Below, one piece after another: positions 1 through 64,000 of a stretch of 64,000 nt of DNA. This stretch comes from Magnetococcales bacterium DC0425bin3 (GTDB taxonomy: Bacteria; Pseudomonadota; Magnetococcia; Magnetococcales; DC0425bin3), in assembly GCA_002753665.1 (NCBI GenBank), contig PEAP01000007.1:529-64528 (forward strand), written 5' to 3'. Under the pieces are notes generated by a model that saw only the letters and a list, made by a program, of their open reading frames with translations, had not been told where the DNA came from and did not search any database. Within the stretch, counting starts at the first letter, position 1; the number at the start of each line of letters is the position of its first letter. Both the position numbers and the translations under genes were made by a program.

Positions 1-2
1 AA

Positions 3-296
3 TTCGACCAGGAAGTTCTGCAAGCGGATCTTCCGGTTCTGGTGGATTTCTGGGCCGAATGGTGCGGCCCTTGCAGACAGGTGGCCCCGATTCTCGACTC
101 TCTGGCCAGCCAGTATGCCGGCAAGCTCAAGGTCGCCAAACTCAACATCGATGAAAATCCCAATACCCCGGGCCGTTATGGGGTGCGGGGGATTCCGACC
201 CTGATGATCTTCAAGGGCGGTCAGATCGCGGCTTCCAAGATCGGAGCCCTGCCCAAGACCCAGCTGTTCCAGTGGGTGGAACAGAACCTCTCCTGA
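3..296 (+). CDS. trxA: thioredoxin (5' end cut by window edge)
   Basis: Frame is open back to base 3. WCGPC active site ([19 protein letters not shown]) and typical Trx C-terminal half. Confidence 0.9.
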
Positions 297-331
297 CCTG
301 ATGGATTCGTTGTCGTTCAACGGCTTTTCCG

Positions 332-371
332 CTGCCCGATCCCGGCCTTTTCAGCCGCTGGGATCGGGCAG
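332..371. terminator. 12-bp GC-rich hairpin between convergent trxA and yggU
   Basis: CTGCCCGATCCC (332-343) pairs perfectly with GGGATCGGGCAG (360-371). It overlaps the 3' end of the minus-strand ORF. Confidence 0.45.
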
Positions 372-647
372 TTGCCATTGACGGCGGAATTGTCGCGCTT
401 TTTCCCCGTTGCCCCCCTGAATCCGGACCAGTTTTTCCCGGGATTTCTCGCCCTGGATCACCTGGACGGCGGTTTTCCCGACCCCCAGCGCCTTGGCCAA
501 CAGACGACAGAGTGCCCCATTGGCCGCTCCCTCCACCGGCGGAGCGTTCAGGGCAATCTTCAGCCGGCCGTCATGCCAGCCCAGGATCTGCTCCCGGCTG
601 GCCCGGGGCTGCACCCGTACCGGCAGCATCCATTGTCCCTCGCCCAT
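351..647 (-). CDS. yggU: DUF167 / YggU-family protein
   Basis: 98 aa with a YggU-like signature (VRVQPRASREQI...LKIALNAPPVEGAAN...L..LLAKALGV). It sits next to yggT/proC/yggS as in many proteobacteria. Confidence 0.7.
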   Translation of the reverse strand: MGEGQWMLPVRVQPRASREQILGWHDGRLKIALNAPPVEGAANGALCRLLAKALGVGKTAVQVIQGEKSREKLVRIQGGNGEKARQFRRQWQLPDPSG

Positions 648-663
648 GGCCAGTCGCCGGATT

Positions 664-1293
664 TCAGGGAATGAAGACCGGTGAGGGTTCCGTGGCGGAC
701 GAAGAGAGGGCGGCCAGGATCAGATCCGGAAGGACGCCCAGCATCAACAGCAGCAATAGAGCCGCGACCAGGGGGGAGATATCCAGCCCCCGATAGGTGG
801 GCAGCACTCCCCGGAAAGGACGCACCGTCGGCTCCGTGACCTGGAACAGGAAACGGTTGAAGGGGGCGTAGGGGTTGATCCGTGGCGGGCGTCCCTGGCG
901 GAAGGTCAGCCAGGAATGGATGTTGATTCCCCCCCGGGCCACCAGCAGCAGAAGATACAGGGTGAGCAGCAGGTGAAGGATGGTGAACAGTTGCCGCCCC
1001 AGCATGGCCAGCAGCGCCCCACCGCCCAGGTCGCTGAACAGGGCCTGGATGAGCTGCTGGGCCAGCATGATGGCCAGCAACGCCGCGATGGGAGACAGAT
1101 CGATCCCGGCCAGGGAAGGAATCCGCCGCTGAAAGGGGCGCAAGACCGGATCGGTGGCCCGGGCCAGAAACTGCACGATGGGATTGTAGGGGTCGGGATT
1201 GACCCAGGAGATCAACACCCGGATCAGGATGAACCAGGAATAGATTTCCAGGACGAAGATCAGCAGGGTGCCGATGGAGTGACCAATGCCCAT
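664..1293 (-). CDS. yggT: YggT-family integral membrane protein
   Basis: 209 aa, hydrophobic, with two YGGT-like repeats (ILIRVLISWVNPDPYNPIVQFL..TDPVLRPFQRRIP). Confidence 0.8.
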   Translation of the reverse strand: MGIGHSIGTLLIFVLEIYSWFILIRVLISWVNPDPYNPIVQFLARATDPVLRPFQRRIPSLAGIDLSPIAALLAIMLAQQLIQALFSDLGGGALLAMLGRQLFTILHLLLTLYLLLLVARGGINIHSWLTFRQGRPPRINPYAPFNRFLFQVTEPTVRPFRGVLPTYRGLDISPLVAALLLLLMLGVLPDLILAALSSSATEPSPVFIP

Positions 1294-1315
1294 GATGACA
1301 GACTCTTTTCAGGCA

Positions 1316-1358
1316 AGCAGTGGAGGGTGGAGGGAGGCTTCCCCCATCTGTCCGAAGG
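1316..1358. repeat. REP-like element, half copy (R1)
   Basis: GGTGGAGGGAGGCTTCCCCCATC core shared with 7 other loci. Lies between yggT and proC. Confidence 0.7.
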
Positions 1359-2171
1359 CTAATTCAGTTCACGGGAACGGATCCAGGCGGCCCGGACCGC
1401 TTCCATGAGCCCGCCCCGCACTCCGGCCCGTTCCAGGGCTCCCAACCCGGCGATGGTGGTGCCACCGGGGGAAGTGACCTGGTTTTTCAATACGCCGGGA
1501 TGCTGGCCGCTCTCCGCCAGCAGCCGGCCCGCCCCGATCAGGGTTTGCACCGCCAGGCGATCCGCCAGCTCCCGGGGCAGACCGCAGGCCACTCCGCCGT
1601 CGGAGAGGGCCTCCGCCATGAGATAGACATAGGCGGGACCGGATCCGGACAGGGCGGTGACGCCGTCCATCAACCCTTCGTCCCGGATGACGGCCACCTC
1701 CCCGGCGGCCTTCATGACCGAACAGGCCAGCTCCAATTGGGGTTCCGCCACGTCCGGGCGGGGACAAAGCACCGTGATTCCCGCCCCGATCAGGGCCGGG
1801 GTGTTGGGCATTGCCCGGATCAGCGCTTGCCCGGGCGGCAGCCGGGCCGCCAGGCGCTCCAGGGACACCCCGGCGGCGATGGACAGAACCACTGCCTGGG
1901 GTGCAAGCCGTGACGCCACCTCCCCCAGCACCTTGTCCACCACTCCGGGCTTGACCGCCACCACCACCAGATGGGCATTGGCCGTGGCAAGGCCATTGTC
2001 GGAAATGACCGTCACTCCTGCCAGCAGGGTCTCCAGGGCCTTGCGGCGCTGGGGCAGGGGCTCGGCAACGCAGATTCTGGCGGGGTCGATCCCCTGTTTC
2101 AGCAGACCGCCCGCCAGGGCGGTGGCCATGTTGCCGCCGCCCAGGAAGGCGATGGTGGCTTGGGTGGTCAT
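1359..2171 (-). CDS. proC: pyrroline-5-carboxylate reductase
   Basis: 270 aa starting MTTQATIAFLGGGNMATALAGGL (NAD(P)-binding GxGxxA), with a P5CR C-terminal motif (VTSPGGTTIAGL). The longer ORF-track extension is a GC-rich artefact. Confidence 0.92.
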   Translation of the reverse strand: MTTQATIAFLGGGNMATALAGGLLKQGIDPARICVAEPLPQRRKALETLLAGVTVISDNGLATANAHLVVVAVKPGVVDKVLGEVASRLAPQAVVLSIAAGVSLERLAARLPPGQALIRAMPNTPALIGAGITVLCPRPDVAEPQLELACSVMKAAGEVAVIRDEGLMDGVTALSGSGPAYVYLMAEALSDGGVACGLPRELADRLAVQTLIGAGRLLAESGQHPGVLKNQVTSPGGTTIAGLGALERAGVRGGLMEAVRAAWIRSRELN

Positions 2172-2185
2172 GGGTATGGCTTCCT

Positions 2186-2887
2186 TCACGGTCGGGTGGA
2201 ACGTTCGCCGAAGAGGGCGGTGCCGATCCGCACCAGGGTGGCCCCTTCCGCCACCGCCGCTTCGAAATCGTGACTCATGCCCATGGAGAGTTCCGCCATG
2301 GAGACCCCGGGCAGGTTCAACCGCTCCAGCCGTTGGGCCAAGTCGGCCAGGGCCCGGAAATGGGGCCGCACCATCTCGGGATCCGGTTCGAAAGGTGGAA
2401 TGGTCATCAAGCCCTTGACGGCAATGCGGGACAGCGGGGCAATGGCCTCCAGAGCCGCCGCGGTTTCCTCCGGCAGCAGACCATGCTTCTGGGGCTCCCG
2501 TCCCACGTTGATCTGGAGCAGCACCGGCAGGGGATCGGGTCCCGGGACCCGTCGGTTGATGTCCTCGGCCAGGGCCACCGAATCGACGCTGTGGATCATC
2601 TGGAACAGCTCCACGGCCACCTTTACCTTGTTGCGCTGCAGGGGGCCGATCAGGTGCCAGTCCACGCTGGACCCGGTCACCTGGGGAATCTTGTACCGGG
2701 CCTCCTGGACGCGGTTTTCCCCGAACAGGGTCTGACCGGCGGCCACCGCCGCGTTGACCGCCGCCGCCGGTTGGGTCTTGGAGACCGCCACCAGCCGCAC
2801 TTGGGCGGGGTCCCGTCCGCCGGCGCGGGCGGCCTGCCGGATCCGATCCTGGAGCCACTCCAGATTGCTGACGATGGTGGAGTTCAT
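2186..2887 (-). CDS. yggS: YggS-family PLP-binding homeostasis protein
   Basis: 233 aa from MNSTIVSNLE. Contains VRLVAVSKTQP (PLP lysine) and WHLIGPLQRNKVK motifs. Confidence 0.9.
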   Translation of the reverse strand: MNSTIVSNLEWLQDRIRQAARAGGRDPAQVRLVAVSKTQPAAAVNAAVAAGQTLFGENRVQEARYKIPQVTGSSVDWHLIGPLQRNKVKVAVELFQMIHSVDSVALAEDINRRVPGPDPLPVLLQINVGREPQKHGLLPEETAAALEAIAPLSRIAVKGLMTIPPFEPDPEMVRPHFRALADLAQRLERLNLPGVSMAELSMGMSHDFEAAVAEGATLVRIGTALFGERSTRP

Positions 2888-2900
2888 TGAGAGGGACAGC

Positions 2901-3287
2901 TCATCGGGGAACGGGAGCGGTGACTGTCGCCGGTTTGGCGGAGTCGAGGCTGTTCGACTCCCTGGCGAGCTGTTCGCACAGGCTGCGCAGGGCATCCTGG
3001 GAGAAGACCTTGCCGGGCTCGATCATCGAATTCATCCTGGCCTGAAACTCCGGGGATAGCTGGATGGCATTCTGGTGCCTCAAACCCATATGAATGGCCG
3101 ATACGCCGGCCAGCACCATCAGCATCCAGACCAGCAGGGAAATGCCCTTGCCGATGATCTTGACGACGCCCAGCAGGGTCAGCAGGCCGCCCATGCCGAT
3201 GAACAGCCAGGAGAAGATTTCCGGTTGCCCAGCCAGAAGATTGTCGAGCATGGTGTGGATATCCTCCATCAATGTCGGGAAACGCAC
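2901..3287 (-). CDS. small membrane protein, function unknown
   Basis: 128 aa with two clear hydrophobic helices (FSWLFIGMGGLLTLLGVV, LLVWMLMVLAGVSAI). GC3-rich codons. No family recognised. Confidence 0.45.
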   Translation of the reverse strand: MRFPTLMEDIHTMLDNLLAGQPEIFSWLFIGMGGLLTLLGVVKIIGKGISLLVWMLMVLAGVSAIHMGLRHQNAIQLSPEFQARMNSMIEPGKVFSQDALRSLCEQLARESNSLDSAKPATVTAPVPR

Positions 3288-3296
3288 CGGGAGGGA

Positions 3297-4679
3297 TCAG
3301 AGGATGAACCGGGACAAATCCTCGTCCCCCGCCAGATTTTTCAGTTGGCGGTTGACATAATCGGCGTCGATCACCACCGTTTCTCCCCGGCGGTCGGGGG
3401 CGGTGAAGGAGAGGTCGTCCAGCAGTTTTTCCATTACGGTATGGAGCCGGCGGGCGCCGATGTTTTCGGTCCGCTCATTGACGCTGGCGGAGATGTCGGC
3501 CAGTGCCCGGATGCCCTCGGGCCGGAATTCCAGGGTGACCCCTTCGATGGCCAGCAGGGCGGCGTATTGTCGGGTGAGGGCGTTTTCCGGCTCGGTGAGA
3601 ATGCGCACGAAGTCCTCGGCCTTCAGGCTGGCCAGCTCCACCCGGATGGGCAGCCGGCCCTGCAGCTCCGGCAACAGATCCGACGGTTTGGCCATCTGGA
3701 AGGCGCCGGAGGCGATGAAGAGGATGTGATCGGTCCGGACCATGCCGTACTTGGTGGAGACGGTGGTTCCTTCCACCAATGGCAGCAGGTCCCGTTGTAC
3801 GCCCTCCCGGGAGACATCCCCGCCCCGCATTTCCCCTCCCCGGGAACAGACCTTGTCCAGTTCGTCCAGAAAGACGATGCCGGACTGTTCCACCCGTTCG
3901 ATGGCCAGCCGCTGAGCCCGGTCCCGGTCCACCAGCTTGGATGCCTCTTCGTCGGTGAGCAGCTTGAGGGCTTCCCCGACCGGCAGACGCCGTTTGCGCA
4001 CCTTGCCTCCCAACATGTTGCCCAGCATCTCCTGGAGGTTGATTCCCTCCATTCCCTGGGGAGTGAACACTTCCAGGGTGGGGCCTCCGCGGGTCTCCCG
4101 CAGCTCGATCTCGATTTCCTTGTCACCCAGGGTGCCTTCCCGCAGCATCTTGCGGAATTTCTGCCGCGTGCCCGAATCGGGTGGCTGGGGGGAGGGCTCG
4201 GGGTCGCGGTCCTCCTGGCCGAACAGGGCCCCCAGGGAATTGCCCGAGCGCTGCTTGTGGGGCGGGGGTGGCAGCAGGGCATCCAGGATGCGCTCTTCGG
4301 CCAGATCCTCCGCCGGGCGCTGCACGTCTTTCTTGGCCTGCTCCAGGGCGCCTTTGACCGCCATGTCCGCCAGATCCCGGATGATCGATTCCACGTCCCG
4401 GCCCACATAACCCACCTCGGTGAACTTGGTGGCCTCCACCTTGATGAAAGGGGCGTTGGAGAGCTTGGCCAGCCGCCGGGCGATTTCGGTTTTGCCCACG
4501 CCGGTGGGACCGATCATCAGGATGTTCTTGGGATAGACCTCCTCGCGCATGGCGGGGTCCAGCCGGTGGCGCCGCCAGCGGTTGCGCAAGGCGATGGCCA
4601 CCGCCCGTTTGGCCTCGTTCTGGCCGATGATGTAGCGGTCCAGCTCGGAGACGATTTCGCGTGGAGTGAATTCGGACAT
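3297..4679 (-). CDS. hslU: ATP-dependent protease ATPase subunit HslU
   Basis: 460 aa. N-terminus [20 protein letters not shown], Walker [16 protein letters not shown], and the typical HslU C-terminus DLSRFIL. Confidence 0.97.
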
Positions 4680-5207
4680 TTACAGCTCTTCAATGGTCAG
4701 GTTGAGATTGGTATAAATACAGATATCGGCGGTGATGGCCAGGGCTTTTTCGGTGATCTGGCGGGGGCTCAGGTCGGTATTCTGCAGCAGGGCCCGGGCA
4801 GCGGCCTGGGCATAGGGGCCGCCGGAGCCGATGGCCATCAGGCCATCTTCGGGCTCCAGGACATCCCCGGTGCCGGAGATCAGCAGGCTGGTCTGACGGT
4901 CCGCCACCACCAGCATCGCCTCCAGGCGGCGCAGGATGCGGTCGGTCCGCCAATCCTTGGCCAGCTCCACGGCCGCTCGCACCAGAATGCCGTTGTGCTT
5001 GGAAAGTTTGCCCTCGAATCGGTCGAAGAGGGTGAAGGCGTCGGCGGTGGCCCCGGCGAAACCGGCCAGAACCTGGCCGTCGTTCATGAAGCGGACCTTG
5101 CGGGCGTTGGCCTTGACCACGATGTTGCCCAGGGTCACCTGGCCGTCGCCGCCCATGACCACGTTTGCTCCGCGGCGGACCGATAGTATGGTGGTGCCTT
5201 TGAACAT
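4680..5207 (-). CDS. hslV: ATP-dependent protease peptidase subunit HslV
   Basis: 175 aa. [12 protein letters not shown] has the N-terminal Thr nucleophile after Met-Phe-Lys-Gly. Abuts hslU. Confidence 0.97.
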
Positions 5208-5312
5208 GGAATCCTCGGTGGTTGGGAAGCAGCCGGCACCGAGGATGGTGCGGTTAATGCCGACAATTTGCAAGTGCAGGAAATTTCCCTCTTTGGGAAC
5301 GAGGCCGATAGC

Positions 5313-6056
5313 ATGACCACACCCTGGCAGCCAGGCGGCTTTCCTCCGCGGCTCAATCTCTATCTGACGCCTCCCCATCCCTGCGGCTATCTGCCCGGCC
5401 GGGAGGCAGCCACTCTGTTCGTGGATCCAGGGCAGCCCATGAACCCGGCCCTGTACGACCATCTGTTGGAACGGGGCTTTCGCCGCAGTGGCGAGCATGT
5501 CTACCGTCCCTACTGCGGGGCCTGCCGGTCCTGCGTGCCGGTGCGGATTCCGGTGGCCCGCTTCCAGCCCGGCCGCACCCTGCGCCGGATCTGGAAGCGC
5601 AACCGGGACCTGGTCCACGAGAATCGCACCTCCGGCTTTCGCAGGGAATACTTCGAACTCTACCGCCGCTATCTCGCCATCCGCCACTCGGGGGGGACCC
5701 ATGGACAACCCGAACCGGCCGATTTCATGAATTTCCTGGGGGCCCACTGGGCCCATACCCGGTTCCACGAATTCCGCCTGGATGGGCGCCTCGCCCTGGT
5801 GGCCGTCACCGACGTGCAGCCCCACAGCCTGTCGGCGGTCTATACCTTCTTCGATCCCGATCTGGCTGCCCGCAGTCCCGGCACCTTCGCCATCCTCTGG
5901 CAGACCGCCCAGGCCCTGCGGGAGGGGCGCTCCTGGCTCTACCTGGGCTATTGGGTCGCCGATTGTCCCAAGATGAGCTACAAGGCCCGGTTCAACTCCC
6001 TGGAAGCCTACGATGAGGGGGGATGGATCACCTTGCCGAAGCAGGAAAACGGTTGA
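5313..6056 (+). CDS. bpt: ATE-family aminoacyl-tRNA-protein transferase (Bpt-type)
   Basis: ATE_N/ATE_C features ([46 protein letters not shown]). The start at MTTPW is chosen over the upstream TTG-type ORF start. Confidence 0.85.
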
Positions 6057-6145
6057 CCCTCCTGGCAGAGGTTGTCATATTGGTAAACCGATTTTGTCGT
6101 TCTGGTTGACAACTCCCATGCCGCCGACGGCGGGCGAGGTGGTGC

Positions 6146-7339
6146 GTGCCGTATGAAGCCTATGCGGGGTTTACCCGCCAGCGCCGATCCGGGGGTCGGC
6201 TGCGGACGTTGCGGTTGCTGAGTCCCGGACCGGGGGGTCGGGTCCGGACCGGGGACCGGGAGCTGATCAATTTTTCTTCCAACGATTATCTGGGATTGAC
6301 CCACCATCCGCTGTTGATCGAACGGGCCCGGGAATGGACCGAACGCTGGGGTGCCGGCTCCGGGGCTTCCCGGTTGATCTGCGGCAACCTGGAACCCTTC
6401 AAGACGGTGGAAGACAAGCTGGCCCGGGGCAAGGGCAGCGCGGTGGCCCTGGTGTTCAACTCCGGCTTTCAGGCCAATGCGGCCATTCTGGCCGCCCTGT
6501 TGGATCGGGAGGTTCTGGGCCGGGAACCGCTGGTCTTTTCCGACCGTCTCAACCACGCCAGCATTCACCATGGCTGCCGGGCCGCCGGTGTGCGGCAGAT
6601 CCGGTACCGTCACAATGACTTGAACCATCTGGAAAGCCTGCTGCAACGGCATCGGCAACGGCCCGGGCCGCGGTTCATCCTGTCCGAAACCGTGTTCAGC
6701 ATGGACGGAGACCGGGTGGACTTGGCGGGATTGCTGGACCTCAAGGAGCGCCATGGGGCGTTTCTCTACCTGGACGAGGCCCATGCCACCGGGGTGCTGG
6801 GCCCCAACGGTTTTGGCCTCAGCGCCGTCCATCCTGGTCGGGTGGATCTGGCCATGGGCACCTTCAGCAAGGGGCTGGGGGGGTTCGGAGCCTATGCCGC
6901 CTGTAGCCAGGAGATGGCGGAATACCTGGTCAACAACAGTGGCGGGTTCATCTATGCCACCGCCCTGCCCCCGGGGGTGCTGGGGGCCATGGATGCCGCC
7001 CTGGACCTGCTGCCTACCCTGGAAGCCGAACGTCGGCAACTGCTGGCGACAGCGGTTCGGGTACGGCACACCTTTCGGGAGGCGGGGCTGGATACCGGCG
7101 CTTCCGATACCCAGATCATCCCGGTGGTGGCCGGGGAGGAAAGCACTGTCCTGGCTCTTTCGGCCCGCCTGGAGCAGGAGGGGCTGCTGGCAGTGGCCAT
7201 TCGGCCGCCCACGGTTCCCGCCGGCGGTTGCCGGATTCGTTTCACCCTGGGGGCTGCCCATGGGACCGACGATCTGGACCGGCTGCTGGCCGCTGTTCCG
7301 GTCATGGCCCGTTTGATCGAGGGGGGGGGGGATAGATGA
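6146..7339 (+). CDS. bioF: 8-amino-7-oxononanoate synthase
   Basis: 397 aa class-II aminotransferase. NFSSNDYLGL, DEAH, and GTFSKGLG (PLP lysine). The C-terminus is encoded through an 11-G run (7321-7331). Confidence 0.9.
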   Translation: MPYEAYAGFTRQRRSGGRLRTLRLLSPGPGGRVRTGDRELINFSSNDYLGLTHHPLLIERAREWTERWGAGSGASRLICGNLEPFKTVEDKLARGKGSAVALVFNSGFQANAAILAALLDREVLGREPLVFSDRLNHASIHHGCRAAGVRQIRYRHNDLNHLESLLQRHRQRPGPRFILSETVFSMDGDRVDLAGLLDLKERHGAFLYLDEAHATGVLGPNGFGLSAVHPGRVDLAMGTFSKGLGGFGAYAACSQEMAEYLVNNSGGFIYATALPPGVLGAMDAALDLLPTLEAERRQLLATAVRVRHTFREAGLDTGASDTQIIPVVAGEESTVLALSARLEQEGLLAVAIRPPTVPAGGCRIRFTLGAAHGTDDLDRLLAAVPVMARLIEGGGDR

Positions 7340-7384
7340 CGGGGGGATGGCCTGTGGGTCCATGGCTGGGCCCTGGGACCGGGA

Positions 7385-8086
7385 TTGTGGCGCGGGGTGA
7401 CCCGCCGTTTGTCGGGCTCTCGCCACCACCTGATCGATCTGGGTTTTTTCGGTCCGGCCAAGGCTGTCCTGCCCCAGGCGGTGCCCTGGGTGGGGGTGGG
7501 TCACTCTTTGGGCTTCTTGTGGCTGATACGGCAGCTGGCCGTGGATCCGGAGCATCGGAAGAACTGTTTGGGCCTAGTGAGCGTCAACGGCTTTGCGCGT
7601 TTTACTCGGGGGGAAGGGTTTTCCGCCGGGGTGAGTCCGCGGATTCCGGCGGCCATGCGGGCTCGCTGCGGCACCGACCCCGATGGATTGTTGCGGGATT
7701 TTCGGATCAAGGCCGGCTTGCCGGCGGACCTGGGGCCGGTGGCGGTGCCGGGGATGGACCGGGAACGGTTGGCCCTGGGCCTGGACTGGCTGGCCGAGTG
7801 GGATGTCCGGGGATTCCTGGCCGCCTGGGACCGGCCCCTGCTGGCGCTGGCCTGCGATGGCGACCGGGTGGTGACGCCGGCCATCACCCGGGCCAGCTTC
7901 GAAGCGACAGGACGTCAGGTCCATTGGTATGCCGATTCGGGGCATCTGTTGCCATTGATCAGGCCCGCCTGGTGTGCGGAGCGGATCGCGGCCTTCCAGC
8001 AGATTTTGATGGATGAGGGAAGCTTGAACCCTTATGGAGGGGACAATGGGACTGCCCATGAATCCCATCGGGACGCTGAACCATAA
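7385..8086 (+). CDS. bioH: alpha/beta hydrolase, BioH-like pimeloyl-ACP methyl ester esterase (start unresolved)
   Basis: GHSLG nucleophile elbow and a C-terminal DSGHLLPL histidine. Similarity to BioH (LWVHGWALGPGLW) already begins at 7352, in the same frame as bioF just after its TGA. See findings. Confidence 0.7.
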   Translation: MWRGVTRRLSGSRHHLIDLGFFGPAKAVLPQAVPWVGVGHSLGFLWLIRQLAVDPEHRKNCLGLVSVNGFARFTRGEGFSAGVSPRIPAAMRARCGTDPDGLLRDFRIKAGLPADLGPVAVPGMDRERLALGLDWLAEWDVRGFLAAWDRPLLALACDGDRVVTPAITRASFEATGRQVHWYADSGHLLPLIRPAWCAERIAAFQQILMDEGSLNPYGGDNGTAHESHRDAEP

Positions 8087-8849
8087 ACGGCGGGTGGCCA
8101 TCGCCTTCGAAGGGGCGGGGGCCTACCATGAACGGGCCCGGGTCCAACGGCAGGTGGCGGATCGTCTGGGAGAACGGCTGGCGGCTCTGCCCCTGGCCGG
8201 GGAACCCCGGGTGCTGGAACTGGGGTGCGGCAGCGGCTTTCTGAGTACTGCCCTGCAGCGGATCCGGCCCCGGGGATGGTTTCTGCACACCGACCTCGCT
8301 CCGGCCATGGTTCACCGGTGTCGGGATCATCTGGCGTTCCAGCCGGGTCGTCGGGCCTTTGCGGTGATGGATGGCGAGCGGCTCGCCACCAAAGGATTCC
8401 TGGACCTGATCGCCTCCAGCATGACCTTCCAGTGGTTCACCGACCTGCCCGGAGCTTTGGCGCGGATGGCGGCCTTGTTGGTGCCCGACGGTCATCTGGC
8501 CTTTGCCACCCTGGGGGAGGAGACCTTTCGGGAATGGCGTGGGATCTGCAACCGTCAGGGCGTGGCCTGCGGGACTCCCGACTATCCCACCGCCGGAACA
8601 TTGCGGGATTGGTGGCCGGCGGGGGGACGGGGTTGGCTGGAGGAGGAGTACATTGCCGTCTCTCATCCTTCCGGATTGGATTTTCTTCAAGAACTCAAGG
8701 CGATAGGGGCCCATCGGGCCGCTGTTGACCATCAGCCTGTTTCCGCCGGTGACTTGCGCCGGCTGTTGCGGACCATGAACCCGGCGGCGGGGGACGGATT
8801 TACCGTCACCTACCACATTCTCTACGGCTTTTTCACCAGGGACGCCTGA
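8034..8849 (+). CDS. bioC: malonyl-ACP O-methyltransferase
   Basis: SAM-MTase motif I (VLELGCGSGFLS), BioC-like N-terminus (FEGAGAYHERARVQRQVADRL), and bio-operon context. Confidence 0.85.
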   Translation: MEGTMGLPMNPIGTLNHKRRVAIAFEGAGAYHERARVQRQVADRLGERLAALPLAGEPRVLELGCGSGFLSTALQRIRPRGWFLHTDLAPAMVHRCRDHLAFQPGRRAFAVMDGERLATKGFLDLIASSMTFQWFTDLPGALARMAALLVPDGHLAFATLGEETFREWRGICNRQGVACGTPDYPTAGTLRDWWPAGGRGWLEEEYIAVSHPSGLDFLQELKAIGAHRAAVDHQPVSAGDLRRLLRTMNPAAGDGFTVTYHILYGFFTRDA

Positions 8850-8852
8850 ACC

Positions 8853-9839
8853 ATGCCCACCGGCTTTTATCGTCATCTGGCCGATACCGCTCTGGAAGGG
8901 GGGACCTTTTCCCAGGAGACGGCCTTGCGGGTTCTCACCGATCCGGAAGTGAAGCTGCTGCCCCTTCTGGATGCCGCCTTTCGGGTGCGGGAACGCCACT
9001 TCGGCAAAAGGGTGCGGATTCACATCCTCAACAACGTGCAGAACGGCCTCTGCCCCGAGGACTGCAACTACTGCGCCCAGGCCGCCGGCAGCAAGGCCGA
9101 GATCCCGGTCTTTCGCATCAAACCGGACGAGGAGATCCTGGAAGGCGCCCGCAAGGCCCACGCGGCCGGGGCCTACCGCTACTGCATCGTTCTCTCCGGG
9201 CGGGGACCCGGCCGGGAGCGGGTGGAGCGGATGGCCGATCTGGTGCGGCGCATCAAGGCCCAATGGCCGGTGGAGGTTTGCCTGTCGGCGGGATTCATCG
9301 ACGGGGAGATGGCCCGGACCCTGAAAGAAGCGGGTCTGGATCGCTACAATCACAACCTCAACACCGCCGAGGGCCACTACGGCAACATCTGCTCCAGCCA
9401 CAGTTATGCCGACCGTCTGGCCACCCTGGAGGCGGCCCGCGGTGCTGGCATGGAGGTGTGCAGCGGGATTATCATCGGGATGGGCGAGCAGGCGGAGGAC
9501 ATCGTGACAGTGGCCCACACCCTGCGGCGGCTGGCGGCCCGGTCCATTCCGGTCAACTTCTACGTTCATGTGGAGGGCGCCAAGCTGGGTCCCCTGGTCC
9601 ATCTTACCCCGGAGTACTGCCTGCGGGTGCTGGCCCTGTTCCGGTTCATCAACCCGGAAGCCGAAATTCGCGCCGCCGGCGGGAGGGAGGCCAATCTGCG
9701 GTCTCTGGAGTCCCTGGCCCTCTTTCCTGCCAACTCCGTGTTCAGCGAAGGATATCTGAACACCGGCGGCCACGCCACCGACCGCACCGTGCGGATGATC
9801 GAGGACGCCGGCTTCCAGGTGGAGCGGATCGAGGTGTAG
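8853..9839 (+). CDS. bioB: biotin synthase
   Basis: Radical-SAM CPEDCNYC motif plus BioB-like YNHNLNT and GIIIGMGE segments. Confidence 0.95.
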   Translation: MPTGFYRHLADTALEGGTFSQETALRVLTDPEVKLLPLLDAAFRVRERHFGKRVRIHILNNVQNGLCPEDCNYCAQAAGSKAEIPVFRIKPDEEILEGARKAHAAGAYRYCIVLSGRGPGRERVERMADLVRRIKAQWPVEVCLSAGFIDGEMARTLKEAGLDRYNHNLNTAEGHYGNICSSHSYADRLATLEAARGAGMEVCSGIIIGMGEQAEDIVTVAHTLRRLAARSIPVNFYVHVEGAKLGPLVHLTPEYCLRVLALFRFINPEAEIRAAGGREANLRSLESLALFPANSVFSEGYLNTGGHATDRTVRMIEDAGFQVERIEV

Positions 9840-9878
9840 TGAAGGAGTCTGGTGGCAGGTTTGGAGGAGGAATAAGCC

Positions 9879-10469
9879 ATGAAAGGGAGATTCCGGTATG
9901 GTTGGCCCGTGGGACTGGGCCTGTTTCTGGTGATCGCCGGGGGCTGTTCCGATCCAGAGAACAAGGCGCAATGGGAGTTCGAAGAAGTGGACGAGGGAGA
10001 CTTCGATGCCGCCTATGACGAACCGGGGGTTCCCCACGGGCTGTGGGGCAAGTTGACCCATCGGTTGCAGAAGGAGCGGGACGCCCTGAAAGCGGAGGAC
10101 AACACTTTTACCGGGCTGGTCTCCAAGGAAATCCTGTTGGGCGGAGAAGCCGATGTGGGCAGCCTGGACGCCGCAGGCCGTTCCCTGATGGGAAAGAATT
10201 CCGGGGAATTCGAGGACATGGCTGGTGCGTTGGGGTTGACTTCCGGCACGGGGTTGTCGGACGGCCAGCGTGCCCTGATGCGGGCCGCAGCCCAGGGGTT
10301 GGGGGTTTCCCGGGAGCGGGTGGAGGCGCTGGAAGGGAAATACGATGCGGCCCGGGAGGATGGCACCCTGACCTCCCGCATGGACGGGTTGGCGAAAAAA
10401 TACGATGCGGCCCGGGAATCAGGTGCCCTTGAGGGACTATTGGAAAAAAGGTTGGCCAATGACCGGTGA
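9879..10469 (+). CDS. predicted lipoprotein, function unknown
   Basis: Signal peptide with lipobox (LFLVIAGGC). Acidic, with an internal repeat (GKYDAAREDGTL / KKYDAARESGAL). Its end overlaps the bioD start by 11 nt. Confidence 0.6.
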   Translation: MKGRFRYGWPVGLGLFLVIAGGCSDPENKAQWEFEEVDEGDFDAAYDEPGVPHGLWGKLTHRLQKERDALKAEDNTFTGLVSKEILLGGEADVGSLDAAGRSLMGKNSGEFEDMAGALGLTSGTGLSDGQRALMRAAAQGLGVSRERVEALEGKYDAAREDGTLTSRMDGLAKKYDAARESGALEGLLEKRLANDR

Positions 10470-11106
10470 GCCCCGGGGGCTGTTCATCACTGGCACCGGC
10501 ACTGGAGTGGGCAAGTCGGTGGCGGCGGCTTGGCTGGTTCGGTCCCTGAAAGGCATCTACTGGAAGCCGGTCCAGTCCGGTCTGGAGGGCGAGACTGACA
10601 GCCAGATGGTGCGGCGGCTGGCCGGGCTGGAGGCCAGTGCCTGCTGTCCGTCCACCCATGTGTTCAAGAAACCCCGTTCTCCCCACGAGGCCGCCGCGGC
10701 CGAGGGGGTGACCATTGCCCTGGATGATTTCCACTGTCCTGCCGGGGCGGGGGTTCTGGTGGTGGAAGGGGCGGGGGGCGTCCTGGTGCCTCTCAACGAC
10801 CGGGACTGCATGGTGGACCTGATGGTGCGTCTGGCCCTGCCGGTGGTCCTGGTGGCTGGCACGGCCCTGGGAACCATCAACCATACCCTGCTCAGTCTGG
10901 AAGCATTGCGCGCTCGGAGGTTGCGGGTGGCCGGGGTGATCCTCAATGGCTCTGCCGATTTGGCCAACCGGGAGGCGATTCGCCACCATGGCCGGGTCGG
11001 CGTACTGGCGGAAATCCCTCCCATCGATCCCCTGACCGGCGCGGCCCTGGACCGGGAGGTGAGGGTCCATCCAGACTGGAAAAAGCGGCTGGAGGAGACC
11101 GGATGA
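10459..11106 (+). CDS. bioD: dethiobiotin synthetase
   Basis: MTGEPRGLFITGTGTGVGKS P-loop, then YWKPVQSG. Confidence 0.9.
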   Translation: MTGEPRGLFITGTGTGVGKSVAAAWLVRSLKGIYWKPVQSGLEGETDSQMVRRLAGLEASACCPSTHVFKKPRSPHEAAAAEGVTIALDDFHCPAGAGVLVVEGAGGVLVPLNDRDCMVDLMVRLALPVVLVAGTALGTINHTLLSLEALRARRLRVAGVILNGSADLANREAIRHHGRVGVLAEIPPIDPLTGAALDREVRVHPDWKKRLEETG

Positions 11107-12416
11107 GTCGGGGGAACGATCTGGCCAGCCTGGACCGGCGGCATGTCTGGCATCCTTTTACTCAAGAGAAGACCACTCCGTCGCCCATCCCGGTGGTGGC
11201 GGCGGAGGGGGCCACCCTGCATGGCGCGGATGGACGCAAATATCTGGACCTGATCAGTTCCTGGTGGGTGACCATCCATGGCCATACCCATCCGGCCATC
11301 GTTCGGGCCATCGCCGATCAGGCCGCCCGCCTGGAGCAGGTGATCTTCGCCGGTTTCACCCATGAACCGGCGGTGAGGCTGGCCAGCCGTCTGGCCGCCC
11401 GGCTGCCCGGCGGGCTCAGCCGCGTGTTTTTTTCCGATAACGGCTCAACCGCCGTGGAGGTGGCCCTCAAGATGGCCTGCCAGTACTGGCTCAACCGGGG
11501 GCAACGGCGATCCCGATTTCTGGCCTTCGAGGGGGGGTATCACGGCGATACGGTGGGGGCCATGTCCGCCGGACGGACCTCGGGATTTTTCGATGCCTTC
11601 GAGACCATGTTGTTCCATGTGGATATGCTGCCATACCCGGCCACCTGGATGGGCGACGGGGAGGTGGAGGACAAGGAGGCGGCGGTATTGACCGCCCTCA
11701 ACCGTTACCTGGACCGGAACGGGCCGGACTGCGCCGGCGTGATCATCGAACCCCTGGTCCAGGGAGCTTCCGGGATGCGTATGTGTCGGCCCGAGTTCCT
11801 GCGGGGGCTGGCGGCCAAACTCAAGCAGTCCGGGATTCCCTTGATCTTCGACGAGGTGATGACCGGATTCGGCCGCACCGGCGCTCTGTTCGCCTGTCAC
11901 AAGGCGGGGGTGGCACCGGATATCATCTGCCTGTCCAAGGGCTTGACCGGGGGCTTCATGCCCCTGTCGGTGACCGTATGCCGGGAGGAGATCTATCAGG
12001 CATTTCTGGGGGACGGTTTCGACCAGGCCTTTGCCCACGGCCATTCCTTCACCGCCAATCCCCTGGGTTGCGCCGCTGCCCTGGCGTCGCTGGAGCTGTT
12101 CGAGAAAGAGAAAACCCTGGCCCGGGTGGTGGCCATCGAACGGATCCATCGGGGACGGGTGCTGGAACTGATGAGCCATCCCCGGGTGCATCGCGGCCGC
12201 ATCCACGGCTCCATCGCCGCGGTGAATATCCGGGACGGGAAGGAGGAATATGCCTCCGAAACCAGCCAGCGTCTCAAGGCTTTTTTTCTGGAGAAGGGCC
12301 TGCTGATCCGCCCCCTGGGCAATGTGATCTATCTGCTGCCGCCCTACTGCATCACCGAAGCGGAACTCCATCGAGCCTGGAACGTCATCGAGGAAGGGTT
12401 GACCCTGGTGACATGA
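11103..12416 (+). CDS. bioA: adenosylmethionine-8-amino-7-oxononanoate aminotransferase
   Basis: 437 aa class-III aminotransferase. HVWHPFT, SSWWV..HGH, DEV.TGFGRTG, and CLSKGLTGG (PLP lysine). ATGA overlap with bioD. Confidence 0.95.
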   Translation: MSRGNDLASLDRRHVWHPFTQEKTTPSPIPVVAAEGATLHGADGRKYLDLISSWWVTIHGHTHPAIVRAIADQAARLEQVIFAGFTHEPAVRLASRLAARLPGGLSRVFFSDNGSTAVEVALKMACQYWLNRGQRRSRFLAFEGGYHGDTVGAMSAGRTSGFFDAFETMLFHVDMLPYPATWMGDGEVEDKEAAVLTALNRYLDRNGPDCAGVIIEPLVQGASGMRMCRPEFLRGLAAKLKQSGIPLIFDEVMTGFGRTGALFACHKAGVAPDIICLSKGLTGGFMPLSVTVCREEIYQAFLGDGFDQAFAHGHSFTANPLGCAAALASLELFEKEKTLARVVAIERIHRGRVLELMSHPRVHRGRIHGSIAAVNIRDGKEEYASETSQRLKAFFLEKGLLIRPLGNVIYLLPPYCITEAELHRAWNVIEEGLTLVT

Positions 12417-12422
12417 CCGCCT

Positions 12423-12938
12423 TCAATCACCGACCAGCTGGATCATGGCATTGGCCTGAATCAGTTTGTCCTTGAGTACATTGAGTTCCCGATCCATGGC
12501 ATCCAGCTCTCGGTGCGCCACGCTCAACCGATCGTATGCCTGGGCCAACTGCTCCCGCAGGGTGACCAGGGTATCGGCGGTGGGTTTGGTTTCGGTGTCC
12601 ACCTTGGTCTTGGTGGTAAAATATTCTCGCCGTTCGTTTTCGGTGGCGACTTCGGGGAAGTCCAGGGAGATGGACTGCACCCGGCGATACTTGTCCAGGG
12701 CCTGTTTGACGGGGGTGCGTTGATGGTCCAGGGTTCTCTCCATGCTGCGCACCGCGTTGTCCAACTCGAAGAACTGCTTCTGCAGTGGACGGATGGCCTC
12801 CTGTTTCAGTTTGAATTCCAGTTGCTTTTCCTTGATCTGGGCCGCGATGGCCTCGCTGGCGGGACTGGCCTGGGCCGATGTCTGGAACAGCACCGTGATC
12901 AAGAGGGCGAGCAGGACGAGAGAACGGAGGTGGGGCAT
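12423..12938 (-). CDS. secreted coiled-coil protein, function unknown
   Basis: Start chosen at MPHLRSLVLLALLITVLFQTSAQA (signal peptide). The rest is heptad-rich and charged. No family recognised. Confidence 0.5.
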   Translation of the reverse strand: MPHLRSLVLLALLITVLFQTSAQASPASEAIAAQIKEKQLEFKLKQEAIRPLQKQFFELDNAVRSMERTLDHQRTPVKQALDKYRRVQSISLDFPEVATENERREYFTTKTKVDTETKPTADTLVTLREQLAQAYDRLSVAHRELDAMDRELNVLKDKLIQANAMIQLVGD

Positions 12939-13216
12939 GGGCTGTGGCTCCATTTCCGGAAATTGAGGGTCGAACCCAAACATGTAAGCAAATTTCGTGC
13001 CTTGCAAAGGATGATGTGGTCCGGGCATGAATCTGTTAGACTGTTGGGTAGCCTTGCCGGCTAGCAGCTCGTTGATAAATGGGCTGCTAGCGGGGCAGGG
13101 ATGCCCCGCCGGAATCAACGGATTGGAAATTCGTTGATTCCGTGAGGGAACCGCAAGCTTTTCTTGTAGTTCCCGACGCTCTGATTAGGGAGCCGTGTGG
13201 AGGGAGCCACCGAACC

Positions 13217-13486
13217 ATGTCCATCGAAACCGTTCAGACCCTGGTCATCGACGCCCTCAAGCTGGCGCTGTTGATTTCGGCCCCCATGCTGCTGACCGCC
13301 CTGGTGGTGGGCATCACCATCTCTCTGCTCCAGGCGGTGACCCAGATCCAGGAAATGACCCTGACCTTCATCCCCAAGATCCTGGCCACCCTGTTCGCCC
13401 TGATGTTGACCCTTCCCTGGATGATCCAAAAGCTGGTGGACTACTTCCGCGGTCTGCTGGAGTCCATTCCCGACCTCATCGGTTGA
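13217..13486 (+). CDS. fliQ: flagellar export apparatus protein FliQ
   Basis: 89 aa. MSIETVQTLVIDALKLALLISAPMLL...QIQEMTLTFIPK is the typical FliQ sequence. Confidence 0.9.
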   Translation: MSIETVQTLVIDALKLALLISAPMLLTALVVGITISLLQAVTQIQEMTLTFIPKILATLFALMLTLPWMIQKLVDYFRGLLESIPDLIG

Positions 13487-13504
13487 CGCCGGAGGATCCT
13501 CCCG

Positions 13505-14299
13505 GTGGACCCCAATGCTCTGCTGGATTTCATGGGATTCTCCACGGGAGAGGTGGAGCGGATGCTCCTGATCCTCTCCCGCATCAGCGGAATTTTTCTG
13601 TCCGCGCCGTTCTTTTCCCGGGCGGTGGGACCCATGACGGTGCGCATGGCCCTGATCGTGGGCCTCACCTGGATTCTCTATCCCCTGGTGAAGCCCTGGG
13701 CGGGGGAGGGGCAAGGTCACCTGGGGGCCATCCTGTTGGCCGGGATGGGGGAGGTGGTGATCGGTGCGGTGATGGGCCTCCTGATCCATTGGGTGCTGGT
13801 GGCGGTGCAGGTGGCCGGCAGCATCATCGGCTTCGAGATGGGGCTTTCCATGGCCCAGGTGATGGATCCCACCTCGGGGATGGAGGAGAACGTCATCTCC
13901 AATCTGCTCTATTTCGCCGCCCTGATGATCTTCCTCGCCCTCGACGGCCATCACATGATGATCGAGGGCTTGGCCCGCTCCTTTGGCACCATGCCCCTGG
14001 GAGCCGGGATCCCTGCGGGAGAGACCCTGCTGCAGGCCGGGGTGTCCGCCCTGGTGCGGCTGTTCCAATTGGCCTTCCTCATGTCCGCTCCCATCGTTGT
14101 GGCCTCCAAATTGCTCTATCTGGGCCTGGGGTTGATCAACCGTGCCTCACCCCAGATCCAGGTCTTTTTCGTCGCCATGCCTCTGGTCCAGATCATGGGC
14201 TTCGTCATCATGGGGTTGACCCTGTCGGTCTTCTCCGATGTGCTGGCCCGGGAGATCCAGGCCTTCTTCGCCATGGCATTCAGGACGATGGGAATGTAG
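13505..14299 (+). CDS. fliR: flagellar export apparatus protein FliR
   Basis: 264 aa polytopic membrane protein with a FliR-like N-terminus (LLILSRISGIFLSAPFF). Sits between fliQ and flhB. Confidence 0.9.
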   Translation: MDPNALLDFMGFSTGEVERMLLILSRISGIFLSAPFFSRAVGPMTVRMALIVGLTWILYPLVKPWAGEGQGHLGAILLAGMGEVVIGAVMGLLIHWVLVAVQVAGSIIGFEMGLSMAQVMDPTSGMEENVISNLLYFAALMIFLALDGHHMMIEGLARSFGTMPLGAGIPAGETLLQAGVSALVRLFQLAFLMSAPIVVASKLLYLGLGLINRASPQIQVFFVAMPLVQIMGFVIMGLTLSVFSDVLAREIQAFFAMAFRTMGM

Positions 14300-14314
14300 G
14301 AAACAGGGATTGTC

Positions 14315-15388
14315 ATGGCCGAAGACACAGACCAGGAGTCAAAAACAGAACAGCCGTCGTCAAAGCGACTGCAGGACGCCCGCAACAAGGGACAGGTTCC
14401 CAATTCCCGGGAGGTTCCCACGGCCCTGCTATTCCTGGCTTCCCTGCCCCTGTTCTTCTTCCAGGGGCCGAAGCTGTGGGGACAGTTGCAGGGGGAGATG
14501 CGTTTCCTGCTGGGCGAGGCGATCAGCCATGACCTGACTCCGGTGGGGGTGGCGACCATGGTTCGGGACATCCTGACCCTGATGTTGCTGGATCTGGCCC
14601 CGTTTTTCGGAGTGTTCCTGGTCGTTGGCCTGCTGGCCTCCCTTGTCCAGCATGGTTGGCTGTTCACCCTGGAACCCCTGGCCCCCAATTTCTCCAAGAT
14701 CAGTCCCCTCAAGGGGTTCAAAAGGCTGTTTTCCTCCCGCTCCCTGATGGAAATGGTCAAGTCGGTGCTGAAGATGACTGTGGTGGGGGTGGCGGTCTAT
14801 CTGGGGGTGCGCAACCACGTCAACACCGTGGTGGGGCTTTCTGCCACCAGTGTGGGCAGCGTGCTGATGGTCCTGACCTCGGTGGTGTTCGAGATCCTTT
14901 GGCGGGTGGCCCTGGCCTTCCTGGTACTGGCCATCCTCGATTTTTCCTACCAGAAATTCGAACACCTCAAAGGGTTGCGCATGACCAAGCAGGAGGTCAA
15001 GGACGAGCTGAAACAAACCGAAGGTGACCCCCTGCTCAAGGGCCGTATCCGCCAGATCCAGCGGGAGATGGCCCAGCGGCGCATGATGCAGGAGGTGCCC
15101 AAGGCCGATGTGGTGATCACCAACCCCACCCATTACTCGGTGGCGTTGCGCTACGTCCCGGGGGAAATGCAGGCGCCCAGGGTGGTGGCCAAGGGCGTGG
15201 ACGCCGTGGCGGCCCGCATCCGGGAAGTGGCCAAGGAACACAAGGTGCCCCTGGTGGAAAATCCGCCCCTGGCCCGCACCCTCTTCCGGGACGTGGATCT
15301 GGAGCAATCCATCCCGCCCGATCTCTTCAAGGCGGTAGCCGAAGTCCTGGCCTATGTCTTCTCCCTCAAAAAAGCCCGGGGACGGTGA
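14315..15388 (+). CDS. flhB: flagellar export switch protein FlhB
   Basis: MAEDTDQESKTEQPSSKRLQDARNKGQVP.SREV N-terminus. The NPTH autocleavage motif is present (VVITNPTHYSVAL). Confidence 0.95.
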   Translation: MAEDTDQESKTEQPSSKRLQDARNKGQVPNSREVPTALLFLASLPLFFFQGPKLWGQLQGEMRFLLGEAISHDLTPVGVATMVRDILTLMLLDLAPFFGVFLVVGLLASLVQHGWLFTLEPLAPNFSKISPLKGFKRLFSSRSLMEMVKSVLKMTVVGVAVYLGVRNHVNTVVGLSATSVGSVLMVLTSVVFEILWRVALAFLVLAILDFSYQKFEHLKGLRMTKQEVKDELKQTEGDPLLKGRIRQIQREMAQRRMMQEVPKADVVITNPTHYSVALRYVPGEMQAPRVVAKGVDAVAARIREVAKEHKVPLVENPPLARTLFRDVDLEQSIPPDLFKAVAEVLAYVFSLKKARGR

Positions 15389-15444
15389 GTCTTTGCCCGG
15401 TTTTTCCTCCTGGACCGAGACCCGGAGACGGGTAATCCATTGAG

Positions 15445-15888
15445 ATGGACGATGCTCGCGTTTACGATCTGGCCCTCCGGTGTCTGGCCCTGCGTCCCCA
15501 CGGCGTGGTGGAACTGGGCCGCAAGCTGCGGGCCAAGGGGGCTTCGCCCGCGGCGGTGGCGGAGGCCCTGGAACGCTGCCAGGCCTCGGGCTGTCTGAAC
15601 GATGCCGCGTTCGCCGAATCCCTGGCCCGCAACCGTCTGTTGGATCGTCGCTACGGCCCGGGACGGGTGCGGCTGGAGCTGCGTTCCCTGGAGGTGGCCG
15701 CGGAGCTGGCCGAGGCGGCTCTGGACCGGTTGTTGGCCGAAACCGATGCGATTGCCCTGGCCCGGAGTGCCTTGGAGAAACGGTTCGGATCCGCTCCGGC
15801 ACAGGATACGAAGTCACTGAAAAAACGGTACGATTACTTGATGCGGCGGGGCTTCGACGCGGATACCATCCGCCAGGTGCTGCGCTGA
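15445..15888 (+). CDS. recX: recombination regulator RecX
   Basis: 147 aa helical repeat protein with RecX-like motifs (LRCLALRPHGVVELGRKL, CLNDAAFAESLARNRL). Lies upstream of alaS, as is common. Confidence 0.85.
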   Translation: MDDARVYDLALRCLALRPHGVVELGRKLRAKGASPAAVAEALERCQASGCLNDAAFAESLARNRLLDRRYGPGRVRLELRSLEVAAELAEAALDRLLAETDAIALARSALEKRFGSAPAQDTKSLKKRYDYLMRRGFDADTIRQVLR

Positions 15889-15914
15889 CCCGATGGTCGG
15901 AGGATGCAGTGGGC

Positions 15915-18554
15915 ATGACAGGAAACGAAATCCGCAAACGCTTCGTGACGTTCTTCCAGGAACGCGACCATCGGCACCTTCCCTCCGCCAGCCTGATCCC
16001 TGGCAACGATCCCACCCTGCTGTTCACCAATGCCGGAATGGTGCCCTTCAAGAGCCTGTTCCTGGGCGAGGAGCGTCGGGACTACCGGCGGGCGGTCACG
16101 GTCCAGAAATGTGTGCGGGCCGGGGGCAAGCACAACGATCTGGAAAACGTGGGGCGCACCGCCCGCCACCACACCTTTTTCGAAATGCTGGGCAATTTTT
16201 CCTTCGGGGACTACTTCAAGACCGGGGCAATTCCCATGGCCTGGGAATTCGTCACCCGGGAACTGGGATTGCCCCCGGAGCGGTTGCTGGTGACCGTCTA
16301 CGCCGAGGATGACGAAGCCTATGATATCTGGCGGCAGACGGTGGGACTGCCGGCGGAGAAGGTGATCCGCATCCCCACCAGCGACAATTTCTGGTCCATG
16401 GGCGAAACCGGTCCCTGTGGTCCCTGCTCGGAAATCTTCTACGACTACGGCCCGGAGATTCCCGGGGGCCCGCCCGGCTCCGAGAATCAGGATGGCGACC
16501 GCTTCGTGGAGATCTGGAACCTGGTCTTCATGCAGTACGACCGGGACGCGGCCGGCAACCTGGCCCCCCTGCCCAATCCCTGCATCGATACCGGCGCCGG
16601 GTTGGAACGCATGGCGGCGGTGGTCCAGGGCAAGACCAGCAACTTCGACACCGATTTTTTCCAGCCGCTGATCCGGGCCGCCGCACGCCAGTGTGGCCTG
16701 CGGTTCGAGGACTGTGACGAATCCCGGCGGGTCTCCCTGCGGGTGATCGCCGATCATCTGCGGGCCACCGGTTTTCTCATCGCCGATGGGGTGCTGCCCT
16801 CCAACGAGGGGCGGGGGTATGTCCTGCGCCGCATCATGCGGCGGGCCATGCGCCATGGGCGCTTGCTGGGGCTGGAACGGCCCTTCATGCACGAGTTGGT
16901 CGAATCCCTGGTATCCACCATGGGGGAGACCTATCCGGAGTTGATCGGCCAGCAGGAGACCGTGGTTCGGGTGGTGGAAAACGAGGAACGGCGTTTCGCC
17001 ACCACCCTGGGTTCCGGCCTCAAGCTGCTGGAAGAGGCTCTGGCCGGGTTGCAGCCCGGGGCGGTGCTGGACGGCAAGGCGGTCTTCACTCTCTACGACA
17101 CCTACGGCTTTCCCGTGGACCTCACCGCCGACATCGCCCGGGATCGGGGGATTGCCTTGGATCAGGAAGGCTTCGAACGCCACATGGCGGAACAGAAGGC
17201 CCGGGCCCGGGCCGCCTGGGTGGGCTCCGGTGAGGAACGGGTGGCGGGCCTCTACCATGAGATGCGGGAGGCCTGCGGCGCCACCGAATTCCTCGGCTAC
17301 GGCACCGAAACCGCCCAGGGGGTGGTCCAGGCCCTCGTGGTGGATGGCGTCCGGGTATCGCGCCTGGAGGCTGGCACCGAGGGGCGGGTGATCGTCAACC
17401 AGACGCCGTTCTACGGCGAGTCGGGCGGTCAGGTGGGCGACAGCGGCACGTTGACTACCCCCACCGGGGCGGTCTTTCGGGTCGGCGACTGCCAGAAACC
17501 TCTGGCGGATCTCTTTGTCCATCATGGACGCCTGGAACAGGGCTTCCTGGCCGAGGGGGATCCGGTGATCCTGGTGGTGGATCCGGTCCGACGGGGGCGC
17601 ATCCGCATGCATCACTCCGCCACCCATCTGCTGCACCGTGCCTTGCGGTTGACCCTTGGGGAACACATCAAGCAGGCTGGATCCCTGGTGGGGCCCGAGC
17701 GGTTGCGATTCGATTTTTCCCATTTCCAGGCCCTCACCCCCGAGGAGCTGGAGCGGGTGGAGGGAGCAGTCAATCAGGCCATTTGGGCCAACGTGGTCCA
17801 GCAGACCCGGGTGATGACCCCCGACGAAGCAGTGGCCGAGGGGGCCATGGCCCTGTTCGGGGAGAAGTATGGCGAGGCGGTGCGGGTGGTCCGCATCGGC
17901 GACAGCATGGAATTGTGCGGAGGCACACATGTGGCGCGCTCCGGGGACATTGGCCTGTTGCGCATCGTGGCCGAAGGCGCCGTGGCCGCCGGGGTGCGGC
18001 GCATCGAGGGGGTGTGCGGTCCGGTGGCCCGGGAGAGCTACCAACGGGACGGCCAGACCCTCAAGCGGGCCGCCGGTCTGCTCAGAATTGCCCCCGGACA
18101 GGTGGTCGAAGGCATCGAACGGCTGCTGAATCGGCAGAAGGAACTGGAAAAAGAGCTGGGGAAAGCCCGCTCCGCCATGTCCGGCAATCTGGTGGACGAC
18201 CTGCTCGCCCGGGTTCGGGAGGTGGTCGGAATCCCCCTGCTGGTGGAACGTCTGGAGGGCGTGGAATCCAAGGGTCTGCGGGAACTTCTTGATCGGCTGA
18301 AGGACCGAATGGGTTCGGGCGTGGTCCTGCTTGGGGTTCCGGCGGAGGGCAGGGTTTCCCTCATCGCCGGGGTGACCCAGGACCTCACCGGCCGGGTCAA
18401 GGCCGGGGATCTGATCCGCTTCGTATCCTCCAGGGTGGGGGGCAAGGGCGGGGGCCGGTCCGACATGGCCCAGGGTGGGGGCACCCGGCCCGAGGCTTTG
18501 AACGATGCCCTGAACGCCGTACCGGCCTGGATCAGGGACCAGGTCGGCCATTGA
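15915..18554 (+). CDS. alaS: alanine-tRNA ligase
   Basis: 879 aa from MTGNEIRKRFVTFFQERDH. FTNAGM, HHTFFEMLGNFSFGDYFK, the editing-domain HSATHLL motif and CGGTHV. Confidence 0.97.
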   Translation: MTGNEIRKRFVTFFQERDHRHLPSASLIPGNDPTLLFTNAGMVPFKSLFLGEERRDYRRAVTVQKCVRAGGKHNDLENVGRTARHHTFFEMLGNFSFGDYFKTGAIPMAWEFVTRELGLPPERLLVTVYAEDDEAYDIWRQTVGLPAEKVIRIPTSDNFWSMGETGPCGPCSEIFYDYGPEIPGGPPGSENQDGDRFVEIWNLVFMQYDRDAAGNLAPLPNPCIDTGAGLERMAAVVQGKTSNFDTDFFQPLIRAAARQCGLRFEDCDESRRVSLRVIADHLRATGFLIADGVLPSNEGRGYVLRRIMRRAMRHGRLLGLERPFMHELVESLVSTMGETYPELIGQQETVVRVVENEERRFATTLGSGLKLLEEALAGLQPGAVLDGKAVFTLYDTYGFPVDLTADIARDRGIALDQEGFERHMAEQKARARAAWVGSGEERVAGLYHEMREACGATEFLGYGTETAQGVVQALVVDGVRVSRLEAGTEGRVIVNQTPFYGESGGQVGDSGTLTTPTGAVFRVGDCQKPLADLFVHHGRLEQGFLAEGDPVILVVDPVRRGRIRMHHSATHLLHRALRLTLGEHIKQAGSLVGPERLRFDFSHFQALTPEELERVEGAVNQAIWANVVQQTRVMTPDEAVAEGAMALFGEKYGEAVRVVRIGDSMELCGGTHVARSGDIGLLRIVAEGAVAAGVRRIEGVCGPVARESYQRDGQTLKRAAGLLRIAPGQVVEGIERLLNRQKELEKELGKARSAMSGNLVDDLLARVREVVGIPLLVERLEGVESKGLRELLDRLKDRMGSGVVLLGVPAEGRVSLIAGVTQDLTGRVKAGDLIRFVSSRVGGKGGGRSDMAQGGGTRPEALNDALNAVPAWIRDQVGH

Positions 18555-18582
18555 ACCGGATGTCGGACCAGGAGGGTTTCAG

Positions 18583-18870
18583 ATGACGCCAGCAGACGCG
18601 AAAAAAAAATGTCCCCACTGCAACGACACGTTGAAGACATTGCAGGTTCCCCCCAGCAATTTTTCCGATGGTCTGGGATTCGGTTCCGAGCTGCTGCTGG
18701 TCTGCTTCAACAACGAGTGCCCCCTCTACGTCAAAGGCTGGAACACCATGTATGACCGCTACGGCCAAGTGGGTTCCATGCGCTACTGGCTCAATCCCCT
18801 GGATGGGGATTCCGGCGCTTTTCCCGTGGCCCACAAGGAGGCCATGCGCGGCGATATCATCGAGGATTGA
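18583..18870 (+). CDS. small Cys-rich (zinc-ribbon-like) protein, function unknown
   Basis: 95 aa with CPHC...CFNNEC cysteine pairs. Gene-like codon usage. Confidence 0.5.
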   Translation: MTPADAKKKCPHCNDTLKTLQVPPSNFSDGLGFGSELLLVCFNNECPLYVKGWNTMYDRYGQVGSMRYWLNPLDGDSGAFPVAHKEAMRGDIIED

Positions 18871-18885
18871 CGGGCAGCAGCGGCG

Positions 18886-18940
18886 TCCGCCTTCCATCGA
18901 TGGACGGGTGGAGGGAGCCTTCCCCCATCCATTGAAGTCA
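18886..18940. repeat. REP-like element, half copy (R2)
   Basis: CCATCGATGG palindrome followed by GGGTGGAGGGAGCCTTCCCCCATCCAT. Lies between convergent genes. Confidence 0.7.
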
Positions 18941-20083
18941 CAGCAACCGGAGGAGGATGCTGTCGGTCAAGGCAATCCCCCTGGGAGTCAGCGCCAGGCG
19001 GTTCCGGGTCAGGATCGCCAGGCCTTCCGCCACCAGCAGGGCCAGCTCGGCCTGTTTCAGCACCGTGATATCCTCACCCGCCAGCCGGGCATGGCGGCTC
19101 CGGTCCAGACCGACGGTCTGCCGCAGTCCCATCATCAGGCATTCCGCCGCCGCTTCCTGGCGGGGCAGGATCCGGTCCGTGATCCAGGGGGACCCCCCGC
19201 CTTCCAGCCGGGCCAGATAATCCTCCACCTCCACCGTTCCTTCGGTTCGGCGGATGGTGCCGTCCGGTGCGGTCAATTTGCCATGGGCGGCGCAGCCAAC
19301 TCCCAGGTAATCCCCGAATTCCCAATAGTTGCGATTGTGGGCGCAGGTGTATCCCGGCCGGGAGAAATTGCTGATTTCGTAGGGCATCCAACCCTGACCA
19401 GCCAGGATCTCCCGGGTTAGCTCGAACAGGGCCAGCCCGATCTCGCCCATTACCGGTTCCCCGGGATGCTGTTGGGCGAATGGGGTGCCGGGTTCGAGGG
19501 TGAGGCTGTAGCAGGAGAGATGGTCCGGCCCCCAGGCCATGGCCTCGGCCAGTTCCCGGCGCCAGAGGTTCGGACTGTGCCCCGGGGTGGCATAAATCAG
19601 GTCCAGGCCGATGTTGTCGAAGCCTGCCGCCCGGGCGGCCAGGAAGGCCCGCTGTGCCCCTGCCACATCGTGAATTCGTCCCAGCAGCGCCAGCCGGTCC
19701 CGATCCAGGGCCTGCACGCCCAGACTCAACCGGTTGACCCCCGCCGCCTGGTAGCCGGCCAGCCGGTCCGGGCTGACCGACTCCGGATTGGCTTCCAAGG
19801 TGATCTCGCAGTCCGGTTCCAGGGACCAGCGGTCGCGGATGGCCGTCAGGAGGGTGTCGATGGCCCCGGGGGAAAAGCGCGATGGGGTACCGCCGCCGAA
19901 AAACAGGCTGTGCAGGGGACGGTCATCCAGGTCGGCACGGGCCCGCCAGAGGTCCAACTCCTGAATGACTGCCCGGACGTAGCGGGCTTCGGGAACCGGG
20001 TTGGTCTCCCGGGAGTGGAAGTCGCAATAGGGGCACTTGCGGGTGCAAAAGGGGATGTGAAGATACAGGGCGAGGGGTGTCAT
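18938..20083 (-). CDS. hemW: radical SAM heme chaperone HemW (HemN-like, oxygen-independent coproporphyrinogen oxidase family)
   Basis: 381 aa from [22 protein letters not shown] (CxxxCxxC). Its start overlaps the rph stop. Confidence 0.88.
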
Positions 20084-20823
20084 TCCCCGCCGGCAGCCGC
20101 CTTGAGGAAGGCCTTGTTCTGGATGCCGATCAACTGGCGGATGCCCTCCTCGGCCAGGGTGGCCATGGCATCGAACTCTGTCCGGTTGAAAGGGCCCCCC
20201 TCGGCGGTGCCCTGGATCTCCACGAAGCCGCCTTTGCCGGTCATGACGAAGTTCATGTCGGTGTCGCAGGCGGAATCCTCCTGATAATCCAGGTCCAGCA
20301 TGGGGGTGCCGTCGAGGAGGCCGCAACTGACGGCCGCCACCGAATCCATGATGGGCAATTCCTTGATTTTGTTTTGCTCGCTGAGGGTGCGACAGGCATC
20401 CATCAGGGCCACGAAGGCTCCGGTGATGGAGGCGGTACGGGTGCCGCCATCGGCCTGGATCACGTCGCAGTCGATCCAGATGGTGCGGCGGCCCAGTTTG
20501 TCCAGGTCCGCGACCGCACGCAGGGATCTTCCTATGAGTCTTTGTATTTCAAGAGTTCTTCCACTCTGCTTTCCCCGGGTGGCCTCCCGGGCGGTGCGCT
20601 CGGAGGTGGCGCGGGGCAGCATGCCGTATTCGGCGGTGATCCAGCCCCGATCGGGATGTTGCTGGCGCATCCAGCGGGGTTGGCTTTCTTCCACGGTGGC
20701 GGTGCAGATCACCTGGGTAGCGCCGCAGGCGATCAGGCAGGACCCTTCGGCGTGGCGGATGAACCCCCGGGTGATGGTGACCGGACGCAACTGGTTGGCC
20801 CGGCGTCCGTGGGAGCGGCTCAT
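20080..20823 (-). CDS. rph: ribonuclease PH
   Basis: [25 protein letters not shown], with [15 protein letters not shown] and [19 protein letters not shown] motifs. Confidence 0.95.
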
Positions 20824-20934
20824 GGATTTTGATTCCCTTTGAAAGCCGGATGGCATTTCGGGCATCGGTGCGGCCCGGGATCCTTGTTGGAGGCGTCCCG
20901 GACCGCACGGGTTCGGCGCGAGTTCGCCGGTCGG

Positions 20935-22368
20935 TCAGACGATGCCTTTTTTGGCCCCCAGCTGAATGGCGTTGCTGACCAGGGCATGTACGCCACCCAC
21001 CATGTCCATGGGGATGCCGTACATGGGCAGGATCTTGTTGAACTGGGCTTTGCAGATGGCGCAGATCAGGGCCAGGTAGTTGACGCCTTTTTCATCCATG
21101 ACCCGTTTCAGGGCGGTGATCCGGGGCAGGGCGCCGCGGACCCGCAGATCCATCAGTTCGTCGGTGAGCAGCCCGCCACCACCGCCGCAGCAGAAGGTTT
21201 TTTCGTGGGTGGTATCGGGATCCATGTCCACGAACTTGTTGGCGGTGGCCTTGATCAATGCCCGGGGAATTTCGAACTGTCCGCCGCAGCTGGAGCCCAT
21301 GCGGGAGGCCCGGGCCACGTTGCAGGAGTCGTGGAAGGTGATGGTATGGGCGTCGTTGGCTTCCTTGTCGAAGACCAGGGCGCCCTGTTTGTAGAGGTCG
21401 TAGGTGAACTCGCAGACATGCTGGGGCACCGGATACCGGGGGTCCAGGAAGTCGAAGGGGCCATTGAGGGTGTTCCAGAAACTGTAGGCCACGCGCCAGG
21501 CGTGGCCGCATTCGCCCACCACGATGCGTTTCACTTTCAGTTCCCGGGCCTGGTCGGCGATGCGCTTGGCGATTTTCTGCTTCTGGTCGTAGCTGCCGAT
21601 GAACATGCCGAAGTTGGCCGCCTCGGAGCCGTAGGAACTGACGGTGAAGGAGATGCCGGCCTGGTGGAACACCTTGGCGTAGCCCATGAGGGACTGGATG
21701 TGGGGTTCGCTGAAGAAGTCCGCCGAGGGGGGCACCAGCAGCACTTCGGCGCCTTCCTGATCCAGGGGCAGGCGCACCTCGTGGCCGGTGTTGTCCAGCA
21801 TGTCCTCTTCCAGGAACTGGAGAGTCCCCTTGAGGGCAGGCTGGGGGATGCCCAGGTTGTTGCCAATGGAATGGACCTTGCCGATGATCTCGGTGGTGTA
21901 TTTGTGGCCCACGCCGATGGAATCCATGATCTCACGGGCGGCCATGGAGATTTCGGCGGTGTCGATGCCGTAGGGGCAGAACACCGAGCAGCGGCGGCAC
22001 TGGGAACACTGGTGGAAGTAGGTGAACCACTTCTTCAGGGTGTCTTCGTCCAAGTCGACGGCGTTGACGACCTTGGGGAACAGCTTGCCGGCGGGGGTGA
22101 AGTAGCGGCGGTAGACGCTGCGCAGCAGTTCGGCGCGCTGCACCGGCATGTTGTTGGGGTCCCCGGTGCCCAGGAAATAATGGCACTTGTCGGTGCAGGA
22201 GCCGCACTTGACGCAGATATCCATGAAGACCTGGAGGGACCGGTATTTCTTCAGCATCTCCCCCAGCTTTTCGACCCCTTTCTGTTGCCAGTTCTCCACC
22301 CGGGTGGGGGGGAAATTCAGGGGTTTCATGTGCTGTTCGGCAGCCGGAAAGGGCTGCAGATGGGCCAT
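20935..22368 (-). CDS. dsrK: DsrK-type (HdrD-like) iron-sulfur/CCG-domain protein
   Basis: Two ferredoxin-type Cys clusters (CVKCGSCTDKC, CSQCRRCSVFCP) and CCG motifs (FHDSCN.., FCCGGGGG). Start at MAHLQPFP, preceded by GAGGGA. An upstream GTG at 22443 is an alternative. Confidence 0.85.
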   Translation of the reverse strand: MAHLQPFPAAEQHMKPLNFPPTRVENWQQKGVEKLGEMLKKYRSLQVFMDICVKCGSCTDKCHYFLGTGDPNNMPVQRAELLRSVYRRYFTPAGKLFPKVVNAVDLDEDTLKKWFTYFHQCSQCRRCSVFCPYGIDTAEISMAAREIMDSIGVGHKYTTEIIGKVHSIGNNLGIPQPALKGTLQFLEEDMLDNTGHEVRLPLDQEGAEVLLVPPSADFFSEPHIQSLMGYAKVFHQAGISFTVSSYGSEAANFGMFIGSYDQKQKIAKRIADQARELKVKRIVVGECGHAWRVAYSFWNTLNGPFDFLDPRYPVPQHVCEFTYDLYKQGALVFDKEANDAHTITFHDSCNVARASRMGSSCGGQFEIPRALIKATANKFVDMDPDTTHEKTFCCGGGGGLLTDELMDLRVRGALPRITALKRVMDEKGVNYLALICAICKAQFNKILPMYGIPMDMVGGVHALVSNAIQLGAKKGIV

Positions 22369-22482
22369 GGTTCCCTCTTGGGGCAGAGGGGTTTCGATAT
22401 CCTTCTTGACTTCCGGAACCGCGATGTCAGCCACTTGCCGCACTCCTCGATGTCAGGGGTCCGCTCCTTCGGGGGTTGGGGG

Positions 22483-23193
22483 TCACTCCACCGCCTTGTT
22501 GGCCCAGGGATTGACGTGTTTCCGTTCCCGGGGATTGTCCACCTGGTTGCGTGTGGGGCTGAAGAAGAGGCCGCCCATGTGCATCAGCTTGCTGAAGGGG
22601 AAGATGGCCATCAGCAGCAGGACCAGCACGAAGTGCAACAGGAACAGGGCATCTCCCGGGGTGGTGACCTCCTGGAAGGTGACCCAGTTGATCATGGCGG
22701 TCTTGATTTCCACGATGTCGGGCCGAAAGACGAATTTCATCAGCAGCCCGGAGAGGCCGATGGCCAGGAGCAGCGCCAGGATGAGATAGTCGGCCAGGGA
22801 GGAAATGGCGCGGGTGCGGGCCACCCACAGGCGCCGGATCAGCAGAAACCCCAGGGCCTTCACCATGATCAGTCCGGCGATGATGCCGGCGATCTGGATG
22901 TAGGCGAAGAAGGGGGGCAGGGAATCCACGAAATAGCGCAGGTGACGGATCAGCACCACGGCCAGGGCGGCGTGGAAGAGATAGCCGCCCGCCCAGGTCC
23001 ATTTGTTGCCCTTGAAGAGGCTGTTGAAGAAAGCCACTTCGGTGAAGAGCCGCCAGACCACGCCGCCAGTGCTGGTGGGGGCGGGTGTGGTGGGGATCTT
23101 CAATGGAGCGGGGGATCTCCAATAGGTCAGAATTCGCCAAGTGAAGCCGATGAAGAACACCAGCAGGGCGGCATACGCGATCAGGGCCAACAT
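22483..23193 (-). CDS. dsrM: DsrM-type (NarI-like) membrane di-heme cytochrome b
   Basis: 236 aa with five or more TM helices and conserved His residues (YLFHAAL, LLHFVLV, LMHMGG). Adjacent to dsrK and dsrC. Confidence 0.85.
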   Translation of the reverse strand: MLALIAYAALLVFFIGFTWRILTYWRSPAPLKIPTTPAPTSTGGVVWRLFTEVAFFNSLFKGNKWTWAGGYLFHAALAVVLIRHLRYFVDSLPPFFAYIQIAGIIAGLIMVKALGFLLIRRLWVARTRAISSLADYLILALLLAIGLSGLLMKFVFRPDIVEIKTAMINWVTFQEVTTPGDALFLLHFVLVLLLMAIFPFSKLMHMGGLFFSPTRNQVDNPRERKHVNPWANKAVE

Positions 23194-23337
23194 CGGGCTC
23201 CCTCCCTCCAGAAATGGTGGATTGCAATCGGGGTGGAATCCATAAAGAAACCGGCTGCCATCCGTTCTTCACATGGATGAAGGCGTAATGGCAGCCGGTT
23301 TGCCGGTTTTGCCGGCCACGCGCCGCGAGGGCGTGGG

Positions 23338-23673
23338 TCAGACGCAGCCGGTGGGCTTGGGCAGTCCGGCGATTTTGCAGGCCTGCTTGGCGGGTCCGCC
23401 CGGATACAGGTCGTACAGGTACTTGGTATTGCCCTTGTCCTTGCCGAGTTTCTTGCCGATGGCCTTGGTCAGGATGCGGATCATCGGGGCAATTTTGTAC
23501 TCTTCATAGTACTCCCGCAGGAAGGTGATCACCTCCCAGTGGTTGGTACTCATGTCGATGCTTTCCTGCTCCGCCAGGTAGGCGGCCACATCTTCGTTCC
23601 AGTCGGCCAGATTGATCAGGTAACCCTCTTCGTCGGTTTCGTAGGTGCGACCTTTCAGTTCAAAGCTGGGCAT
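23338..23673 (-). CDS. dsrC: DsrC sulfur-relay protein (both C-terminal Cys present)
   Basis: 111 aa. C-terminal arm ..QACKIAGLPKPTGCV has cysteines 11 residues apart (CysB and the penultimate CysA), the hallmark of true DsrC rather than TusE. Confidence 0.9.
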   Translation of the reverse strand: MPSFELKGRTYETDEEGYLINLADWNEDVAAYLAEQESIDMSTNHWEVITFLREYYEEYKIAPMIRILTKAIGKKLGKDKGNTKYLYDLYPGGPAKQACKIAGLPKPTGCV

Positions 23674-24027
23674 ATTCGCGTCTCCTCGGTTCGTGGCATT
23701 GCTCGATTTTGCCTGACGTGGCGGTTCGAAAGGTGATGGATCATGGGAGGGAGGCGGAGAGTGGGGATACGCGCCCTCGTGAGGTTCCCGCTGAGTTACC
23801 CTTCCCTGGCCTTTGCCCCGGATATTTTCGCATTCATCAGCATATCATGATTTTCGATCTTGCGACAAGGCTCCCCCGCTTCCCTGCCGATGCGAGAGCC
23901 GGACCGCGGTGAAATGGAGCGAGGATCCGGGAGGGGGTGCCATGCCCCCGGAGGGGCAGTGATGGGGAATCCCGGGAGATTTTCCGGCGGGAGTCCGTCG
24001 AGTCCTGGATGAAGTTATATCCCCAAG

Positions 24028-24056
24028 TTGACTTGCATGCAAAGCCCGACCAGAAT
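24028..24056 (+). promoter_or_regulatory. candidate sigma70-type promoter for the ferredoxin gene
   Basis: TTGACT (24028-24033), 17 nt, then CAGAAT (24051-24056), ~85 nt upstream of the GTG start. Confidence 0.3.
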
Positions 24057-24141
24057 GGCTGCCAGCCTCTGGAGCGCAATCGGGCACGAGGCCGGAAACC
24101 GGAATTATTCCATACAGTACCATGGGCAGGGAGGGTCGAAC

Positions 24142-24450
24142 GTGAAACCGAAGCACCACGTGTTTGTCTGCATGAATCAACGTCCGCCGGGACACCCCCG
24201 GGGTTCCTGCGGGACGGCCGGCTCCCGCCCGGTCATGGATGCCTTCGCCGCCGAACTGGAGAAGCGCGGACTGTTCGAGCAGGTGTTTGTCACCGGAACC
24301 TTCTGCATGGGTCCCTGCGATCAGGGTCCAACGGTGGTGGTCTACCCGGAAGGGGTGTGGTATGGCCGAGTGAAGCCCGAGGATGTGGGTGAGATTTTTG
24401 ACCGTCATCTGGAAAAAGGCGAGCCGGTGGCGCGGTTGCGCATCATGTGA
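24142..24450 (+). CDS. thioredoxin-like [2Fe-2S] ferredoxin
   Basis: HHVFVCMNQR...GSCG...FCMGPCDQGPTVVVYPEGVWYG cysteine pattern. GTG start preceded by GGGAGGG. Confidence 0.75.
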   Translation: MKPKHHVFVCMNQRPPGHPRGSCGTAGSRPVMDAFAAELEKRGLFEQVFVTGTFCMGPCDQGPTVVVYPEGVWYGRVKPEDVGEIFDRHLEKGEPVARLRIM

Positions 24451-24511
24451 CCCTGTCCGGCCATCGATTGATCGGCAGGACAGGGGGCGGCTTCTTCGAG
24501 GCCGCCTTTTT

Positions 24512-25690
24512 TCATGCCGATGATGTGGCATCGAACAGCTCTTCGAGCAGACGCTGGTAGAGGGCGGTCAGGTGGTGCAGGTCGGCCACCGGGCAGCGTT
24601 CGTCCACCTTGTGCATGGTGGTGCCCACCAGTCCCCATTCGAAGGTCTGGGGGCAGACGCGGGCGATGAAACGGGCGTCGGAAGTTCCGCCGCCGGTGGA
24701 GAGTTCCAGGGGGGGGGCTTGGGTCCCCCGGACCCGGTGGATGGCCTCCAACAGGGGACCGCCCCGGGAGCGGAAGGGCAGCCCGGAGACGGTGGTTTCC
24801 AGGTGATACGAGAAGCGCCCGCCCGGAACCGCCGCCACGGCCCGATCGAGGATGGTTTGCAGAGTAGCCGTGAGGCTGGCTGGAGTCTGCTCGGTATTGA
24901 AACGGATGTTGAAGGCCGCCTCGCAGAGCCCCGGCACCACGTTGGTGCTGCCGTCGCCGGCGCTCAGGCCGGTGAACTGGACGCTGGTGGGTTCGAAATC
25001 GGCATTGCCGGTATCGAAGACATGATCCGCCAGTTCCTTCAGGGCGCCCAGGGCGGCATGGATGGGGTTGAGTGCCCGGTGGGGATAGGCCACATGGCCC
25101 TGGATGCCCTGGAAGACGATGCGGCCGTTGAGGGATCCCCGGCGGCCGTTCTTGACGCAATCCCCGACCACGGCACTGGCGGTGGGTTCTCCCACCAGGC
25201 ACCAGTCCAGGGTTTCGCCCCGCTGCTGCAGCCAGTCCAGGACCCGAACGGTGCCGTCCAGCGCGTCGCCTTCTTCATCCCCGGTGATCAGGAAGGACAG
25301 GCTGCCCGGGGCAGCGGTGTGACCGAACCCGGGGTGGGCGGTCAGAAAGCCTTCCACCGCCACGGCCATGGCTGCCAAAGCGCCCTTCATGTCGCAGATG
25401 CCCCGTCCCACCAGCTCACCGTCTGCCACCCGGGCGTCGAAGGGGGGGGAGCGCCAGAGGGAGGCATCGCCCGGTCCGACCACATCGGAATGCCCGGCGA
25501 AGCAGAAGTTGGGAGCGGTCTGGCCCCGTCGGGCATAGAAATTTTCCACTTGGCCGAAGCGCAGCCGGTGGATGGTGAATCCCAGGGCCTCCAGATGGCG
25601 GATGAGAATGGTTTGGCAACCGTGATCGCGGGGCGTGACCGACGGGGCGCGCACCAGGGCCGTCGCCAGCTCCACCGGGTCGGTGGCCAC
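24512..25690 (-). CDS. dapE: succinyl-diaminopimelate desuccinylase
   Basis: 392 aa M20 peptidase with a DapE-like N-terminus (L..LVRAPSVTP.D.GCQ..L...L..LGF) and metal ligands (GHSDVV, GDEEG). Confidence 0.93.
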   Translation of the reverse strand: MATDPVELATALVRAPSVTPRDHGCQTILIRHLEALGFTIHRLRFGQVENFYARRGQTAPNFCFAGHSDVVGPGDASLWRSPPFDARVADGELVGRGICDMKGALAAMAVAVEGFLTAHPGFGHTAAPGSLSFLITGDEEGDALDGTVRVLDWLQQRGETLDWCLVGEPTASAVVGDCVKNGRRGSLNGRIVFQGIQGHVAYPHRALNPIHAALGALKELADHVFDTGNADFEPTSVQFTGLSAGDGSTNVVPGLCEAAFNIRFNTEQTPASLTATLQTILDRAVAAVPGGRFSYHLETTVSGLPFRSRGGPLLEAIHRVRGTQAPPLELSTGGGTSDARFIARVCPQTFEWGLVGTTMHKVDERCPVADLHHLTALYQRLLEELFDATSSA

Positions 25691-26542
25691 TCACATCTCC
25701 CGGAGCAGTTCGTTGATGGCAGTCTTGGCTCGGGTCCGGGCATCCACCGTCTTGACGATCACCGCGCAGTAGAGGTTGGGTCCCGGGGCGCCGTTGGGCA
25801 GAGGCTTGCCGGGCAGGGTGCCGGGCACGACCACGGCATAGGGGGGGACATGACCGGTGCGGATTTCTCCGCTGGCCCGATCCACGATGGGGGTGGAGCG
25901 GCCCAGATAGACCCCCATGGAGAGGACCGCCCCCTGGCCCACGATCACCCCCTCGGCCACCTCGGAACGGGCGCCGATGAAGCAGTGGTCCTCGATGATC
26001 ACCGGGTTGGCCTGGAGGGGCTCCAGTACCCCACCGATTCCGACTCCGCCGGAAATGTGGACTTCCTTGCCGATCTGGGCACAGGATCCCACTGTGGCCC
26101 AGGTATCCACCATGGTGCCGCTGTCCACATAGGCGCCGATGTTGACGTAGGAGGGCATCAGCACTGCTCCGGAGGCGATGAAGCTGCCCTTGCGCACCGT
26201 GGCCGGAGGCACCACCCGGCAGCCGGCGGCCCGGAAGCGGGCTTCGTCCCAGCCGCTGAATTTCAGGGGGACCTTGTCGAACCAGCGGGTCTCGCTCTGG
26301 CCCAGGGTCTGGTTGTCGTGCAGCTTGAAGAACAGCAGCACGGCCTTTTTCGCCCACTGGTTGACCACCCAGCCATGGGTGGCTTCCGGATGGCCGGGGC
26401 TCCGTTCCGCCACCCGCAGGCTGCCGCTGTCCAGGCCCTCGATGACGGCCAGGACCGCCTCGCGAACCTCACCCTGGGTGCGGAGGTTGATTCCTGCCCG
26501 GTTTTCCCAGGCTTGTTCGATGATGCTTTTGAGATCGGCCAT
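25691..26542 (-). CDS. dapD: tetrahydrodipicolinate N-succinyltransferase
   Basis: 283 aa with hexapeptide-repeat core and a DapD-like N-terminus ([10 protein letters not shown]). Abuts dapE. Confidence 0.95.
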
Positions 26543-26570
26543 TGTTCCTCAGTCCGTGATTCCTGATTGA

Positions 26571-27767
26571 TCACTTCATGTCCCGGGCGCAACGGGCCAA
26601 GCGTTTCATGGCCTCCCGGTTCACATCCGGGGGGGCCACCAGGGCCACCCGCACATAGGGGTTGCCGGGGTTGCCCGCGCCGTGGTCCCGGCCCAGGTAG
26701 GCGCCGGGCAGCACAGTCACGCCGTGATCGGCATAGAGGGCGCGGGTGAAGGCCTCGCCGTCTCCGGGGACCTCCAGCCAGAGATAGAAGCCGGCCTGGG
26801 GACGATTGACCGGCAGCACCGGAGCCAGAATCGCCTCGGCATCGGCCAGCTTTTCCCGGTATTGGCGGCGGTTGTCCTCCACATGGCTTTCGTCCTGCCA
26901 GGCGGCCACCGCCGCCGCCTGGATAAAGGGTGGGGTGGCGCAACCGGTATAAGTTCTGAGCTTGAAATAACCCGCCAGCAGGGCAGCGTCTCCGGCCACG
27001 AAGCCGGTTCGGGCGCCGGGCATGTTGGAGCGCTTGGAAAGGGAGTGGAACACCAGACAGCGTTCGAAACCGGTGCGGCCCATCCGCCAGGCGGCTTCCA
27101 ACAAACCGGGCGGCGGCTGGTCGTACCAGATTTCCGAATAGCATTCGTCGGAGGCGATCACGAAATCATGCCGGTCGGCCAGCCGGATCAGGGCCTGGAG
27201 TCGTTCCAGGGAAAACACTGCCCCGGTGGGGTTGGACGGGGAGCAGAGATAGAGCAGTTCCACTCGGTCCAGGAGTTCCGGGGCGAGACGTTCGTAATCC
27301 GGCAGCAGGCCGTTGGCGGGGGTGGCGTTCACATAAAGTGGTTTGCCGCCGGCCATGAGGGTGGCCCCTTCGTAAATCTGATAGAAGGGGTTGGGCATGG
27401 CCACCAGGGGCGGAGGCTCGCCGGGGGAAGGATTCAGCACCGCCTGGGCAATGGAGAACAACGCCTCCCGGGTGCCGTTGACCGGCAGCACCTGGGTTTC
27501 GGGGTCCACCTGTCCCAGACCGAAGCGGCGGCACAGCCAGCCGGCCATGGCCTGGCGCAGGTCGGTTTGACCCCGGGTGGTGGGGTAGCGGGAAATGCCG
27601 TCCAGGGCCTGGGCCAGGGTTTGGCGCAGGGCCGGGGCCACCGGATGCTGGGGCTCGCCGATGGAGATGTTCAGCGGCGCAAGACCGGTGGGGGGGGCAA
27701 TCCCTGCCAAAAGCGCTGCGAGTTTTTCGAAAGGATAGGGATGCAGTGTGTCCAGGGCGCTGTTCAT
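26571..27767 (-). CDS. dapC: succinyldiaminopimelate aminotransferase (DapC type)
   Basis: 398 aa class-I aminotransferase (LHPYPFEKL, IGEPQH, SLSKRSN PLP lysine). In an operon with dapD and dapE. Confidence 0.85.
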   Translation of the reverse strand: MNSALDTLHPYPFEKLAALLAGIAPPTGLAPLNISIGEPQHPVAPALRQTLAQALDGISRYPTTRGQTDLRQAMAGWLCRRFGLGQVDPETQVLPVNGTREALFSIAQAVLNPSPGEPPPLVAMPNPFYQIYEGATLMAGGKPLYVNATPANGLLPDYERLAPELLDRVELLYLCSPSNPTGAVFSLERLQALIRLADRHDFVIASDECYSEIWYDQPPPGLLEAAWRMGRTGFERCLVFHSLSKRSNMPGARTGFVAGDAALLAGYFKLRTYTGCATPPFIQAAAVAAWQDESHVEDNRRQYREKLADAEAILAPVLPVNRPQAGFYLWLEVPGDGEAFTRALYADHGVTVLPGAYLGRDHGAGNPGNPYVRVALVAPPDVNREAMKRLARCARDMK

Positions 27768-28786
27768 TGGAGCCTGACCGGTGGTGGTGTGGGTCTGGCG
27801 GCAGTGTCCCGGGAAGCGGACTCGGCCAGGGACAGCGCCTTGGAATTGGCATCGGGGATGGCCGGAGGGGTGGGGACCGAATCGGCCATCACCCTGGGGC
27901 CTTCATCGCGAATGTTGGCGGACAACCAGCGGACCAGATCCATCCAGATGTTCCGGATTTCGGTTTCGGTGGGCATGATGCCGGCATGGGTCAACTCGAT
28001 GGTGACGATGGGGATGCCCTTTTCCACTCCCGCGAACCGTCCCAGTGAACCGGGATAGGTGCCCATGGGATCCAGGTAGAGGTGGCCCAGGCGCTGGGGA
28101 GGGGCGGCCCTGGGACCGTCAAAATCCAGCAAACCGAAGGGGGCATGGACCGCAATGATGACATGGGGATTGAACGCCATGATTTCATTGTGTATCCAAC
28201 TGGATTCGGGTTCGCTTAGCGGGCTGGGCCCCGGATAACGGCGGGGGTCCCGGTCCGTGCGGACCACCCAGTATTGCTCGCTGTCCCGATCCCAGTCCTG
28301 GGTGGGGAAATTGCGGTTCAGGTCCACCCCCCGGGCATTGGTGCGCTGGGATTCGCTCCGCAGCAGGCCATCCGGGTTGACCAGGGGAGCGATGCGCCAA
28401 TGGAAAAGACCTGTATGGAAACGGTCCAACTTTTGCAACCAATCGAACACGATACTGACCGAAGAGTATTCGTCACCGTGAATGCCGCCCAGGAGCAGGA
28501 CCCGGGCCTGGGGTGTGCGGCCTTCGGCCGGGGGATATTCCCTGATCAGAATGGGAGCTCCCTCGACCGATTGGCCGCCGGAAGGTGCCAGATTTCGGTC
28601 CAGACATTCCTGGACATTGACGCTGGCCAGCTTGTTGCCGATCCTGTGGCAGAGCTTTTGGGCCTCCCCCTGGGGGGTCAGCCGGGGCAGGACCAGTGGG
28701 CTTTCGGGCGGTGGCTCTGTGGCCGGACAGGAGTCCGGCAGCAAGAGCATGACCGTCAGCAGGATCAGCCACCAGGAAATCGCCAT
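27764..28786 (-). CDS. M14-family zinc carboxypeptidase / murein-peptide amidase-like, secreted
   Basis: HGDEYSS zinc motif, VNPDG, NRNFP, and a late H in VIIAVHAP. Signal-like N-terminus MAISWWLILLTVMLLL. ATG alternatives at 28837 and 28894. Its stop overlaps the dapC start. Confidence 0.75.
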   Translation of the reverse strand: MAISWWLILLTVMLLLPDSCPATEPPPESPLVLPRLTPQGEAQKLCHRIGNKLASVNVQECLDRNLAPSGGQSVEGAPILIREYPPAEGRTPQARVLLLGGIHGDEYSSVSIVFDWLQKLDRFHTGLFHWRIAPLVNPDGLLRSESQRTNARGVDLNRNFPTQDWDRDSEQYWVVRTDRDPRRYPGPSPLSEPESSWIHNEIMAFNPHVIIAVHAPFGLLDFDGPRAAPPQRLGHLYLDPMGTYPGSLGRFAGVEKGIPIVTIELTHAGIMPTETEIRNIWMDLVRWLSANIRDEGPRVMADSVPTPPAIPDANSKALSLAESASRDTAARPTPPPVRLQ

Positions 28787-29050
28787 GTCCTGGGAAGAGG
28801 ATGGCGGAGAGGAATGCGGATGGCTGGGAATATGCATGGGGTCCCTGGCGTGACATGTTGCAAGGCTCTTTCCATAAGCCTGTGGACAGACCATGGGGGG
28901 AGTTTTACTTTACCTGGATCAGGCGCGTCAATTCGAATTGGATCTGGCCGTGACGGTGCCCGGAGAGAGGTTGCCGGAGCGCTGGTGTTGATGGTATGAG
29001 CTGACGGTCGGAGTTTCTGTGGAATTCTCAGGGAAGACGGATTGAAGACG

Positions 29051-29905
29051 ATGAACAGGCGTTTATTCCTGAAAGCTGCCGCAGTGGGAGCCCTGGGAGC
29101 CCTGGGAGCCCTGGGGGTCTTGGGGGGAGGCATTGTCCCCGAAGCACGGGCGGCTGTCCCGGACCCGGGCAATGAAGATCTGGTCCGCCTGGCATTGACG
29201 CGGACCCGCCAGTTCCAGGAACATCTGGAAGGGGATATCTTTCTGGATCCGGCCCGCTTCGGTCTGCTGGAATCCACCATCCAGCGGTTCCAGAGGTTGC
29301 AGACCCTGGTGGGGCATGCCCAGTTCCATCTCATGAATTTCGACGAAGCCCTGGCGGTGGCTCGAAACCGGCCCCAGGTGGGCGCCTTCCCCCGGGAGGA
29401 GACGGACTTCCTGGATGCGATCTTCCATGAAACCGCCACCACCTACGGCTTCATGGGGCAAAAGCCGCTGAACAATATTACCGACCGGATCCCTCCCAAG
29501 GAAGTGACCAAGGTGGCCGCCACCGGCAACTTCCTTTACAAGGGAGCTGCCGTGAAGCTGTACAAGCAGATCCAGCGGGACATCGGCCCCAAGGTGGTTC
29601 TTACCTCCGGCGTGCGCAGCGTGCCCAAACAGTTCCTGCTGTTCCTGACCAAGACCTATCAGGCCAGCGGCAACCTGTCCCTGGCGTCCCGTTCCTTGGC
29701 CCCTCCCGGGTATTCCTATCATGGCATCGGGGATTTCGATGTGGGGCAGGTGGGCTATGGCCAGGCCAATTTTACCGCCCGCTTTGTGGAGTCGGAGGTC
29801 TTCCAGCGTCTCCAGAGGTTCGAATACACCCGCCTGAGGTATCCCAAGGATAACCTCCTGGGGGTCCGCTTCGAACCCTGGCATATCAAGGTGGTGAGCA
29901 GCTGA
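29051..29905 (+). CDS. Tat-exported M15-family (VanY-like) D-Ala-D-Ala carboxypeptidase
   Basis: Twin-arginine signal MNRRLFLK. SGVRS, PGYSYHGIGDFD and EPWH motifs of peptidase M15. Confidence 0.8.
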   Translation: MNRRLFLKAAAVGALGALGALGVLGGGIVPEARAAVPDPGNEDLVRLALTRTRQFQEHLEGDIFLDPARFGLLESTIQRFQRLQTLVGHAQFHLMNFDEALAVARNRPQVGAFPREETDFLDAIFHETATTYGFMGQKPLNNITDRIPPKEVTKVAATGNFLYKGAAVKLYKQIQRDIGPKVVLTSGVRSVPKQFLLFLTKTYQASGNLSLASRSLAPPGYSYHGIGDFDVGQVGYGQANFTARFVESEVFQRLQRFEYTRLRYPKDNLLGVRFEPWHIKVVSS

Positions 29906-30459
29906 TTTCTCCAACCGTCGCCTGGATCGGCTTTGGGGCCAACCTGGGAGATCTGGAACAGACCTTCGCCCGGGTGCTGGCCGCCCTTCGGGATTTTCCC
30001 TCGGAAGTGGTTGCCTGTTCCTCTCTCTATCGCACTCAGCCGGTGGGGTTTCTGGATCAGCCCTGGTTTCTCAACGCGGTAATCGGCCTGAAGTGGCAGG
30101 GTCCCCATCGGAATCTATGGCGGTTCCTCGCTGATCTGGAACGCGATCTGGGGCGTCGTCGGGAGGGGGCGGTACGCTGGGGTCCCCGGATGGTGGATCT
30201 GGATCTGCTCCTGTTCGGCGATCAGGTGATTCGGGAGCCGGATCTCATCGTCCCCCATCCCCGGCTGTGCTGTCGCCGCTTCGTGCTGCAGCCTTTGGCC
30301 GAGGTGGCAGGTCGGGTGCGGCATCCGGTCAGTGGCAAAACAGTTGACACGCTCCTGGAAGAGGTGAATGATCATGCCCTTGTGGAGAGGGTGCCCCCAT
30401 TGGCTCTGACCGGTCCGCCGCGGACAGCAGGGACCGACGTTTCCGGGTTGCTTCTCTGA
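29902..30459 (+). CDS. folK: 2-amino-4-hydroxy-6-hydroxymethyldihydropteridine pyrophosphokinase (start non-canonical)
   Basis: TVAWIGFGANLGD...YRTQPVG...WGPRMVDLDLL..G...PDL.VPHPR. Homology begins at 29914, but no ATG/GTG/TTG lies in frame upstream of it. CTG 29902 overlaps the preceding TGA. Confidence 0.8.
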   Translation: MISPTVAWIGFGANLGDLEQTFARVLAALRDFPSEVVACSSLYRTQPVGFLDQPWFLNAVIGLKWQGPHRNLWRFLADLERDLGRRREGAVRWGPRMVDLDLLLFGDQVIREPDLIVPHPRLCCRRFVLQPLAEVAGRVRHPVSGKTVDTLLEEVNDHALVERVPPLALTGPPRTAGTDVSGLLL

Positions 30460-30699
30460 ACGGAAATATCCTGCAATTGGGCCTGGATCACCCCAATCCC
30501 GCCGGGACCCGCCACCGGGGCCGGTCGGGATGCAGGGGGACCGGGACATTGAAATGCCAGTTTCCCAAAGCCGCTCACCGCAGCCGCGGAAGGCGGTCCA
30601 TTCCTTGAACACCCGTCGCCAGTCCCGCGGGGGCCTTTGCATTCGGCCCTGGCGGCGACCTTTTCTCCGGAGACTTCCGTGACCCTCCCCCGTGTCACC

Positions 30700-31488
30700 A
30701 TGCCGGAGCTGCTCCGGATGAAACGGACGGGGCGCAAGATCGTCTCCGTTACCGCCTACGATTATACCTTCGCCCGTCTGCTGGACCGGGCCGGAGTGGA
30801 CCTGTTGCTGGTTGGGGATTCACTGGGCATGGTGATCCAGGGGGCGGAGACCACCTTGGGGGTCACCCTGGACGAGATGATCTACCACACCCGGGCGGTG
30901 GCCCGGGGGACGGTCCGGGCTCTGGTGGTGTGCGACCTGCCTTTCGGTTGCTACCAGGCGGGTCCCCAGGAAGCCTGGGATGCCGCGGCGCGGGCGATGA
31001 AAGAAAGCGGCGCACAGGCGGTGAAGCTGGAAGGGGGGCGGCACATGTCAGGAACGGTGGCCTTCCTCACCCAGCGGGGGATTCCAGTGGTGGGTCATGT
31101 GGGGTTGACGCCCCAGTCGGTGCATGCCTTTGGCGGTTTTCGGGTCCAGGGGCGCGGCGATGCCGCCGCTCAGCAGGTGATGGAAGATGCCATGGCCCTC
31201 AGTGAGGCCGGCGCAGGCGCCATCGTCCTGGAAGGGATCCCGGCCCCTTTGGCCGAGGCGGTGAGCCGGAAGATCCCCGTGCCCACCATCGGCATCGGCG
31301 CCGGTCCCGGATGTGACGGCCAGGTACTGGTTCTGTATGACCTGCTGGGTCTCTATGACGATGTGACGCCCCGGTTCGTCAAACGTTACCTGGCCGGAGC
31401 CGGGCAGGTTTCCACGGCGGTGGAAACCTTTGCCCGGGAGGTGCGGGACGGGACCTTTCCGGCCCCGGAACATTGTTTCACCGAATGA
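30700..31488 (+). CDS. panB: 3-methyl-2-oxobutanoate hydroxymethyltransferase
   Basis: MPELLRMKRTGRKIV.VTAYDY..A.L.D.AGVD.LLVGDSLGMV. Confidence 0.93.
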   Translation: MPELLRMKRTGRKIVSVTAYDYTFARLLDRAGVDLLLVGDSLGMVIQGAETTLGVTLDEMIYHTRAVARGTVRALVVCDLPFGCYQAGPQEAWDAAARAMKESGAQAVKLEGGRHMSGTVAFLTQRGIPVVGHVGLTPQSVHAFGGFRVQGRGDAAAQQVMEDAMALSEAGAGAIVLEGIPAPLAEAVSRKIPVPTIGIGAGPGCDGQVLVLYDLLGLYDDVTPRFVKRYLAGAGQVSTAVETFAREVRDGTFPAPEHCFTE

Positions 31489-32357
31489 ACCGGCGGATGG
31501 CGGCAGTGAACATACTGGAAGATCGCGAGGCCCTGGCCCAATGGGTGGCGGAAAATCGTCGGGCGGGACGAAGCGTGGGGTTCGTCCCCACCATGGGGGC
31601 CCTGCATGCCGGACATGTCTCCCTGTTTCAGACCGCCCGGCAGGAGTGCGACCGGGTGATCGGTTCCATCTTCGTCAATCCGACCCAGTTCGGCCCCAAC
31701 GAAGATTTTCAGCGGTACCCCCGCACCCTGGAGGCGGATCGGATCCTGCTGGAAGGGGCCGGCTGTGACGCCCTGTTCCTGCCGGCCGTGGACCTGATCT
31801 ATCCCCCGGGGCATCAGACCGTGGTGCGGGTGGGGGCGGTGGCCGAGGGCCTGTGCGGTGCCTGTCGGCCCGGCCATTTCCAGGGAGTGGCCACGGTGGT
31901 GGCCATTCTCTTCAACCGGGTGGCTCCCCAACGGGCCTATTTTGGGTTGAAGGATTATCAACAGTTTCTGGTGATCCGCCAGATGGTTCGGGACCTGGGC
32001 CTGGCGGTGGCGGTGGTGGGATTGCCCACGGTTCGGGAGGCGGATGGTCTGGCCATGTCCAGCCGTAACCGCTACCTTACCCCGGCCGATCGCCACCAGT
32101 CCCTGGCCCTGTATCGGGCCATGACGGCAGCCCAGGCCGTCTATGCGGACGGCCAGAGGGATCCCACCCGGCTGGAGGAGACAGCCCGGGAGGTGTTGAC
32201 CGGGGCGGGGATCGACCGGATCGATTATGTGGCCGTGCGGGATCGGGAGACCTTGGCCCCCCTGACCAGGATCGAAACCGATCCGGTCCTATTGTTGGCG
32301 GTTCATGTGGGGGTTGCCCGGCTGATCGACAACCGGATTCTGCAATCTGAACTTTGA
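31485..32357 (+). CDS. panC: pantoate-beta-alanine ligase
   Basis: VGFVPTMGALHAGH motif. ATGA overlap with the panB stop. Confidence 0.93.
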   Translation: MNRRMAAVNILEDREALAQWVAENRRAGRSVGFVPTMGALHAGHVSLFQTARQECDRVIGSIFVNPTQFGPNEDFQRYPRTLEADRILLEGAGCDALFLPAVDLIYPPGHQTVVRVGAVAEGLCGACRPGHFQGVATVVAILFNRVAPQRAYFGLKDYQQFLVIRQMVRDLGLAVAVVGLPTVREADGLAMSSRNRYLTPADRHQSLALYRAMTAAQAVYADGQRDPTRLEETAREVLTGAGIDRIDYVAVRDRETLAPLTRIETDPVLLLAVHVGVARLIDNRILQSEL

Positions 32358-32454
32358 TGGGCTGGGGGAAGCCTTTCTCCACCCTCTACCGATGAAAGCC
32401 GCTTTCCGGTTTCCACGGTAACTTTGGCTGAAGGTCGGGAGGGTCCATCCATGG
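32352..32454. repeat. REP-like composite element (R3)
   Basis: GGGGGAAGCC..CTCCACCC + ACCGATGAAAGCCGC..CGG.TTCCACGG + TAACTTTGGCTGA junction + GGGAGGGTCCATCCATGG. Lies between panC and panD. Confidence 0.75.
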
Positions 32455-32573
32455 ACTTTTCCAATGCGGGATGGCAATAAAGCGCAGCCGGGTCTGTCTG
32501 GATCTGGTCCGGCCGGGCGTCCAGTCGCGGAGGGCGTCGCTGGACAGTTTCTCAAGAGAACGGGAAGGAGCGG

Positions 32574-32954
32574 ATGGACGTATCCCTTTTGAAATGCAAG
32601 ATTCATCGGGCAACCGTGACCGAAACCCAGGTCGATTATGAAGGCTCTTGCGCCATCGACGAGAATTTTCTGGATGCTGCCGGGTTGCGGGAGTTCGAGA
32701 AAATCCACATCTGGAACGTCACCAACGGTCAGCGGTTGGTCACCTACGCCATTCGTGGCCAGCGGGGCAGCGGCATGATCTCCATCAACGGTTCCGCCGC
32801 CCACCGGGCGAAACCGGGGGATCTGGTGATCATCGCCGCCTTCGCCACCATGAGCGAAGCGGAGGCGGATGCCTTCGAGCCGCGCCTGGTCTACCTGGGA
32901 GAGAACAACCGAATCCTGCGCATCGGCCATCAATTGCCTGCCCAAGCCGCTTGA
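32574..32954 (+). CDS. panD: aspartate 1-decarboxylase
   Basis: MDVSLLKCKIHRATVTE..VDYEGSCAID (Gly-Ser self-cleavage site). Confidence 0.95.
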   Translation: MDVSLLKCKIHRATVTETQVDYEGSCAIDENFLDAAGLREFEKIHIWNVTNGQRLVTYAIRGQRGSGMISINGSAAHRAKPGDLVIIAAFATMSEAEADAFEPRLVYLGENNRILRIGHQLPAQAA

Positions 32955-32974
32955 CCGCGACCTGGATTCCAACC

Positions 32975-34738
32975 GTGACCGGTCTGCGCTGGATCGCAGT
33001 GCTGCTGATCGTTCCGTTTTGCGGTGGGGAAGCACTGGCCGGCTATTCCGCCCCGCCGGCCCCGGGCAGGGTTCCGGATCCGGCGGGGCGGTCGGATCCA
33101 TCCGTTCCCGCCTTGTCCCCCGGTGCAGTTCCCCGGGGGGTGCGCCCTGCGGTCGGCGCTCCCACATTGCGGCCCTTCGAGGTCCAGGAGGAGGATCTCT
33201 CGGGGACTGAAGTGGTGGGGGAAACGCTGCCCCTCAAGCCCGAAAGCGTGGAACGGCTGTTGGAGGATGGCGCTGTTCACCTGGCCCTGGAGTTGGCCGA
33301 CCAGGCCCTGGGCCGGGGAGGGGCGCCCCTCAGTGCCTTGCGCTGGCTGGCAGTGAAGACCGCTGCCCATTTGCGTCTGGGAGAGTTTTCCCAGGTGCGC
33401 ATTCTTCTGGATGGCATGCCCGAAGAGCAGTTGCTCCAGTCCCCCCAGTTGCTGCTGACCCGGGCCGGAGCCGCCATGGCGGAAGGCCGCTATGGGGAGG
33501 CCCGGGATCAATATTCCCGTTTTATGATCTCCCATCCCGATCATCCGGGCCGGTTTCGGGCCCAGCGTGGTCTGGGTCTCTGTGCATTGGGGCAAGGCAA
33601 CGAGGGCGAGGCGGAACTGCAACTGAACCTCTATGCCGAGGAGGCGGGGCGCCCCCAGCCCGATTCCCTTCTGGATGGGGCCTTGGCTACCCTGGCCCAA
33701 CGCAAGGGCTGGTATGACCAGGTCGAAAAGCTGTTGCAGGGGATCCGCCATCCCCTGGAACCGGTTTCCTGGCAGGAGCGGGTCGAGCGGCTGGAACTGC
33801 GGCGTCTGTTGGCTGAACTGCTGGCGGAGCGGGGAGATTTCCCGGGTGCCCTGGAGCAGGCCCGGGAGATGCTGGTCGAGGGGGGTGGGCAGCGGGGCCG
33901 GGTGTTACATACCGGGCTGTTTCGGCGTTGGCTGGCCGAGAGGGTGCCGGGGACCGGGGCCAGTGCCTCCTCCGTCTCTGACGAGAGCCGGCGGGAGGCG
34001 ACCTGCTCCGGGTCGCAACGCATTGCCTGGGACCGGCGGAACAGGTTGGCGCTGCTGTCCGACCCCAACGCTGAGGAACTGGAACAGGAGGCGGCCCTGG
34101 AGACCTTGTTGGCCTGGGAGCTGGAGGAAAAACTGGGACTGCTGGAGCCGGAGGGGCTGCTGACTCCCGAAGCCCTGAACCTGCCCGCAGCGCTTCCGGA
34201 GCCTTTTCGCCTTCTCTATGCCGATGCCTTCTTTCGCCTGGGGAATGGCGAAATGGCCGACAGGATGCTGGGCACGGCCATGGGGTTGGAGGCCGACACC
34301 CTGCGGCTGGGGCTGTTGGCCATGGGGCATGGCGTCGAGCCCTTGCCCACGGTGACGGCCCGGTTGGCGGCCCGTGCGGGAGAAAAGGCGCTCTGGTCTC
34401 CGCGGATGAAGCAGCGGATGGTGACTGCCCTGTTCCGTTTCAAGGAGCGTGGTCAGGGGGAAGAGATCAACGGCATGCGGGAGTTGCTGGCTCTCTTCGC
34501 CTGGGACAAGGCTGTGGAACGGGCGTTGCGGTTTCACCAGGCCCGCACCCTGCGCCGCCAGGGAGAGCTGGACGCGGCGTTGATGATCTTTTTGTCCCTG
34601 GCCTATGAAAAGGGCGCAGGGGAGGAAGACCGCTACCTGCCCGCATCCCCCCGGCGCATGGCCGCCGAAATTTTGGACGAGCAGGGGGCTTTGGAGTCCG
34701 CCGCGGTCTTGCGCGGAACCGACGGGAAACCGTTCTAG
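32975..34738 (+). CDS. secreted TPR-like repeat protein, function unknown
   Basis: GTG start gives signal peptide VTGLRWIAVLLIVPFCGGEALA. The rest is Ala/Leu/Arg-rich helical repeats. TTG 32951 is an alternative start. Confidence 0.55.
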   Translation: MTGLRWIAVLLIVPFCGGEALAGYSAPPAPGRVPDPAGRSDPSVPALSPGAVPRGVRPAVGAPTLRPFEVQEEDLSGTEVVGETLPLKPESVERLLEDGAVHLALELADQALGRGGAPLSALRWLAVKTAAHLRLGEFSQVRILLDGMPEEQLLQSPQLLLTRAGAAMAEGRYGEARDQYSRFMISHPDHPGRFRAQRGLGLCALGQGNEGEAELQLNLYAEEAGRPQPDSLLDGALATLAQRKGWYDQVEKLLQGIRHPLEPVSWQERVERLELRRLLAELLAERGDFPGALEQAREMLVEGGGQRGRVLHTGLFRRWLAERVPGTGASASSVSDESRREATCSGSQRIAWDRRNRLALLSDPNAEELEQEAALETLLAWELEEKLGLLEPEGLLTPEALNLPAALPEPFRLLYADAFFRLGNGEMADRMLGTAMGLEADTLRLGLLAMGHGVEPLPTVTARLAARAGEKALWSPRMKQRMVTALFRFKERGQGEEINGMRELLALFAWDKAVERALRFHQARTLRRQGELDAALMIFLSLAYEKGAGEEDRYLPASPRRMAAEILDEQGALESAAVLRGTDGKPF

Positions 34739-36138
34739 CGTTTCTGTTCCAGAAGGTCCGCCTCGTCCCGGGTGATTTTGCGTTCCGGGGAGTCCGGGGG
34801 GAAGCGGCGGGCAGCCTCCCGGTAATGCCAGAGGGCGGTTTCTTCCTCTCCCTGCAACCGATGATGGCGGGCCAGAGCCAGATGGCTGTGGCCCGGCCGC
34901 CCCATTTGTCCCTCCACCAATCCCAGCAGATAGAACGGCCTGGGATTCTGGGGAAATTCGCTGATCAGTCGGCGCAACAGGTGGCCGGCCTTGGCGTATT
35001 CTTTCTGTTCACTGAGAACGGAGGCCAACTGGTAGCGCAGGTCCTGGTGATCGGGAAGTTTTTCCAGGGCTGTTTCGAAATCCCGCCGCGCTTCGGTCAG
35101 GTTGTTGCGTTCCATCCGCACCAGTCCTCGTTCCCGCAGCAGATAGGGATCCTGGGGATGGTCTTCGAGCAATTCACTCAGCAAGGTTTCCGCTTCGGCC
35201 AATTGTCCCCCGTAGCGGCGGGCCAGGGCCAGACCGTAGCGGATGGGGAAGATCTCTTTCGGATCGGAGTTGCCTTGCAGTTGCTGCTCGAAGCGTTGGG
35301 CGGTGGCGGCGGGGTCGGACCCCAGCCCCGCTTCCAGCTTGGCCTGTACCCGGACCAGCCAGGCGCTTTCGGTATCGGCACGGCGCTGGGTGGGGGGATG
35401 CTGTTGAGCCAGATCCCGGGCTTCCGAAAGCCGTTGGGTGCTGATGGGATGGGAGAGGAGGTAGGGGGGCGGCAGGGTGGACAGGCGCTGTTCCCGGTGG
35501 ATCCGCTCCAGAAAATTGGCGATTCCCTGGGGATCGAGGCCGGTTTTGGAGAGGTATAGGACCGCCAGCCGGTCGGCCTGTCGTTCTTTTTGCCGCAGGT
35601 CGCTCAACAGGGCGGTTTGGGTGGAGGCGGCACCACCCAGGATGGCTCCCTGGGAGATGCTGCTGTCGCCGGTGGCAACGCCGGCGGCGATGCCCACCAC
35701 GGTGGCCAGCAGGGAAGTCAGGGAGAGATTCTTGGCCTTGTCCTTGATCTTGATGTGGTGACCGGCGGACAGGTGGGCCACTTCATGGGCGATGACACCT
35801 GCCAGTTCCTCCCGGCCCCGGGCGGCCTGGAGCAGGCCGCTGTTGAAGAAGATGTTGCCGTTCTCCAGGGCGAAGGCGTTGAGGGAGGTTTCCAGGATGA
35901 CATGAAAGTGGACCGATCCCGCGGGCAGACCGGCGGCCTGGACCAGGGGCTCGCCCAACTGGTCCAGAAGATCCGAGGTCTCCGGATCGTTGACCAGACG
36001 AATTTCTCCCTTGCCCAGGGCGGCCGTGGACCAGGACAGCAGGGCCGCCACCAGCAGAAGCAGCATCCGCAACCAGTCGGCGAGGAATGATGCCCTGAGG
36101 GGATTGCCGATCAGCCTCTGGCAGTGGTGTTTGCCCAT
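34735..36138 (-). CDS. M48 metalloprotease with C-terminal TPR domain (BepA/YfgC-like)
   Basis: HEVAHLSAGHH zinc motif, signal/TM segment LRMLLLLVAALLSWSTAALG, and C-terminal TPR repeats. Confidence 0.8.
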   Translation of the reverse strand: MGKHHCQRLIGNPLRASFLADWLRMLLLLVAALLSWSTAALGKGEIRLVNDPETSDLLDQLGEPLVQAAGLPAGSVHFHVILETSLNAFALENGNIFFNSGLLQAARGREELAGVIAHEVAHLSAGHHIKIKDKAKNLSLTSLLATVVGIAAGVATGDSSISQGAILGGAASTQTALLSDLRQKERQADRLAVLYLSKTGLDPQGIANFLERIHREQRLSTLPPPYLLSHPISTQRLSEARDLAQQHPPTQRRADTESAWLVRVQAKLEAGLGSDPAATAQRFEQQLQGNSDPKEIFPIRYGLALARRYGGQLAEAETLLSELLEDHPQDPYLLRERGLVRMERNNLTEARRDFETALEKLPDHQDLRYQLASVLSEQKEYAKAGHLLRRLISEFPQNPRPFYLLGLVEGQMGRPGHSHLALARHHRLQGEEETALWHYREAARRFPPDSPERKITRDEADLLEQKR

Positions 36139-36468
36139 GGCGTGGATTTCCGTTGCCCCCTGCGCGAAATAGGTCGAATTCTTGCATCCTGTCCTCTGGG
36201 GCCAGTGTTCCGGCGGCTTGGGCCGGTCCCTCAGTGTGGCCCATCGCCGGTGTTTTGGCGAGTCCTGTTGCCTTGTTATCCTGATTTTTCCCTGGCGAGG
36301 AGCCTGCCGCATTCAGCGGCAGGCTCCGTGGCGCAAGGATGCGCCGCCGGAATCGATTGTTGCAACCCATTGATTCCGTGAAGGAGGCGGAAACCTGTTT
36401 TCACCTCCCGATGAGCGGAATGGCCATGGAGGGCGATTCTGCGATAGGCTCCGAGAGGATGGGAAGCC

Positions 36469-36900
36469 ATGAACCGTTTTTCCCGCGTGGTGGGTCTGCG
36501 GCGGATCCGGGAGGAGGCCGAAGCCATGGCCTATGCCCGGGCTCTGGCCCGGTTGGAAGCTTTGCGGGGCAAGGTACGGGAACTGGATCGGGTTACCGCG
36601 CGAGGCCGGGAAGAGCGCCGCCAGGAGTTGGCGGAAGGCGGTCTGTCCATGCCGCCGGAGATGTTCGAGGGGTTCCTCAAGGGCCAAGCTTGGCGCCGGG
36701 AGCGGTTGTTGGAGGCCATCAATCGTTCCCTGGAGGAGGTTCGGAAGGCCAAGGAGGTTTGGCATGGGGTTCGGGTGCAATTGCAACAGATTGAGCGCCT
36801 TGAAGAAAAAGAGGGTGACCGGCTTCATGCCGAGGCTCGCCGTCAGGAGATGAAGGCCCTGGATGCGGTCAGCATGCTGCAATACATCAACAGAGCATGA
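36469..36900 (+). CDS. fliJ: flagellar export chaperone-like coiled-coil protein (FliJ-like)
   Basis: 143 aa, entirely charged heptad-rich helix. Right size and position (before the MotE-like gene and flagellins). Primary-sequence signal is weak. Confidence 0.55.
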   Translation: MNRFSRVVGLRRIREEAEAMAYARALARLEALRGKVRELDRVTARGREERRQELAEGGLSMPPEMFEGFLKGQAWRRERLLEAINRSLEEVRKAKEVWHGVRVQLQQIERLEEKEGDRLHAEARRQEMKALDAVSMLQYINRA

Positions 36901-36907
36901 GCCTTGA

Positions 36908-37450
36908 GTGGAGATGGCGGTTCGAATTCGGGAGGCTATCTTGGTGAACGGGCAACGGTGGATGGGCCGGCGGGCCCTGGGGTGGTGGTTCATATTCCTG
37001 GCCATCGGGTTGGCGGGACCAGCGGTGGCTGCTCCTCTGCAGGATCCCATCCAGTTGCTGGAGGCGCTGGAGAAACAGCGTGTGGCCCTGGATGAGCGCG
37101 CCAGGAGTCTGGATCTCAAAGAGGCGGAACTGAAACGTCTTGAGGAGCGGATTGATAAGCGGATCGCCCTTCTGGAGGAGTTGCGCCTGGCCATTGAGAC
37201 CGATCTGGCCAAGGAGAAGGAGATCAACGACGAAAACATTCGCCGCTTGGCCAAGATCTATTCCGGCATGAAACCGCGTGCCGCCGCCGAACGGATTCGC
37301 GGTCTGGATCGCAAGACCGCCATCAAGGTCCTCAAGAACATCAACGAAAAGGTCGCGGCCCAGATCCTCGGCAAGATGGAAGCCCGGGATGCCGCAGCCC
37401 TGGCCGATATTCTGGGCATGACCCTGTCCGACAAACGCAACAATCGGTAA
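36908..37450 (+). CDS. MotE/FlbB-family flagellar protein (MgtE_N-like domain)
   Basis: N-terminal TM helix, a coiled coil, then IYSGMKPRAAAERI..LD...A..VL..INEKVAAQILGKMEARDAAALADIL. Confidence 0.6.
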   Translation: MEMAVRIREAILVNGQRWMGRRALGWWFIFLAIGLAGPAVAAPLQDPIQLLEALEKQRVALDERARSLDLKEAELKRLEERIDKRIALLEELRLAIETDLAKEKEINDENIRRLAKIYSGMKPRAAAERIRGLDRKTAIKVLKNINEKVAAQILGKMEARDAAALADILGMTLSDKRNNR

Positions 37451-37603
37451 TCGAAGATCTTTTCCCCCTTCCTGATGGTTCGTTTGCTGCTTCTGGCGAA
37501 AACCGCTCAAGCCTGGCCTTGCCCGGGCCGATAATCCTTCCCAAGTGGTCGTCCGGAGACGCCATCCCTGGCGTTTCCGGACTGATTCGCTCTGGCTGGG
37601 CTT

Positions 37604-37672
37604 GCCGTGAAAGCCGGGAAGCGGCTTTTATCGGTGAAGGGCGGCCTCCCTCATCCATCGAAATTGGATGGA
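37604..37672. repeat. REP-like element, full unit (R4)
   Basis: CCGTGAAAGCCG-GGAA-GCGGCTTTTATCGG hairpin followed by TGAAGGGCGGCCTCCCTCATCCATC. Confidence 0.75.
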
Positions 37673-37684
37673 ACAGAAAAAAGG

Positions 37685-37711
37685 TTCAAGAACGGTTTTG
37701 AGGTTCCGATA
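37685..37711 (+). promoter_or_regulatory. sigma28 (FliA)-type promoter candidate upstream of flagellin 1
   Basis: TCAA (37685-37688), 15 nt, then TCCGATAA (37704-37711), against the enterobacterial consensus TAAA-N15-GCCGATAA. Lies ~185 nt upstream of the ATG. Confidence 0.5.
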
Positions 37712-37797
37712 AGATAACCAGGCAGGCGAATGGATCGCCGGTTCGGCGGCAGGCAGGAAAGCCGCTGAAGACCTGAAAGCAGAACAGTCGGCAGTCA

Positions 37798-37850
37798 AAA
37801 GGGCTGGGTTGGCCCTTTAAAACGAACAGCCCACCTCCACCCAGGGACGG
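37798..37850 (+). promoter_or_regulatory. flagellin-associated conserved box, copy A
   Basis: AAAGGGC-TGGGTTG-GCCCTTT hairpin, then TAAAACGAACAGCCCACCTCCACCCAGGGACGG. CAGGGA at 37842-37847. Confidence 0.7.
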
Positions 37851-37894
37851 AAGACGCAAAATTCCATGAATTTTGCAGGTCGGAGGTTATAAAA

Positions 37895-38713
37895 ATGGCA
37901 CTTTACGTCAACACGAACGTTGCTTCATTGAATGCCCAGCGCAATTTAATGAAGTCAACCACTGCCCTGGGCGTGTCCTTCGCCCGGCTTGCCTCGGGGC
38001 TCCGCATCAACTCCGCCCGTGATGACGCGGCGGGACTGTCCATCACCAACCGCATGACCGCCCAGGTGCGGGGTCTGAATCAGGCCATCCGCAATGCCAA
38101 CGACGGCATCTCCCTGGCCCAGGTAGCCGAAGGCGCCCTGGACGAAACCTCCAACGCTCTGCAACGGATCAGGGAGCTGGCGGTACAGGCGGCCAACTCT
38201 ACCTACAACAGCGCGGACCGCGAGGACCTGAACAAAGAGGTCATCCAGCTGTTGTCGGAAATTCAACGGATCTCCGAACACACTGAATTCAACAAGATGG
38301 TCTTGCTCCATGGCAGCTACACCGGCCAGCAGTTCCAGGTGGGTGCCTTTTCCGGACAGACCATCACCATCAGTGTGGTCGGTGCCACCCGGTCGGCTCT
38401 GGGTGTTTCCATGGTGACCCTTTCCACCACTGACGGGGCCAACTCGGCCATGCGTTTGGTGGACAATGCCCTGGACAGCATTGCCGACATTCGAGCCAAT
38501 CTGGGGGCGATTCAGAGCCGTTTCGAGGCGGTGATCGGCAACCTCTCCAATATTGTGGAGAACATGTCCGCCGCCCGGTCCCGGATCCAGGACACCGATA
38601 TCGCTGCGGAGACTGCGCAATTGACCCGCACCGCCATATTGCAACAGGCGGGGACGGCGATTCTGGCCCAGGCCAACCAGCAACCGCAACTGGCGCTGCA
38701 ACTTCTCGGCTGA
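37895..38713 (+). CDS. fliC: flagellin 1 (272 aa, short type without a large variable domain)
   Basis: [18 protein letters not shown]...[18 protein letters not shown]...QSRF...[16 protein letters not shown]. Closest paralog is flagellin 7. Confidence 0.95.
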
Positions 38714-39437
38714 TTCGGTCGAAGGATGGCAGGCGGTTCCTGCCCGGCCCGAAGGGCGAGATGCGTCTGTCGGAGCAACGCCAGAGAAGGTCCCCGACCT
38801 GACGTGGGATGGAAGGTGGACGGTAACATTTTGTTCGAGAGAATTGTTTTAGCCTTTTGTTTTGTGAAAGGGCTGGAGAGTGTGGGAAAAGGTTCCCTCG
38901 GAGGCGCCGGCGGACATCCAACGGCGGCCAACCCGTGAATGGGACGGGGATCGACCCTTCAACCGGAAGGACGGATGGCAATGGAAAAGAACCACGGCAA
39001 GAAGCCGCCATTCAGGTCGCAGGCTTCCCAGCCACCCTGGGAACCGCGCCGGTTCATCCGCAACGGCCGGATGGGAGTGGCCCTGGTTCCGGTGGCCGTC
39101 CATGACGCGGAGGAAACAGCCCGCATCATTCGGCGCTTGAAAATGGTGGCTCCGTAGGATGTTTCGGATTACCGGCCAGCGTGGTCGGTTGATCCGGGAC
39201 CGATTGGAAATGCTGGGGAGACGCCCTGAGAGGCGTTGTCGGACGAGTTTCGAAGCAGGCCTTGCCCGTGACGGCGGCAAGTCTGGCGGGGGACGGTTCG
39301 GCCACTGGCCGACGCCCAGGATGGGCGCGTTCCCGCTGCCGACAGGGGAAGGGCTGGTGCTGGACGCCAGATCCCGAAACAGGCGGGGGCGTTCAGGGCA
39401 GGACGGCTGAGCCGGCAATGCCGGAACAGCAGTGGGG

Positions 39438-39485
39438 GGGGCCGCCCCAATACAACAGAATGGCTCAAATATAGACAGGGAAGTG
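39438..39485 (+). promoter_or_regulatory. degenerate flagellin box, copy B
   Basis: GGGGCCGCCCC, then a 27-nt A-rich segment, then CAGGGAAG (39476-39483). Spacing matches the other boxes but the ACGAAC core is lost. Confidence 0.35.
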
Positions 39486-39559
39486 AAACATCCGGGCCTT
39501 TGATGTTGATCCCAATGGGGATCGCCGATGGCTCGAATGCGCGGTGTGGAGGGACAGCA

Positions 39560-40381
39560 ATGGCTCTTTCGGTATTGACCAACGTCGCTTCTCTGAATGC
39601 TCAGAGGAATCTGGTGCGCTCCACCAATTCCCTGAACAAGACGTTTCAGCGGCTTTCTTCCGGAATGCGGATCAACCGTGCTGCGGATGATGCCGCCGGC
39701 CTTTCCATCACCAACCGGATGACCGCCCAGGTGCGGGGTCTGAACCAGGCGGTGCGCAATGCCAACGACGGCATTTCTTTGGTGCAGGTGGCGGAAGGCG
39801 CCCTGGATGAAACGACCAATGCCTTGCAGCGGATTCGCGAGTTGGCGGTTCAGGCGTCGAACGGCACCTACACCAGCACCGACCGCACCTCCCTGAACCA
39901 GGAGGTTCAGCAGTTGATCTCGGAGATCAACCGGATTGCGTCCCAGACCCAGTTCAACAACTCGAACCTGCTGACGGGCAGCTTTACCGCCAAACGGTTC
40001 CAGGTGGGGGCCTATTCCGGACAGATCATCATGATCTCCATCGGCAGCGCGGCGGCGGCCCACCTGGGAGTGAGCGGCCTGAGCCTGGGCGGCAGCGGCA
40101 TGAAGGCCATGTCCGCCATCAGCAAGGTGGATTTGGCCCTGAATAGCATTTCGGACATACGGTCCAAGATGGGAGCCATCCAGAGCCGGTTCGAATCGGT
40201 GATCTCCAACTTGAGCAACATCTCGGAGAACACCAGCGCGGCCCGGTCACGGATTCTGGATGCCGACATCGCGGCGGAAACCTCCAACCTGACTTCGAGT
40301 GCCATTTTGCAGCAGGCGGGAACCTCCATCCTGGCCCAGGCCAATCAGCAGCCCCAGATGGTGTTGCAGCTGCTGGGATGA
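39560..40381 (+). CDS. fliC: flagellin 2 (273 aa)
   Basis: [42 protein letters not shown]...[22 protein letters not shown] sits 7 nt upstream of the ATG. Confidence 0.95.
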
Positions 40382-40957
40382 CGGCAGGTGGAAGGTGGGG
40401 AAGGCTTGGGTGAGTGAAAAAGGGATGCGGTCGGAAGCTGTTTTGCGACCATCCCGGGTGGCCCGCAGGGGTCGCCAGCAGGCGCAGTCTGCAGAGCGAT
40501 GTGGACAGTGTCGTGTGGGAGTGATCGGTTGGGAAAGATCGAAGAGGGGAGACATGATCGTGGATGATATGACGATGGGGTGGTGAGAAAGTCCAGGCAA
40601 GGCAACGGGACGGGCGCGATCTCATGAGGGAAGAGACCCGGACCGGAACGGAATTCCATCCAGTGAAAGGCCGCGTTCTCCAGGGAACGGCACAGGGACG
40701 GTGCAGACGGCTGCAGGGAGGGAGGATCATGGAAGATCCAATGTCTGGAAGGGAATTGCGGTCCGGAAAGGGCACGGCGCACGGCCGGAGGATGCGGCGC
40801 ATGGCAGTCATGGATCGTCTGGACCATCGCAGGGATAGCGGTGGAAGCAGGGGTTCTTCTGGCGCGAAGTGCGACAGAAGCCGCGGCGCAGGGAGGCGTC
40901 GTCGTCTTCATCTTCAGGCGGTGCAGGCGATTGAAGACGGGCAGGGAGGAGCCTTGT

Positions 40958-41025
40958 CACCGTGGAAGCCGGGAAGCGGCTTTCATCGGTGGAGGATGGT
41001 GGGATGCTTCCCCCATCCATCAGGG
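40958..41025. repeat. REP-like element, full unit (R5)
   Basis: CCGTGGAAGCCG-GGAA-GCGGCTTTCATCGG followed by TGGAGGATGGTGGGATGCTTCCCCCATCCATC. Lies inside the flagellin 2/3 spacer. Confidence 0.75.
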
Positions 41026-41549
41026 GTAGCGCCTCCCGACCGGCAGAATGGTCAGGGAAGGGCCATTTCGCGACAGCCTCTCAGGGAAGATGCGTCGGAT
41101 TGTGTCGGCAGGCGACAGCAGGAAGCTGCCGTCCCGGAATGTTCCAGGATCCGTCAGGGAGGGCGACAGGAAACGGGAGGGCCTCAAGGGAAGAGGCACG
41201 GGGATTTTTCGCGGTCTGGAACAGCCATGAAAGGCCTCCATGGTTCATGGACCGCAAAGGATGCGGTCCATGAACCGGGGTCTTCAATCAGTGGGCAAGA
41301 CCGGCAGCTTCGGAGTGTCCCGAGCCTGTCGGTTCAATGGTGAATAGCTGTCGAAAGGGTTCTTCGACAGTGCGAGGCGGACCAGGAAGGGCCGCCGGTA
41401 ATGAGCGAATCTGGCAACCGGTGCGGCGTATCGACCGCACCGGGGCCGTCCAGACACACCATGGAGGGAGTCATTGGACGGTCTTTCAGGGACGATGATC
41501 CGGAGCAGGAGAATGGGTAACGCATAAAGAGTCGAGGGGAATTGATGAC

Positions 41550-41600
41550 GGGCTGGGGTTGGCCCTTTAAAACGAACAACCCATCTGCACCCAGGGAAGG
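41550..41600 (+). promoter_or_regulatory. flagellin-associated conserved box, copy C
   Basis: GGGC-TGGGGTTG-GCCC hairpin, then TTTAAAACGAACAACCCATCTGCACCCAGGGAAGG. CAGGGA at 41592-41597. Confidence 0.7.
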
Positions 41601-41656
41601 GGCAAGGAGCAATTCTGGAATTCATAGAAGAATTCCGCATTCAGGAGGAATGAATC

Positions 41657-42478
41657 ATGGGTCTTTATCTGAACACCAATATCGCGTCCTTGACTGCTCA
41701 ACGGCACCTGGACCGGTCCAATGCCGCCCTGAACAAGACGTTCGAGCGTTTGTCTTCGGGCTTGCGCATCAACCGGGCCGCGGATGACGCCGCCGGACTC
41801 AATATCACCAGCCGGATGACCTCCGAAATCCGGGGTACCAATCAGGCGGTGCGCAATGCCAACGATGCCATCTCCCTGGTGCAGGTGGCGGAAGGGGCCC
41901 TCAACGAGACCACCAACGCCCTGCAGCGGATGCGGGAACTGGCGGTCCAGGCCTCCAACGGCACCCTGACCAGCACTGATCGCAGCGACCTGAACGATGA
42001 GTTCCAGCAACTGCTGTCGGAAATCGACCGCATCGCGGAAAACACCAAGTTCAACGGCCAGACGCTGCTGATGGGCAGCTTCACCGCCAAGCGGCTCCAG
42101 ATCGGGGCCAACAGCGGCCAGAACCTGGTGATCTCCCTGGGGGTGGCCAAGGCCACTTCCTTGGGTGTGACCGGCGTCAGCCTGGGTGGCAATGGCACCC
42201 TGGCGATGTCTGCCATCACCCAGCTCACCACCGCCATCAACAGCGTTTCCGACCTGCGGTCCAAGCTGGGTTCTCTGCAGAACCGGTTCGACGCGGTGGT
42301 GTCCAACCTGGAGAACATCTCGGAGAACACCTCCGCCGCCCGCTCCCGGATCCTGGATGCCGACATCGCGGCGGAAACCTCCAACCTGACCAAGAACGCC
42401 ATCCTTCAGCAGGCCGGAACGGCGATTTTGGCCCAGGCCAACCAACAACCCCAACTGATCCTGAGCCTGCTCGGCTGA
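41657..42478 (+). CDS. fliC: flagellin 3 (273 aa)
   Basis: [36 protein letters not shown]...[16 protein letters not shown]. Confidence 0.95.
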
Positions 42479-42489
42479 GGAAAGGGGCG

Positions 42490-42526
42490 GTCCCCGTCCG
42501 GGAGACAGAGTCTTCCGGACGGGGAC
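42490..42526 (+). terminator. long GC-rich hairpin just after the flagellin 3 stop
   Basis: GTCCCCGTCCGG (42490-42501) pairs perfectly with CCGGACGGGGAC (42515-42526). The inner GAGAC/GTCTT extends the stem. No U-tract. Confidence 0.5.
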
Positions 42527-42571
42527 GATCCCGGAGGACGAGTCTGGGGCGGTTTCCTCCATGGTGCGTTT

Positions 42572-42600
42572 CTGGTTCCGGGCCATCGGCCCGGAACCAG
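42572..42600 (+). terminator. second perfect 13-bp hairpin in the flagellin 3 downstream region
   Basis: CTGGTTCCGGGCC-ATC-GGCCCGGAACCAG. Confidence 0.45.
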
Positions 42601-42783
42601 CCTGGGAGAATGCATTATGATTCAAACAGCAACTGTTTTGAAAAAACGGATTTTTTTGTCATTCATCGGGGGAGGCGGGCCGGTCGCAAGGTCGGCAGGG
42701 ATTCCCCGGAATCCGGCGCCACCGGGATTGAAGGGACAGGAGGTGCAAAAGGGAAGAGACACGGCAACAAGGAGCAGTCACAA

Positions 42784-42835
42784 GGGTTAGGGTTGGCCCT
42801 GTAAAACGAACAACCCACCTCCAACCATGGATGGG
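42784..42835 (+). promoter_or_regulatory. flagellin-associated conserved box, copy D
   Basis: GGGTTAGGGTTGGCCCTGTAAAACGAACAACCCACCTCCAACCATGGATGG. CATGGA stands in place of CAGGGA at 42826-42831. Confidence 0.7.
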
Positions 42836-42859
42836 ACCATCTTTGCGAGGAGGAAGAAA

Positions 42860-43684
42860 ATGGCGCTATCGATCAACACCAACATGGGATCGTTGATCAT
42901 TCAACGACACTTGAAGACCAGCACCAAGAGCCTGAACACCACGTTCGAGCGGTTGGCGTCTGGACTTCGGGTCAACTCTTCCGCGGATGACGCAGCGGGG
43001 TTGTCCCTGGCTTCGACCATGACGTCACAGATTCGGGGTTCCAACCAGGCGTCCCGCAATGCCAATGATGCGATTTCTCTGCTTCAGGTGGCGGACGCGG
43101 CCCTGGGAGAAACCGCCAACGCCCTGCAGAGGATGCGGGAGCTGGCGGTCCAGGCCTCCAACGGTACGTTGACCAGTACCGACCGGGGTGACTTGGACGA
43201 GGAATTCCAGCAGTTGATGTCGGAAATTGACCGCATCGCGGAGAACACCACCTTCAACGGTCGTGTTCTGTTGATGGGCAGCTTCACCGCGAAACGGATT
43301 CAGGTGGGGGCGATGAGTGGTCAGAACCTCGTCTTCTCGTTGAAGACGGCCAAGACCATCTCCATCGGCCTTGCGGTCAATATCAGTCTGGGGGGCAACG
43401 GCGTCATTGCGATGTCCGCCATTTCCCAGATCGAGGACGCCATCGGCAGCATTTCTGATCTGCGGGCCAAGGTTGGGTCCCTGCAGAGCCGGTTCGAAGC
43501 GGTGGTGTCCACTCTCGCCAGTTCGGTCGGGAGCCTGGAAGCGGCACGGGCCCGCATTCTGGATGCGGATATCGCGCAGGAGACAGCGAATCTCACCCGC
43601 GCGAGCATCCTGCAGCAGGCCGGAACGGCAGTATTGGCCCAGGCCAATCAGCAGCCGCAACTGGTTCTCGCCTTGCTCGGTTGA
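42860..43684 (+). CDS. fliC: flagellin 4 (274 aa)
   Basis: [36 protein letters not shown]...[26 protein letters not shown] precedes the ATG. Confidence 0.95.
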   Translation: MALSINTNMGSLIIQRHLKTSTKSLNTTFERLASGLRVNSSADDAAGLSLASTMTSQIRGSNQASRNANDAISLLQVADAALGETANALQRMRELAVQASNGTLTSTDRGDLDEEFQQLMSEIDRIAENTTFNGRVLLMGSFTAKRIQVGAMSGQNLVFSLKTAKTISIGLAVNISLGGNGVIAMSAISQIEDAIGSISDLRAKVGSLQSRFEAVVSTLASSVGSLEAARARILDADIAQETANLTRASILQQAGTAVLAQANQQPQLVLALLG

Positions 43685-43743
43685 CCCCTTCGGGGGTGGC
43701 GAACAGGGGAGGGGACCGTCCCGGAAACGGGCGGTTCCCTCAC

Positions 43744-43807
43744 GGGACCGGGCCGGTCCCGGAAAACGAACGGCCCACCTCACCAGGGACGGTGAGCGGT
43801 GTTTTTT
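43744..43807 (+). terminator. orphan box-like element (copy E) ending in a canonical intrinsic terminator
   Basis: GGGACCG-GGC-CGGTCCC hairpin, GGAAAACGAACGGCCCAC, then CTCACC-AGGGAC-GGTGAG hairpin (43779-43796) and a T6 run (43802-43807). Confidence 0.6.
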
Positions 43808-44149
43808 CGATAGCGCCTGACGTCCATTCCGGTCCCCGCCTGCAGTGTGGGGGGGCCGGAATGGGTTCCTTTCCGAGACCGGAAGCTCCGGTGCCGGATG
43901 GGGGAAGCACTTGGACGATGTCTGCCGGCCAGGGACAGGCCGGAGAGCCTGCCGTGAGAGTCGCAGTGGCGGTTCCCATGGCACGAAGGGGGAGAGGTCT
44001 CCCCCCCGGGAGAATGGTCGTGAAGGACAAGGATCGAAGGGGCACGACAAGGGTTTGCACGACAGGGGTTTGGAAAAGGGTTGCCTCTGACCAGGGATGG
44101 ATGGAACGGGGGATGGCGCCCCCGGGTTTGGCGGGTGGGAGGTGATTCA

Positions 44150-44968
44150 ATGGCTTTTTCCGTTGAGACCCATGTGGCGGCCCTGTTCGCCCAGCGGCAG
44201 ATGGGACGATCATCCTCTTCCCTGGGGCATTCGTTCCGTCGCCTGGCGACGGGATTGCGGATGGAGGATTTTCCGGAAGATGGGGAGGAGGTCTCCATCG
44301 AGACCGGCTCCGAGGTGCGGACCCGGGTGCTGAATCAGGCCATTCGCAGCGCCAACGACGGGATTTCCCTGGCCCAGGTGGCCGAGAGGGCGCTGGAGCG
44401 GACCATGGGAGTCCTGGGGCGGATCCAACAATTGTTGAAACCGGATCCGGACAGCCCGCCTGTGGAACAGGAAGAGATGGCGCGGGAAATCAGTCGCCTG
44501 GTCCTGGAGGTGGACCGGATCGCCCAGGGGACCGTGTTCGACGGCATGAGCCTATTGACCGGAAGCGTCCAGGGGCAGGGGTATCAGGTAGGTGTCGGCA
44601 GCAGTCAGACTTTGACCATCACCATTGAACCGGCCGGAGCCGAAGCCATAGGCCTGGGCAGGCTGGAGGAAGGACTGGAGAAGGAAGGATCCGAGGGGGT
44701 TCCGGAAGTGGTGGTGAACGAGGCCATGGCCAGTGTTTCGGGCATCCGGGCCACCCTGGAGGAGGTGCTGGACCGGTTCGAGGCGGCGGCGGGCAATTTG
44801 AACACCCTGTCCGAGAACATGGAGGCGTCCCGCAGCCGGATCATCGATGTGGATGTGGCCGAGGAAACATCGGCCATGGCCCGGGATGCCATTTTGCTGC
44901 AGGCGGATCGGGCGGTGCTGGCCCAGGCCAATCACCATCCGCAACTGGTTTTGACCCTGCTGGATTGA
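44150..44968 (+). CDS. divergent flagellin-like protein 5 (272 aa)
   Basis: Flagellin N- and C-terminal helices are recognisable ([19 protein letters not shown]..., SRSRIIDVDVAEETSAMARDAILLQ...QANHHPQLVLTLLD). The RINSAxDDAAG segment is replaced by RMEDFPEDGEEVSIETGSE. Confidence 0.8.
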   Translation: MAFSVETHVAALFAQRQMGRSSSSLGHSFRRLATGLRMEDFPEDGEEVSIETGSEVRTRVLNQAIRSANDGISLAQVAERALERTMGVLGRIQQLLKPDPDSPPVEQEEMAREISRLVLEVDRIAQGTVFDGMSLLTGSVQGQGYQVGVGSSQTLTITIEPAGAEAIGLGRLEEGLEKEGSEGVPEVVVNEAMASVSGIRATLEEVLDRFEAAAGNLNTLSENMEASRSRIIDVDVAEETSAMARDAILLQADRAVLAQANHHPQLVLTLLD

Positions 44969-45228
44969 TTTGGTTATTGCGGCGGCTTGGGAAGCGACCG
45001 CCAGGCCTGTCCCGCGAGGGGCAGGGAAGCCGGTACCGGCATTGGGGCCGGTACAACATGGGCCTGAATCCGCGCAGAAAGCGGAAAAATGGCCGGTGTC
45101 GGATGCCGAGGATGGAGCGTCGTTGAACGGTGGCGCGTTTCCGGTGAATGGAAGGACGCTCCATCCGGTATCGGACAGAAGGTACAAGGGAGGCGGACAG
45201 GAACGAAGGACAGGCAAACGGAACTGAC

Positions 45229-45280
45229 GGGTTAGGGTTGGCCCTGTAAAACGAACAACTCACCTCCAACCAGGGAAGGA
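45229..45280 (+). promoter_or_regulatory. flagellin-associated conserved box, copy F
   Basis: GGGTTAGGGTTGGCCCTGTAAAACGAACAACTCACCTCCAACCAGGGAAGG. CAGGGA at 45271-45276. Confidence 0.7.
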
Positions 45281-45309
45281 TACAGACCAATGTGTCGGGA
45301 GGAAATACC

Positions 45310-46131
45310 ATGGCTTTGTCGATCAATACCAACATCGCTGCGTTGACGATTCAAAACCGGCTGCGGACCAGCACTGACAGCTTGAACCGGACCTTCGAGA
45401 GACTGTCGTCCGGTCTGCGGGTGAATTCCGCCAAGGACGATGCCGCGGGACTGGGTATCGCCACCAGTCTCAGCGCCCAGATTCGGGGCAACAATCAGGC
45501 GGCGCGCAACGCCAACGATGCCATTTCGTTGGTGCAGGTGGCGGAGGGGGCACTCGGGGAAACGGCCAATGCCCTGCAACGGATGCGGGAGCTGGCGGTT
45601 CAAGCTTCCAACGGCACCCTGACCAGCACCGACCGCAGCGACTTGAACGACGAGTTCCAGCAGCTCTTGTCGGAAATCGACCGCATCGCGGAAAACACCA
45701 AGTTCAATGGCCAGACGCTGCTGATGGGCAGCTTCACCGCCAAGCGGCTCCAGATCGGGGCCAACAGCGGTCAGAACCTGGTGATTTCCCTGGGGGTGGC
45801 CAAGGGCACCTCCCTGGGGGTGAACGGCGTCAGCCTGGGGGGCAATGGCACCATGGCGATGTCCGCCATCACCCAGCTCACCACCGCAATCAACAGCGTC
45901 TCGGATTTGCGCTCCAAGATGGGCGCGCTCCAGAACCGCTTCGAGGCGGTGGTGACCAACCTGTCCACTGCGGCCGAGAACCTGGAAGCGGCCCGGGCCC
46001 GGATCATGGATGCCGATATCGCCCAGGAGACATCCAGCCTGACCCGGAACGCCATCCTGCAGCAGGCGGGAACCGCGGTGCTGGCCCAGGCCAATCAGCA
46101 ACCGCAGCTGGTGTTGGCTTTGCTGGGATGA
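45310..46131 (+). CDS. fliC: flagellin 6 (273 aa)
   Basis: [36 protein letters not shown]...[16 protein letters not shown]. Confidence 0.95.
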
Positions 46132-46162
46132 TCACGCCACGGTCATTCCGGTGACAGGGGAT

Positions 46163-46184
46163 CGCCCCGGGAGGCCCCGGGGCG
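46163..46184 (+). terminator. 9-bp GC hairpin after flagellin 6
   Basis: CGCCCCGGG-AGGC-CCCGGGGCG, 32 nt after the stop codon. No U-tract. Confidence 0.4.
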
Positions 46185-46206
46185 GTTGTCCCAAGCCACT
46201 TCTGGT

Positions 46207-46260
46207 CGGGTTCGGGCCGGACCCGTCGCAACGAACGGCCCAGTGTCGCCAGGGATTGGC
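46207..46260 (+). promoter_or_regulatory. orphan degenerate flagellin box (copy H), no flagellin downstream
   Basis: CGGGTTCGGGCCGGACCCG hairpin, then TCGCAACGAACGGCCCAGTGTCGCCAGGGATTGG. CAGGGA at 46250-46255. Confidence 0.4.
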
Positions 46261-46307
46261 GTCGAACCGCCCCCGCTTGTCGGGGGCGTTTCCTTTTCTG
46301 GAAGTTC

Positions 46308-46445
46308 GACGGAAGGGGGAGGACTCCCTCTGCCATCTATCGATGGAAGCCCCTTTCCGGCTTCCACGGTAACTTTGCTGGATGGGGGAGGCCCTCCCTC
46401 CACCCTTCACCGATGAAAGCCGTTTCCCGGCCTCCAGGGTAGATC
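46308..46445. repeat. REP-like composite, two tandem units in reverse orientation (R6)
   Basis: Two copies of GG.GGGGGAGG.C.CCCTC...C + CGATG(G/A)AAGCC..TTCC(C)GGC.TCCA.GG, joined by the same TAACTTTGCTGGA junction seen in R3. Confidence 0.75.
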
Positions 46446-46468
46446 ACGCCGTTTCGGCCGGGCAGGAA

Positions 46469-47317
46469 TTACCCGGTCGAATTTTCCTCCGGCAGATGCA
46501 ACAAATCCTTGGCGGGGCTTTTCAGTCCCGCGGCGCGAATCTTTTCCAACATCCGGGGATGGAGGCCGGGTCCCGCCGCCACCACGTCCCCGGATTCAAG
46601 GAATCCGTTACCCCCGTTGAAATCGCTGACGAAGCCTCCCGCCTCTCGGACCAGCAGAATCCCGGCGGCGATATCCCAGACGCACAGATTCATTTCCCAG
46701 AAACCGTCGAATCGCCCGGCGGCGGTGTAGGCCAGGTCCAACGCCGCGCTGCCTGCCCGGCGCACGCCCGGTCCCGAAGACAGCAGCAGGGGGCCGAAGC
46801 TTTTCAGATAAGCCTGACGCAAACCCCGTTCCCGAACCGGAAAGCCGGTGGCCAGGAAGGCATCGGCCAGGTGGGGAATGTTGGTGACCCGGATGCGGTG
46901 GCCGTTGAAAAAGGCGCCGGCCCCTTTCTCTGCCGTGAACAGTTCATCCTGGACGGGATTGTAGACCAGCCCGGCCAGTACCTGGTCGTCTTCCGCCAGG
47001 GCGATGGAAATGGCGAAGTGGGGCAACCCTCGCAGGAAGTTGGTGGTGCCGTCGATGGGGTCGATGATCCAGTGATGTCCCGTGGGCCGTCGGGCGGGGT
47101 CGGCGCTCTCTTCCGCCAGGACTCCGTATTGGGGATAGCCCTTGCGCAGGTGATAGAGGATTTCCCGTTCCACCCGGGTGTCGGCCTCGGAGACGAAGTC
47201 GTGGGCCGCCTTTTCCCGTACCTGGAGCTGTTCCCGGCGGTCGAAGTAACGCAAGGCCAAGGCTCCGGCCTTGCGGGCGGCCCGGACGGCAAGATTCATG
47301 ACGGGGGAATGAAGCAT
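46469..47317 (-). CDS. suhB: inositol monophosphatase family protein (SuhB-like)
   Basis: MLHSPVMNLAVRAARKAG.., EESA, WIIDPIDGTTNF, and WDIAAG motifs. Confidence 0.88.
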   Translation of the reverse strand: MLHSPVMNLAVRAARKAGALALRYFDRREQLQVREKAAHDFVSEADTRVEREILYHLRKGYPQYGVLAEESADPARRPTGHHWIIDPIDGTTNFLRGLPHFAISIALAEDDQVLAGLVYNPVQDELFTAEKGAGAFFNGHRIRVTNIPHLADAFLATGFPVRERGLRQAYLKSFGPLLLSSGPGVRRAGSAALDLAYTAAGRFDGFWEMNLCVWDIAAGILLVREAGGFVSDFNGGNGFLESGDVVAAGPGLHPRMLEKIRAAGLKSPAKDLLHLPEENSTG

Positions 47318-47505
47318 GGGGTGGCTGCGACCGGGGCAATGGAGAAAGGGGGGGAGCTGACGACAAAAAACTAACATGGGCTGGGGGGGAACGTCACCGG
47401 CACCGGGAATAATTGTGTCCATGGCCGAACCAGGTGGGGGAAAAGTTTGCCCATCCGGGAACAGTAATTATGTTCAACTGTTTGATATAACACAAATAAA
47501 TGTTA

Positions 47506-47521
47506 TGGCACAAATAATGCT
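47506..47521 (+). promoter_or_regulatory. sigma54 (-24/-12) promoter candidate for flgK-flgL-fliW
   Basis: TGGCAC-AAATA-ATGCT matches TGGCAC-N5-TTGCW with correct GG-N10-GC spacing. It sits in the only AT-rich island of the region, ~145 nt upstream of the flgK ATG. Confidence 0.6.
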
Positions 47522-47665
47522 GACCATGAAACAGGCCGTAACTTCGCGGGTCTCTTCCGAAAAATCGGTGGGAGGCAAAACGGACTTACGGATGGCATGA
47601 GAAGTGCATATCGGCTCTGCGGCAGGAAGCATCATCGGGCCCATCGCGTTCAGAAAGACAGGCAA

Positions 47666-49435
47666 ATGTCGATTACCAACCTTCTGTACAGTTCCAAGCT
47701 GGGGCTGTTTGCCAATCAGTCGGCGCTGAACGCGGTGTCCCACAACATCGCCAACGTCAACACCCCCGGCTATTCCCGGCAGACGGTCTCCCTGGAGGCC
47801 AATCCCGGCGCGGCAGCCATCCCGGGTCGCAGCGGCGAAGGGGTGCTGGTGGCGGATCTGAAGCGCCAGGTGGATGCGCTGGTGGACAAGCGGTTGCGGC
47901 TGGGGATGGAGGAATCCGGACGGTTGGAATCACGGGATCGTTTCCTGGGCCTGATGGAGGATGTGTTCAACGATCTGGACGGCGAGGGCTTTTCCTCGCG
48001 GATGGAGTCCTTTTTTCAGTCGGTGGATGCGGCGGCGGACAATCCGATCAACCCGGTGGCCCGGGCCCAGGTGGTGGCCAGCGCCGAGGACCTTTCCCTG
48101 TTCGCGACCAAGATGCAGACCTCCCTGGAGGAACTGGCGCTGCCGGTGGACCAGGAAGTGACCAACATGCTCGACCAGATCAACAGCACCCTGGGCAACC
48201 TGGAGGAGATCAACGGCCAGATCGTCGCGGCGCTCGCCGCCGGCGGCCAGCCGCTGGATCTCCAGGATCAGCGGCAGCAGTTGGTCCAGAACCTGAGCCG
48301 GATGCTGGACGTGCAGGTTCTCGATGGCGGCAACGGCGGCATCAGTGTTCTCTCCGGGTCCGGACAACTGCTGCTGGATCAGTCCTTTCGGGCGGTTTTT
48401 TCCCGCAGCGAGGGCACTACCACGGCTGCCGGTTTTCAGGGCATCGCCATCAATGGCGAGGCGTTCGACTACACCGACCTGGTCCATGGTGGTTCTCTGA
48501 AGGGGCTGCTGGAAATCCGGGATCAGACGATCCACGGGGAGAACGGTTATCTCACCCGTCTGGAATCCTTGGTGGACGAGATCCGCTTCCAGACCAACCT
48601 GGCCCATGTCACGGCGGTGCCCCAGAACATGCTCCAAGAGCTGACCGGGGTGATGAATCTGGGCAACGATTTGACCACGGTCATGGGATCCCTGGTGACC
48701 GATCCGACCAGCAGTGACTACCTGGATTCTCCCACGGACCTGGGACGGACCGAGATCCAGGCCGGCACCATCACCTTTGCCCGGGGCAGCGATTCGGACA
48801 ATTTGACCACCGTGACCGTGACGGTGGATCCCGCCACTCAGAGCCTCACCGACCTGGTGACCGCCATTGGGACGGCCACCGGCATGAGCGCCGAGATCAC
48901 TGCCAACAATCGGTTGCGGGTCTATACCACCGACGGCACGGAAGTGTTCGGAGTGGTTTCCGATACCAGCAACGTACTGGCGGCCCTGGGGGTGGGCGCG
49001 CTGTTTGGCGGCAACGGCGCCCGGGACATGACGGTCAACCAGGACCTGCTGGCCGATACCAACCGGCTGGGCATCTCCCGGGTGGACGTCTCCAGTGGAA
49101 CGCCGGTGTTTGACGATGCCTCCAATGCCGGCATCCTGGCCCTGGGGGCATTGCGTTCCACCAAGTTCACCATCGGCGGCAACATGCTGACCTTCAGCTC
49201 CCACTACGCCGACATCGCCGGCGACCTGGGGGTGGCCCGGGCGCAGAACGAGGAATCCATGGCGGCCCAGGAATCGTCCGCGGCCTTTCTTCAGGATGTC
49301 CGGGATTCCATCTCGGGGGTTTCCCTGGAGGAGGAGCTGACCGACCTGGTGAAGTTTCAACGGGCCTTCCAGGCCTCCAGCCGGATGGTTTCGGTGGCCG
49401 ACGAGCTGCTGGAAACGATCATCGGCATGATCTAG
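47666..49435 (+). CDS. flgK: flagellar hook-associated protein 1
   Basis: MSITNLLYSSKLGLFANQSALNAVSHNIANVNTPGYSRQ N-terminus. C-terminus EELTDLVKFQRAFQASSRMVSVADELLETII. Confidence 0.92.
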   Translation: MSITNLLYSSKLGLFANQSALNAVSHNIANVNTPGYSRQTVSLEANPGAAAIPGRSGEGVLVADLKRQVDALVDKRLRLGMEESGRLESRDRFLGLMEDVFNDLDGEGFSSRMESFFQSVDAAADNPINPVARAQVVASAEDLSLFATKMQTSLEELALPVDQEVTNMLDQINSTLGNLEEINGQIVAALAAGGQPLDLQDQRQQLVQNLSRMLDVQVLDGGNGGISVLSGSGQLLLDQSFRAVFSRSEGTTTAAGFQGIAINGEAFDYTDLVHGGSLKGLLEIRDQTIHGENGYLTRLESLVDEIRFQTNLAHVTAVPQNMLQELTGVMNLGNDLTTVMGSLVTDPTSSDYLDSPTDLGRTEIQAGTITFARGSDSDNLTTVTVTVDPATQSLTDLVTAIGTATGMSAEITANNRLRVYTTDGTEVFGVVSDTSNVLAALGVGALFGGNGARDMTVNQDLLADTNRLGISRVDVSSGTPVFDDASNAGILALGALRSTKFTIGGNMLTFSSHYADIAGDLGVARAQNEESMAAQESSAAFLQDVRDSISGVSLEEELTDLVKFQRAFQASSRMVSVADELLETIIGMI

Positions 49436-49453
49436 GCCTACAGGGGATCACCC

Positions 49454-50668
49454 ATGCGCGTTACGCAATCCATGATGTACCGGGCCACCGCCACCTCCCT
49501 GCAGGCGCAGTACCAGGAGGTGGCCAAGGTCCAGGAGCAGTCCAACAGCGGGCAGAGGGTCAATACCCTCTCCGAGGACCCGGCGGCGGCCTACCGGAAC
49601 ATGCTGCTCTCTTCGGAACTCTCCAGCGTGGAGAGCCTGAAGCGGACCACCGACATCGCGGTGGAACGGTTCATCATGGCCGAGGACAGCATCCAGGTGA
49701 TGCATGACAAGTTCCTGGATGCCCAGGATCTGATCCTGAAGATGGGCACCAGCCTGCAGCAGGGACTGCCCGAGGTGATGAAAGCGGCCTCCCGGGAGGT
49801 GTTGGCCCAGTACGAGGACGTGATGCGGTATGCCAATGCGGAACTGGATGGCGTTCCCATATTCAGCGGCGGCAAGACTCGCAATCCTTTCAATGGAAAA
49901 GATTTTTTGGCCACGAGCGTCCGGATGCGCTCCGGAGATGAAGGCGGATTTCTGGCCACGACGGAGGGAGATTACACCGCGGCGGTGACCGGCGTTCCCG
50001 ACCAGGTTCCCCTGGGGGTCAAGATCACCTATCGCACCACCGATTCCGACGGCACGGCCCTGGCCACCGCCCAGTACGAGGTGAACGTCAACGGCGACAG
50101 CACCACGGTGGATGCCACCGGCACCCCCCAAACCATTACCGTGGCCACGGGGGTGGAGTTCACCGTCAATGCCTCTGCCACGCCTGGCGACGGGGATGCC
50201 TTCTACTTCGAGGTGGTGCCGTCCTACCAGGGCGGAGAGGCGGACCGGCTGGTGAAGGTTTCCGACACCCGCAATCTGGCCGGCAATGTCACCGGCGCGG
50301 AGTTGATCGAGGGGAAAAATCCTCCCGGACGAGGCGTCAACTTGCTGGCAGCGCTGGCCGGGCTGCGGGGGGCGCTGATGCGGTCGGACAGCGAGGAGGT
50401 CAATGCTTGGCTGGGAACGGTTCAAGAGGGACGGGCCCAGGCATCGGACTTGCAGGCGATCACCGGCATCCGGGCGGTTCAGGCTGAATCGATCCGCAGC
50501 ACGTTGGAGGATGATCAACTGACTTTGGAAAACACCAAGGCCAAAAACATCGAGGCGGATGTGTTTGATGTCCTGAGCCGTTTGGAGCAGGCGACACAGG
50601 CCTTGCAGGTCATGACAGTCAGTGAGCGGCAGGTACTCAACACCTCCCTGCTCGATTTCATTCGGTAG
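49454..50668 (+). CDS. flgL: flagellar hook-associated protein 3
   Basis: MRVTQSMMY.....LQ......AKVQEQ.SSGQRVN.LSEDPAAA. Flagellin-like termini. Follows flgK. Confidence 0.88.
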   Translation: MRVTQSMMYRATATSLQAQYQEVAKVQEQSNSGQRVNTLSEDPAAAYRNMLLSSELSSVESLKRTTDIAVERFIMAEDSIQVMHDKFLDAQDLILKMGTSLQQGLPEVMKAASREVLAQYEDVMRYANAELDGVPIFSGGKTRNPFNGKDFLATSVRMRSGDEGGFLATTEGDYTAAVTGVPDQVPLGVKITYRTTDSDGTALATAQYEVNVNGDSTTVDATGTPQTITVATGVEFTVNASATPGDGDAFYFEVVPSYQGGEADRLVKVSDTRNLAGNVTGAELIEGKNPPGRGVNLLAALAGLRGALMRSDSEEVNAWLGTVQEGRAQASDLQAITGIRAVQAESIRSTLEDDQLTLENTKAKNIEADVFDVLSRLEQATQALQVMTVSERQVLNTSLLDFIR

Positions 50669-50694
50669 GGTCAAGGCAGGACGGAGAACAGGTT

Positions 50695-51189
50695 ATGGAA
50701 CTTCAGGGAACGCGCTTTGGAACGTTGGAATTCGATGGCGAGGAGATCATCACCTTGAACGAGGGGTTGCTGGGGTTTCCGCTTTCCAAGCGGTTTCTCC
50801 TGTTTCCCTACGGGGATGATTCCTCCTTCTTTTGGCTGCAATCGGTGGACGAGCCGGAGATCGCCTTCATCGTGGTCAACCCGTTCGATTTCTTCTCGGA
50901 CCTGGAATTCGCCGTGCAGGACACGGATGCCGACGCCATCGGCCTGGTTCGGGGGGAGGATGTGGAGATCTTCAGTCTGGTGACCATCCCCGAGGGGCGT
51001 CCCGAGGAGATGCGCACCAACCTGGCCGGCCCGGTGGTGGTCAACGTGGCCAACCGCCAGGGCAAGCAGATCCTGATCAAGGACTACTCGCCCCGCCAGG
51101 CGCTGATCCCCGAGGAAATTCGGCAGAATTTTCGGCAGCAGCTGGGCAGCCAGCAGCCGACCAGGAAGCGGGCGGTGGGTGGCGGTTGA
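50695..51189 (+). CDS. fliW: flagellar assembly factor FliW
   Basis: MELQGTRFGTLEFDGEEIITLNEGLLGFP..KRFLLFP.......FFWLQSVDEPEIAFIVVNPF..F.DLEF is the typical FliW fold sequence. Carries a ~20-aa basic C-terminal tail. Confidence 0.88.
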   Translation: MELQGTRFGTLEFDGEEIITLNEGLLGFPLSKRFLLFPYGDDSSFFWLQSVDEPEIAFIVVNPFDFFSDLEFAVQDTDADAIGLVRGEDVEIFSLVTIPEGRPEEMRTNLAGPVVVNVANRQGKQILIKDYSPRQALIPEEIRQNFRQQLGSQQPTRKRAVGGG

Positions 51190-51245
51190 GCAGGGGGGGA
51201 ACGGCCCGGGACGGGTCGGATCTCCATGAGGCCGCCACGGCGGTC

Positions 51246-51300
51246 GAAGGGCTGGGGTTGGCCCTTTCAAGCGAGCAACCCACGCCGATCAGGGATGACA
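51246..51300 (+). promoter_or_regulatory. flagellin-associated conserved box, copy G (contains a sigma28-like -10)
   Basis: AAGGGC-TGGGGTTG-GCCCTT hairpin, then TCAAGCGAGCAACCCACGCCGATCAGGGATGA. GCCGATCA at 51284-51291. CAGGGAUG (51290-51297) matches the CsrA SELEX core CARGGAUG. Confidence 0.7.
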
Positions 51301-51349
51301 ACGGACCGATAGCACGACAGTGCCGTCATGATAGAAAGAGGATGAAATC

Positions 51350-52168
51350 ATGCCGCTTTACATCAATACCAACGTCGCTTCATTGAATGCGCAACGCAAT
51401 TTGATGAAGTCCACCAACTCGCTGGGCCGCACTTTTGCCCGCTTGGCTTCCGGCATGCGCATCAATTCCGCCCGGGACGATGCGGCGGGACTGGCCATTA
51501 CCCAGCGCATGACCGCCCAGGTGCGGGGCCTGAATCAGGCCATCCGCAATGCCAACGATGGCATCTCTCTGGCCCAGGTGGCCGAAGGCGCCCTGGACGA
51601 AACCTCCAACGCCCTGCAACGGATCCGGGAGCTGGCGGTGCAGTCGGCCAACTCCACCTACAACAGCGCGGACCGCGAGGACCTGAACAAGGAGGTCATC
51701 CAGCTCCTGTCGGAAATTCAGCGGATTTCCCAGCACACCGAGTTCAACAAGATGACCCTGCTCGGTGGCAGCTACCGGGGGCAGCAGTTCCAGGTGGGGG
51801 CCTTTTCCGGCCAGACCATCACCGTCAGCATCTTTGGCGCCTCCCGGGGGGCACTGGGGATTTCCACCATCACCCTGTCCACCACCGCCGGGGCCAACTC
51901 GGCCCTGCGCCTGGTGGACAATGCCCTGGACAGCATTGCCGATATCCGCGCCAACCTGGGTGCGATCCAGAGCCGTTTCGAGGCGGTGGTCGGCAACCTC
52001 TCCAATATTGTGGAGAACATGTCCGCCGCCCGGTCCCGGATCCAGGACACCGATGTCGCCGCCGAGACCGCCACCCTGACCCGCAACGCCATCTTGCAGC
52101 AGGCGGGCACCGCGGTACTGGCCCAGGCCAACCAGCAGCCGCAGTTGGCACTCCAGTTGCTTGGCTAG
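51350..52168 (+). CDS. fliC: flagellin 7 (272 aa), close paralog of flagellin 1
   Basis: [36 protein letters not shown]...[16 protein letters not shown]. Long DNA stretches are identical to flagellin 1. Confidence 0.95.
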   Translation: MPLYINTNVASLNAQRNLMKSTNSLGRTFARLASGMRINSARDDAAGLAITQRMTAQVRGLNQAIRNANDGISLAQVAEGALDETSNALQRIRELAVQSANSTYNSADREDLNKEVIQLLSEIQRISQHTEFNKMTLLGGSYRGQQFQVGAFSGQTITVSIFGASRGALGISTITLSTTAGANSALRLVDNALDSIADIRANLGAIQSRFEAVVGNLSNIVENMSAARSRIQDTDVAAETATLTRNAILQQAGTAVLAQANQQPQLALQLLG

Positions 52169-52200
52169 TCTTTCGATGGGAAGGCGTGCGGGGATATCGC

Positions 52201-52221
52201 GCCACGTTGTGCGAACGTGGC
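52201..52221 (+). terminator. 8-bp hairpin after flagellin 7
   Basis: GCCACGTT-GTGCG-AACGTGGC, 33 nt after the stop. No U-tract. Confidence 0.4.
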
Positions 52222-52249
52222 CTGATGGCAACCCAGTGAGGGCACTCCC

Positions 52250-52555
52250 ATGATCGAAGCCGTCAATGCCGGATCCAGTGAGAGATTTTCCGGAACGCCG
52301 TGGGCAGCCACGGCGTCCGTTGCCAGCCCCCGGCCGGATGGCGTCCAGACGGATGCCATCCGCCGGCTGGGCTTCAATGGGGAAAAATCTGCCCGGATGA
52401 CGGCACCGCAGTTCCAACTGGATCAGGAATCGCACAAGTTGATCGTGCGGGTGGTCGATAAGAATACCGAGGAGGTGGTTCGTCAGTTCCCCAGTGAGGA
52501 AATGGTGGCCATGGCCCGGCGGATGCGAGCCTTGAGCGGGGAACTGTACGGGTAG
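52250..52555 (+). CDS. flaG: FlaG-family flagellar protein
   Basis: 101 aa. The C-terminal half FQLDQESHKLIVRVVDKNTEEVVRQFPSEE is the FlaG signature. Sits between flagellin and fliD. Confidence 0.8.
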   Translation: MIEAVNAGSSERFSGTPWAATASVASPRPDGVQTDAIRRLGFNGEKSARMTAPQFQLDQESHKLIVRVVDKNTEEVVRQFPSEEMVAMARRMRALSGELYG

Positions 52556-52588
52556 GGATTCCCGGCACAAGCGTGCGAGGAGGCAGTC

Positions 52589-54022
52589 ATGGCGCTCGGC
52601 AGCATAACATTCGGTGGCTTGGCCAGCGGTTTGCCGTCGGACATCGTCGAACAGCTGATGCAGGCCGAACAGACCCGTCTGACCGGGATGGCACGGCAGA
52701 AATCGGTCTACGACAATCAGCGCAGTTCGATCTCGGAGCTGAAGACCAAGCTGTTGGCCCTGGAGAGCAAGTCCGAGGATCTGCAGGACGCCGCCAATTT
52801 CCGTCCCCACTATGGGGAGAGTTCCGATACCGACGTGCTGACGGTGACCACGGACAGCGACGCCCTGGCGGCTTCCCACACAGTGGTCGTGAACCAGTTG
52901 GCCACCCATGCCACTTTTGTTTCGGGGACCGGACTGACCGATAGTACCGCCACCCTGGATGCAGCGGAGACCATCAATTTTACCTATAACGGCACCGCCT
53001 ACAACGTAGCCCTGGCCGCGGGATCCACCTTGACGGACATTGCCCAGACCATCACCTATACCGATTACGGCGACGATGCCGGCGAGGGGGTGGTGGCCAG
53101 CGTCCTCTACGACGGCACCAACTATCGGTTGATGCTGCGGGCCAAGGACAGCGGCGATAACGCTGGTGCCGAGCGGATCACGTTGGATGCCTTCACCAAC
53201 GGGGACTGGTCGTTCGGGGGCGGGGCCCATACCGTCACCGAGGCGGGATTTGCCCAGACCATCACCGGTCAGGACGCCTCGTTGACCGTGGACGGTATCG
53301 CGGTGACCAGCACCAGCAACGCGGTCAGCGACGCCATCACCGGCGTGACCCTGAACTTGAAGAACACCGGCAACGTCACCGCCGCCATTTACAACGATAC
53401 CGACACGTTGAAGGAGACGTTGAATTCGTTCATCGAGTCCTACAACGATGTGGTCAGTTACATCAATTCCGCCACCACCAAGGGCGGCACCCTGGAGCGG
53501 GAGGGGGCTCTGGGACGCAGCATCATTTCCCAGTTGCGGACGGAACTGAATACCTCCACCAACAATGTGTCCACGTCCGGCTTCCCGACGTTGTCGCCTT
53601 TTTCCAGATTGGCGGAAATCGGCATTCAAACCAACGCCAAGGATGGCACCCTGTCGTTGGACGACGATGCATTTACGAATGCTGTATCAAATGATTTCAA
53701 TGTGATTGCTGATGTTTTTACGGCCACCCCCAGCGCGGCCAACAAAACGGCCTTTGCGACTGCGGGCGGCAATGAGGGAATTTCTCATCGGTTGGCGGAC
53801 CTGATCGACGACCTGACCTCCAGCACCGGCAGCACCTTTTCCGGGAAGCTGACCGGGCTCGACTCCCGCATCAGCCTGATGGAGGACCGCATCGAGCGGG
53901 AGGAGATCCGTCTGGAGAAGGTTCGGGAGCGGTTGACGCTGAAGTTCGCCAATCTGGAACAGATGGTCAATTCGCTCAACAGCTCCGGCAGCTCATTGAC
54001 CCAGGCCTTGGCCAAGCTGTAG
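52589..54022 (+). CDS. fliD: flagellar filament cap protein FliD
   Basis: MALGSITFGGLASGLPSDIVEQLMQAEQ..L N-terminus. C-terminal coiled coil ..RLTLKFANLEQMVNSLNSSGSSL. Confidence 0.92.
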   Translation: MALGSITFGGLASGLPSDIVEQLMQAEQTRLTGMARQKSVYDNQRSSISELKTKLLALESKSEDLQDAANFRPHYGESSDTDVLTVTTDSDALAASHTVVVNQLATHATFVSGTGLTDSTATLDAAETINFTYNGTAYNVALAAGSTLTDIAQTITYTDYGDDAGEGVVASVLYDGTNYRLMLRAKDSGDNAGAERITLDAFTNGDWSFGGGAHTVTEAGFAQTITGQDASLTVDGIAVTSTSNAVSDAITGVTLNLKNTGNVTAAIYNDTDTLKETLNSFIESYNDVVSYINSATTKGGTLEREGALGRSIISQLRTELNTSTNNVSTSGFPTLSPFSRLAEIGIQTNAKDGTLSLDDDAFTNAVSNDFNVIADVFTATPSAANKTAFATAGGNEGISHRLADLIDDLTSSTGSTFSGKLTGLDSRISLMEDRIEREEIRLEKVRERLTLKFANLEQMVNSLNSSGSSLTQALAKL

Positions 54023-54161
54023 GCGCGATGGGTTGTTGATGCCGTATCGAAGTCAGCCCCCGGAAAGCCGCTGATGTGCCTTGCCGGGTCATAATCGAGA
54101 ACCAGGCCGAATGCCCCCCTCCCAGGGGCTTGGCCGAGAACCGAGGAATCGGGTGACAATC

Positions 54162-54551
54162 ATGCAAGCAGCCATGGAAAAAAGACCGCACCAATGGGAT
54201 GAGGCGGACGAAATCCTCAATATGACCCCGTTGGGTATGTTGATCCGGCTTTACGAGGGGGCCATCGATTTCCTGAGCCAGTCCGAACAGGCCTTGAAGG
54301 AGCAGCGGATCGATGCCTTCAAGGAGCGGCTGGAGCGCGGGGCCAGGATCATCCGGGAGTTCCAGCGGACCTTGAATTTCAAGACCGGGGGACAGGTCTC
54401 CGCCCAGTTGAACGACCTCTATACCTTCATGCTGGACAGTCTCAAGCAGGCGGAGCTGACCCATGAGCCTCTCTATATTCAGCGGGTCACCCGGCAACTG
54501 AACACCTTGCTGGATGGCTGGCGCGGGGCCCAGCCGTTGGTGGAAGCGTAA
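54162..54551 (+). CDS. fliS: flagellin-specific chaperone FliS (copy 1)
   Basis: 129 aa four-helix pattern: LGMLIRLYEGAIDFL.., R.ARIIREFQRTLNF..GG.VSAQLNDLY.FM. Confidence 0.88.
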   Translation: MQAAMEKRPHQWDEADEILNMTPLGMLIRLYEGAIDFLSQSEQALKEQRIDAFKERLERGARIIREFQRTLNFKTGGQVSAQLNDLYTFMLDSLKQAELTHEPLYIQRVTRQLNTLLDGWRGAQPLVEA

Positions 54552-54564
54552 GAGAAAGGCCGCC

Positions 54565-54981
54565 ATGTCCTACGGACTTCGCAGTTACAAGACCTCCCGG
54601 GCCAATACGTCGTCCCGGGAAGATCTGTTGATTCTTCTCTACGAAGGAGCCATCCGCTTTCTGGAGCGATCCATCGCCGAAAAGGAGGCCGGAAAACTGG
54701 CGGAACACAAGCAGTTCCTGCGCAAGGGCTTGGCCATCATCTCCGAGTTGCAGAGTACCCTGGACTTCGAGAAGGGCGGGGAAGTAGCCATACAGCTCTT
54801 CGAGCTGTATGGCTACATGATGGATCGCCTGACCCAGGCCAACCTGACCCAGAATGTCGGGTTCATCCGGGAGGTGGTCGAGCAGATGGGGATCCTTCTG
54901 GAGGGCTGGCGGGTGGCGGTCAAGCAGGTCAAGGAAGGGGAAGCCGCCGCGGCCGTTGGAACCCGGCCCAAGAGCCTTTGA
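54565..54981 (+). CDS. fliS: flagellin-specific chaperone FliS (copy 2, paralog)
   Basis: 138 aa: REDLLILLYEGAIRFL.., KGLAIISELQSTLDFEKGGEVAIQLFELYGYM. Lies immediately after copy 1. Confidence 0.85.
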   Translation: MSYGLRSYKTSRANTSSREDLLILLYEGAIRFLERSIAEKEAGKLAEHKQFLRKGLAIISELQSTLDFEKGGEVAIQLFELYGYMMDRLTQANLTQNVGFIREVVEQMGILLEGWRVAVKQVKEGEAAAAVGTRPKSL

Positions 54982-54986
54982 CAGCC

Positions 54987-55331
54987 ATGGACCAATTCAT
55001 CCAGCGGCTGGAGGCCCTGTTGGATCGGATGGCCGATCCAGAGAAGCTTTCCGCCGAGGAGCTGGCCACCCTGCCCGGCGAGTGGGAACGGGCGGTGCAA
55101 CGGCTGTCCCTGGCGGCGGAAGCTTTTGCCGGGGAGGATGTCCACAAAAAGCGCCCCTTTCGGGAGCGGTTGGAAGCCTTGATGGCGCGGCTGCCCGCCA
55201 TCCAGGAAGGGCTGACCCGCTACCAGGACGAGGTGGCCCGTCAGCTCTACGCCGAAAACCGGCGGGTCCAGGCCATGCGTCAATACCAGTCTGGCCAGAG
55301 CCGGGACCGGTTGCTGCGCACCCGGGTCTGA
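54987..55331 (+). CDS. small helical protein in the FliT position, function unknown
   Basis: 114 aa, all-helical and charged. Last gene before the operon terminator. Assignment rests on position only. Confidence 0.4.
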   Translation: MDQFIQRLEALLDRMADPEKLSAEELATLPGEWERAVQRLSLAAEAFAGEDVHKKRPFRERLEALMARLPAIQEGLTRYQDEVARQLYAENRRVQAMRQYQSGQSRDRLLRTRV

Positions 55332-55353
55332 TCCGCGGTCGTCCCCGATACCA

Positions 55354-55386
55354 CAAAGCCGGGCTTCAGGCCCGGCTTTGCTTTTT
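55354..55386 (+). terminator. canonical Rho-independent terminator of the fliD-fliS operon
   Basis: CAAAGCCGGGC-TTCAG-GCCCGGCTTTG (11-bp perfect stem) followed by CTTTTT. Confidence 0.8.
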
Positions 55387-55405
55387 CCATCCTTCCATCG
55401 AGGGT

Positions 55406-56842
55406 TCAGGATCTCCAGAACCGCGGCAGGAAGAGCATGATCAGGGTAAAGACCTCAAGCCGCCCCAGCACCATGAGGACGGCAAGCAGGATCTTGCCCA
55501 GATCATGGACCGAGGCAAAATTGTCCATGGGGCCGACGGAGCCGATGCCCGGGCCCACGTTGGAAAACGCGGTGAGCGCCGCGGAATAGGCGCTGCCCGT
55601 ATCCATGCCCAGCCCCACCAGGATGATGGTGCCGAGGATGATCGCGACCGCCGCCGCCGAGACCAGGGCCACGGTGGATTCGATGATATCCCGGTCCACC
55701 TCCCGACCGTTGAGCTTGACCATGACCACCCGTTCCGGCATGAGCATGCGGTTGACCACCGTGGAGAAGATGCGCACCGCGATCACCAGACGCACCACCT
55801 TGATGCCGCCTGCGGTGGAGCCGGCCATGGAGCCGGGGATCATGACGCCCACCAGCACGAGTTGGGCGAAGAGGGGCCAGGTTTCCCAGTCGGTGCTGGC
55901 GTAGCCGGTGGTGGTGATAATGGTGACCACCTGGAATAAACCCTGTCTCAGGGCGGTTTCGAGATCCTGCTCCGCCGTGATGGGATGGGCGACCCAGGCG
56001 CAGAAGAGCCCCACCCCCAGGATGATGCCAAGATACCAGCGCAGTTCGTCGTCCCGGTGGATGGCCAAGTCGCCTTTCAACAGCAGCCGGTAGTGCAGGA
56101 CGTAGTTGATCCCGGCCACGGTCATGAAAAAGACGGCCCACCACTGGGCGGCCGGAGAAAAGACGCCAAAACTGGCATTTCGGGTTGAAAAACCGCCGGT
56201 GGCCATGGAGGTGAAGGCATGGTTGACCGCCTCCAGCCAGGTCATGCCGGAAACATGGAAGGCGAGAATGCAGAGCAGGGTGAGGAAGAGATAGATGCTC
56301 CAGAGAATGCGGGCCGTGGTGGCCACCCGGGGCACCAGCTTGTCCTTGCTGGGGCCGGGGACCTCGGCCTTCATGATCTGCAATCCGCCCGCGCCCAGGA
56401 ACGGCAGAATGGCGGTGGCCAGTACCAGCATGCCCATGCCTCCCAGCCACTGGGTGGTCGAGCGCCACAGGAGCAGGGACTGGGGCCAGGCCTCGATATC
56501 GGTCAATACCGAGGATCCGGTGGTGGTAAACCCGGAGGTGGATTCGAACAGGGCGTCGATCCAGCCCAGCCGGCCGGAAAAGACATAGGGCAACGCCCCC
56601 AGAAAGAGGGTGTTCGCCCAGCCCAGGCCCACGGCCAGGACGCCGTCCCGGGCACACAGGTCGGTACTGGCCTTCAGGGTGTAGAAATAGCCCAGCGCCA
56701 GGCCGCAGGCGAAGAGGAAAGAGAGGACATGGTACTGGAGGGGCTCTCCCAGGGAGAAGGCCAGCAGCAGCGCAGGAAGCTGGAACGCCGCCAGCATGGC
56801 TGCAATGACCGACTGGATGCGGAGGGCCATCAGAAAATTCAT
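55406..56842 (-). CDS. trkH: Trk-type potassium uptake protein TrkH
   Basis: 478 aa from MNFLMALRIQ. Polytopic, with TSGFTTTG and TTTGY selectivity-filter-like motifs. Confidence 0.93.
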   Translation of the reverse strand: MNFLMALRIQSVIAAMLAAFQLPALLLAFSLGEPLQYHVLSFLFACGLALGYFYTLKASTDLCARDGVLAVGLGWANTLFLGALPYVFSGRLGWIDALFESTSGFTTTGSSVLTDIEAWPQSLLLWRSTTQWLGGMGMLVLATAILPFLGAGGLQIMKAEVPGPSKDKLVPRVATTARILWSIYLFLTLLCILAFHVSGMTWLEAVNHAFTSMATGGFSTRNASFGVFSPAAQWWAVFFMTVAGINYVLHYRLLLKGDLAIHRDDELRWYLGIILGVGLFCAWVAHPITAEQDLETALRQGLFQVVTIITTTGYASTDWETWPLFAQLVLVGVMIPGSMAGSTAGGIKVVRLVIAVRIFSTVVNRMLMPERVVMVKLNGREVDRDIIESTVALVSAAAVAIILGTIILVGLGMDTGSAYSAALTAFSNVGPGIGSVGPMDNFASVHDLGKILLAVLMVLGRLEVFTLIMLFLPRFWRS

Positions 56843-56852
56843 GCCGGTCCCC

Positions 56853-56976
56853 TTTGCGGCTTTCATCGGTGGCGGGTGGGGGGAGGCTTCCCCCATCCAT
56901 CTAAAGTGACCGATGAAAGTCGCGAAGCGGCTTTTATCGGTGGCGGGTGGAGGGAGGCTTCCCCCATCCATCAAAG
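56853..56976. repeat. REP-like composite, two tandem units (R7), filling the trkA-trkH intercistronic gap
   Basis: GCGGCTTTCATCGGTGGCGGGTGGGGGGAGGCTTCCCCCATCCATC, then ACCGATGAAAGTCGC-GAA-GCGGCTTTTATCGGTGGCGGGTGGAGGGAGGCTTCCCCCATCCATC. Confidence 0.8.
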
Positions 56977-58428
56977 TCAGTGCTTCTGAACGATCAGTTC
57001 ATTGAGGGTGGAAAGCGTTTTCAGAATGGGGGTTACCAGGAGAACCCGATCTCCGGCATGGAGAATCATTTCGCCATGGGGCACGACGGCGCGTCCTGCC
57101 TGAATGGCGGCGGCGATGAGGACGCCAGAGGGGAAGGCGACCTGTCGAATGGGGATCCCATCCAGTTTGGAGCCGGATTCCAGCTCGACCAGCAGGAGGT
57201 TGATCTGCCCGCCGAGCAGCATGGCGGAATCGAGAATGCGCCCCATGTGGATATAGCGCAGGATGGCCCCCACGGCCGAGAGGCGCGGGCTTAGAACGGC
57301 ATCGACATCCAGGGAGGGGGCCATGGCCATGTAGGCCTCGTTGTCCATCATGGTGATGGCGCGCACGGCGCCCAGCTTGCGGGCCAACATGGAGACCAGG
57401 AAATTGACCTCCTGGGTGGGGGTCACCGAAAGAAAGATGGTGTCCTTGTTGACGATGCGCTGCAACAGGCCGGTGTCGGCCACGTCGCCGTGGATGATGA
57501 CGGTCTCTTTCAATTCCGCGGCCAGTTCCCGGCAGCGGTTGAAATCGGGTTCGAGCAGGACGGGTTCGTGTCCCTTCGCCTCCAGTTCCTTGGCGATGAC
57601 AAAAAAGGGCTCGGGCAGGGGGGCCAGCACGAATTTGGGTTGGGTGCGGTATTCCTTGCCGAAGACGGAGAGCAGGGCGGCCATGTTCACGCCGGCCAGC
57701 ACGGTGACGAACACCCGGTCGCCGATCCGCAGGGCGGTGTTGCCCGTGGGCACGAATACCGCGCCGTCCCGATCCACCGTCACCACCAGGATCCGGCGGT
57801 CGAAGCGGGGCACCGCCTCCTTGAGAGGCTTGCCGATCAGCGGGGAGTCCTCTTCCAGGCGAAAGCCGGCGACCCGGATCGCGCCATCGGCGAATTCGGC
57901 CACATCGAAGGCCTGCTGCACCTCCAGGATGGCCATGGCCTTTTCGATGACCGAATGCTCCGGGGAGATGATGACGGTATCCGCCAGATTGGCCGATTGC
58001 CAGAGCAGCTTGTTGTTGAGGTATTCCTCGCCCCTGAGCCGCATGATGATGCGCGCCGTGGGGTTGAGGGAGCGGGCGATGAGGGTGAGGATGATGTTGG
58101 TCTTGTCGAAATTGGTGACCACCAGCACCAGATCGGCCCGGGAGATGCCCGCTTCTTCGAGGACCTTGGGATCCTCTGCCGAGCCCTGCACGATCTGCAC
58201 GTCGTAGCGTTCCCGCAGCTTGTGGACGGTTTCGGGATTGGACTCGATGAACCAGACATCATGGCCCTGATCGGCGATGTGGCGGCCCAGGGCGGTTCCG
58301 ACCAGCCCGGCCCCGAAGATGACGACATGCATGACGCCGGCCACGGTTTTCTGCGCGGGGATCGGAACGGTCGCGGTCGTCCTGGAGGGATTGGTGCCGA
58401 ACAACGTGGACAGGATGTTGCCAGCCAT
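56977..58428 (-). CDS. trkA: Trk system NAD-binding subunit TrkA
   Basis: Two RCK/KTN halves (MHVVIFGAGLVGTALG...; VIIHGD...). Start at MAGNILS, preceded by GAGGA. ATG 58332 is an alternative. Confidence 0.92.
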   Translation of the reverse strand: MAGNILSTLFGTNPSRTTATVPIPAQKTVAGVMHVVIFGAGLVGTALGRHIADQGHDVWFIESNPETVHKLRERYDVQIVQGSAEDPKVLEEAGISRADLVLVVTNFDKTNIILTLIARSLNPTARIIMRLRGEEYLNNKLLWQSANLADTVIISPEHSVIEKAMAILEVQQAFDVAEFADGAIRVAGFRLEEDSPLIGKPLKEAVPRFDRRILVVTVDRDGAVFVPTGNTALRIGDRVFVTVLAGVNMAALLSVFGKEYRTQPKFVLAPLPEPFFVIAKELEAKGHEPVLLEPDFNRCRELAAELKETVIIHGDVADTGLLQRIVNKDTIFLSVTPTQEVNFLVSMLARKLGAVRAITMMDNEAYMAMAPSLDVDAVLSPRLSAVGAILRYIHMGRILDSAMLLGGQINLLLVELESGSKLDGIPIRQVAFPSGVLIAAAIQAGRAVVPHGEMILHAGDRVLLVTPILKTLSTLNELIVQKH

Positions 58429-58457
58429 GGATGTCCTCGGGTCTTCTCGGCTGCTCG

Positions 58458-58832
58458 TCAGTCGAACCCCAGCCGGGTCAGGTCCCGACGATTTTTTTTG
58501 GTGGGACGGCCTCCGGGCAGTGGTTGAATGACTGCCTGGGCCTGGTGCCTGGCGGCCTGAGCCTCCCGGGCCAGCCGGCTTTCTTCGCTTTCCTCGTACA
58601 GCTCCGCCGCCGCCGGGGCGGGTCCCCGGCGGATGGAAAGTCCTTTGATCCGTACCGTGAATTCGTAAGGCCCCTTGCGGATGGTCAACCAGTCGCCCTC
58701 TTTCACTTCCCGGCCCGGTTTGGCCCGGGCTCCCTGAATCTGAACCTTGCCGCCGGCCACCGCTTCCGCGGCCAGGGGGCGGGTCTTGAAGAACCGGGCG
58801 GCCCACAGCCATTTGTCCAGACGAACTTTCAT
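58458..58832 (-). CDS. hslR: S4-domain heat-shock protein 15 (ribosome-associated)
   Basis: MKVRLDKWLWAARFFKTR..A...V.GGKV..NG...KP...V..GD. Confidence 0.85.
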   Translation of the reverse strand: MKVRLDKWLWAARFFKTRPLAAEAVAGGKVQIQGARAKPGREVKEGDWLTIRKGPYEFTVRIKGLSIRRGPAPAAAELYEESEESRLAREAQAARHQAQAVIQPLPGGRPTKKNRRDLTRLGFD

Positions 58833-58897
58833 GAGGGGCGACCCGGTGCGGGTTGGGAGCCGGCCCTGTCCGCTGGACAGGGCCGGCTGGTAAACGA

Positions 58898-60280
58898 TCA
58901 ATGGGCAGATTGTTGGATTGGGATGACGGGTTGGGTGATGGCAGCGGGTTGCTTCAGGGTTTCACCGGCCCGCGGTGTAGGTTCCCAGCCGTTGAAGCCC
59001 AGCAGGATGAAGAATCCGATCACATAGGCCACGATGATGTACCAGCCGTTGCGCAGCCAGGACGCGACGGATTTGGCCTCCGGAAACATGTTGGAAATGG
59101 CCACGCCAGAGGAAGATCCGAACCAGACCATGGAGCCGCCGAACCCCACCGAGAAGGCCAGCATGCCCCAGTCGAAGCCGCCTTGCTTGATGGCCAGGGC
59201 GGTCAGGGGGATGTTGTCGAACACGGCGGAGACGAAGCCCAGCATGTACGCCGTTTCCCAGGAAGCCGCCGGCAGATCGTCCACGGGCATCAAGGAGGCG
59301 CTCGCCACCAGGGAGAGCAGGAACAGGGTGCCCTTCATGTTGGTGACCAGCAGGCTCCAGTCGGGTTGGCGCAGCGGGGCGGTGACCAGCAGTGCCAGCA
59401 TGACCGTCAGGCCGAGGATCGGCACATGGTCGGCCAGTCCGACGAGGACCGCGTTGGCCATGTAATTGGCGACGATGGCTGCGGCCAGGACAAAGAACAC
59501 CACTCCGAAGCGGCCCCAGTCCATGGGTTCGTGATGGGCATCCGGAGAGGCGAGGGCCGAGTGGCGGTTCTGGATGATGGCGGCCGGAACGCCCAGGATG
59601 AACACCGCCGGAACGGCGGCCATATAGGCGTGCAGCACCTGATCGGGGCTGACGCCGGCGATCCACATCATGGTGGTGGTGGTATCCCCCACCACGCTGC
59701 CGGATCCCCCGGCATTGGAGGCGGCCACGATGGCGGCGATGTAGGCGATGTGGACCTTGTGGCGATAGACGACATTGGCGATGGTGCCGCCGATGAGGGC
59801 GGCGGCGATGTTGTCCAGGAAGCTGGACAGCACGAAGATCAGCAGCAGCAGAATCAGCCCTCCCAGCCAGTTGGCGGGCAGGTATTTGGGCAGGGCCTCC
59901 GGGACCCCGCTGCGTTCGAACTGGTTGGCGAGCAGGGCGAAGCCCAGCAGCAGGCACAGGAGATTGGCCAGGATCACCCATTCGTGCTGGAAGTGCAGGC
60001 CCAACCCCAGCAGTCCCGTGCCGTGCTTGAAACCGGTGAACAGCAGCTTGTAGTTGAGGATGAGAAACAGTCCCACCACCCCCACCTGGAAGGTGTAGTC
60101 GTGCAGGACGGCGACGCCCACCAGCACCATGGCGAACATGATGAATTCCAGGGGAATACCGAACAAATCCGGGGAGGAACGGATCAATGTCCCCGCCAGG
60201 ACATTGCCCTCGGCGGCGCAGGCCAGGGAGGGCAAGACGAGCATGCCCAGGATGAGAAACAGGTGACGAAAACGCGGCAT
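58898..60280 (-). CDS. NhaD/ArsB-superfamily ion transporter
   Basis: 460 aa with about 11-12 TM helices and NhaD-like segments (FLDNIAAALIGG, SNAGGSGSVVGDTTTTMMW, FDNIPLTA). Confidence 0.7.
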   Translation of the reverse strand: MPRFRHLFLILGMLVLPSLACAAEGNVLAGTLIRSSPDLFGIPLEFIMFAMVLVGVAVLHDYTFQVGVVGLFLILNYKLLFTGFKHGTGLLGLGLHFQHEWVILANLLCLLLGFALLANQFERSGVPEALPKYLPANWLGGLILLLLIFVLSSFLDNIAAALIGGTIANVVYRHKVHIAYIAAIVAASNAGGSGSVVGDTTTTMMWIAGVSPDQVLHAYMAAVPAVFILGVPAAIIQNRHSALASPDAHHEPMDWGRFGVVFFVLAAAIVANYMANAVLVGLADHVPILGLTVMLALLVTAPLRQPDWSLLVTNMKGTLFLLSLVASASLMPVDDLPAASWETAYMLGFVSAVFDNIPLTALAIKQGGFDWGMLAFSVGFGGSMVWFGSSSGVAISNMFPEAKSVASWLRNGWYIIVAYVIGFFILLGFNGWEPTPRAGETLKQPAAITQPVIPIQQSAH

Positions 60281-60455
60281 GGCCAGATTATCCTTTGCAA
60301 TGAAAGGCGTTCATTGGGCACCACGGTGGCGCGGAACGCGATAGGAGACTGGGGTGAATGATCGGACTGGGGGGAAGAAACTTGAGGGTCCTTTCGATGC
60401 CAGGACAAACTCAGGGACGGGGGCGGGACGGGGGGCCAAACGTTCACCAACCCCG

Positions 60456-62255
60456 TCAGCGAACGGGCAGTTCTCCGGCAGCCACCGCCCTCAACCTGCC
60501 GGCCGCCACATGGCCGGGATCGCGGGTCAATGCGGCGTCCAGGTGGATCAGGGCCTCTTGAGGCCGCTGCAATTTTAGCAGGGCATAGCCCAGTTCGAAA
60601 GGGGGGACGGCCCCTGCGGGATCCAGCCGCCGGGCCTGCTCCAGGGGGGCCAGGGCCTCCTGGTGGCGGCGCAGGCGGTTGAGGGTGCGGCCCAGGTCCA
60701 GATGGACGGCGGCGTCCCGGGGCAGCCCGGCGGCGGCTCGGTCCAGATGGGGCAGGGAGGCTGCGAGGCGGCCCTGTTTCAGAAGAATCCTGGCCAGGAG
60801 AGCATGCAACCGGGGGTCCCGGGGTTCCAGCCGGAGCGCCGCCCGGAAGTGGTATTCCGCCCGGCGGTGACGGCCCAGCAGGTCCTGGGCGCGGCCGGTC
60901 ATGCGATGGGTGGCGGCATCCCGGGGATCGGCCTCCAGGGACCGCCAGTACCAGCCGGAGGCCTCGGCCCAGCGGCCCTGGTTGTGGAGGGCCAGTCCCA
61001 CCAGGCGCAACCCGTTGGGGTTGGGGCCGGTGATGGCCAGGGAATGACGGAACAGGAGTTCCGGATCCTGCCACAGGGCGGTCTGGCGCTGGGTGAGGAG
61101 GCCCAGGGCCAAGATGAGACCCGCCGCCAACAGCGGGCGTGCCCGCCGGGCCAACGTCCCGGTGGGCCACCGGCGGTCGGCTTCCCACACCATGGCGACG
61201 AAGAGGCCCAGCAGGGGCAGGTAGGTGAAGCGGTCGGCCCGGGCCTGGGTGCTGATCTGCACCAGTCCGATCACCGGCGCCAGGGTGATCAGGAACCACA
61301 ACAGACCCCAGAGCAGATGGGGTCCCCGGCGGCGCTGGTGCCAGGCCCAGCCCCCCAGGACGCCCAGCAGGACGGCGGCGGCCGCCAGATCCACCCCGGC
61401 CCAGTTCCGGCCCGGATGGGAATGGAAGAAGGCCAGTTGCAGCGGCCAGACGGCGTCCTTCAAGTAGGCGCCGTAAGAGATGGTCGCCTGGGCCACCCGG
61501 TCGCCCGGGGGGAGGAGCGCCAGGCTGGCCATGCCTCCGGTGCTGTGGGCATAGGCCAGGGCCGTGGCCAGGGCACAGCCCAGGGCCACCAACAACAGGG
61601 GGATCTTTTCCCGCAGCAGGGGCCCATGCCCCTGGGACAGACGCCCCAGGGGCCAATGGTCCAGAAGCAGCAGAACCACCGGCAGGGTCACCGCCATGGG
61701 TTTGGCCATCAGGGAGAGCAGAAAGAGCCCCAGCACCGGCAGGAGGGGACCCAGGCCCAGGGGTGCCGTCCGGCGGGCCGTGGCCCGCTGGTAGGCCAGC
61801 AGGGCCAGCAGGAAGAACAGGGTGAAGAGGACATCCTTGCGTTCGGTGAGCCAGACCACCGACTCCACCCGCAGGGGGTGGACGGCGAACAGCGCCGCCA
61901 CCAGAAAGGCCCGGCCCGTCGCCCCGGTGAGCCGCTGCAGCAGGACCATGACCAGCAGGGTGTTGGCGGCGTGGAAGCCCAGGTTGACCAGGTGCATGGT
62001 CCCCCAGTCGGCGCCGAACAGTCCCCGGTCCACCATCAGGGAGAGCCAGGTGAGGGGCAGCCAGTGGCCCGATTCCAGATTGGTGAAGGCCCAGAGGATG
62101 CCCTCCAGGGTCGGCCCCGCGGCCACCAGGGGATGTTCCAGGTAGAGGGGATCGTCCACCGGAATGATGCCGAAGTGCCGCGCCTGGAGGAACGGCAGCA
62201 GGGCGATGGGGATCAGCAATGCCGGCAGGACGAAACGGGAGATGCTCAGGGGCAT
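60456..62255 (-). CDS. polytopic membrane protein with C-terminal TPR repeats (PMT/GT39-like, DUF1736-type)
   Basis: 599 aa from MPLSISRF. The N-terminal ~390 aa is multi-TM (AVHPLRVESVVW, MAKPMAVTLP) and the C-terminal ~200 aa is TPR. The 964-aa ORF-track product is an upstream over-extension. Confidence 0.7.
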   Translation of the reverse strand: MPLSISRFVLPALLIPIALLPFLQARHFGIIPVDDPLYLEHPLVAAGPTLEGILWAFTNLESGHWLPLTWLSLMVDRGLFGADWGTMHLVNLGFHAANTLLVMVLLQRLTGATGRAFLVAALFAVHPLRVESVVWLTERKDVLFTLFFLLALLAYQRATARRTAPLGLGPLLPVLGLFLLSLMAKPMAVTLPVVLLLLDHWPLGRLSQGHGPLLREKIPLLLVALGCALATALAYAHSTGGMASLALLPPGDRVAQATISYGAYLKDAVWPLQLAFFHSHPGRNWAGVDLAAAAVLLGVLGGWAWHQRRRGPHLLWGLLWFLITLAPVIGLVQISTQARADRFTYLPLLGLFVAMVWEADRRWPTGTLARRARPLLAAGLILALGLLTQRQTALWQDPELLFRHSLAITGPNPNGLRLVGLALHNQGRWAEASGWYWRSLEADPRDAATHRMTGRAQDLLGRHRRAEYHFRAALRLEPRDPRLHALLARILLKQGRLAASLPHLDRAAAGLPRDAAVHLDLGRTLNRLRRHQEALAPLEQARRLDPAGAVPPFELGYALLKLQRPQEALIHLDAALTRDPGHVAAGRLRAVAAGELPVR

Positions 62256-62273
62256 GGGGGTCGCGGCTAAACT

Positions 62274-62345
62274 TTGCATGGATGGGGGAGACTTCCCTCC
62301 ACCCTCCACCGATGAAAGTTGCTCCGCGACTTTCATCGGTAAATG
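62274..62345. repeat. REP-like element, full unit, reverse orientation (R8)
   Basis: GGATGGGGGAGACTTCCCTCCACCCTCC followed by ACCGATGAAAGTTGC-TCC-GCGACTTTCATCGGT. Confidence 0.75.
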
Positions 62346-62438
62346 GGAAAGGGGCGGAGGGGGCATGTGTGCCCCTCCGGAAATGGTGTTACACTCGGGG
62401 CCGGTCTTCCCGCAACCCCAACCGTCAACACCTCGGCC

Positions 62439-63377
62439 ATGATCGATCCTGCGCGCCCTCTCCCGTCTCCCCCCCCGCCCCTGGACGAACTTCTGGTCCG
62501 GGTGGGCGGGATCATCCTGGGCAAGGAACGGCAGATTCGTCTGGCCGTGGCCTGCCTGCTGGCCCGGGGGCATCTGCTGATCCAGGACCGTCCTGGGGTG
62601 GGCAAGACCACCCTGGCCCAGGCTCTGGCCCGTTCCCTGGGGGCGGGCTTCCGCCGCATCCAGTTCACCAGCGACCTGCTGCCGGCGGATGTGCTGGGGG
62701 TTTCGGTCTACGACCGCCACACCGAGGCGTTTCGGTTTCATCCCGGCCCGATCTTTTCCCAGGTGATCCTGGCCGACGAGATCAACCGGGCCATGCCCAA
62801 GGCCCAGAGCGCCCTGCTGGAGGCCATGGAGGAGGGGCGGGTGACGGTGGAGGGGGAAACCCGTCCCCTGCCCGAGCCCTTTTTTGTCATCGCCACCCAG
62901 AACCCGTTGGACCGCGCCGGCACCTTTCCCCTGCCCCAGTCCCAGTTGGACCGGTTTCTCATGTGTCTGGATCTGGGCTATCCCGATGCCCGCTCGGAAC
63001 GCGCCCTGCTGGAGGGGATACCCCGCCGGCGGCTGCTGGCGGACCTGACTGCGGTGCTGGATCCCGCCGCCCTGTCCGGTCTGCAGGTCCGGGTGGACCG
63101 GATTCATGCCGCGGCCCCTCTGCTGGATTACATCCAGGATCTGCTGGCCTATTCCCGCACCTCGGTTCATTTTCGGGCCGGGCTTTCCCCCCGGGCCGGC
63201 CTGGGACTGCTGGCGGCGTCCCGGGCCTGGGCCTTCCTGGCCGGGCGGGAGGAGGTGTTGCCGGAGGATGTCCAGGCGGTGCTGCACGGGGTGGTGGGCC
63301 ATCGCCTCGTGCCCGTTGTCGGGTCGGAGGGGGAAGATCCCTCCAACCATCTGGCCGCCGCGGTCCCCATCCCCTGA
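62439..63377 (+). CDS. moxR: MoxR-family AAA+ ATPase
   Basis: Walker A DRPGVGKTTLAQALA, Walker B ILADEINRA, and VIATQNP. Confidence 0.92.
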   Translation: MIDPARPLPSPPPPLDELLVRVGGIILGKERQIRLAVACLLARGHLLIQDRPGVGKTTLAQALARSLGAGFRRIQFTSDLLPADVLGVSVYDRHTEAFRFHPGPIFSQVILADEINRAMPKAQSALLEAMEEGRVTVEGETRPLPEPFFVIATQNPLDRAGTFPLPQSQLDRFLMCLDLGYPDARSERALLEGIPRRRLLADLTAVLDPAALSGLQVRVDRIHAAAPLLDYIQDLLAYSRTSVHFRAGLSPRAGLGLLAASRAWAFLAGREEVLPEDVQAVLHGVVGHRLVPVVGSEGEDPSNHLAAAVPIP

Positions 63378-64000
63378 TGCCCGCCCCGATGGATGCGACA
63401 GGCAGCGGTCTCGCGGTCGCGGTGGCGGGAGCCCGGGGCGAGGTCCTGGACTGGTCCCGGGTACGGCTACGTCCTCTGCCCCAAGGGTGGATCCTGCTGG
63501 GGGTGGCTGGGTTGCTGTTGACGGGATTCTTCCATCTCAATCTCAATCCGGGACTGTTTTTGATCTTCTGGATACTGGGGGCGTTGTTCGTGGCGGCGTT
63601 TCACACCTGGCGCTCCGTGCGGGGGGTGCGGGTCCGGGTGAGCCGGGCGGCCCCGGTCTTCGCCGGGCAGACGGCCCGCTTTCCGGTGGAACTGGACAAC
63701 GGGGAAAGCCGTTGGCCCCGGTTCGGGCTGGGGGTGGCCGCAGAGCTTGGGGCAGGGACGGACGGCGCGGAGATGGTGGTGGATCTGCAACCGGGAGAGC
63801 GGCGTTCGGTGATGGTGGTCTTGCCGGCCCGGACCCGGGGCTGGCTGGGGTTGGGGCGCCTGGTGGTGGGGAGCTGTCATCCTCTGGGATTGATGCAGGC
63901 CCGGGGAATGCTGACGTCCCGGGCGGTCTGTCTGGTTTATCCGCGGCCGGAACCCGAAGGCCCGCCGCCTCCGCCACCGGCGCGGGGCGGGGGGGAAGAA
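63377..64000 (+). CDS. DUF58-family protein (3' end beyond window)
   Basis: My own translation from the ATG overlapping the moxR TGA: MPAPMDATG...two TM helices (WILLGVAGLLLTGFF, LFLIFWILGALFVAAF)...SCHPLGLMQARG..VCLVYPRP. This is the usual MoxR partner. It is absent from the ORF track because no stop lies within the window. Confidence 0.7.
   Translation, partial: MPAPMDATGSGLAVAVAGARGEVLDWSRVRLRPLPQGWILLGVAGLLLTGFFHLNLNPGLFLIFWILGALFVAAFHTWRSVRGVRVRVSRAAPVFAGQTARFPVELDNGESRWPRFGLGVAAELGAGTDGAEMVVDLQPGERRSVMVVLPARTRGWLGLGRLVVGSCHPLGLMQARGMLTSRAVCLVYPRPEPEGPPPPPPARGGGEE

Follow-up and report, generated by a model that had tools for sequence, protein, structure and literature searches.

The closest described counterparts of the element analyzed here are the flagellin leaders controlled by CsrA and by FliW, a protein antagonist of CsrA. 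As in hag of B. subtilis, flaA of C. jejuni and flaB of B. burgdorferi, our element lies in the 5′ leader of a major late flagellar gene, with one ANGGA motif exposed by a hairpin loop and another GGA overlapping the Shine-Dalgarno (SD) sequence, and fliW is found in the neighbourhood of flagellin, flgKL and fliDS genes. As in these systems, the lineage has CsrA (PMC4682653). Known CsrA-FliW leaders are short (45 nt for flaA) and made of two simple stem-loops; in C. jejuni flaA, two ANGGA stem-loops are bound by CsrA (PMC4894983). The box described here differs from the hag, flaA and flaB leaders by (i) an upstream H-type pseudoknot, a conserved A-rich loop and a dedicated CCUCC anti-SD, (ii) its multiplication over 7–15 paralogues, including intercistronic positions, (iii) gene-less copies at terminators and (iv) a CsrA binding that is predicted.

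The window (the whole 64-kb stretch of DNA that was analyzed, from a Magnetococcales MAG) was scanned with the covariance model R1. The scan recovered, on the + strand and with scores of 48–76 bits, the five boxes A, C, D, F and G where the first-pass annotation had located them; the distance of 34–65 nt to the start codons given there has to be corrected to about 24–56 nt between the end of the box and the ATG. In box A (37798–37854, 71.6 bits), stem 1 pairs GGGC(U) (37801–37805) with (G)GCCC (37811–37815) and stem 2 pairs GGGUU (37806–37810) with AGCCC (37828–37832); the A-rich loop 3 (37816–37827), the anti-SD CCUCC (37834–37838) and hairpin 2, CC-AGGGAC-GG (37841–37850), complete the box, and flagellin A follows (37882–37897, + strand; SD GGAGG at 37882–37886, start codon at 37895). 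Box C (41548–41604, 66.6 bits) has its anti-SD changed to UCUGC and a CCC-AGGGAA-GGG hairpin 2. Box D (42782–42838, 76.1 bits) carries CC-AUGGAU-GG as hairpin 2 and precedes flagellin D, whose start is at 42860 and not at the in-frame upstream ATG at 42827. Box F (45227–45283, 76.5 bits) precedes the flagellin F start at 45310. Box G (51247–51302, 48.3 bits), between fliW and flagellin G, has an intact pseudoknot and UCAAG ... GCCGAUCA in place of the linker and anti-SD. Our analysis also revealed two full + strand copies absent from the first-pass annotation, located downstream of flagellins D and F: X1 (43742–43796, feature extending to 43806; 53.7 bits) and X2 (46206–46262, feature extending to 46298; 33.7 bits), the latter closing the flagellin array. 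Two vestiges were found on the same strand. The eighth-best R1 match (39430–39488, 12.5 bits, E 0.06, filters off) is a degenerate box before flagellin B (start at 39560) with stem 1 GGGG/CCCC, stem 2 GGGCC/GGCUC and hairpin 2 AC-AGGGAA-GU, devoid of CCUCC and including CANGGANG at 39476. A partial match covering model positions 37–53 (44084–44100), 58 nt upstream of flagellin E, retains only hairpin 2, CC-AGGGAU-GG, with CANGGANG at 44092. Beyond these seven full copies, the degenerate B box and the E remnant, the R1 scan of the 64-kb window gave no further match.

As a sequence family, the box is clearly established. All seven strong R1 matches of the 64 kb adjoin flagellins, and the box is the sole non-coding direct-repeat family of the flagellin array, its copies being 80–100% identical over 55 nt versus 60–77% for the flagellin coding repeats. 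The motif TAAAACGAAC with at most one mismatch has six matches versus 0.7 expected, a number reached in 0 of 100 shuffles. The covariance model, a kind of scan that the first-pass annotation had proposed for the whole genome and related genomes, gave 51 R1 matches in 358 kb of Magnetococcales DNA. About 50 copies are spread across 16 Magnetococcales assemblies, with none elsewhere; a search of 596 Gb of genomes for the exact pattern gave 17 matches, all from Magnetococcales, and the box is absent from the 78 other flagellin loci searched. The earlier observation that it precedes no non-flagellin gene holds in the window; in two other genomes, by contrast, the box precedes a small protein gene carrying a sigma-28 promoter. 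Overall, the box is best explained as a cis-acting RNA element of Magnetococcales flagellin leaders and intercistronic regions; one small gene that has a sigma-28 promoter also carries it in its leader.

The short GC hairpin noticed initially does exist; it is stem 1 of a pseudoknot that had been overlooked. As judged from covariation, which supports both stems, the 5′ part of the box is shown to be an H-type pseudoknot. Stem 1 (GGGYU/GRCCC, 4–6 bp, loop 1 of 1–2 nt) has core pairs formed in 91–100% of cases, with GC, UG, CG, UA and AU types, and its pairing value was matched in 0 of 2000 shuffles. The loop GGGUU pairs with RRCCC located past the A-rich linker (TAAAACGAAC), giving stem 2, GGGUU(G) with (C)RRCCC. 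This stem is paired in 99% of 200 cells and shows both-side changes at all five pairs (33 cells), although covariation counts, here as for stem 1, are not independent events since many of the copies included are paralogues. Its pairing value was matched in 0 of 500 shuffles, shifting the partner by one column lowers pairing to 58–59%, and RNAalifold, unprompted, chooses the same helix. There are 18 distinct loop/partner combinations, such as GGGUU/AACCC, GGGCC/GGCCC, GGACC/GGUCC, GAGUC/GGCUC, GGAUC/GGUUC, AGGCU/AGCCU and GAACC/GGUUC. The many G-U pairs identify the structured strand as the flagellin sense strand. Stem 1 is crossed by a conserved, A-rich loop 3 (...AAAAYGAAC). Among the unpaired positions of this loop, one A never varies, and conservation reaches at least 90% for the GA of ...AAYGAAC.

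This layout (stem-loop, A-rich tail, tail-to-loop pairing) recalls small aptamers. In preQ1-I and SAM-II aptamers and in the E. coli rpsO (S15) operator, the loop of a stem-loop likewise pairs with a downstream segment, the third loop is A-rich and the structure adjoins ribosome-binding determinants; here, by contrast, the SD lies outside the pseudoknot and the gene context is flagellin instead of metabolic or ribosomal. The pseudoknot could thus be a sensor, i.e., a riboswitch-like aptamer or the operator of a dedicated protein, responding to a ligand (for example a motility second messenger) or a flagellar protein and gating the adjacent anti-SD, CsrA being a second, separable input. The strong conservation of unpaired loop 3 positions, the anti-SD lying 1 nt past stem 2 like an expression platform, and the persistence of the pseudoknot in copies lacking CCUCC as well as in X1 and X2 would fit. 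We nevertheless regard a sensor as unlikely: Rfam cmscan returned no family for the box even at E up to 10, hence no sequence or model similarity to these RNAs; the element is confined to one order and to flagellin genes, unlinked to metabolic genes; covariation supports no mutually exclusive alternative fold; and A-minor contacts alone can account for conserved A-rich loops.

In most copies, ACCUCC lies 1 nt past stem 2 and complements the GGAGG(U) of its own leader. The idea that it occludes the SD finds support in folding and in co-occurrence: CCUCC is confined to leaders with a full GGAGG SD, where its predicted paired probability is high. In silico, anti-SD/SD pairing is shown for flagellin leaders, the minimum free energy fold of leader A pairing ACCUCC with GGAGGU and the predicted probability that the SD is paired being 1.00 for leader A and 0.97 for leader D. 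The whole fold of leader A has a modest z-score (-1.86), and the GGGU/ACCU alternative of some minimum free energy folds is not conserved.

The 3′ part of the box reads, among 46 distinct copies, C (43) C (45) A (45) N GGA (46) N G (43) G (42). At the sequence level, this CC-ANGGAN-GG motif is the high-affinity CsrA/RsmE consensus CANGGANG. About 12 nt past stem 2, hairpin 2 exposes ANGGAN as a hexaloop that C-G pairs close. Apart from the N positions, which are both free to vary, its motif CCANGGANGG hardly changes; in the main subtype, the part of its stem beyond the two closing C-G pairs is short or variable. Leaders show a 2.6-fold enrichment in GGA (4.05 per leader versus 1.55 in shuffles) and ANGGA reaches 2.27 per leader versus 0.48. 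Furthermore, fliW (50695–51189, + strand; Pfam PF02623, E 2.6e-34) lies immediately upstream of box G, and M. marinus is listed with both CsrA and FliW (PMC4682653). Motif conservation, GGA enrichment, fliW and the M. marinus pair all support the earlier suggestion of a CsrA site accompanied by a second GGA at the SD. No csrA was found in the window or in the other loci searched; fliW and the M. marinus case suggest that the source MAG possesses it. Most fliW-adjacent flagellins of other genomes lack the box, which counts against a CsrA-FliW reading.

We nonetheless consider it fairly probable that the box serves flagellin mRNAs as a composite translational operator acting via CsrA-FliW, with, from 5′ to 3′, the H-type pseudoknot, the ACCUCC anti-SD and the ANGGAN hairpin as modules. 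We infer the following scheme for how CsrA binds, in which direction regulation goes and what the pseudoknot does. CsrA would bind hairpin 2 and a second GGA, at the SD or in a hairpin 3, and bound CsrA together with the anti-SD helix would keep the translation of flagellin at a low level. Export of flagellin would then leave FliW free to sequester CsrA, and translation would rise, a course of events known from Bacillus and Campylobacter. As for the pseudoknot, it probably stabilizes the closed state by stacking on it, or else protects or marks each cistron on its 5′ side. The flagellin leader could itself titrate CsrA, like that of flaA (PMC4894983). As a point against this scheme, CsrA and the anti-SD helix would be competitors for one and the same SD.

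A sigma-28 (FliA)-type promoter, TCAAG-N14-TCCGATAA, lies on the + strand at 37686–37712, 86 nt upstream of box A, and is the best TCAAG-N14-GCCGATAA match of the window (1 mismatch); box A is therefore predicted to lie inside the 5′ UTR. Boxes in L004, L007, L008, L010, L016 and L105 have the same TCAAG-N14-GCCGATAA motif 54–270 nt ahead of them, and boxes of L105 start 9–24 nt past the preceding stop codon. Upstream sigma-28 promoters, at variable distance, and boxes close after stop codons thus indicate that the box is transcribed. It had been proposed instead that the box is a DNA element, namely a terminator hairpin and, after it, a promoter for a flagellar sigma factor; with the hairpin assigned to the upstream gene, this factor could be sigma-28 or sigma-54, and a transcription-factor site can be added. 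The box shares with class III flagellin promoters a position ahead of flagellins, TCAAG and GCCGATCA are found within copy G, TGGCCC is similar to a sigma-54 -24 element, and no other promoter was identified for boxes C, D and F in window searches. However, sigma-28-like hexamers occur only in copy G, where the N12 spacer is 2 nt too short compared to N14, copies A, C, D, F, X1 and X2 being devoid of a -10 element; AACG replaces the GC of the sigma-54 -12 element; canonical sigma-28 and sigma-54 promoters (local sigma-54 motif TGGCAC-N5-TTGCW) sit elsewhere in the window and are unlike the box; stem 1 covaries as part of the pseudoknot and has no U-run; and no gene follows X1 or X2 for a promoter to drive. 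Moreover, compensatory changes in two interlocked helices and G-U pairs on one strand only are unexpected for protein-bound DNA. The DNA reading thus appears highly improbable, and its terminator-plus-promoter version is not supported.

The absence of an identified promoter for boxes C, D and F also fits the view that the main role of the box is in the processing or stability of mRNA from co-transcribed tandem flagellins. The pseudoknot would then mark or protect processed 5′ ends of cistrons, with 3′ ends at X1 and X2, and set paralogue stoichiometry, the GGA hairpin and CCUCC being secondary. The intercistronic boxes of L105 agree with it, as do the only two terminator-like sites of the + strand of the array, both attached to boxes (X1 and X2), and the sharp 5′ boundary of conservation (A or C at -1, A at -2, no conserved position upstream of -2). 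Nevertheless, the -1/-2 conservation is largely due to stem 1 extension, and this view, which we hold to be quite unlikely, leaves the near-invariant CANGGANG and the CCUCC/GGAGG co-occurrence unexplained.

For a CsrA-dependent operator, the gene-less X1 and X2 would provide each of the two putative transcripts with a 3′-terminal CsrA site, possibly as a decoy. Like the CsrB and RsmX/Y/Z sponges, they have a CANGGANG hairpin, a terminator end and no ORF; they differ from these by the lack of any family match and by a single GGA hairpin each plus the pseudoknot, and sponge sRNAs are not known in FliW-type lineages (PMC4682653). The 1.3-kb B–C intergenic region (40382–41657) is also sponge-like, with 24 ANGGAN sites, of which 11 fall within hairpin loops; its GGA-rich non-coding stretch upstream of box C (40382–41547, + strand), in which an ORF has no Pfam match, could be a long CsrA-binding leader or a sponge. 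X1 keeps both stems with compensatory sequences (GGGCC/GGCCC), and its hairpin 2, CUCACC-AGGGAC-GGUGAG, is terminator-like (43779–43796) because a U-run follows. X2 is directly followed by a separate intrinsic terminator (46268–46288 plus UUUCCUUUUC), downstream of which lies a convergent inositol monophosphatase gene.

The window carries seven flagellin genes, all on the + strand: A (start 37895), B (39560), C (41657), D (42860), E (44150), F (45310) and G (51350), the last one being part of a flgK-flgL-fliW-flagellin-flaG-fliD-fliS cluster. Such a tandem array accompanied by one fliW-linked flagellin is the layout described for Magnetococcus MC-1 and MO-1 (PMC7175107). Re-inspection of the sequence confirmed the five boxes, elements of about 57 nt, that the first-pass annotation had placed upstream of flagellins A, C, D, F and G. 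They constitute the sole non-coding repeat family within the flagellin array: TAAAACGAAC, with at most one mismatch, occurs six times in the window compared to 0.7 expected, and the identity between box copies (80-100%) exceeds that of the flagellin coding sequences (60-77%), whereas the flanking sequences cannot be aligned. Scanning the window with a covariance model built from 39 box copies (R1) added two full copies devoid of any associated gene, X1 (43742-43796) and X2 (46206-46262), located downstream of flagellins D and F. These two and copies A, C, D, F and G are the seven strong matches of the window, all on the + strand, and are followed by a large score gap when the filters are off (128 kb search space). 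The next two matches are a degenerate box (39430-39488) and a hairpin-only remnant (44084-44100), which sit upstream of exactly the two remaining flagellins, B and E respectively.

In 358 kb of Magnetococcales sequence, R1 revealed 51 matches (E <= 0.0012), all on the flagellin-coding strand and either within flagellin arrays or adjoining a gene with a sigma-28 promoter. Among the flagellin loci that we fetched, diverged copies precede flagellins in M. marinus MC-1, Magnetofaba australis, strain FCR-1, THC-1 and others. Boxes of the cultivable M. marinus MC-1 or MO-1 are found at L002 9902, 15072, 18599 and 19947. After three initial relatives, seven more were retrieved by protein, and five of these gave the fliW-adjacent flagellin, usually devoid of box. 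A scan of 596 Gb of genomes, done with an exact 23-nt degenerate pattern only, gave 17 matches, all of them in Magnetococcales MAGs. As a negative control, we used metagenomic flagellin loci retrieved by a protein scan (305 kb, <=60% protein identity, mostly non-Magnetococcales flagellins), among which the box was found in one of 79, the closest relative. The box matches no family of Rfam 15 when the covariance models are run at gathering thresholds on the whole window, nor does any box of region 37600-46400 at E values up to 10, preQ1, SAM-II, c-di-GMP, Csr/Rsm and flagellar motifs included. Our literature searches found no paper describing this leader element.

The five copies upstream of flagellins in the window are near-identical and therefore hide a pseudoknot that the diverged copies reveal. 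The loop of the 5′ GC hairpin (GGGUU) is complementary to an RRCCC segment located after an A-rich linker, and both sides change together. We observed 18 combinations of loop and partner, for example GGGUU/AACCC, GGACC/GGUCC, GAGUC/GGCUC, GAGUU/AACUC, GGAUC/GGUUC, AGGCU/AGCCU and GAACC/GGUUC, as well as GGGCC/GGCCC in X1 and X2. When 40 distinct copies are aligned by MAFFT, this second stem (S2) is 99% paired, with double changes at all five pairs (33 cells). Its pairing, its number of double changes and its covariation score were each reached by none of 500 shuffles, and pairing falls to 58-59% when the partner is slid by one column. Furthermore, RNAalifold picks the S2 helix unprompted, with a sixth G-C pair. 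The stem of the GC hairpin (S1) also covaries (inner pairs UG, CG, UA and GC; GUGAUC/GGUCAC in one copy), none of 2000 shuffles equalling it; S1 was counted by a script and not by the pair-counting tool because the 15-nt and 16-nt hairpins could not be aligned in one register by MAFFT or by the model.

Since S1 and S2 interlock, they form an H-type pseudoknot, whose two covarying helices and loop lengths fit this class (S1, 4-6 bp; L1, 1-2 nt; S2, 5-6 bp; L2, 0 nt; L3, 8-17 nt). The simple GC hairpin of the first-pass annotation is stem 1 of this larger fold, a feature that it had not recognized. Alternatively, S1 and S2 could be mutually exclusive states, but another partner is conserved for neither strand. 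An extended hairpin (GGGU/ACCU), present in some minimum-energy folds, was dropped because it is not conserved. Owing to its many G-U pairs, the pseudoknot can fold on the flagellin sense strand only. The A-rich linker (L3) is more conserved than a spacer needs to be, one A being invariant and the GA of ...AAYGAAC being present in at least 90% of copies. This well-covarying motif, so far undescribed, could be deposited as an RNA family of its own.

S2 is followed, about 12 nt further, by a second hairpin, for which the 46 distinct copies give C(43) C(45) A(45) N G(46) G(46) A(46) N G(43) G(42), all four bases being found at both N positions. It is an ANGGAN hexaloop with C-G closing pairs, which is the high-affinity CsrA/RsmE motif (A/U)CANGGANG(U/A). 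The CsrA/RsmE consensus hairpin expected of a leader of the hag/flaA type is therefore present, with 42 to 46 of the 46 distinct copies agreeing at its conserved positions. In diverged copies, the stem of hairpin 2 is longer and differs in sequence (CUCACC/GGUGAG, CGCCC/GGGCG, GGUCC/GGAUC, GGAACCC/GGGUUUC, CUCC/GGAG). The 65-nt leaders (from S2 to the start codon) contain 4.05 GGA on average compared to 1.55 +/- 0.17 in shuffles, and 2.27 ANGGA compared to 0.48. Moreover, CANGGANG lies 34-84 nt before the ATG of all seven flagellins of the window, including B and E. The Shine-Dalgarno (SD) is GGAGG, GGAG or AGGA in all leaders and thus provides a second GGA within reach of a CsrA dimer. The hairpin 2 consensus and the GGA excess support in silico the earlier proposal of a putative CsrA site paired with a second GGA at the SD.

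The same annotation had also proposed that CCUCC pairs with the GGAGG of its own leader and occludes the ribosome-binding site. In the main subtype, ACCUCC is found one nucleotide 3′ of S2 and, in minimum-energy folds, pairs with GGAGG(U) of its own leader, so that hairpin 2 and a variable hairpin 3 are enclosed in between. The anti-SD helix is longer in some genomes (CCUCCAGC/GCUGGAGG; CCUCCAGC/GUUGGAGG in MC-1). Leaders carrying CCUCC always have a full GGAGG, with a predicted paired probability mostly between 0.5 and 1.0, whereas those devoid of CCUCC mostly have GGAG, GAGG or AGGA, with a predicted paired probability of 0.2-0.4. Both the predicted folds and this co-occurrence support in silico an occluded ribosome-binding site.

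The remaining proposal, a terminator hairpin followed by a promoter for a flagellar sigma factor, found no support. Stem 1 was rejected as an intrinsic terminator because it is followed by UKUAAAAC and not by a U-run, and the box corresponds neither to sigma-28 nor to sigma-54 promoters. The local form of the former, TCAAG-N14-GCCGATAA, was found upstream of box A (37686-37712, +), the only match with at most one mismatch in the window and the best one in the 64 kb. Distances of 54-270 nt separate sigma-28 promoters from the boxes downstream of them, both in the window and in the related loci L004, L007, L008, L010, L016 and L105 (THC-1). In boxes A, C, D and F, CUCCANCC replaces the -10 GCCGATAA, and this reading was therefore rejected for them. 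In copy G, TCAAG and GCCGATCA stand in place of the linker and the anti-SD. The resulting TCAAG-N12-GCCGATCA (51266-51292, +) mimics the local sigma-28 promoter, both departures from the box consensus going toward promoter hexamers. Copy G may be a box in decay that houses a functional promoter; both hexamers are present, but their spacer is N12 compared to N14. For sigma-54, we looked for GG at -24 and GC at -12, 10 nt apart (TGGCAC-N5-TTGCW); the box reads TGGCCC-TGTAA-AACG, without GC at -12, and was rejected. Canonical sigma-54 promoters are found before flgK (47506-47521, +; TGGCACAAATAATGCT) and before flaG-fliD-fliS (52146-52161, +; TGGCACTCCAGTTGCT), the latter promoter lying within the 3′ end of flagellin G. 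The idea of a promoter at a fixed position immediately 5′ of the box was also rejected, since no position is conserved from -60 to -3.

Within the flagellin array, only two sites of the + strand resemble intrinsic terminators, and both are attached to an orphan box: at 43779-43806 (+), the CsrA-type hairpin 2 of X1 is itself the terminator stem, and the other (46268-46298, +) directly follows X2. Boxes of THC-1 start 9-24 nt past the preceding stop codon and are therefore intercistronic. The array would comprise two transcription units, A-D and E-F, each with a box at its end.

Overall, the box is a conserved RNA that is strand-specific and structured and carries both a CsrA-consensus hairpin and an anti-SD. 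The window encodes FliW (Pfam E 2.6e-34), whereas csrA was not found in the window or in the 358 kb of related loci, either by regular expression or by phmmer with E. coli and B. subtilis CsrA; both CsrA and FliW are listed for M. marinus MC-1 (PMC4682653, CsrA in its S3 table). In C. jejuni, CsrA represses flaA via two ANGGA stem-loops and is antagonized by FliW (PMC4894983). The box can be likened to such CsrA-controlled flagellin leaders (hag/flaA type), a resemblance that is here predicted from sequence and folds. CsrA would bind hairpin 2 together with the SD or hairpin 3 and keep flagellin translation down; flagellin export would free FliW, which would remove CsrA and release translation. 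The anti-SD helix would act as an added structural lock, and the pseudoknot, which abuts it, may stack on this helix, protect the 5′ side of the cistron or bind another partner. Compared to known CsrA flagellin leaders, the box adds the pseudoknot and a dedicated anti-SD, and is multiplied across paralogues, with terminal copies devoid of gene. An unlikely further reading is that the pseudoknot is a new sensor (a riboswitch-like aptamer or an operator for a flagellar protein) gating the anti-SD, which would give each flagellin cistron a two-input operator (sensor and CsrA-FliW), with X1, X2 and GGA-rich spacers as decoy RNAs. If true, this would place decoy RNAs in a lineage thought to depend on FliW rather than on RNA sponges.

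Magnetococcales have unusual sheathed flagellar bundles built from 7-15 flagellin paralogues. A leader common to nearly all paralogues offers a concrete and testable route for their coordination, namely post-transcriptional control by CsrA-FliW, and such a control would extend this circuit to a deep proteobacterial lineage. The association of a pseudoknot, an anti-SD and a putative CsrA hairpin in about 57 nt would also provide a compact model of the interplay between RNA structure and CsrA at a ribosome-binding site.

The box was initially reported before flagellins only. This holds in the window, where all R1 matches lie by flagellins, but not in two other MAGs, in which a full box and a sigma-28 promoter 54-75 nt upstream of it form the leader of genes encoding homologous proteins of 102-129 aa outside flagellar clusters (L007 3422-3811, -; L014 about 2280-2588, +). 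These proteins share an N-terminal QTN...QAIS and a C-terminal F.YPNGG and have no match in Pfam or NCBIfam; neither they nor the small ORFs next to flagellins belong to FlbT, FlaF, FlgM or another family of these databases. Their gene neighbours are non-flagellar (GGDEF-EAL, ZnuA, FKBP). Furthermore, in six MAGs, the best-conserved boxes (78-79 bits; L008 1686-1742, L009 7001-7057, L010 3849-3905 / L017 11-67, L016 7496-7552, L019 3498-3554) precede an SD (GGGAGG) and a poorly conserved ORF of 40-52 codons resembling a decayed flagellin N-terminus, then a second box and a flagellin. This second box lies about 440 nt further in L008, L016 and L017, the three loci that extend far enough, and is followed by a flagellin in L008 and L017; the first box is preceded by a sigma-28 promoter at a distance of about 190 nt. 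Since it also precedes non-flagellin genes, the element is the mark of a small late flagellar regulon and not of flagellins alone.

Other GGA-rich stretches were observed. Between flagellins B and C, a 1.3-kb spacer (40382-41657, +) contains 24 ANGGAN sites, compared to about 5 per kb on average in the window, and 11 of them are in hairpin loops (e.g. GGAUC-AUGGAA-GAUCC, GCGGCGC-AGGGAG-GCGUCGU). This spacer resembles a CsrA sponge or a CsrA-binding leader of great length. Its single long ORF has no family match, and ORFs within long intergenic regions, likewise without family match, were treated as non-coding. Four to five tandem GGA hairpins (e.g. GCC-AGGGAA-GGC, GUGCACC-AGGAC-GGUGUGC, GCC-AGGAC-GGC), reminiscent of CsrB/Rsm-type sponges, are located downstream of a flagellin gene in two related loci (L011 about 6400-6640, L018 about 5160-5380).

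Several Magnetococcales (L020, L022, L103, L104, L005) carry two fliW paralogues, one after flgL and the other immediately ahead of the cluster flagellin; the two are separated by a flagellin gene that is large or fragmented. A REP/MITE-like repeat of 45-66 nt (CCGTGRAAGCCGGGAAGCGGCTTTYATCGGTGRAGG...) occurs four times, around and within the flagellin array, with two inverted copies (37605-37644, +; 40956-41021, +; 46308-46373, -; 46395-46440, -). Finally, a 168-aa protein encoded between fliJ and flagellin A (36944-37450, +) weakly matches FlbB, the periplasmic flagellar collar protein of spirochaetes (NCBIfam E 9e-11, under the curated cut-off), and also, weakly, MgtE_N/FliG_M.

Follow-up and report, generated by a model that had tools for sequence, protein, structure and literature searches.

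A candidate cluster of CsrA sites in a non-coding spacer of a magnetotactic coccus flagellin array

The gap of about 1.2 kb that separates flagellin 2 from flagellin 3 in the flagellin array of a magnetotactic coccus (positions 40382-41549 of the window, i.e., of the whole 64-kb stretch of DNA analysed here) is non-coding and carries, on the flagellin sense strand, a marked excess of the octamer C-A-N-G-G-A-N-G, which is identical to the invariant core of the flagellin leader hairpin. We suggest, with a probability of about 0.4, that this spacer is a candidate cluster of CsrA sites inside untranslated mRNA of the array, which may act by titration of CsrA or by loading of CsrA in cis. Two modes of CsrA control are generally recognised: sponge sRNAs in Gammaproteobacteria, and the protein antagonist FliW in most other flagellated bacteria. 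A sequence-only reading of the same DNA had proposed a CsrA sponge of the CsrB/Rsm type at this position. The non-coding nature of the spacer, its motif excess, the CsrA-type word and the presence of FliW speak for a sponge, while the lack of an Rfam match, the weak loops and the lack of a promoter or terminator of its own speak against it; the figure of about 0.4 expresses this balance. The spacer and its flanks are arranged as follows.

39560..40381, + strand: flagellin 2 coding sequence, upstream neighbour (Pfam Flagellin_N and Flagellin_C; NCBI call, L083 1895-2716)
40382..40955, + strand: 5' half of the spacer, purine-rich and weakly structured, with six CAGGGA (starts 40681, 40693, 40714, 40830, 40889, 40942)
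40724-40739, + strand: GGA-loop hairpin GGATC-ATGGAA-GATCC, in the 5' half
40728, + strand: CATGGAAG, in the 5' half
40824-40844, + strand: GGA-loop hairpin CCATCGC-AGGGATA-GCGGTGG, in the 5' half
40883-40902, + strand: GGA-loop hairpin GCGGCGC-AGGGAG-GCGTCGT, in the 5' half
40956..41025, + strand: copy of a dispersed intergenic repeat with two hairpins (fold z -4.9), hairpin A being GTGGAAGCCG-GGAAG-CGGCTTTCAT and hairpin B GGATGGTGGGA-TGCT-TCCCCCATCC
32389-32418 (-), 37605-37634 (+), 46410-46439 (-) and ~46308-46373 (-): further copies of the dispersed repeat
41026..41236, + strand: second purine-rich segment, with three CAGGGA (starts 41053, 41082, 41155)
41046-41068, + strand: GGA-loop hairpin GAATGGTC-AGGGAAG-GGCCATTT
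41116-41128, + strand: GGA-loop hairpin CAGC-AGGAA-GCTG
41181-41197, + strand: GGA-loop hairpin GCCTC-AAGGGAA-GAGGC
41237..41445, no strand assigned: cluster of near-perfect palindromic hairpins
~41241-41277: palindromic hairpin with a 16-bp stem and loop AAGGA (hairpin 41236-41282, z -7.1)
~41299-41335, 41347-41371, 41376-41396 (hexaloop AGGAAG) and 41418-41443: more palindromic hairpins
41446..41547, + strand: final spacer segment, with CATGGAGG (41460) and CAGGGACG (41487, start of the tenth CAGGGA)
41548..41603, + strand: flagellin 3 leader box (covariance model R1, 69.8 bits, E 3e-20)
41604..41656, + strand: rest of the flagellin 3 leader, two hairpins
41657..42478, + strand: flagellin 3 coding sequence, downstream neighbour (Pfam and NCBI call)

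The spacer contains 453 G, 263 A, 262 C and 190 T, and GGA occurs 61 times on its + strand against 18 on the other, very near the roughly 60 and 19 counted by hand in the sequence-only reading. Expectations for the motifs were taken from 2000 dinucleotide shuffles of the spacer. Relative to these, the excess grows as the word is extended toward the leader motif: GGA occurs 61 times against 46.4 +/- 4.6 (z 3.2), A.GGA 22 times against 10.5 (z 4.0), AGGGA 16 times against 4.2 (z 6.1) and CAGGGA ten times against 1.2 (z 8.3), a number reached in none of the 2000 shuffles. The ten CAGGGA starts had all been placed exactly by the earlier reading, and it was right that they lie far above what composition predicts; the opposite strand has none. 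The longer form CA.GGA.G is found ten times on the + strand and once on the - strand, with 1.1 expected (z 8.5), and the looser CA(N)GGA 19 times and twice, with 6.2 expected. The Shine-Dalgarno-like word GGAG, on the other hand, shows no enrichment in the spacer (16 against 17.8 in the dinucleotide shuffles). Ten of the 60 CA.GGA.G on the + strand of the whole 64 kb fall here. When intervals of 1168 nt are slid along both strands of the 64 kb, the spacer is the top interval on either strand for CAGGGA (11; next 7), AGGGA (16; next 8) and A.GGA (23; next 15), but for plain GGA it merely ties with 43701-44868, with 62 each. The strand-specific excess of the motif is real; the purine skew and the plain GGA density, 4.3-5.5 per 100 nt, are common to all five internal flagellin spacers. 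Eight of the ten CAGGGA keep the closing G of the leader-type motif. The gaps between them are irregular, 12 to 332 nt; three are packed within 40 nt (40681-40720), and the other seven are spread over 800 nt in unrelated contexts.

The motif to which these words correspond belongs to a leader RNA that every flagellin gene of the window, and of five further Magnetococcales assemblies, carries. For flagellin 3 its parts, and the leader boxes that have no gene, are as follows.

Flagellin 3 box: helix P1, GGGUUG/CAACCC, and hairpin CCC-AGGGAA-GGG, which exposes the invariant CANGGANG
Flagellin 3 hairpin 2: GGAATTC-ATAGAA-GAATTCC, differing in sequence among paralogues, the hairpin being present in most
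Flagellin 3 Shine-Dalgarno hairpin: CATTC-AGGAG-GAATG, with the Shine-Dalgarno GGA in the loop
43742-43795 and 46206-46261: orphan leader boxes, not followed by a flagellin gene

In an alignment of 20 leaders from six Magnetococcales assemblies, the C, A, GGA and final G of C-A-N-G-G-A-N-G are invariant and both N vary, and the ANGGAN hexaloop is closed by CC/GG pairs in 100% of the leaders. The helix P1, which lies upstream of the hairpin, has compensatory changes in four of its six pairs, and its covariation score is 0.416 against 0.237 +/- 0.023 after shuffling (equalled in 0/500) and no higher than 0.175 when the partners are slid. The motif sits in a hairpin with a covarying stem, which points to selection on RNA. 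The Shine-Dalgarno GGAGG follows 30-60 nt downstream of the box; in flagellin 3, the GGA of the box has a predicted probability of being unpaired of 0.88, and both leader GGAs lie at 0.87-0.88. A hexaloop hairpin with C-A-N-G-G-A-N-G is the textbook CsrA/RsmE site, and in the partner switch of FliW, CsrA and flagellin, a CsrA dimer represses flagellin translation by binding a leader with two sites. The leader here has this layout of a FliW-system target, an ANGGA stem-loop and a second GGA at the Shine-Dalgarno site. It matches the leader of flaA in C. jejuni, which has two ANGGA stem-loops, one of them over the ribosome-binding site (PMC4894983). In the SELEX consensus for CsrA, RUACARGGAUGU, the GGA is placed in a hairpin loop (PMC7652899), and CAGGGA(N)G fits the core CARGGA(U)G of this consensus. 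The leader RNA matched no Rfam family in a scan of 36-48 kb. Two other roles for the box were considered and dropped: no sigma-28, sigma-54 or sigma-70 promoter fits it by eye or by scan, and an anti-Shine-Dalgarno function of its CCUCC stretch was abandoned, as L002, L003 and flagellin 7 do not conserve these nucleotides.

All seven GGA-loop hairpins that had been proposed for the spacer are in place, and the question is whether they amount to a sponge-like architecture. By a simple stem-loop rule, 19 of the 61 spacer GGA lie in hairpin loops, compared with 7.8 +/- 2.7 after shuffling, and one of 1000 shuffles is as high. In predicted ensembles, the mean probability that a GGA is unpaired is 0.36 in the spacer against 0.30 +/- 0.03 in shuffles, while for E. 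coli CsrB the corresponding values are 0.66 and 0.35. This probability exceeds 0.5 for 18 of the 61 spacer GGA (30%), for 15 of the 22 in CsrB (68%) and for just four of the ten spacer CAGGGA. The 5' half, which holds six of the ten CAGGGA, folds no better than its shuffles (z -1.2 on the + strand), and the region 40956-41549 has a z of -6.5 on the + strand and -8.0 on the - strand. The palindromes at 41237..41445 fold on both strands and are therefore inverted repeats at the DNA level, and the dispersed repeat at 40956..41025 is similar to a REP element or to a weak terminator; its hairpin at 40960-40989 has only TTTCAT behind it. In these predictions the loop excess of GGA is real, yet much weaker than in CsrB.

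The gene for FliW had been reported 9 kb downstream, and the distance is 9.1 kb.

50695..51189, + strand: fliW (Pfam FliW, E 2.6e-34), in the order flgK-flgL-fliW-flagellin 7

The order flgK-flgL-fliW-flagellin recurs in L001, L002, L164, L165 and L166. A search by regular expression and tblastn covered the 64-kb window and 163 further loci, and found no csrA in the window or in any Magnetococcales locus among them; for M. marinus, a cultured relative, both CsrA and FliW are reported (PMC4682653). The presence of FliW is anti-correlated with that of BarA-UvrY, which drives the CsrB/Rsm sRNAs (PMC4682653, PMC7652899).

That the spacer is transcribed we infer from base composition and from consensus motifs at the two ends of the array.

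37506..37713, + strand: two sigma-28-like promoters, TCAAG-N14/15-(G/T)CCGATAA, from a CCGATA scan, with -10 elements at ~37527-37534 and ~37705-37712
46268..46288, + strand: intrinsic-terminator-like site, eight G-C pairs and then TTTCCTTTTC, past flagellin 6 and an orphan leader box

Both sigma-28-like sites lie upstream of flagellin 1, whose promoters they may be, and the CCGATA scan gives no others on the + strand in the non-coding DNA of the array. Besides the site at 46268..46288, the array has no strong candidate for an intrinsic terminator. On the + strand of the spacer, scans for consensus sequences detected neither a sigma-70-like promoter nor a terminator, and the spacer passes directly into the flagellin 3 leader box. 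In the relative L003, the whole gap between flagellins is 104-120 nt and consists mostly of leader box and Shine-Dalgarno region, which leaves little room for a separate promoter. All five internal spacers have more G than C on the sense strand, and C exceeds G in only 0-10% of their 78-nt intervals, whereas such intervals make up 30-79% of those in five of the six coding sequences of flagellins and 45-55% of those in the DNA preceding flagellin 1. A skew of this kind with no C>G stretches fits read-through of untranslated RNA that evades Rho, and Rho evasion is a plausible source of the composition that the internal spacers share.

To see how such a spacer might work, consider the array mRNA as the CsrA target. 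The spacer would most likely be a transcribed, untranslated stretch that belongs to flagellin 2 as its 3' UTR or to flagellin 3 as its 5' leader, and transcription starting at the sigma-28-like sites before flagellin 1 would probably reach it by read-through. It has gathered some 10-14 sense-strand copies of C-A-N-G-G-A-N-G, of which about half lie in loops of short hairpins. Each flagellin mRNA would offer CsrA one hexaloop hairpin and the Shine-Dalgarno GGA, so that a CsrA dimer could block translation at two sites, and the additional sites of the spacer could bind several more dimers. The direction of the putative regulation may then be of two kinds. When the array is transcribed, the spacer might titrate CsrA off the flagellin leaders and serve as an mRNA-embedded sponge beside FliW, or it might load CsrA in cis beside flagellin 3. 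In its strongest form, which we regard as doubtful, the proposal is that of an intergenic CsrA sponge, co-transcribed with the array, with at least ten copies of the leader's CANGGANG motif and working alongside FliW; this would be the first multi-site decoy in a FliW-type system outside the Gammaproteobacteria, would have come from multiplication of the motif within the target operon itself, perhaps independently in several Magnetococcales lineages (the window, L002 and L010).

The comparison with relatives bears on these proposals. A FlgK scan of genome contigs for close relatives returned nothing, a flagellin-profile search returned Magnetococcales loci at no more than 63% identity, and a metagenome scan gave no more than 60%. 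No alignable copy of the spacer exists in the genome and metagenome collections searched, and no CAGGGA cluster was seen in the relatives, where the maximum is 3-4 per 1168 nt. When their spacers were scored for CA(N)GGA after removal of the leader boxes, the longest spacer of L002 (2820-3772) had seven on the + strand and none on the - strand (z 4.8), and the longest of L010 (8273-9901) had 15 and seven (z 6.8), both showing enrichment on the sense strand. The enriched region of L010 carries a stop-free ORF of 561 codons (0/500 shuffles as long), and L010 is for this reason a doubtful comparator. CA(N)GGA is not enriched in the long gaps of L006, of L002 (1235-1894) and of L166, where they are C-skewed, or in the window's own spacer between flagellins 1 and 2. 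The long gaps of L009 and L011 were set aside as comparators, as they contain fliW.

The most serious competitor, though itself on the unlikely side, is that the spacer is non-functional debris of an array that gains and loses genes, built from old UTR, duplications, a repeat and palindromes, in which the CAGGGA are leftovers or duplicates of leader fragments and the richness in G and A is the general UTR composition of the array. The two orphan leader boxes show that genes have been lost from the array; flagellin 5 is divergent (38% identity) with a spacer-like composition; and at 39056-39151, in the spacer between flagellins 1 and 2, there is a marginal remnant resembling flagellin (tblastn E 0.002; 2/100 shuffles reach its HMM score). 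The copy of the dispersed repeat and the four palindromes look like accumulated junk, and a 29-nt match between 41173-41201 and 42736-42764, the latter directly upstream of the flagellin 4 box, suggests that some 345 nt were inserted ahead of the flagellin 3 box. Beyond the leader box, the dispersed repeat and this patch, a homology search among the array spacers found nothing in common. Skew and GGA density are shared by all spacers, the cluster lacks conservation in the relatives examined, and the three CAGGGA within 40 nt could stem from one local duplication. Yet model R1, run with filters off, finds no degenerate leader boxes in the spacer (best E 0.57), and the flagellin HMM has no match there; a flagellin pseudogene was sought with tblastn and blastn at E <= 10 and with the HMM against a shuffle null, and nothing credible emerged (best tblastn match E 0.011 at 23% identity). 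Decay should, moreover, erase a hexamer, but CAGGGA stands at eight times its expectation, ten to none by strand, with the closing G in eight of ten and with seven of ten sites in unrelated contexts over 800 nt. Less probable than debris is that the spacer, as a long leader of flagellin 3 or 3' UTR of flagellin 2, tunes only its neighbour gene and titrates nothing in trans. It could do so by extra loading of CsrA for tighter repression, by CsrA-dependent Rho termination or through mRNA stability. The evidence from motif and strand serves this reading as well as the preferred one, the spacer runs into the flagellin 3 box with no terminator between, and site spacings of 12-116 nt are compatible with bridging by a CsrA dimer. 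CsrA-controlled Rho termination occurs at E. coli pgaA, a precedent for one of these routes. The other flagellins of the array, however, need no more than a single box and a spacer of about 350 nt, and nothing singles out flagellin 2 or 3, which have 73% and 100% identity to the query flagellin and ordinary leaders; an exact-protein look-up for flagellin 3 gave no record. Sequence alone does not separate action in cis only from a sponge.

Selection on DNA rather than RNA is very improbable. CAGGGA/TCCCTG could be bound by a transcription factor or nucleoid protein controlling flagellin promoters, since the hexamer is clustered and also occurs in every leader box, near possible promoters; but all ten copies point the same way and lie 12 to 332 nt apart with no regularity, the stem of the leader hairpin covaries, which indicates selection at the RNA level, and no promoter consensus is recognised in the leader box. 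We give hardly any weight to an unannotated protein, or to what is left, after frameshifts, of an orphan gene comparable to the 561-aa ORF of L010. The + strand ORF at 40573-41343 comprises 204 to 256 codons, and a gene caller predicts from it a protein of 204 aa (P0121). Its stop-free run of 256 codons, the longest in the spacer, is longish (167 +/- 47 in shuffles; 29/500 as long), and the equivalent long spacer of L010 is wholly open in one frame, which none of 500 shuffles reproduced. Against this, GC is flat across the three codon phases of the spacer, G per codon position in the ORF is 0.36, 0.38 and 0.39, and the CAGGGA fall in all three reading frames (6, 3 and 1). Pfam finds nothing in the ORF, a full HMMER search of 1.84 billion representatives matched only the same ORF on the same contig, and there is no similarity to the L010 ORF beyond the leader box. 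The minus-strand ORF had no match in a word-indexed protein search, and the NCBI annotation calls no gene in the spacer. The assertion of the sequence-only reading that the spacer has no coding ORF is in this way borne out by its flat codon-phase composition, the missing gene call and the lack of any protein homologue.

If the spacer is a CsrA-site cluster, it is to be compared with the known CsrA-binding RNAs. Membership in the CsrB/Rsm family, as first suggested, did not hold up: a scan of 36000-48000 with Rfam at E <= 10 gave nothing inside 40382-41549, and the only hits from clan CL00106 were sub-threshold RsmW matches at 36322-36451 (23 bits) and 37551-37582 (21 bits), with a gathering score of 52. 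Like CsrB/CsrC and RsmX/Y/Z/W/V of this clan, the spacer is purine-rich, with 5.2 GGA per 100 nt against 6.0 in CsrB; it repeats CAGG(G)A(N)G, as does CsrB, where CAGGGA occurs four times in E. coli; and some of its sites are held in short hairpin loops. It differs from these sRNAs in having no covariance-model match, in being 3 to 10 times longer with several-fold fewer sites per nucleotide than CsrB and RsmZ, in the lower share of GGA predicted to be unpaired (about 30% against about 68% in CsrB), in having no visible promoter or terminator of its own, and in that its host has FliW. The nearer relation is with C. jejuni, where, as here, FliW is encoded and no CsrB/Rsm-type sRNA is detected. 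Its flaA leader is a direct counterpart of the leader box here, with hexaloop and Shine-Dalgarno hairpins, and it is, as the spacer putatively is, an untranslated part of a flagellin mRNA with ANGGA stem-loops, one at the ribosome-binding site. The role proposed for it, titration of CsrA that frees other flagellar mRNAs, is the same as that suggested for the spacer, so that a CsrA-site cluster in mRNA, akin in kind to the flaA sponge, is a plausible description of the latter. The claim that a flagellin-embedded sponge had never been described was too strong, as the flaA leader has been described in print as both a target and a sponge of CsrA (PMC4894983). That leader, however, has 45 nt and two sites (Dugar et al. 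2016, PMC4894983), whereas the spacer has about 1.2 kb and 10-14 extra sites outside the leaders, lies within a tandem array of paralogous flagellin genes, between two of them, and is known from its sequence. The hag leader of B. subtilis resembles the leaders here in having two CsrA sites (candidate ones here), in an upstream hairpin and over the Shine-Dalgarno sequence, and fliW lies in both cases in a late flagellar cluster beside flgK and flgL; but B. subtilis has one flagellin gene, no decoy sites, and csrA next to fliW, where the gene past fliW is here another flagellin. The fim 5' UTR of Salmonella is another mRNA-embedded CsrA titrator, in which the untranslated region of an abundant mRNA competes for CsrA and so cross-regulates targets; there, one leader carries few sites, and the gammaproteobacterial host possesses CsrB and CsrC as well.

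To our knowledge, the only RNA antagonist described in an organism with FliW is the short flaA leader of C. jejuni. If the proposal is true, FliW systems can also evolve RNA sponges of high capacity, and a route to a sponge would be to multiply the target's own binding motif within the flagellin operon. Magnetotactic cocci have up to 14-15 flagellin paralogues, and the spacer would then hint at how cells with many flagellins and flagellar bundles balance one CsrA pool against many flagellin mRNAs. For most members of the Magnetococcales lineage we know of no genetic system. The flagellin leader RNA, with its covarying helix, ANGGAN hexaloop and Shine-Dalgarno hairpin, is a concrete candidate for a regulatory element that is independent of the sponge idea.

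Ahead of every flagellin of the array stands an element of about 56 nt, the flagellin box of the sequence-only reading, here called the leader box. Its copies and the genes of the local map are ordered as follows.

Ahead of the fliJ-like gene, - strand: M48 peptidase gene, start of the local map
36469-36900: fliJ-like gene
36908-37450: motE/MgtE_N-like gene
37798-37853: leader box with gene
37895-38713, + strand: flagellin 1
39431-39487: leader box with gene
39560-40381, + strand: flagellin 2
41548-41603: leader box with gene
41657-42478, + strand: flagellin 3
42782-42837: leader box with gene
42860-43684, + strand: flagellin 4
43742-43795: orphan leader box, no flagellin gene behind
44064-44103: leader box with gene
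44150-44968, + strand: flagellin 5, divergent
45227-45282: leader box with gene
45310-46131, + strand: flagellin 6
46206-46261: orphan leader box, no flagellin gene behind
46469-47317, - strand: inositol-monophosphatase gene
47597-49435: flgK, then flgL
50695-51189: fliW, then the seventh flagellin, flaG, fliD and two fliS genes
51247-51301: leader box with gene

A covariance model built from 20 leaders recovers all boxes of the array, orphans included, and the element is kept in six Magnetococcales assemblies, whose flagellins share 44-83% identity with the query flagellin; copies lie also at loci L002, L003, L006, L007, L010 and L166. The leader begins with a 6-bp helix (GGGUUG/CAACCC), in which 100% of the cells are paired and four of the six pairs show compensatory changes, with a covariation score of 0.416 as compared with 0.237 +/- 0.023 in shuffles and at most 0.175 for slid partners. 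There follows an invariant C-A-N-G-G-A-N-G(G), CANGGANG, where both N vary and where flanking CC/GG pairs close an ANGGAN hexaloop; then a second hairpin of variable sequence; and finally the Shine-Dalgarno GGAGG with the start codon. The Shine-Dalgarno GGA of flagellin 3 likewise lies in a hairpin loop. By its sequence and predicted fold, the leader is a recognition hairpin of the canonical CsrA/RsmE type, with a second GGA further on at the ribosome-binding site. This two-site layout, with one GGA in a hairpin and one in the Shine-Dalgarno sequence, is also that of B. subtilis hag. It has been described in the same form for the C. jejuni flaA leader (PMC4894983), and the CsrA consensus from SELEX is RUACARGGAUGU, with the GGA in a loop (PMC7652899). 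The element has no Rfam match in a scan of 36000-48000 and looks like an undescribed CsrA-responsive leader motif; it is a solid by-product of the analysis, testable independently of the spacer.

The CAGGGA of spacer 2-3 (40382-41549) is thus the very word that selection has kept in every flagellin leader of the lineage. On recount, all figures of the sequence-only reading proved correct: the spacer has 61 GGA on the + strand and 18 on the - strand, and CAGGGA was found at each of its ten + strand positions and nowhere on the - strand. Dinucleotide shuffles of the spacer give 46.4 +/- 4.6 for GGA, 10.5 for A.GGA (22 observed), 4.2 for AGGGA (16 observed) and 1.2 for CAGGGA (none of 2000 as high as 10), while the Shine-Dalgarno-like GGAG shows no excess. 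When every 1168-nt window of the 64 kb is compared, on either strand, the spacer comes first for CAGGGA, AGGGA and A.GGA; for plain GGA it only draws level with another segment of the array. CA(N)GGA(N)G occurs 10 times on its + strand and once on its - strand, as compared with 0-2 times in each other intergenic region of the window, so that the multiplied word is the specific feature of spacer 2-3. The purine skew and GGA density characterise the array as a whole: GC skew runs from +0.18 to +0.26 across all five internal spacers, with 4.3-5.5 GGA per 100 nt on the + strand and 1.5-2.6 on the - strand.

Windows of 78 nt with more C than G make up 0-10% of the internal spacers, as compared with 45-55% upstream of flagellin 1 and, for five of the six flagellin coding sequences, 30-79%. 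Rho requires untranslated RNA that is rich in C and poor in G, and scarcity of such stretches is therefore expected for untranslated RNA that must be read through. Two sigma-28-like promoters, TCAAG-N14/15-GCCGATAA or TCCGATAA (37506-37535 and 37684-37713), lie upstream of flagellin 1, with none ahead of flagellins 2-6, and the sole strong terminator of the array follows flagellin 6 (46268-46288). In the relative L003 the inter-flagellin gaps are just 104-120 nt long and mostly occupied by the leader element. Promoter position, single terminator and the short L003 gaps all fit read-through; the six genes may form one transcription unit ending at 46268-46288, and we infer that the array is largely co-transcribed, with the spacers as parts of the RNA. 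Flagellin 5 is highly divergent, with 38% identity to flagellin 3, and resembles the spacers in composition (GC skew +0.17, C>G in just 6% of windows); it may be decaying or evolving fast.

Spacer 2-3 is built from the following parts.

40382-40955: purine-rich segment with six CAGGGA and one CATGGAAG
40956-41025: copy of a dispersed two-hairpin repeat
41026-41236: segment with three CAGGGA and three GGA-loop hairpins
41237-41445: four or five near-perfect palindromic hairpins in a run, one with a 16-bp stem; either strand folds
41446-41547: last segment, two further sites
41548: start of the flagellin 3 leader box

The first segment does not fold better than shuffles (z -1.2); several of its motif copies sit in good hexa- or heptaloop hairpins (40724-40739, 40824-40844, 40883-40902). 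The hairpins listed in the sequence-only reading are present, and 19 of the 61 GGAs fall within simple hairpin loops, against 7.8 +/- 2.7 expected. The palindromes fold equally well on the two strands (z -6.5 and -8.0). Taken with a 29-nt match to sequence directly preceding the flagellin 4 box, they have the look of a roughly 345-nt insertion ahead of the flagellin 3 box. The dispersed repeat, CCGTGGAAGCCGGGAAGCGGCTTTCATCGG, lies in intergenic DNA and is frequently accompanied by a second hairpin; it forms a stem-loop with a GGAAG loop and then a short T-run. It has at least 4 copies in the window besides that of the spacer, mostly just 3' of genes, and could be REP-like or act as a weak terminator.

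32389-32418, - strand: repeat copy
37605-37634, + strand: repeat copy
40960-40989, + strand: repeat copy
~46308-46373, - strand: repeat copy
46410-46439, - strand: repeat copy

As a positive control, E. coli CsrB was run through the same pipeline. With 6.0 GGA per 100 nt, CsrB is matched by the spacer in GGA density as well as in base composition, but GGA exposure is much lower in the spacer: the mean unpaired probability is 0.66 in CsrB (0.35 in shuffles; 68% of GGAs exposed) and 0.36 in the spacer (0.30 in shuffles; 30% exposed). The spacer is thus sponge-like in content and much less so in architecture. No Rfam family matches it; with the covariance-model test negative and GGA only weakly presented in loops, the spacer does not belong to the CsrB/Rsm sRNA families. 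The statement that nothing similar had been described also needs correction, as the flaA leader sponge is already known. What would be new, if real, is the size (some 1.2 kb with at least 10 sites), the location between two flagellin paralogues and an apparent origin in which a FliW-type organism multiplied the motif of the target itself.

FlgK of the window is identical to a protein from a Magnetococcales MAG, and the window corresponds, in reverse orientation, to contig JADFWZ010000014.1 of assembly GCA_015233965.1. Beyond that, the genome and metagenome collections contain no close relative: the best match there has 63% flagellin identity, and by FlgK the nearest other relative reaches only 57%. 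Long inter-flagellin gaps are common among distant relatives and mixed in kind: those of L009 and L011 contain fliW, that of L010 is filled by an orphan 561-aa ORF, and some in L166 are C-skewed and unremarkable. With leader boxes taken out before scoring, sense-strand CA(N)GGA is significantly enriched in the longest gaps of L002 (7 on the + strand, 0 on the - strand; z 4.8) and L010 (15 and 7; z 6.8), and not in L006, the other L002 gap or the window's spacer 1-2; a CAGGGA cluster is found in none of the relatives compared. Recurrence among relatives is weak and partial. In L010, another Magnetococcales MAG, the 1.7-kb gap (8332-10017) is one stop-free frame of 561 codons (0/500 shuffles as long), annotated as hypothetical protein HQL53_02920, with neither homologue nor Pfam domain; CAGGATG/GGATGG is strongly enriched in all three frames, and the frame extends through the leader box of the next flagellin.

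The most economical reading, put tentatively at a probability of about 0.4, has the spacer transcribed along with the flagellins and bearing clustered CsrA-type sites. Its RNA would vie with the flagellin leaders for CsrA, either as a sponge of the kind demonstrated in the C. jejuni flaA leader or by loading CsrA in cis; FliW is encoded in the window. The main rival, which we regard as doubtful, sees the spacer as debris of an array gaining and losing genes, and it is favoured by the orphan leader boxes, a possibly decaying flagellin 5, the repeats and palindromes inserted in the spacer and the spacer's apparent lack of conservation among the relatives compared; its weakness is that decay would not account for the exact motif of the leaders being 8-fold in excess, strictly on one strand, and spread over unrelated contexts. 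It is less likely again that the spacer acts purely in cis as a long leader, and quite improbable that its motifs are binding sites at the DNA level. Least probable of all is a hidden protein gene. The spacer looks non-coding, as first supposed, by several tests: GC is flat over the codon phases, the longest open frame is of unremarkable length (29/500 shuffles equal it), NCBI annotation calls no gene, Pfam gives no match, the minus-strand ORF matches nothing, and in a full HMMER search of 1.84 billion proteins the sole match is the same ORF on the same contig. A recognisable flagellin pseudogene in the spacer was rejected by similarity tests.

Of the orphan boxes, that at 43742-43795 has behind it a terminator-like hairpin whose loop contains CAGGGA (43779-43796), and that at 46206-46261 has the strong terminator; their presence suggests past loss of flagellin genes here. 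In spacer 1-2, positions 39056-39151 weakly resemble the best-conserved stretch of flagellin, residues 65-96, and do so consistently from paralogue to paralogue (tblastn E 0.002-0.13, HMM score equalled by 2/100 shuffles); they may be what is left of a dead flagellin gene. A 330-aa + strand ORF at 46382-47374 is spurious, the true gene being the - strand inositol-monophosphatase gene (compare the syntenic loci L001, L002, L165 and L166). Cultured magnetococci are known to carry tandem arrays with 14-15 flagellin paralogues, alongside a flgKL-fliW-fliC cluster (PMC7175107). Both CsrA and FliW are reported as encoded in M. marinus. The window's second-highest CAGGGA count, 7 per 1168 nt, is on the - strand at ~15580-16750, within the region of a long + strand ORF (15480-18554). 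The 156 nt upstream of the fliJ-like gene (36313-36468) hold three GGA hairpins, for example GUGGCGCA-AGGA-UGCGCCGC, with an RsmW match below threshold (23 bits, gathering score 52), and may be another CsrA-regulated leader.
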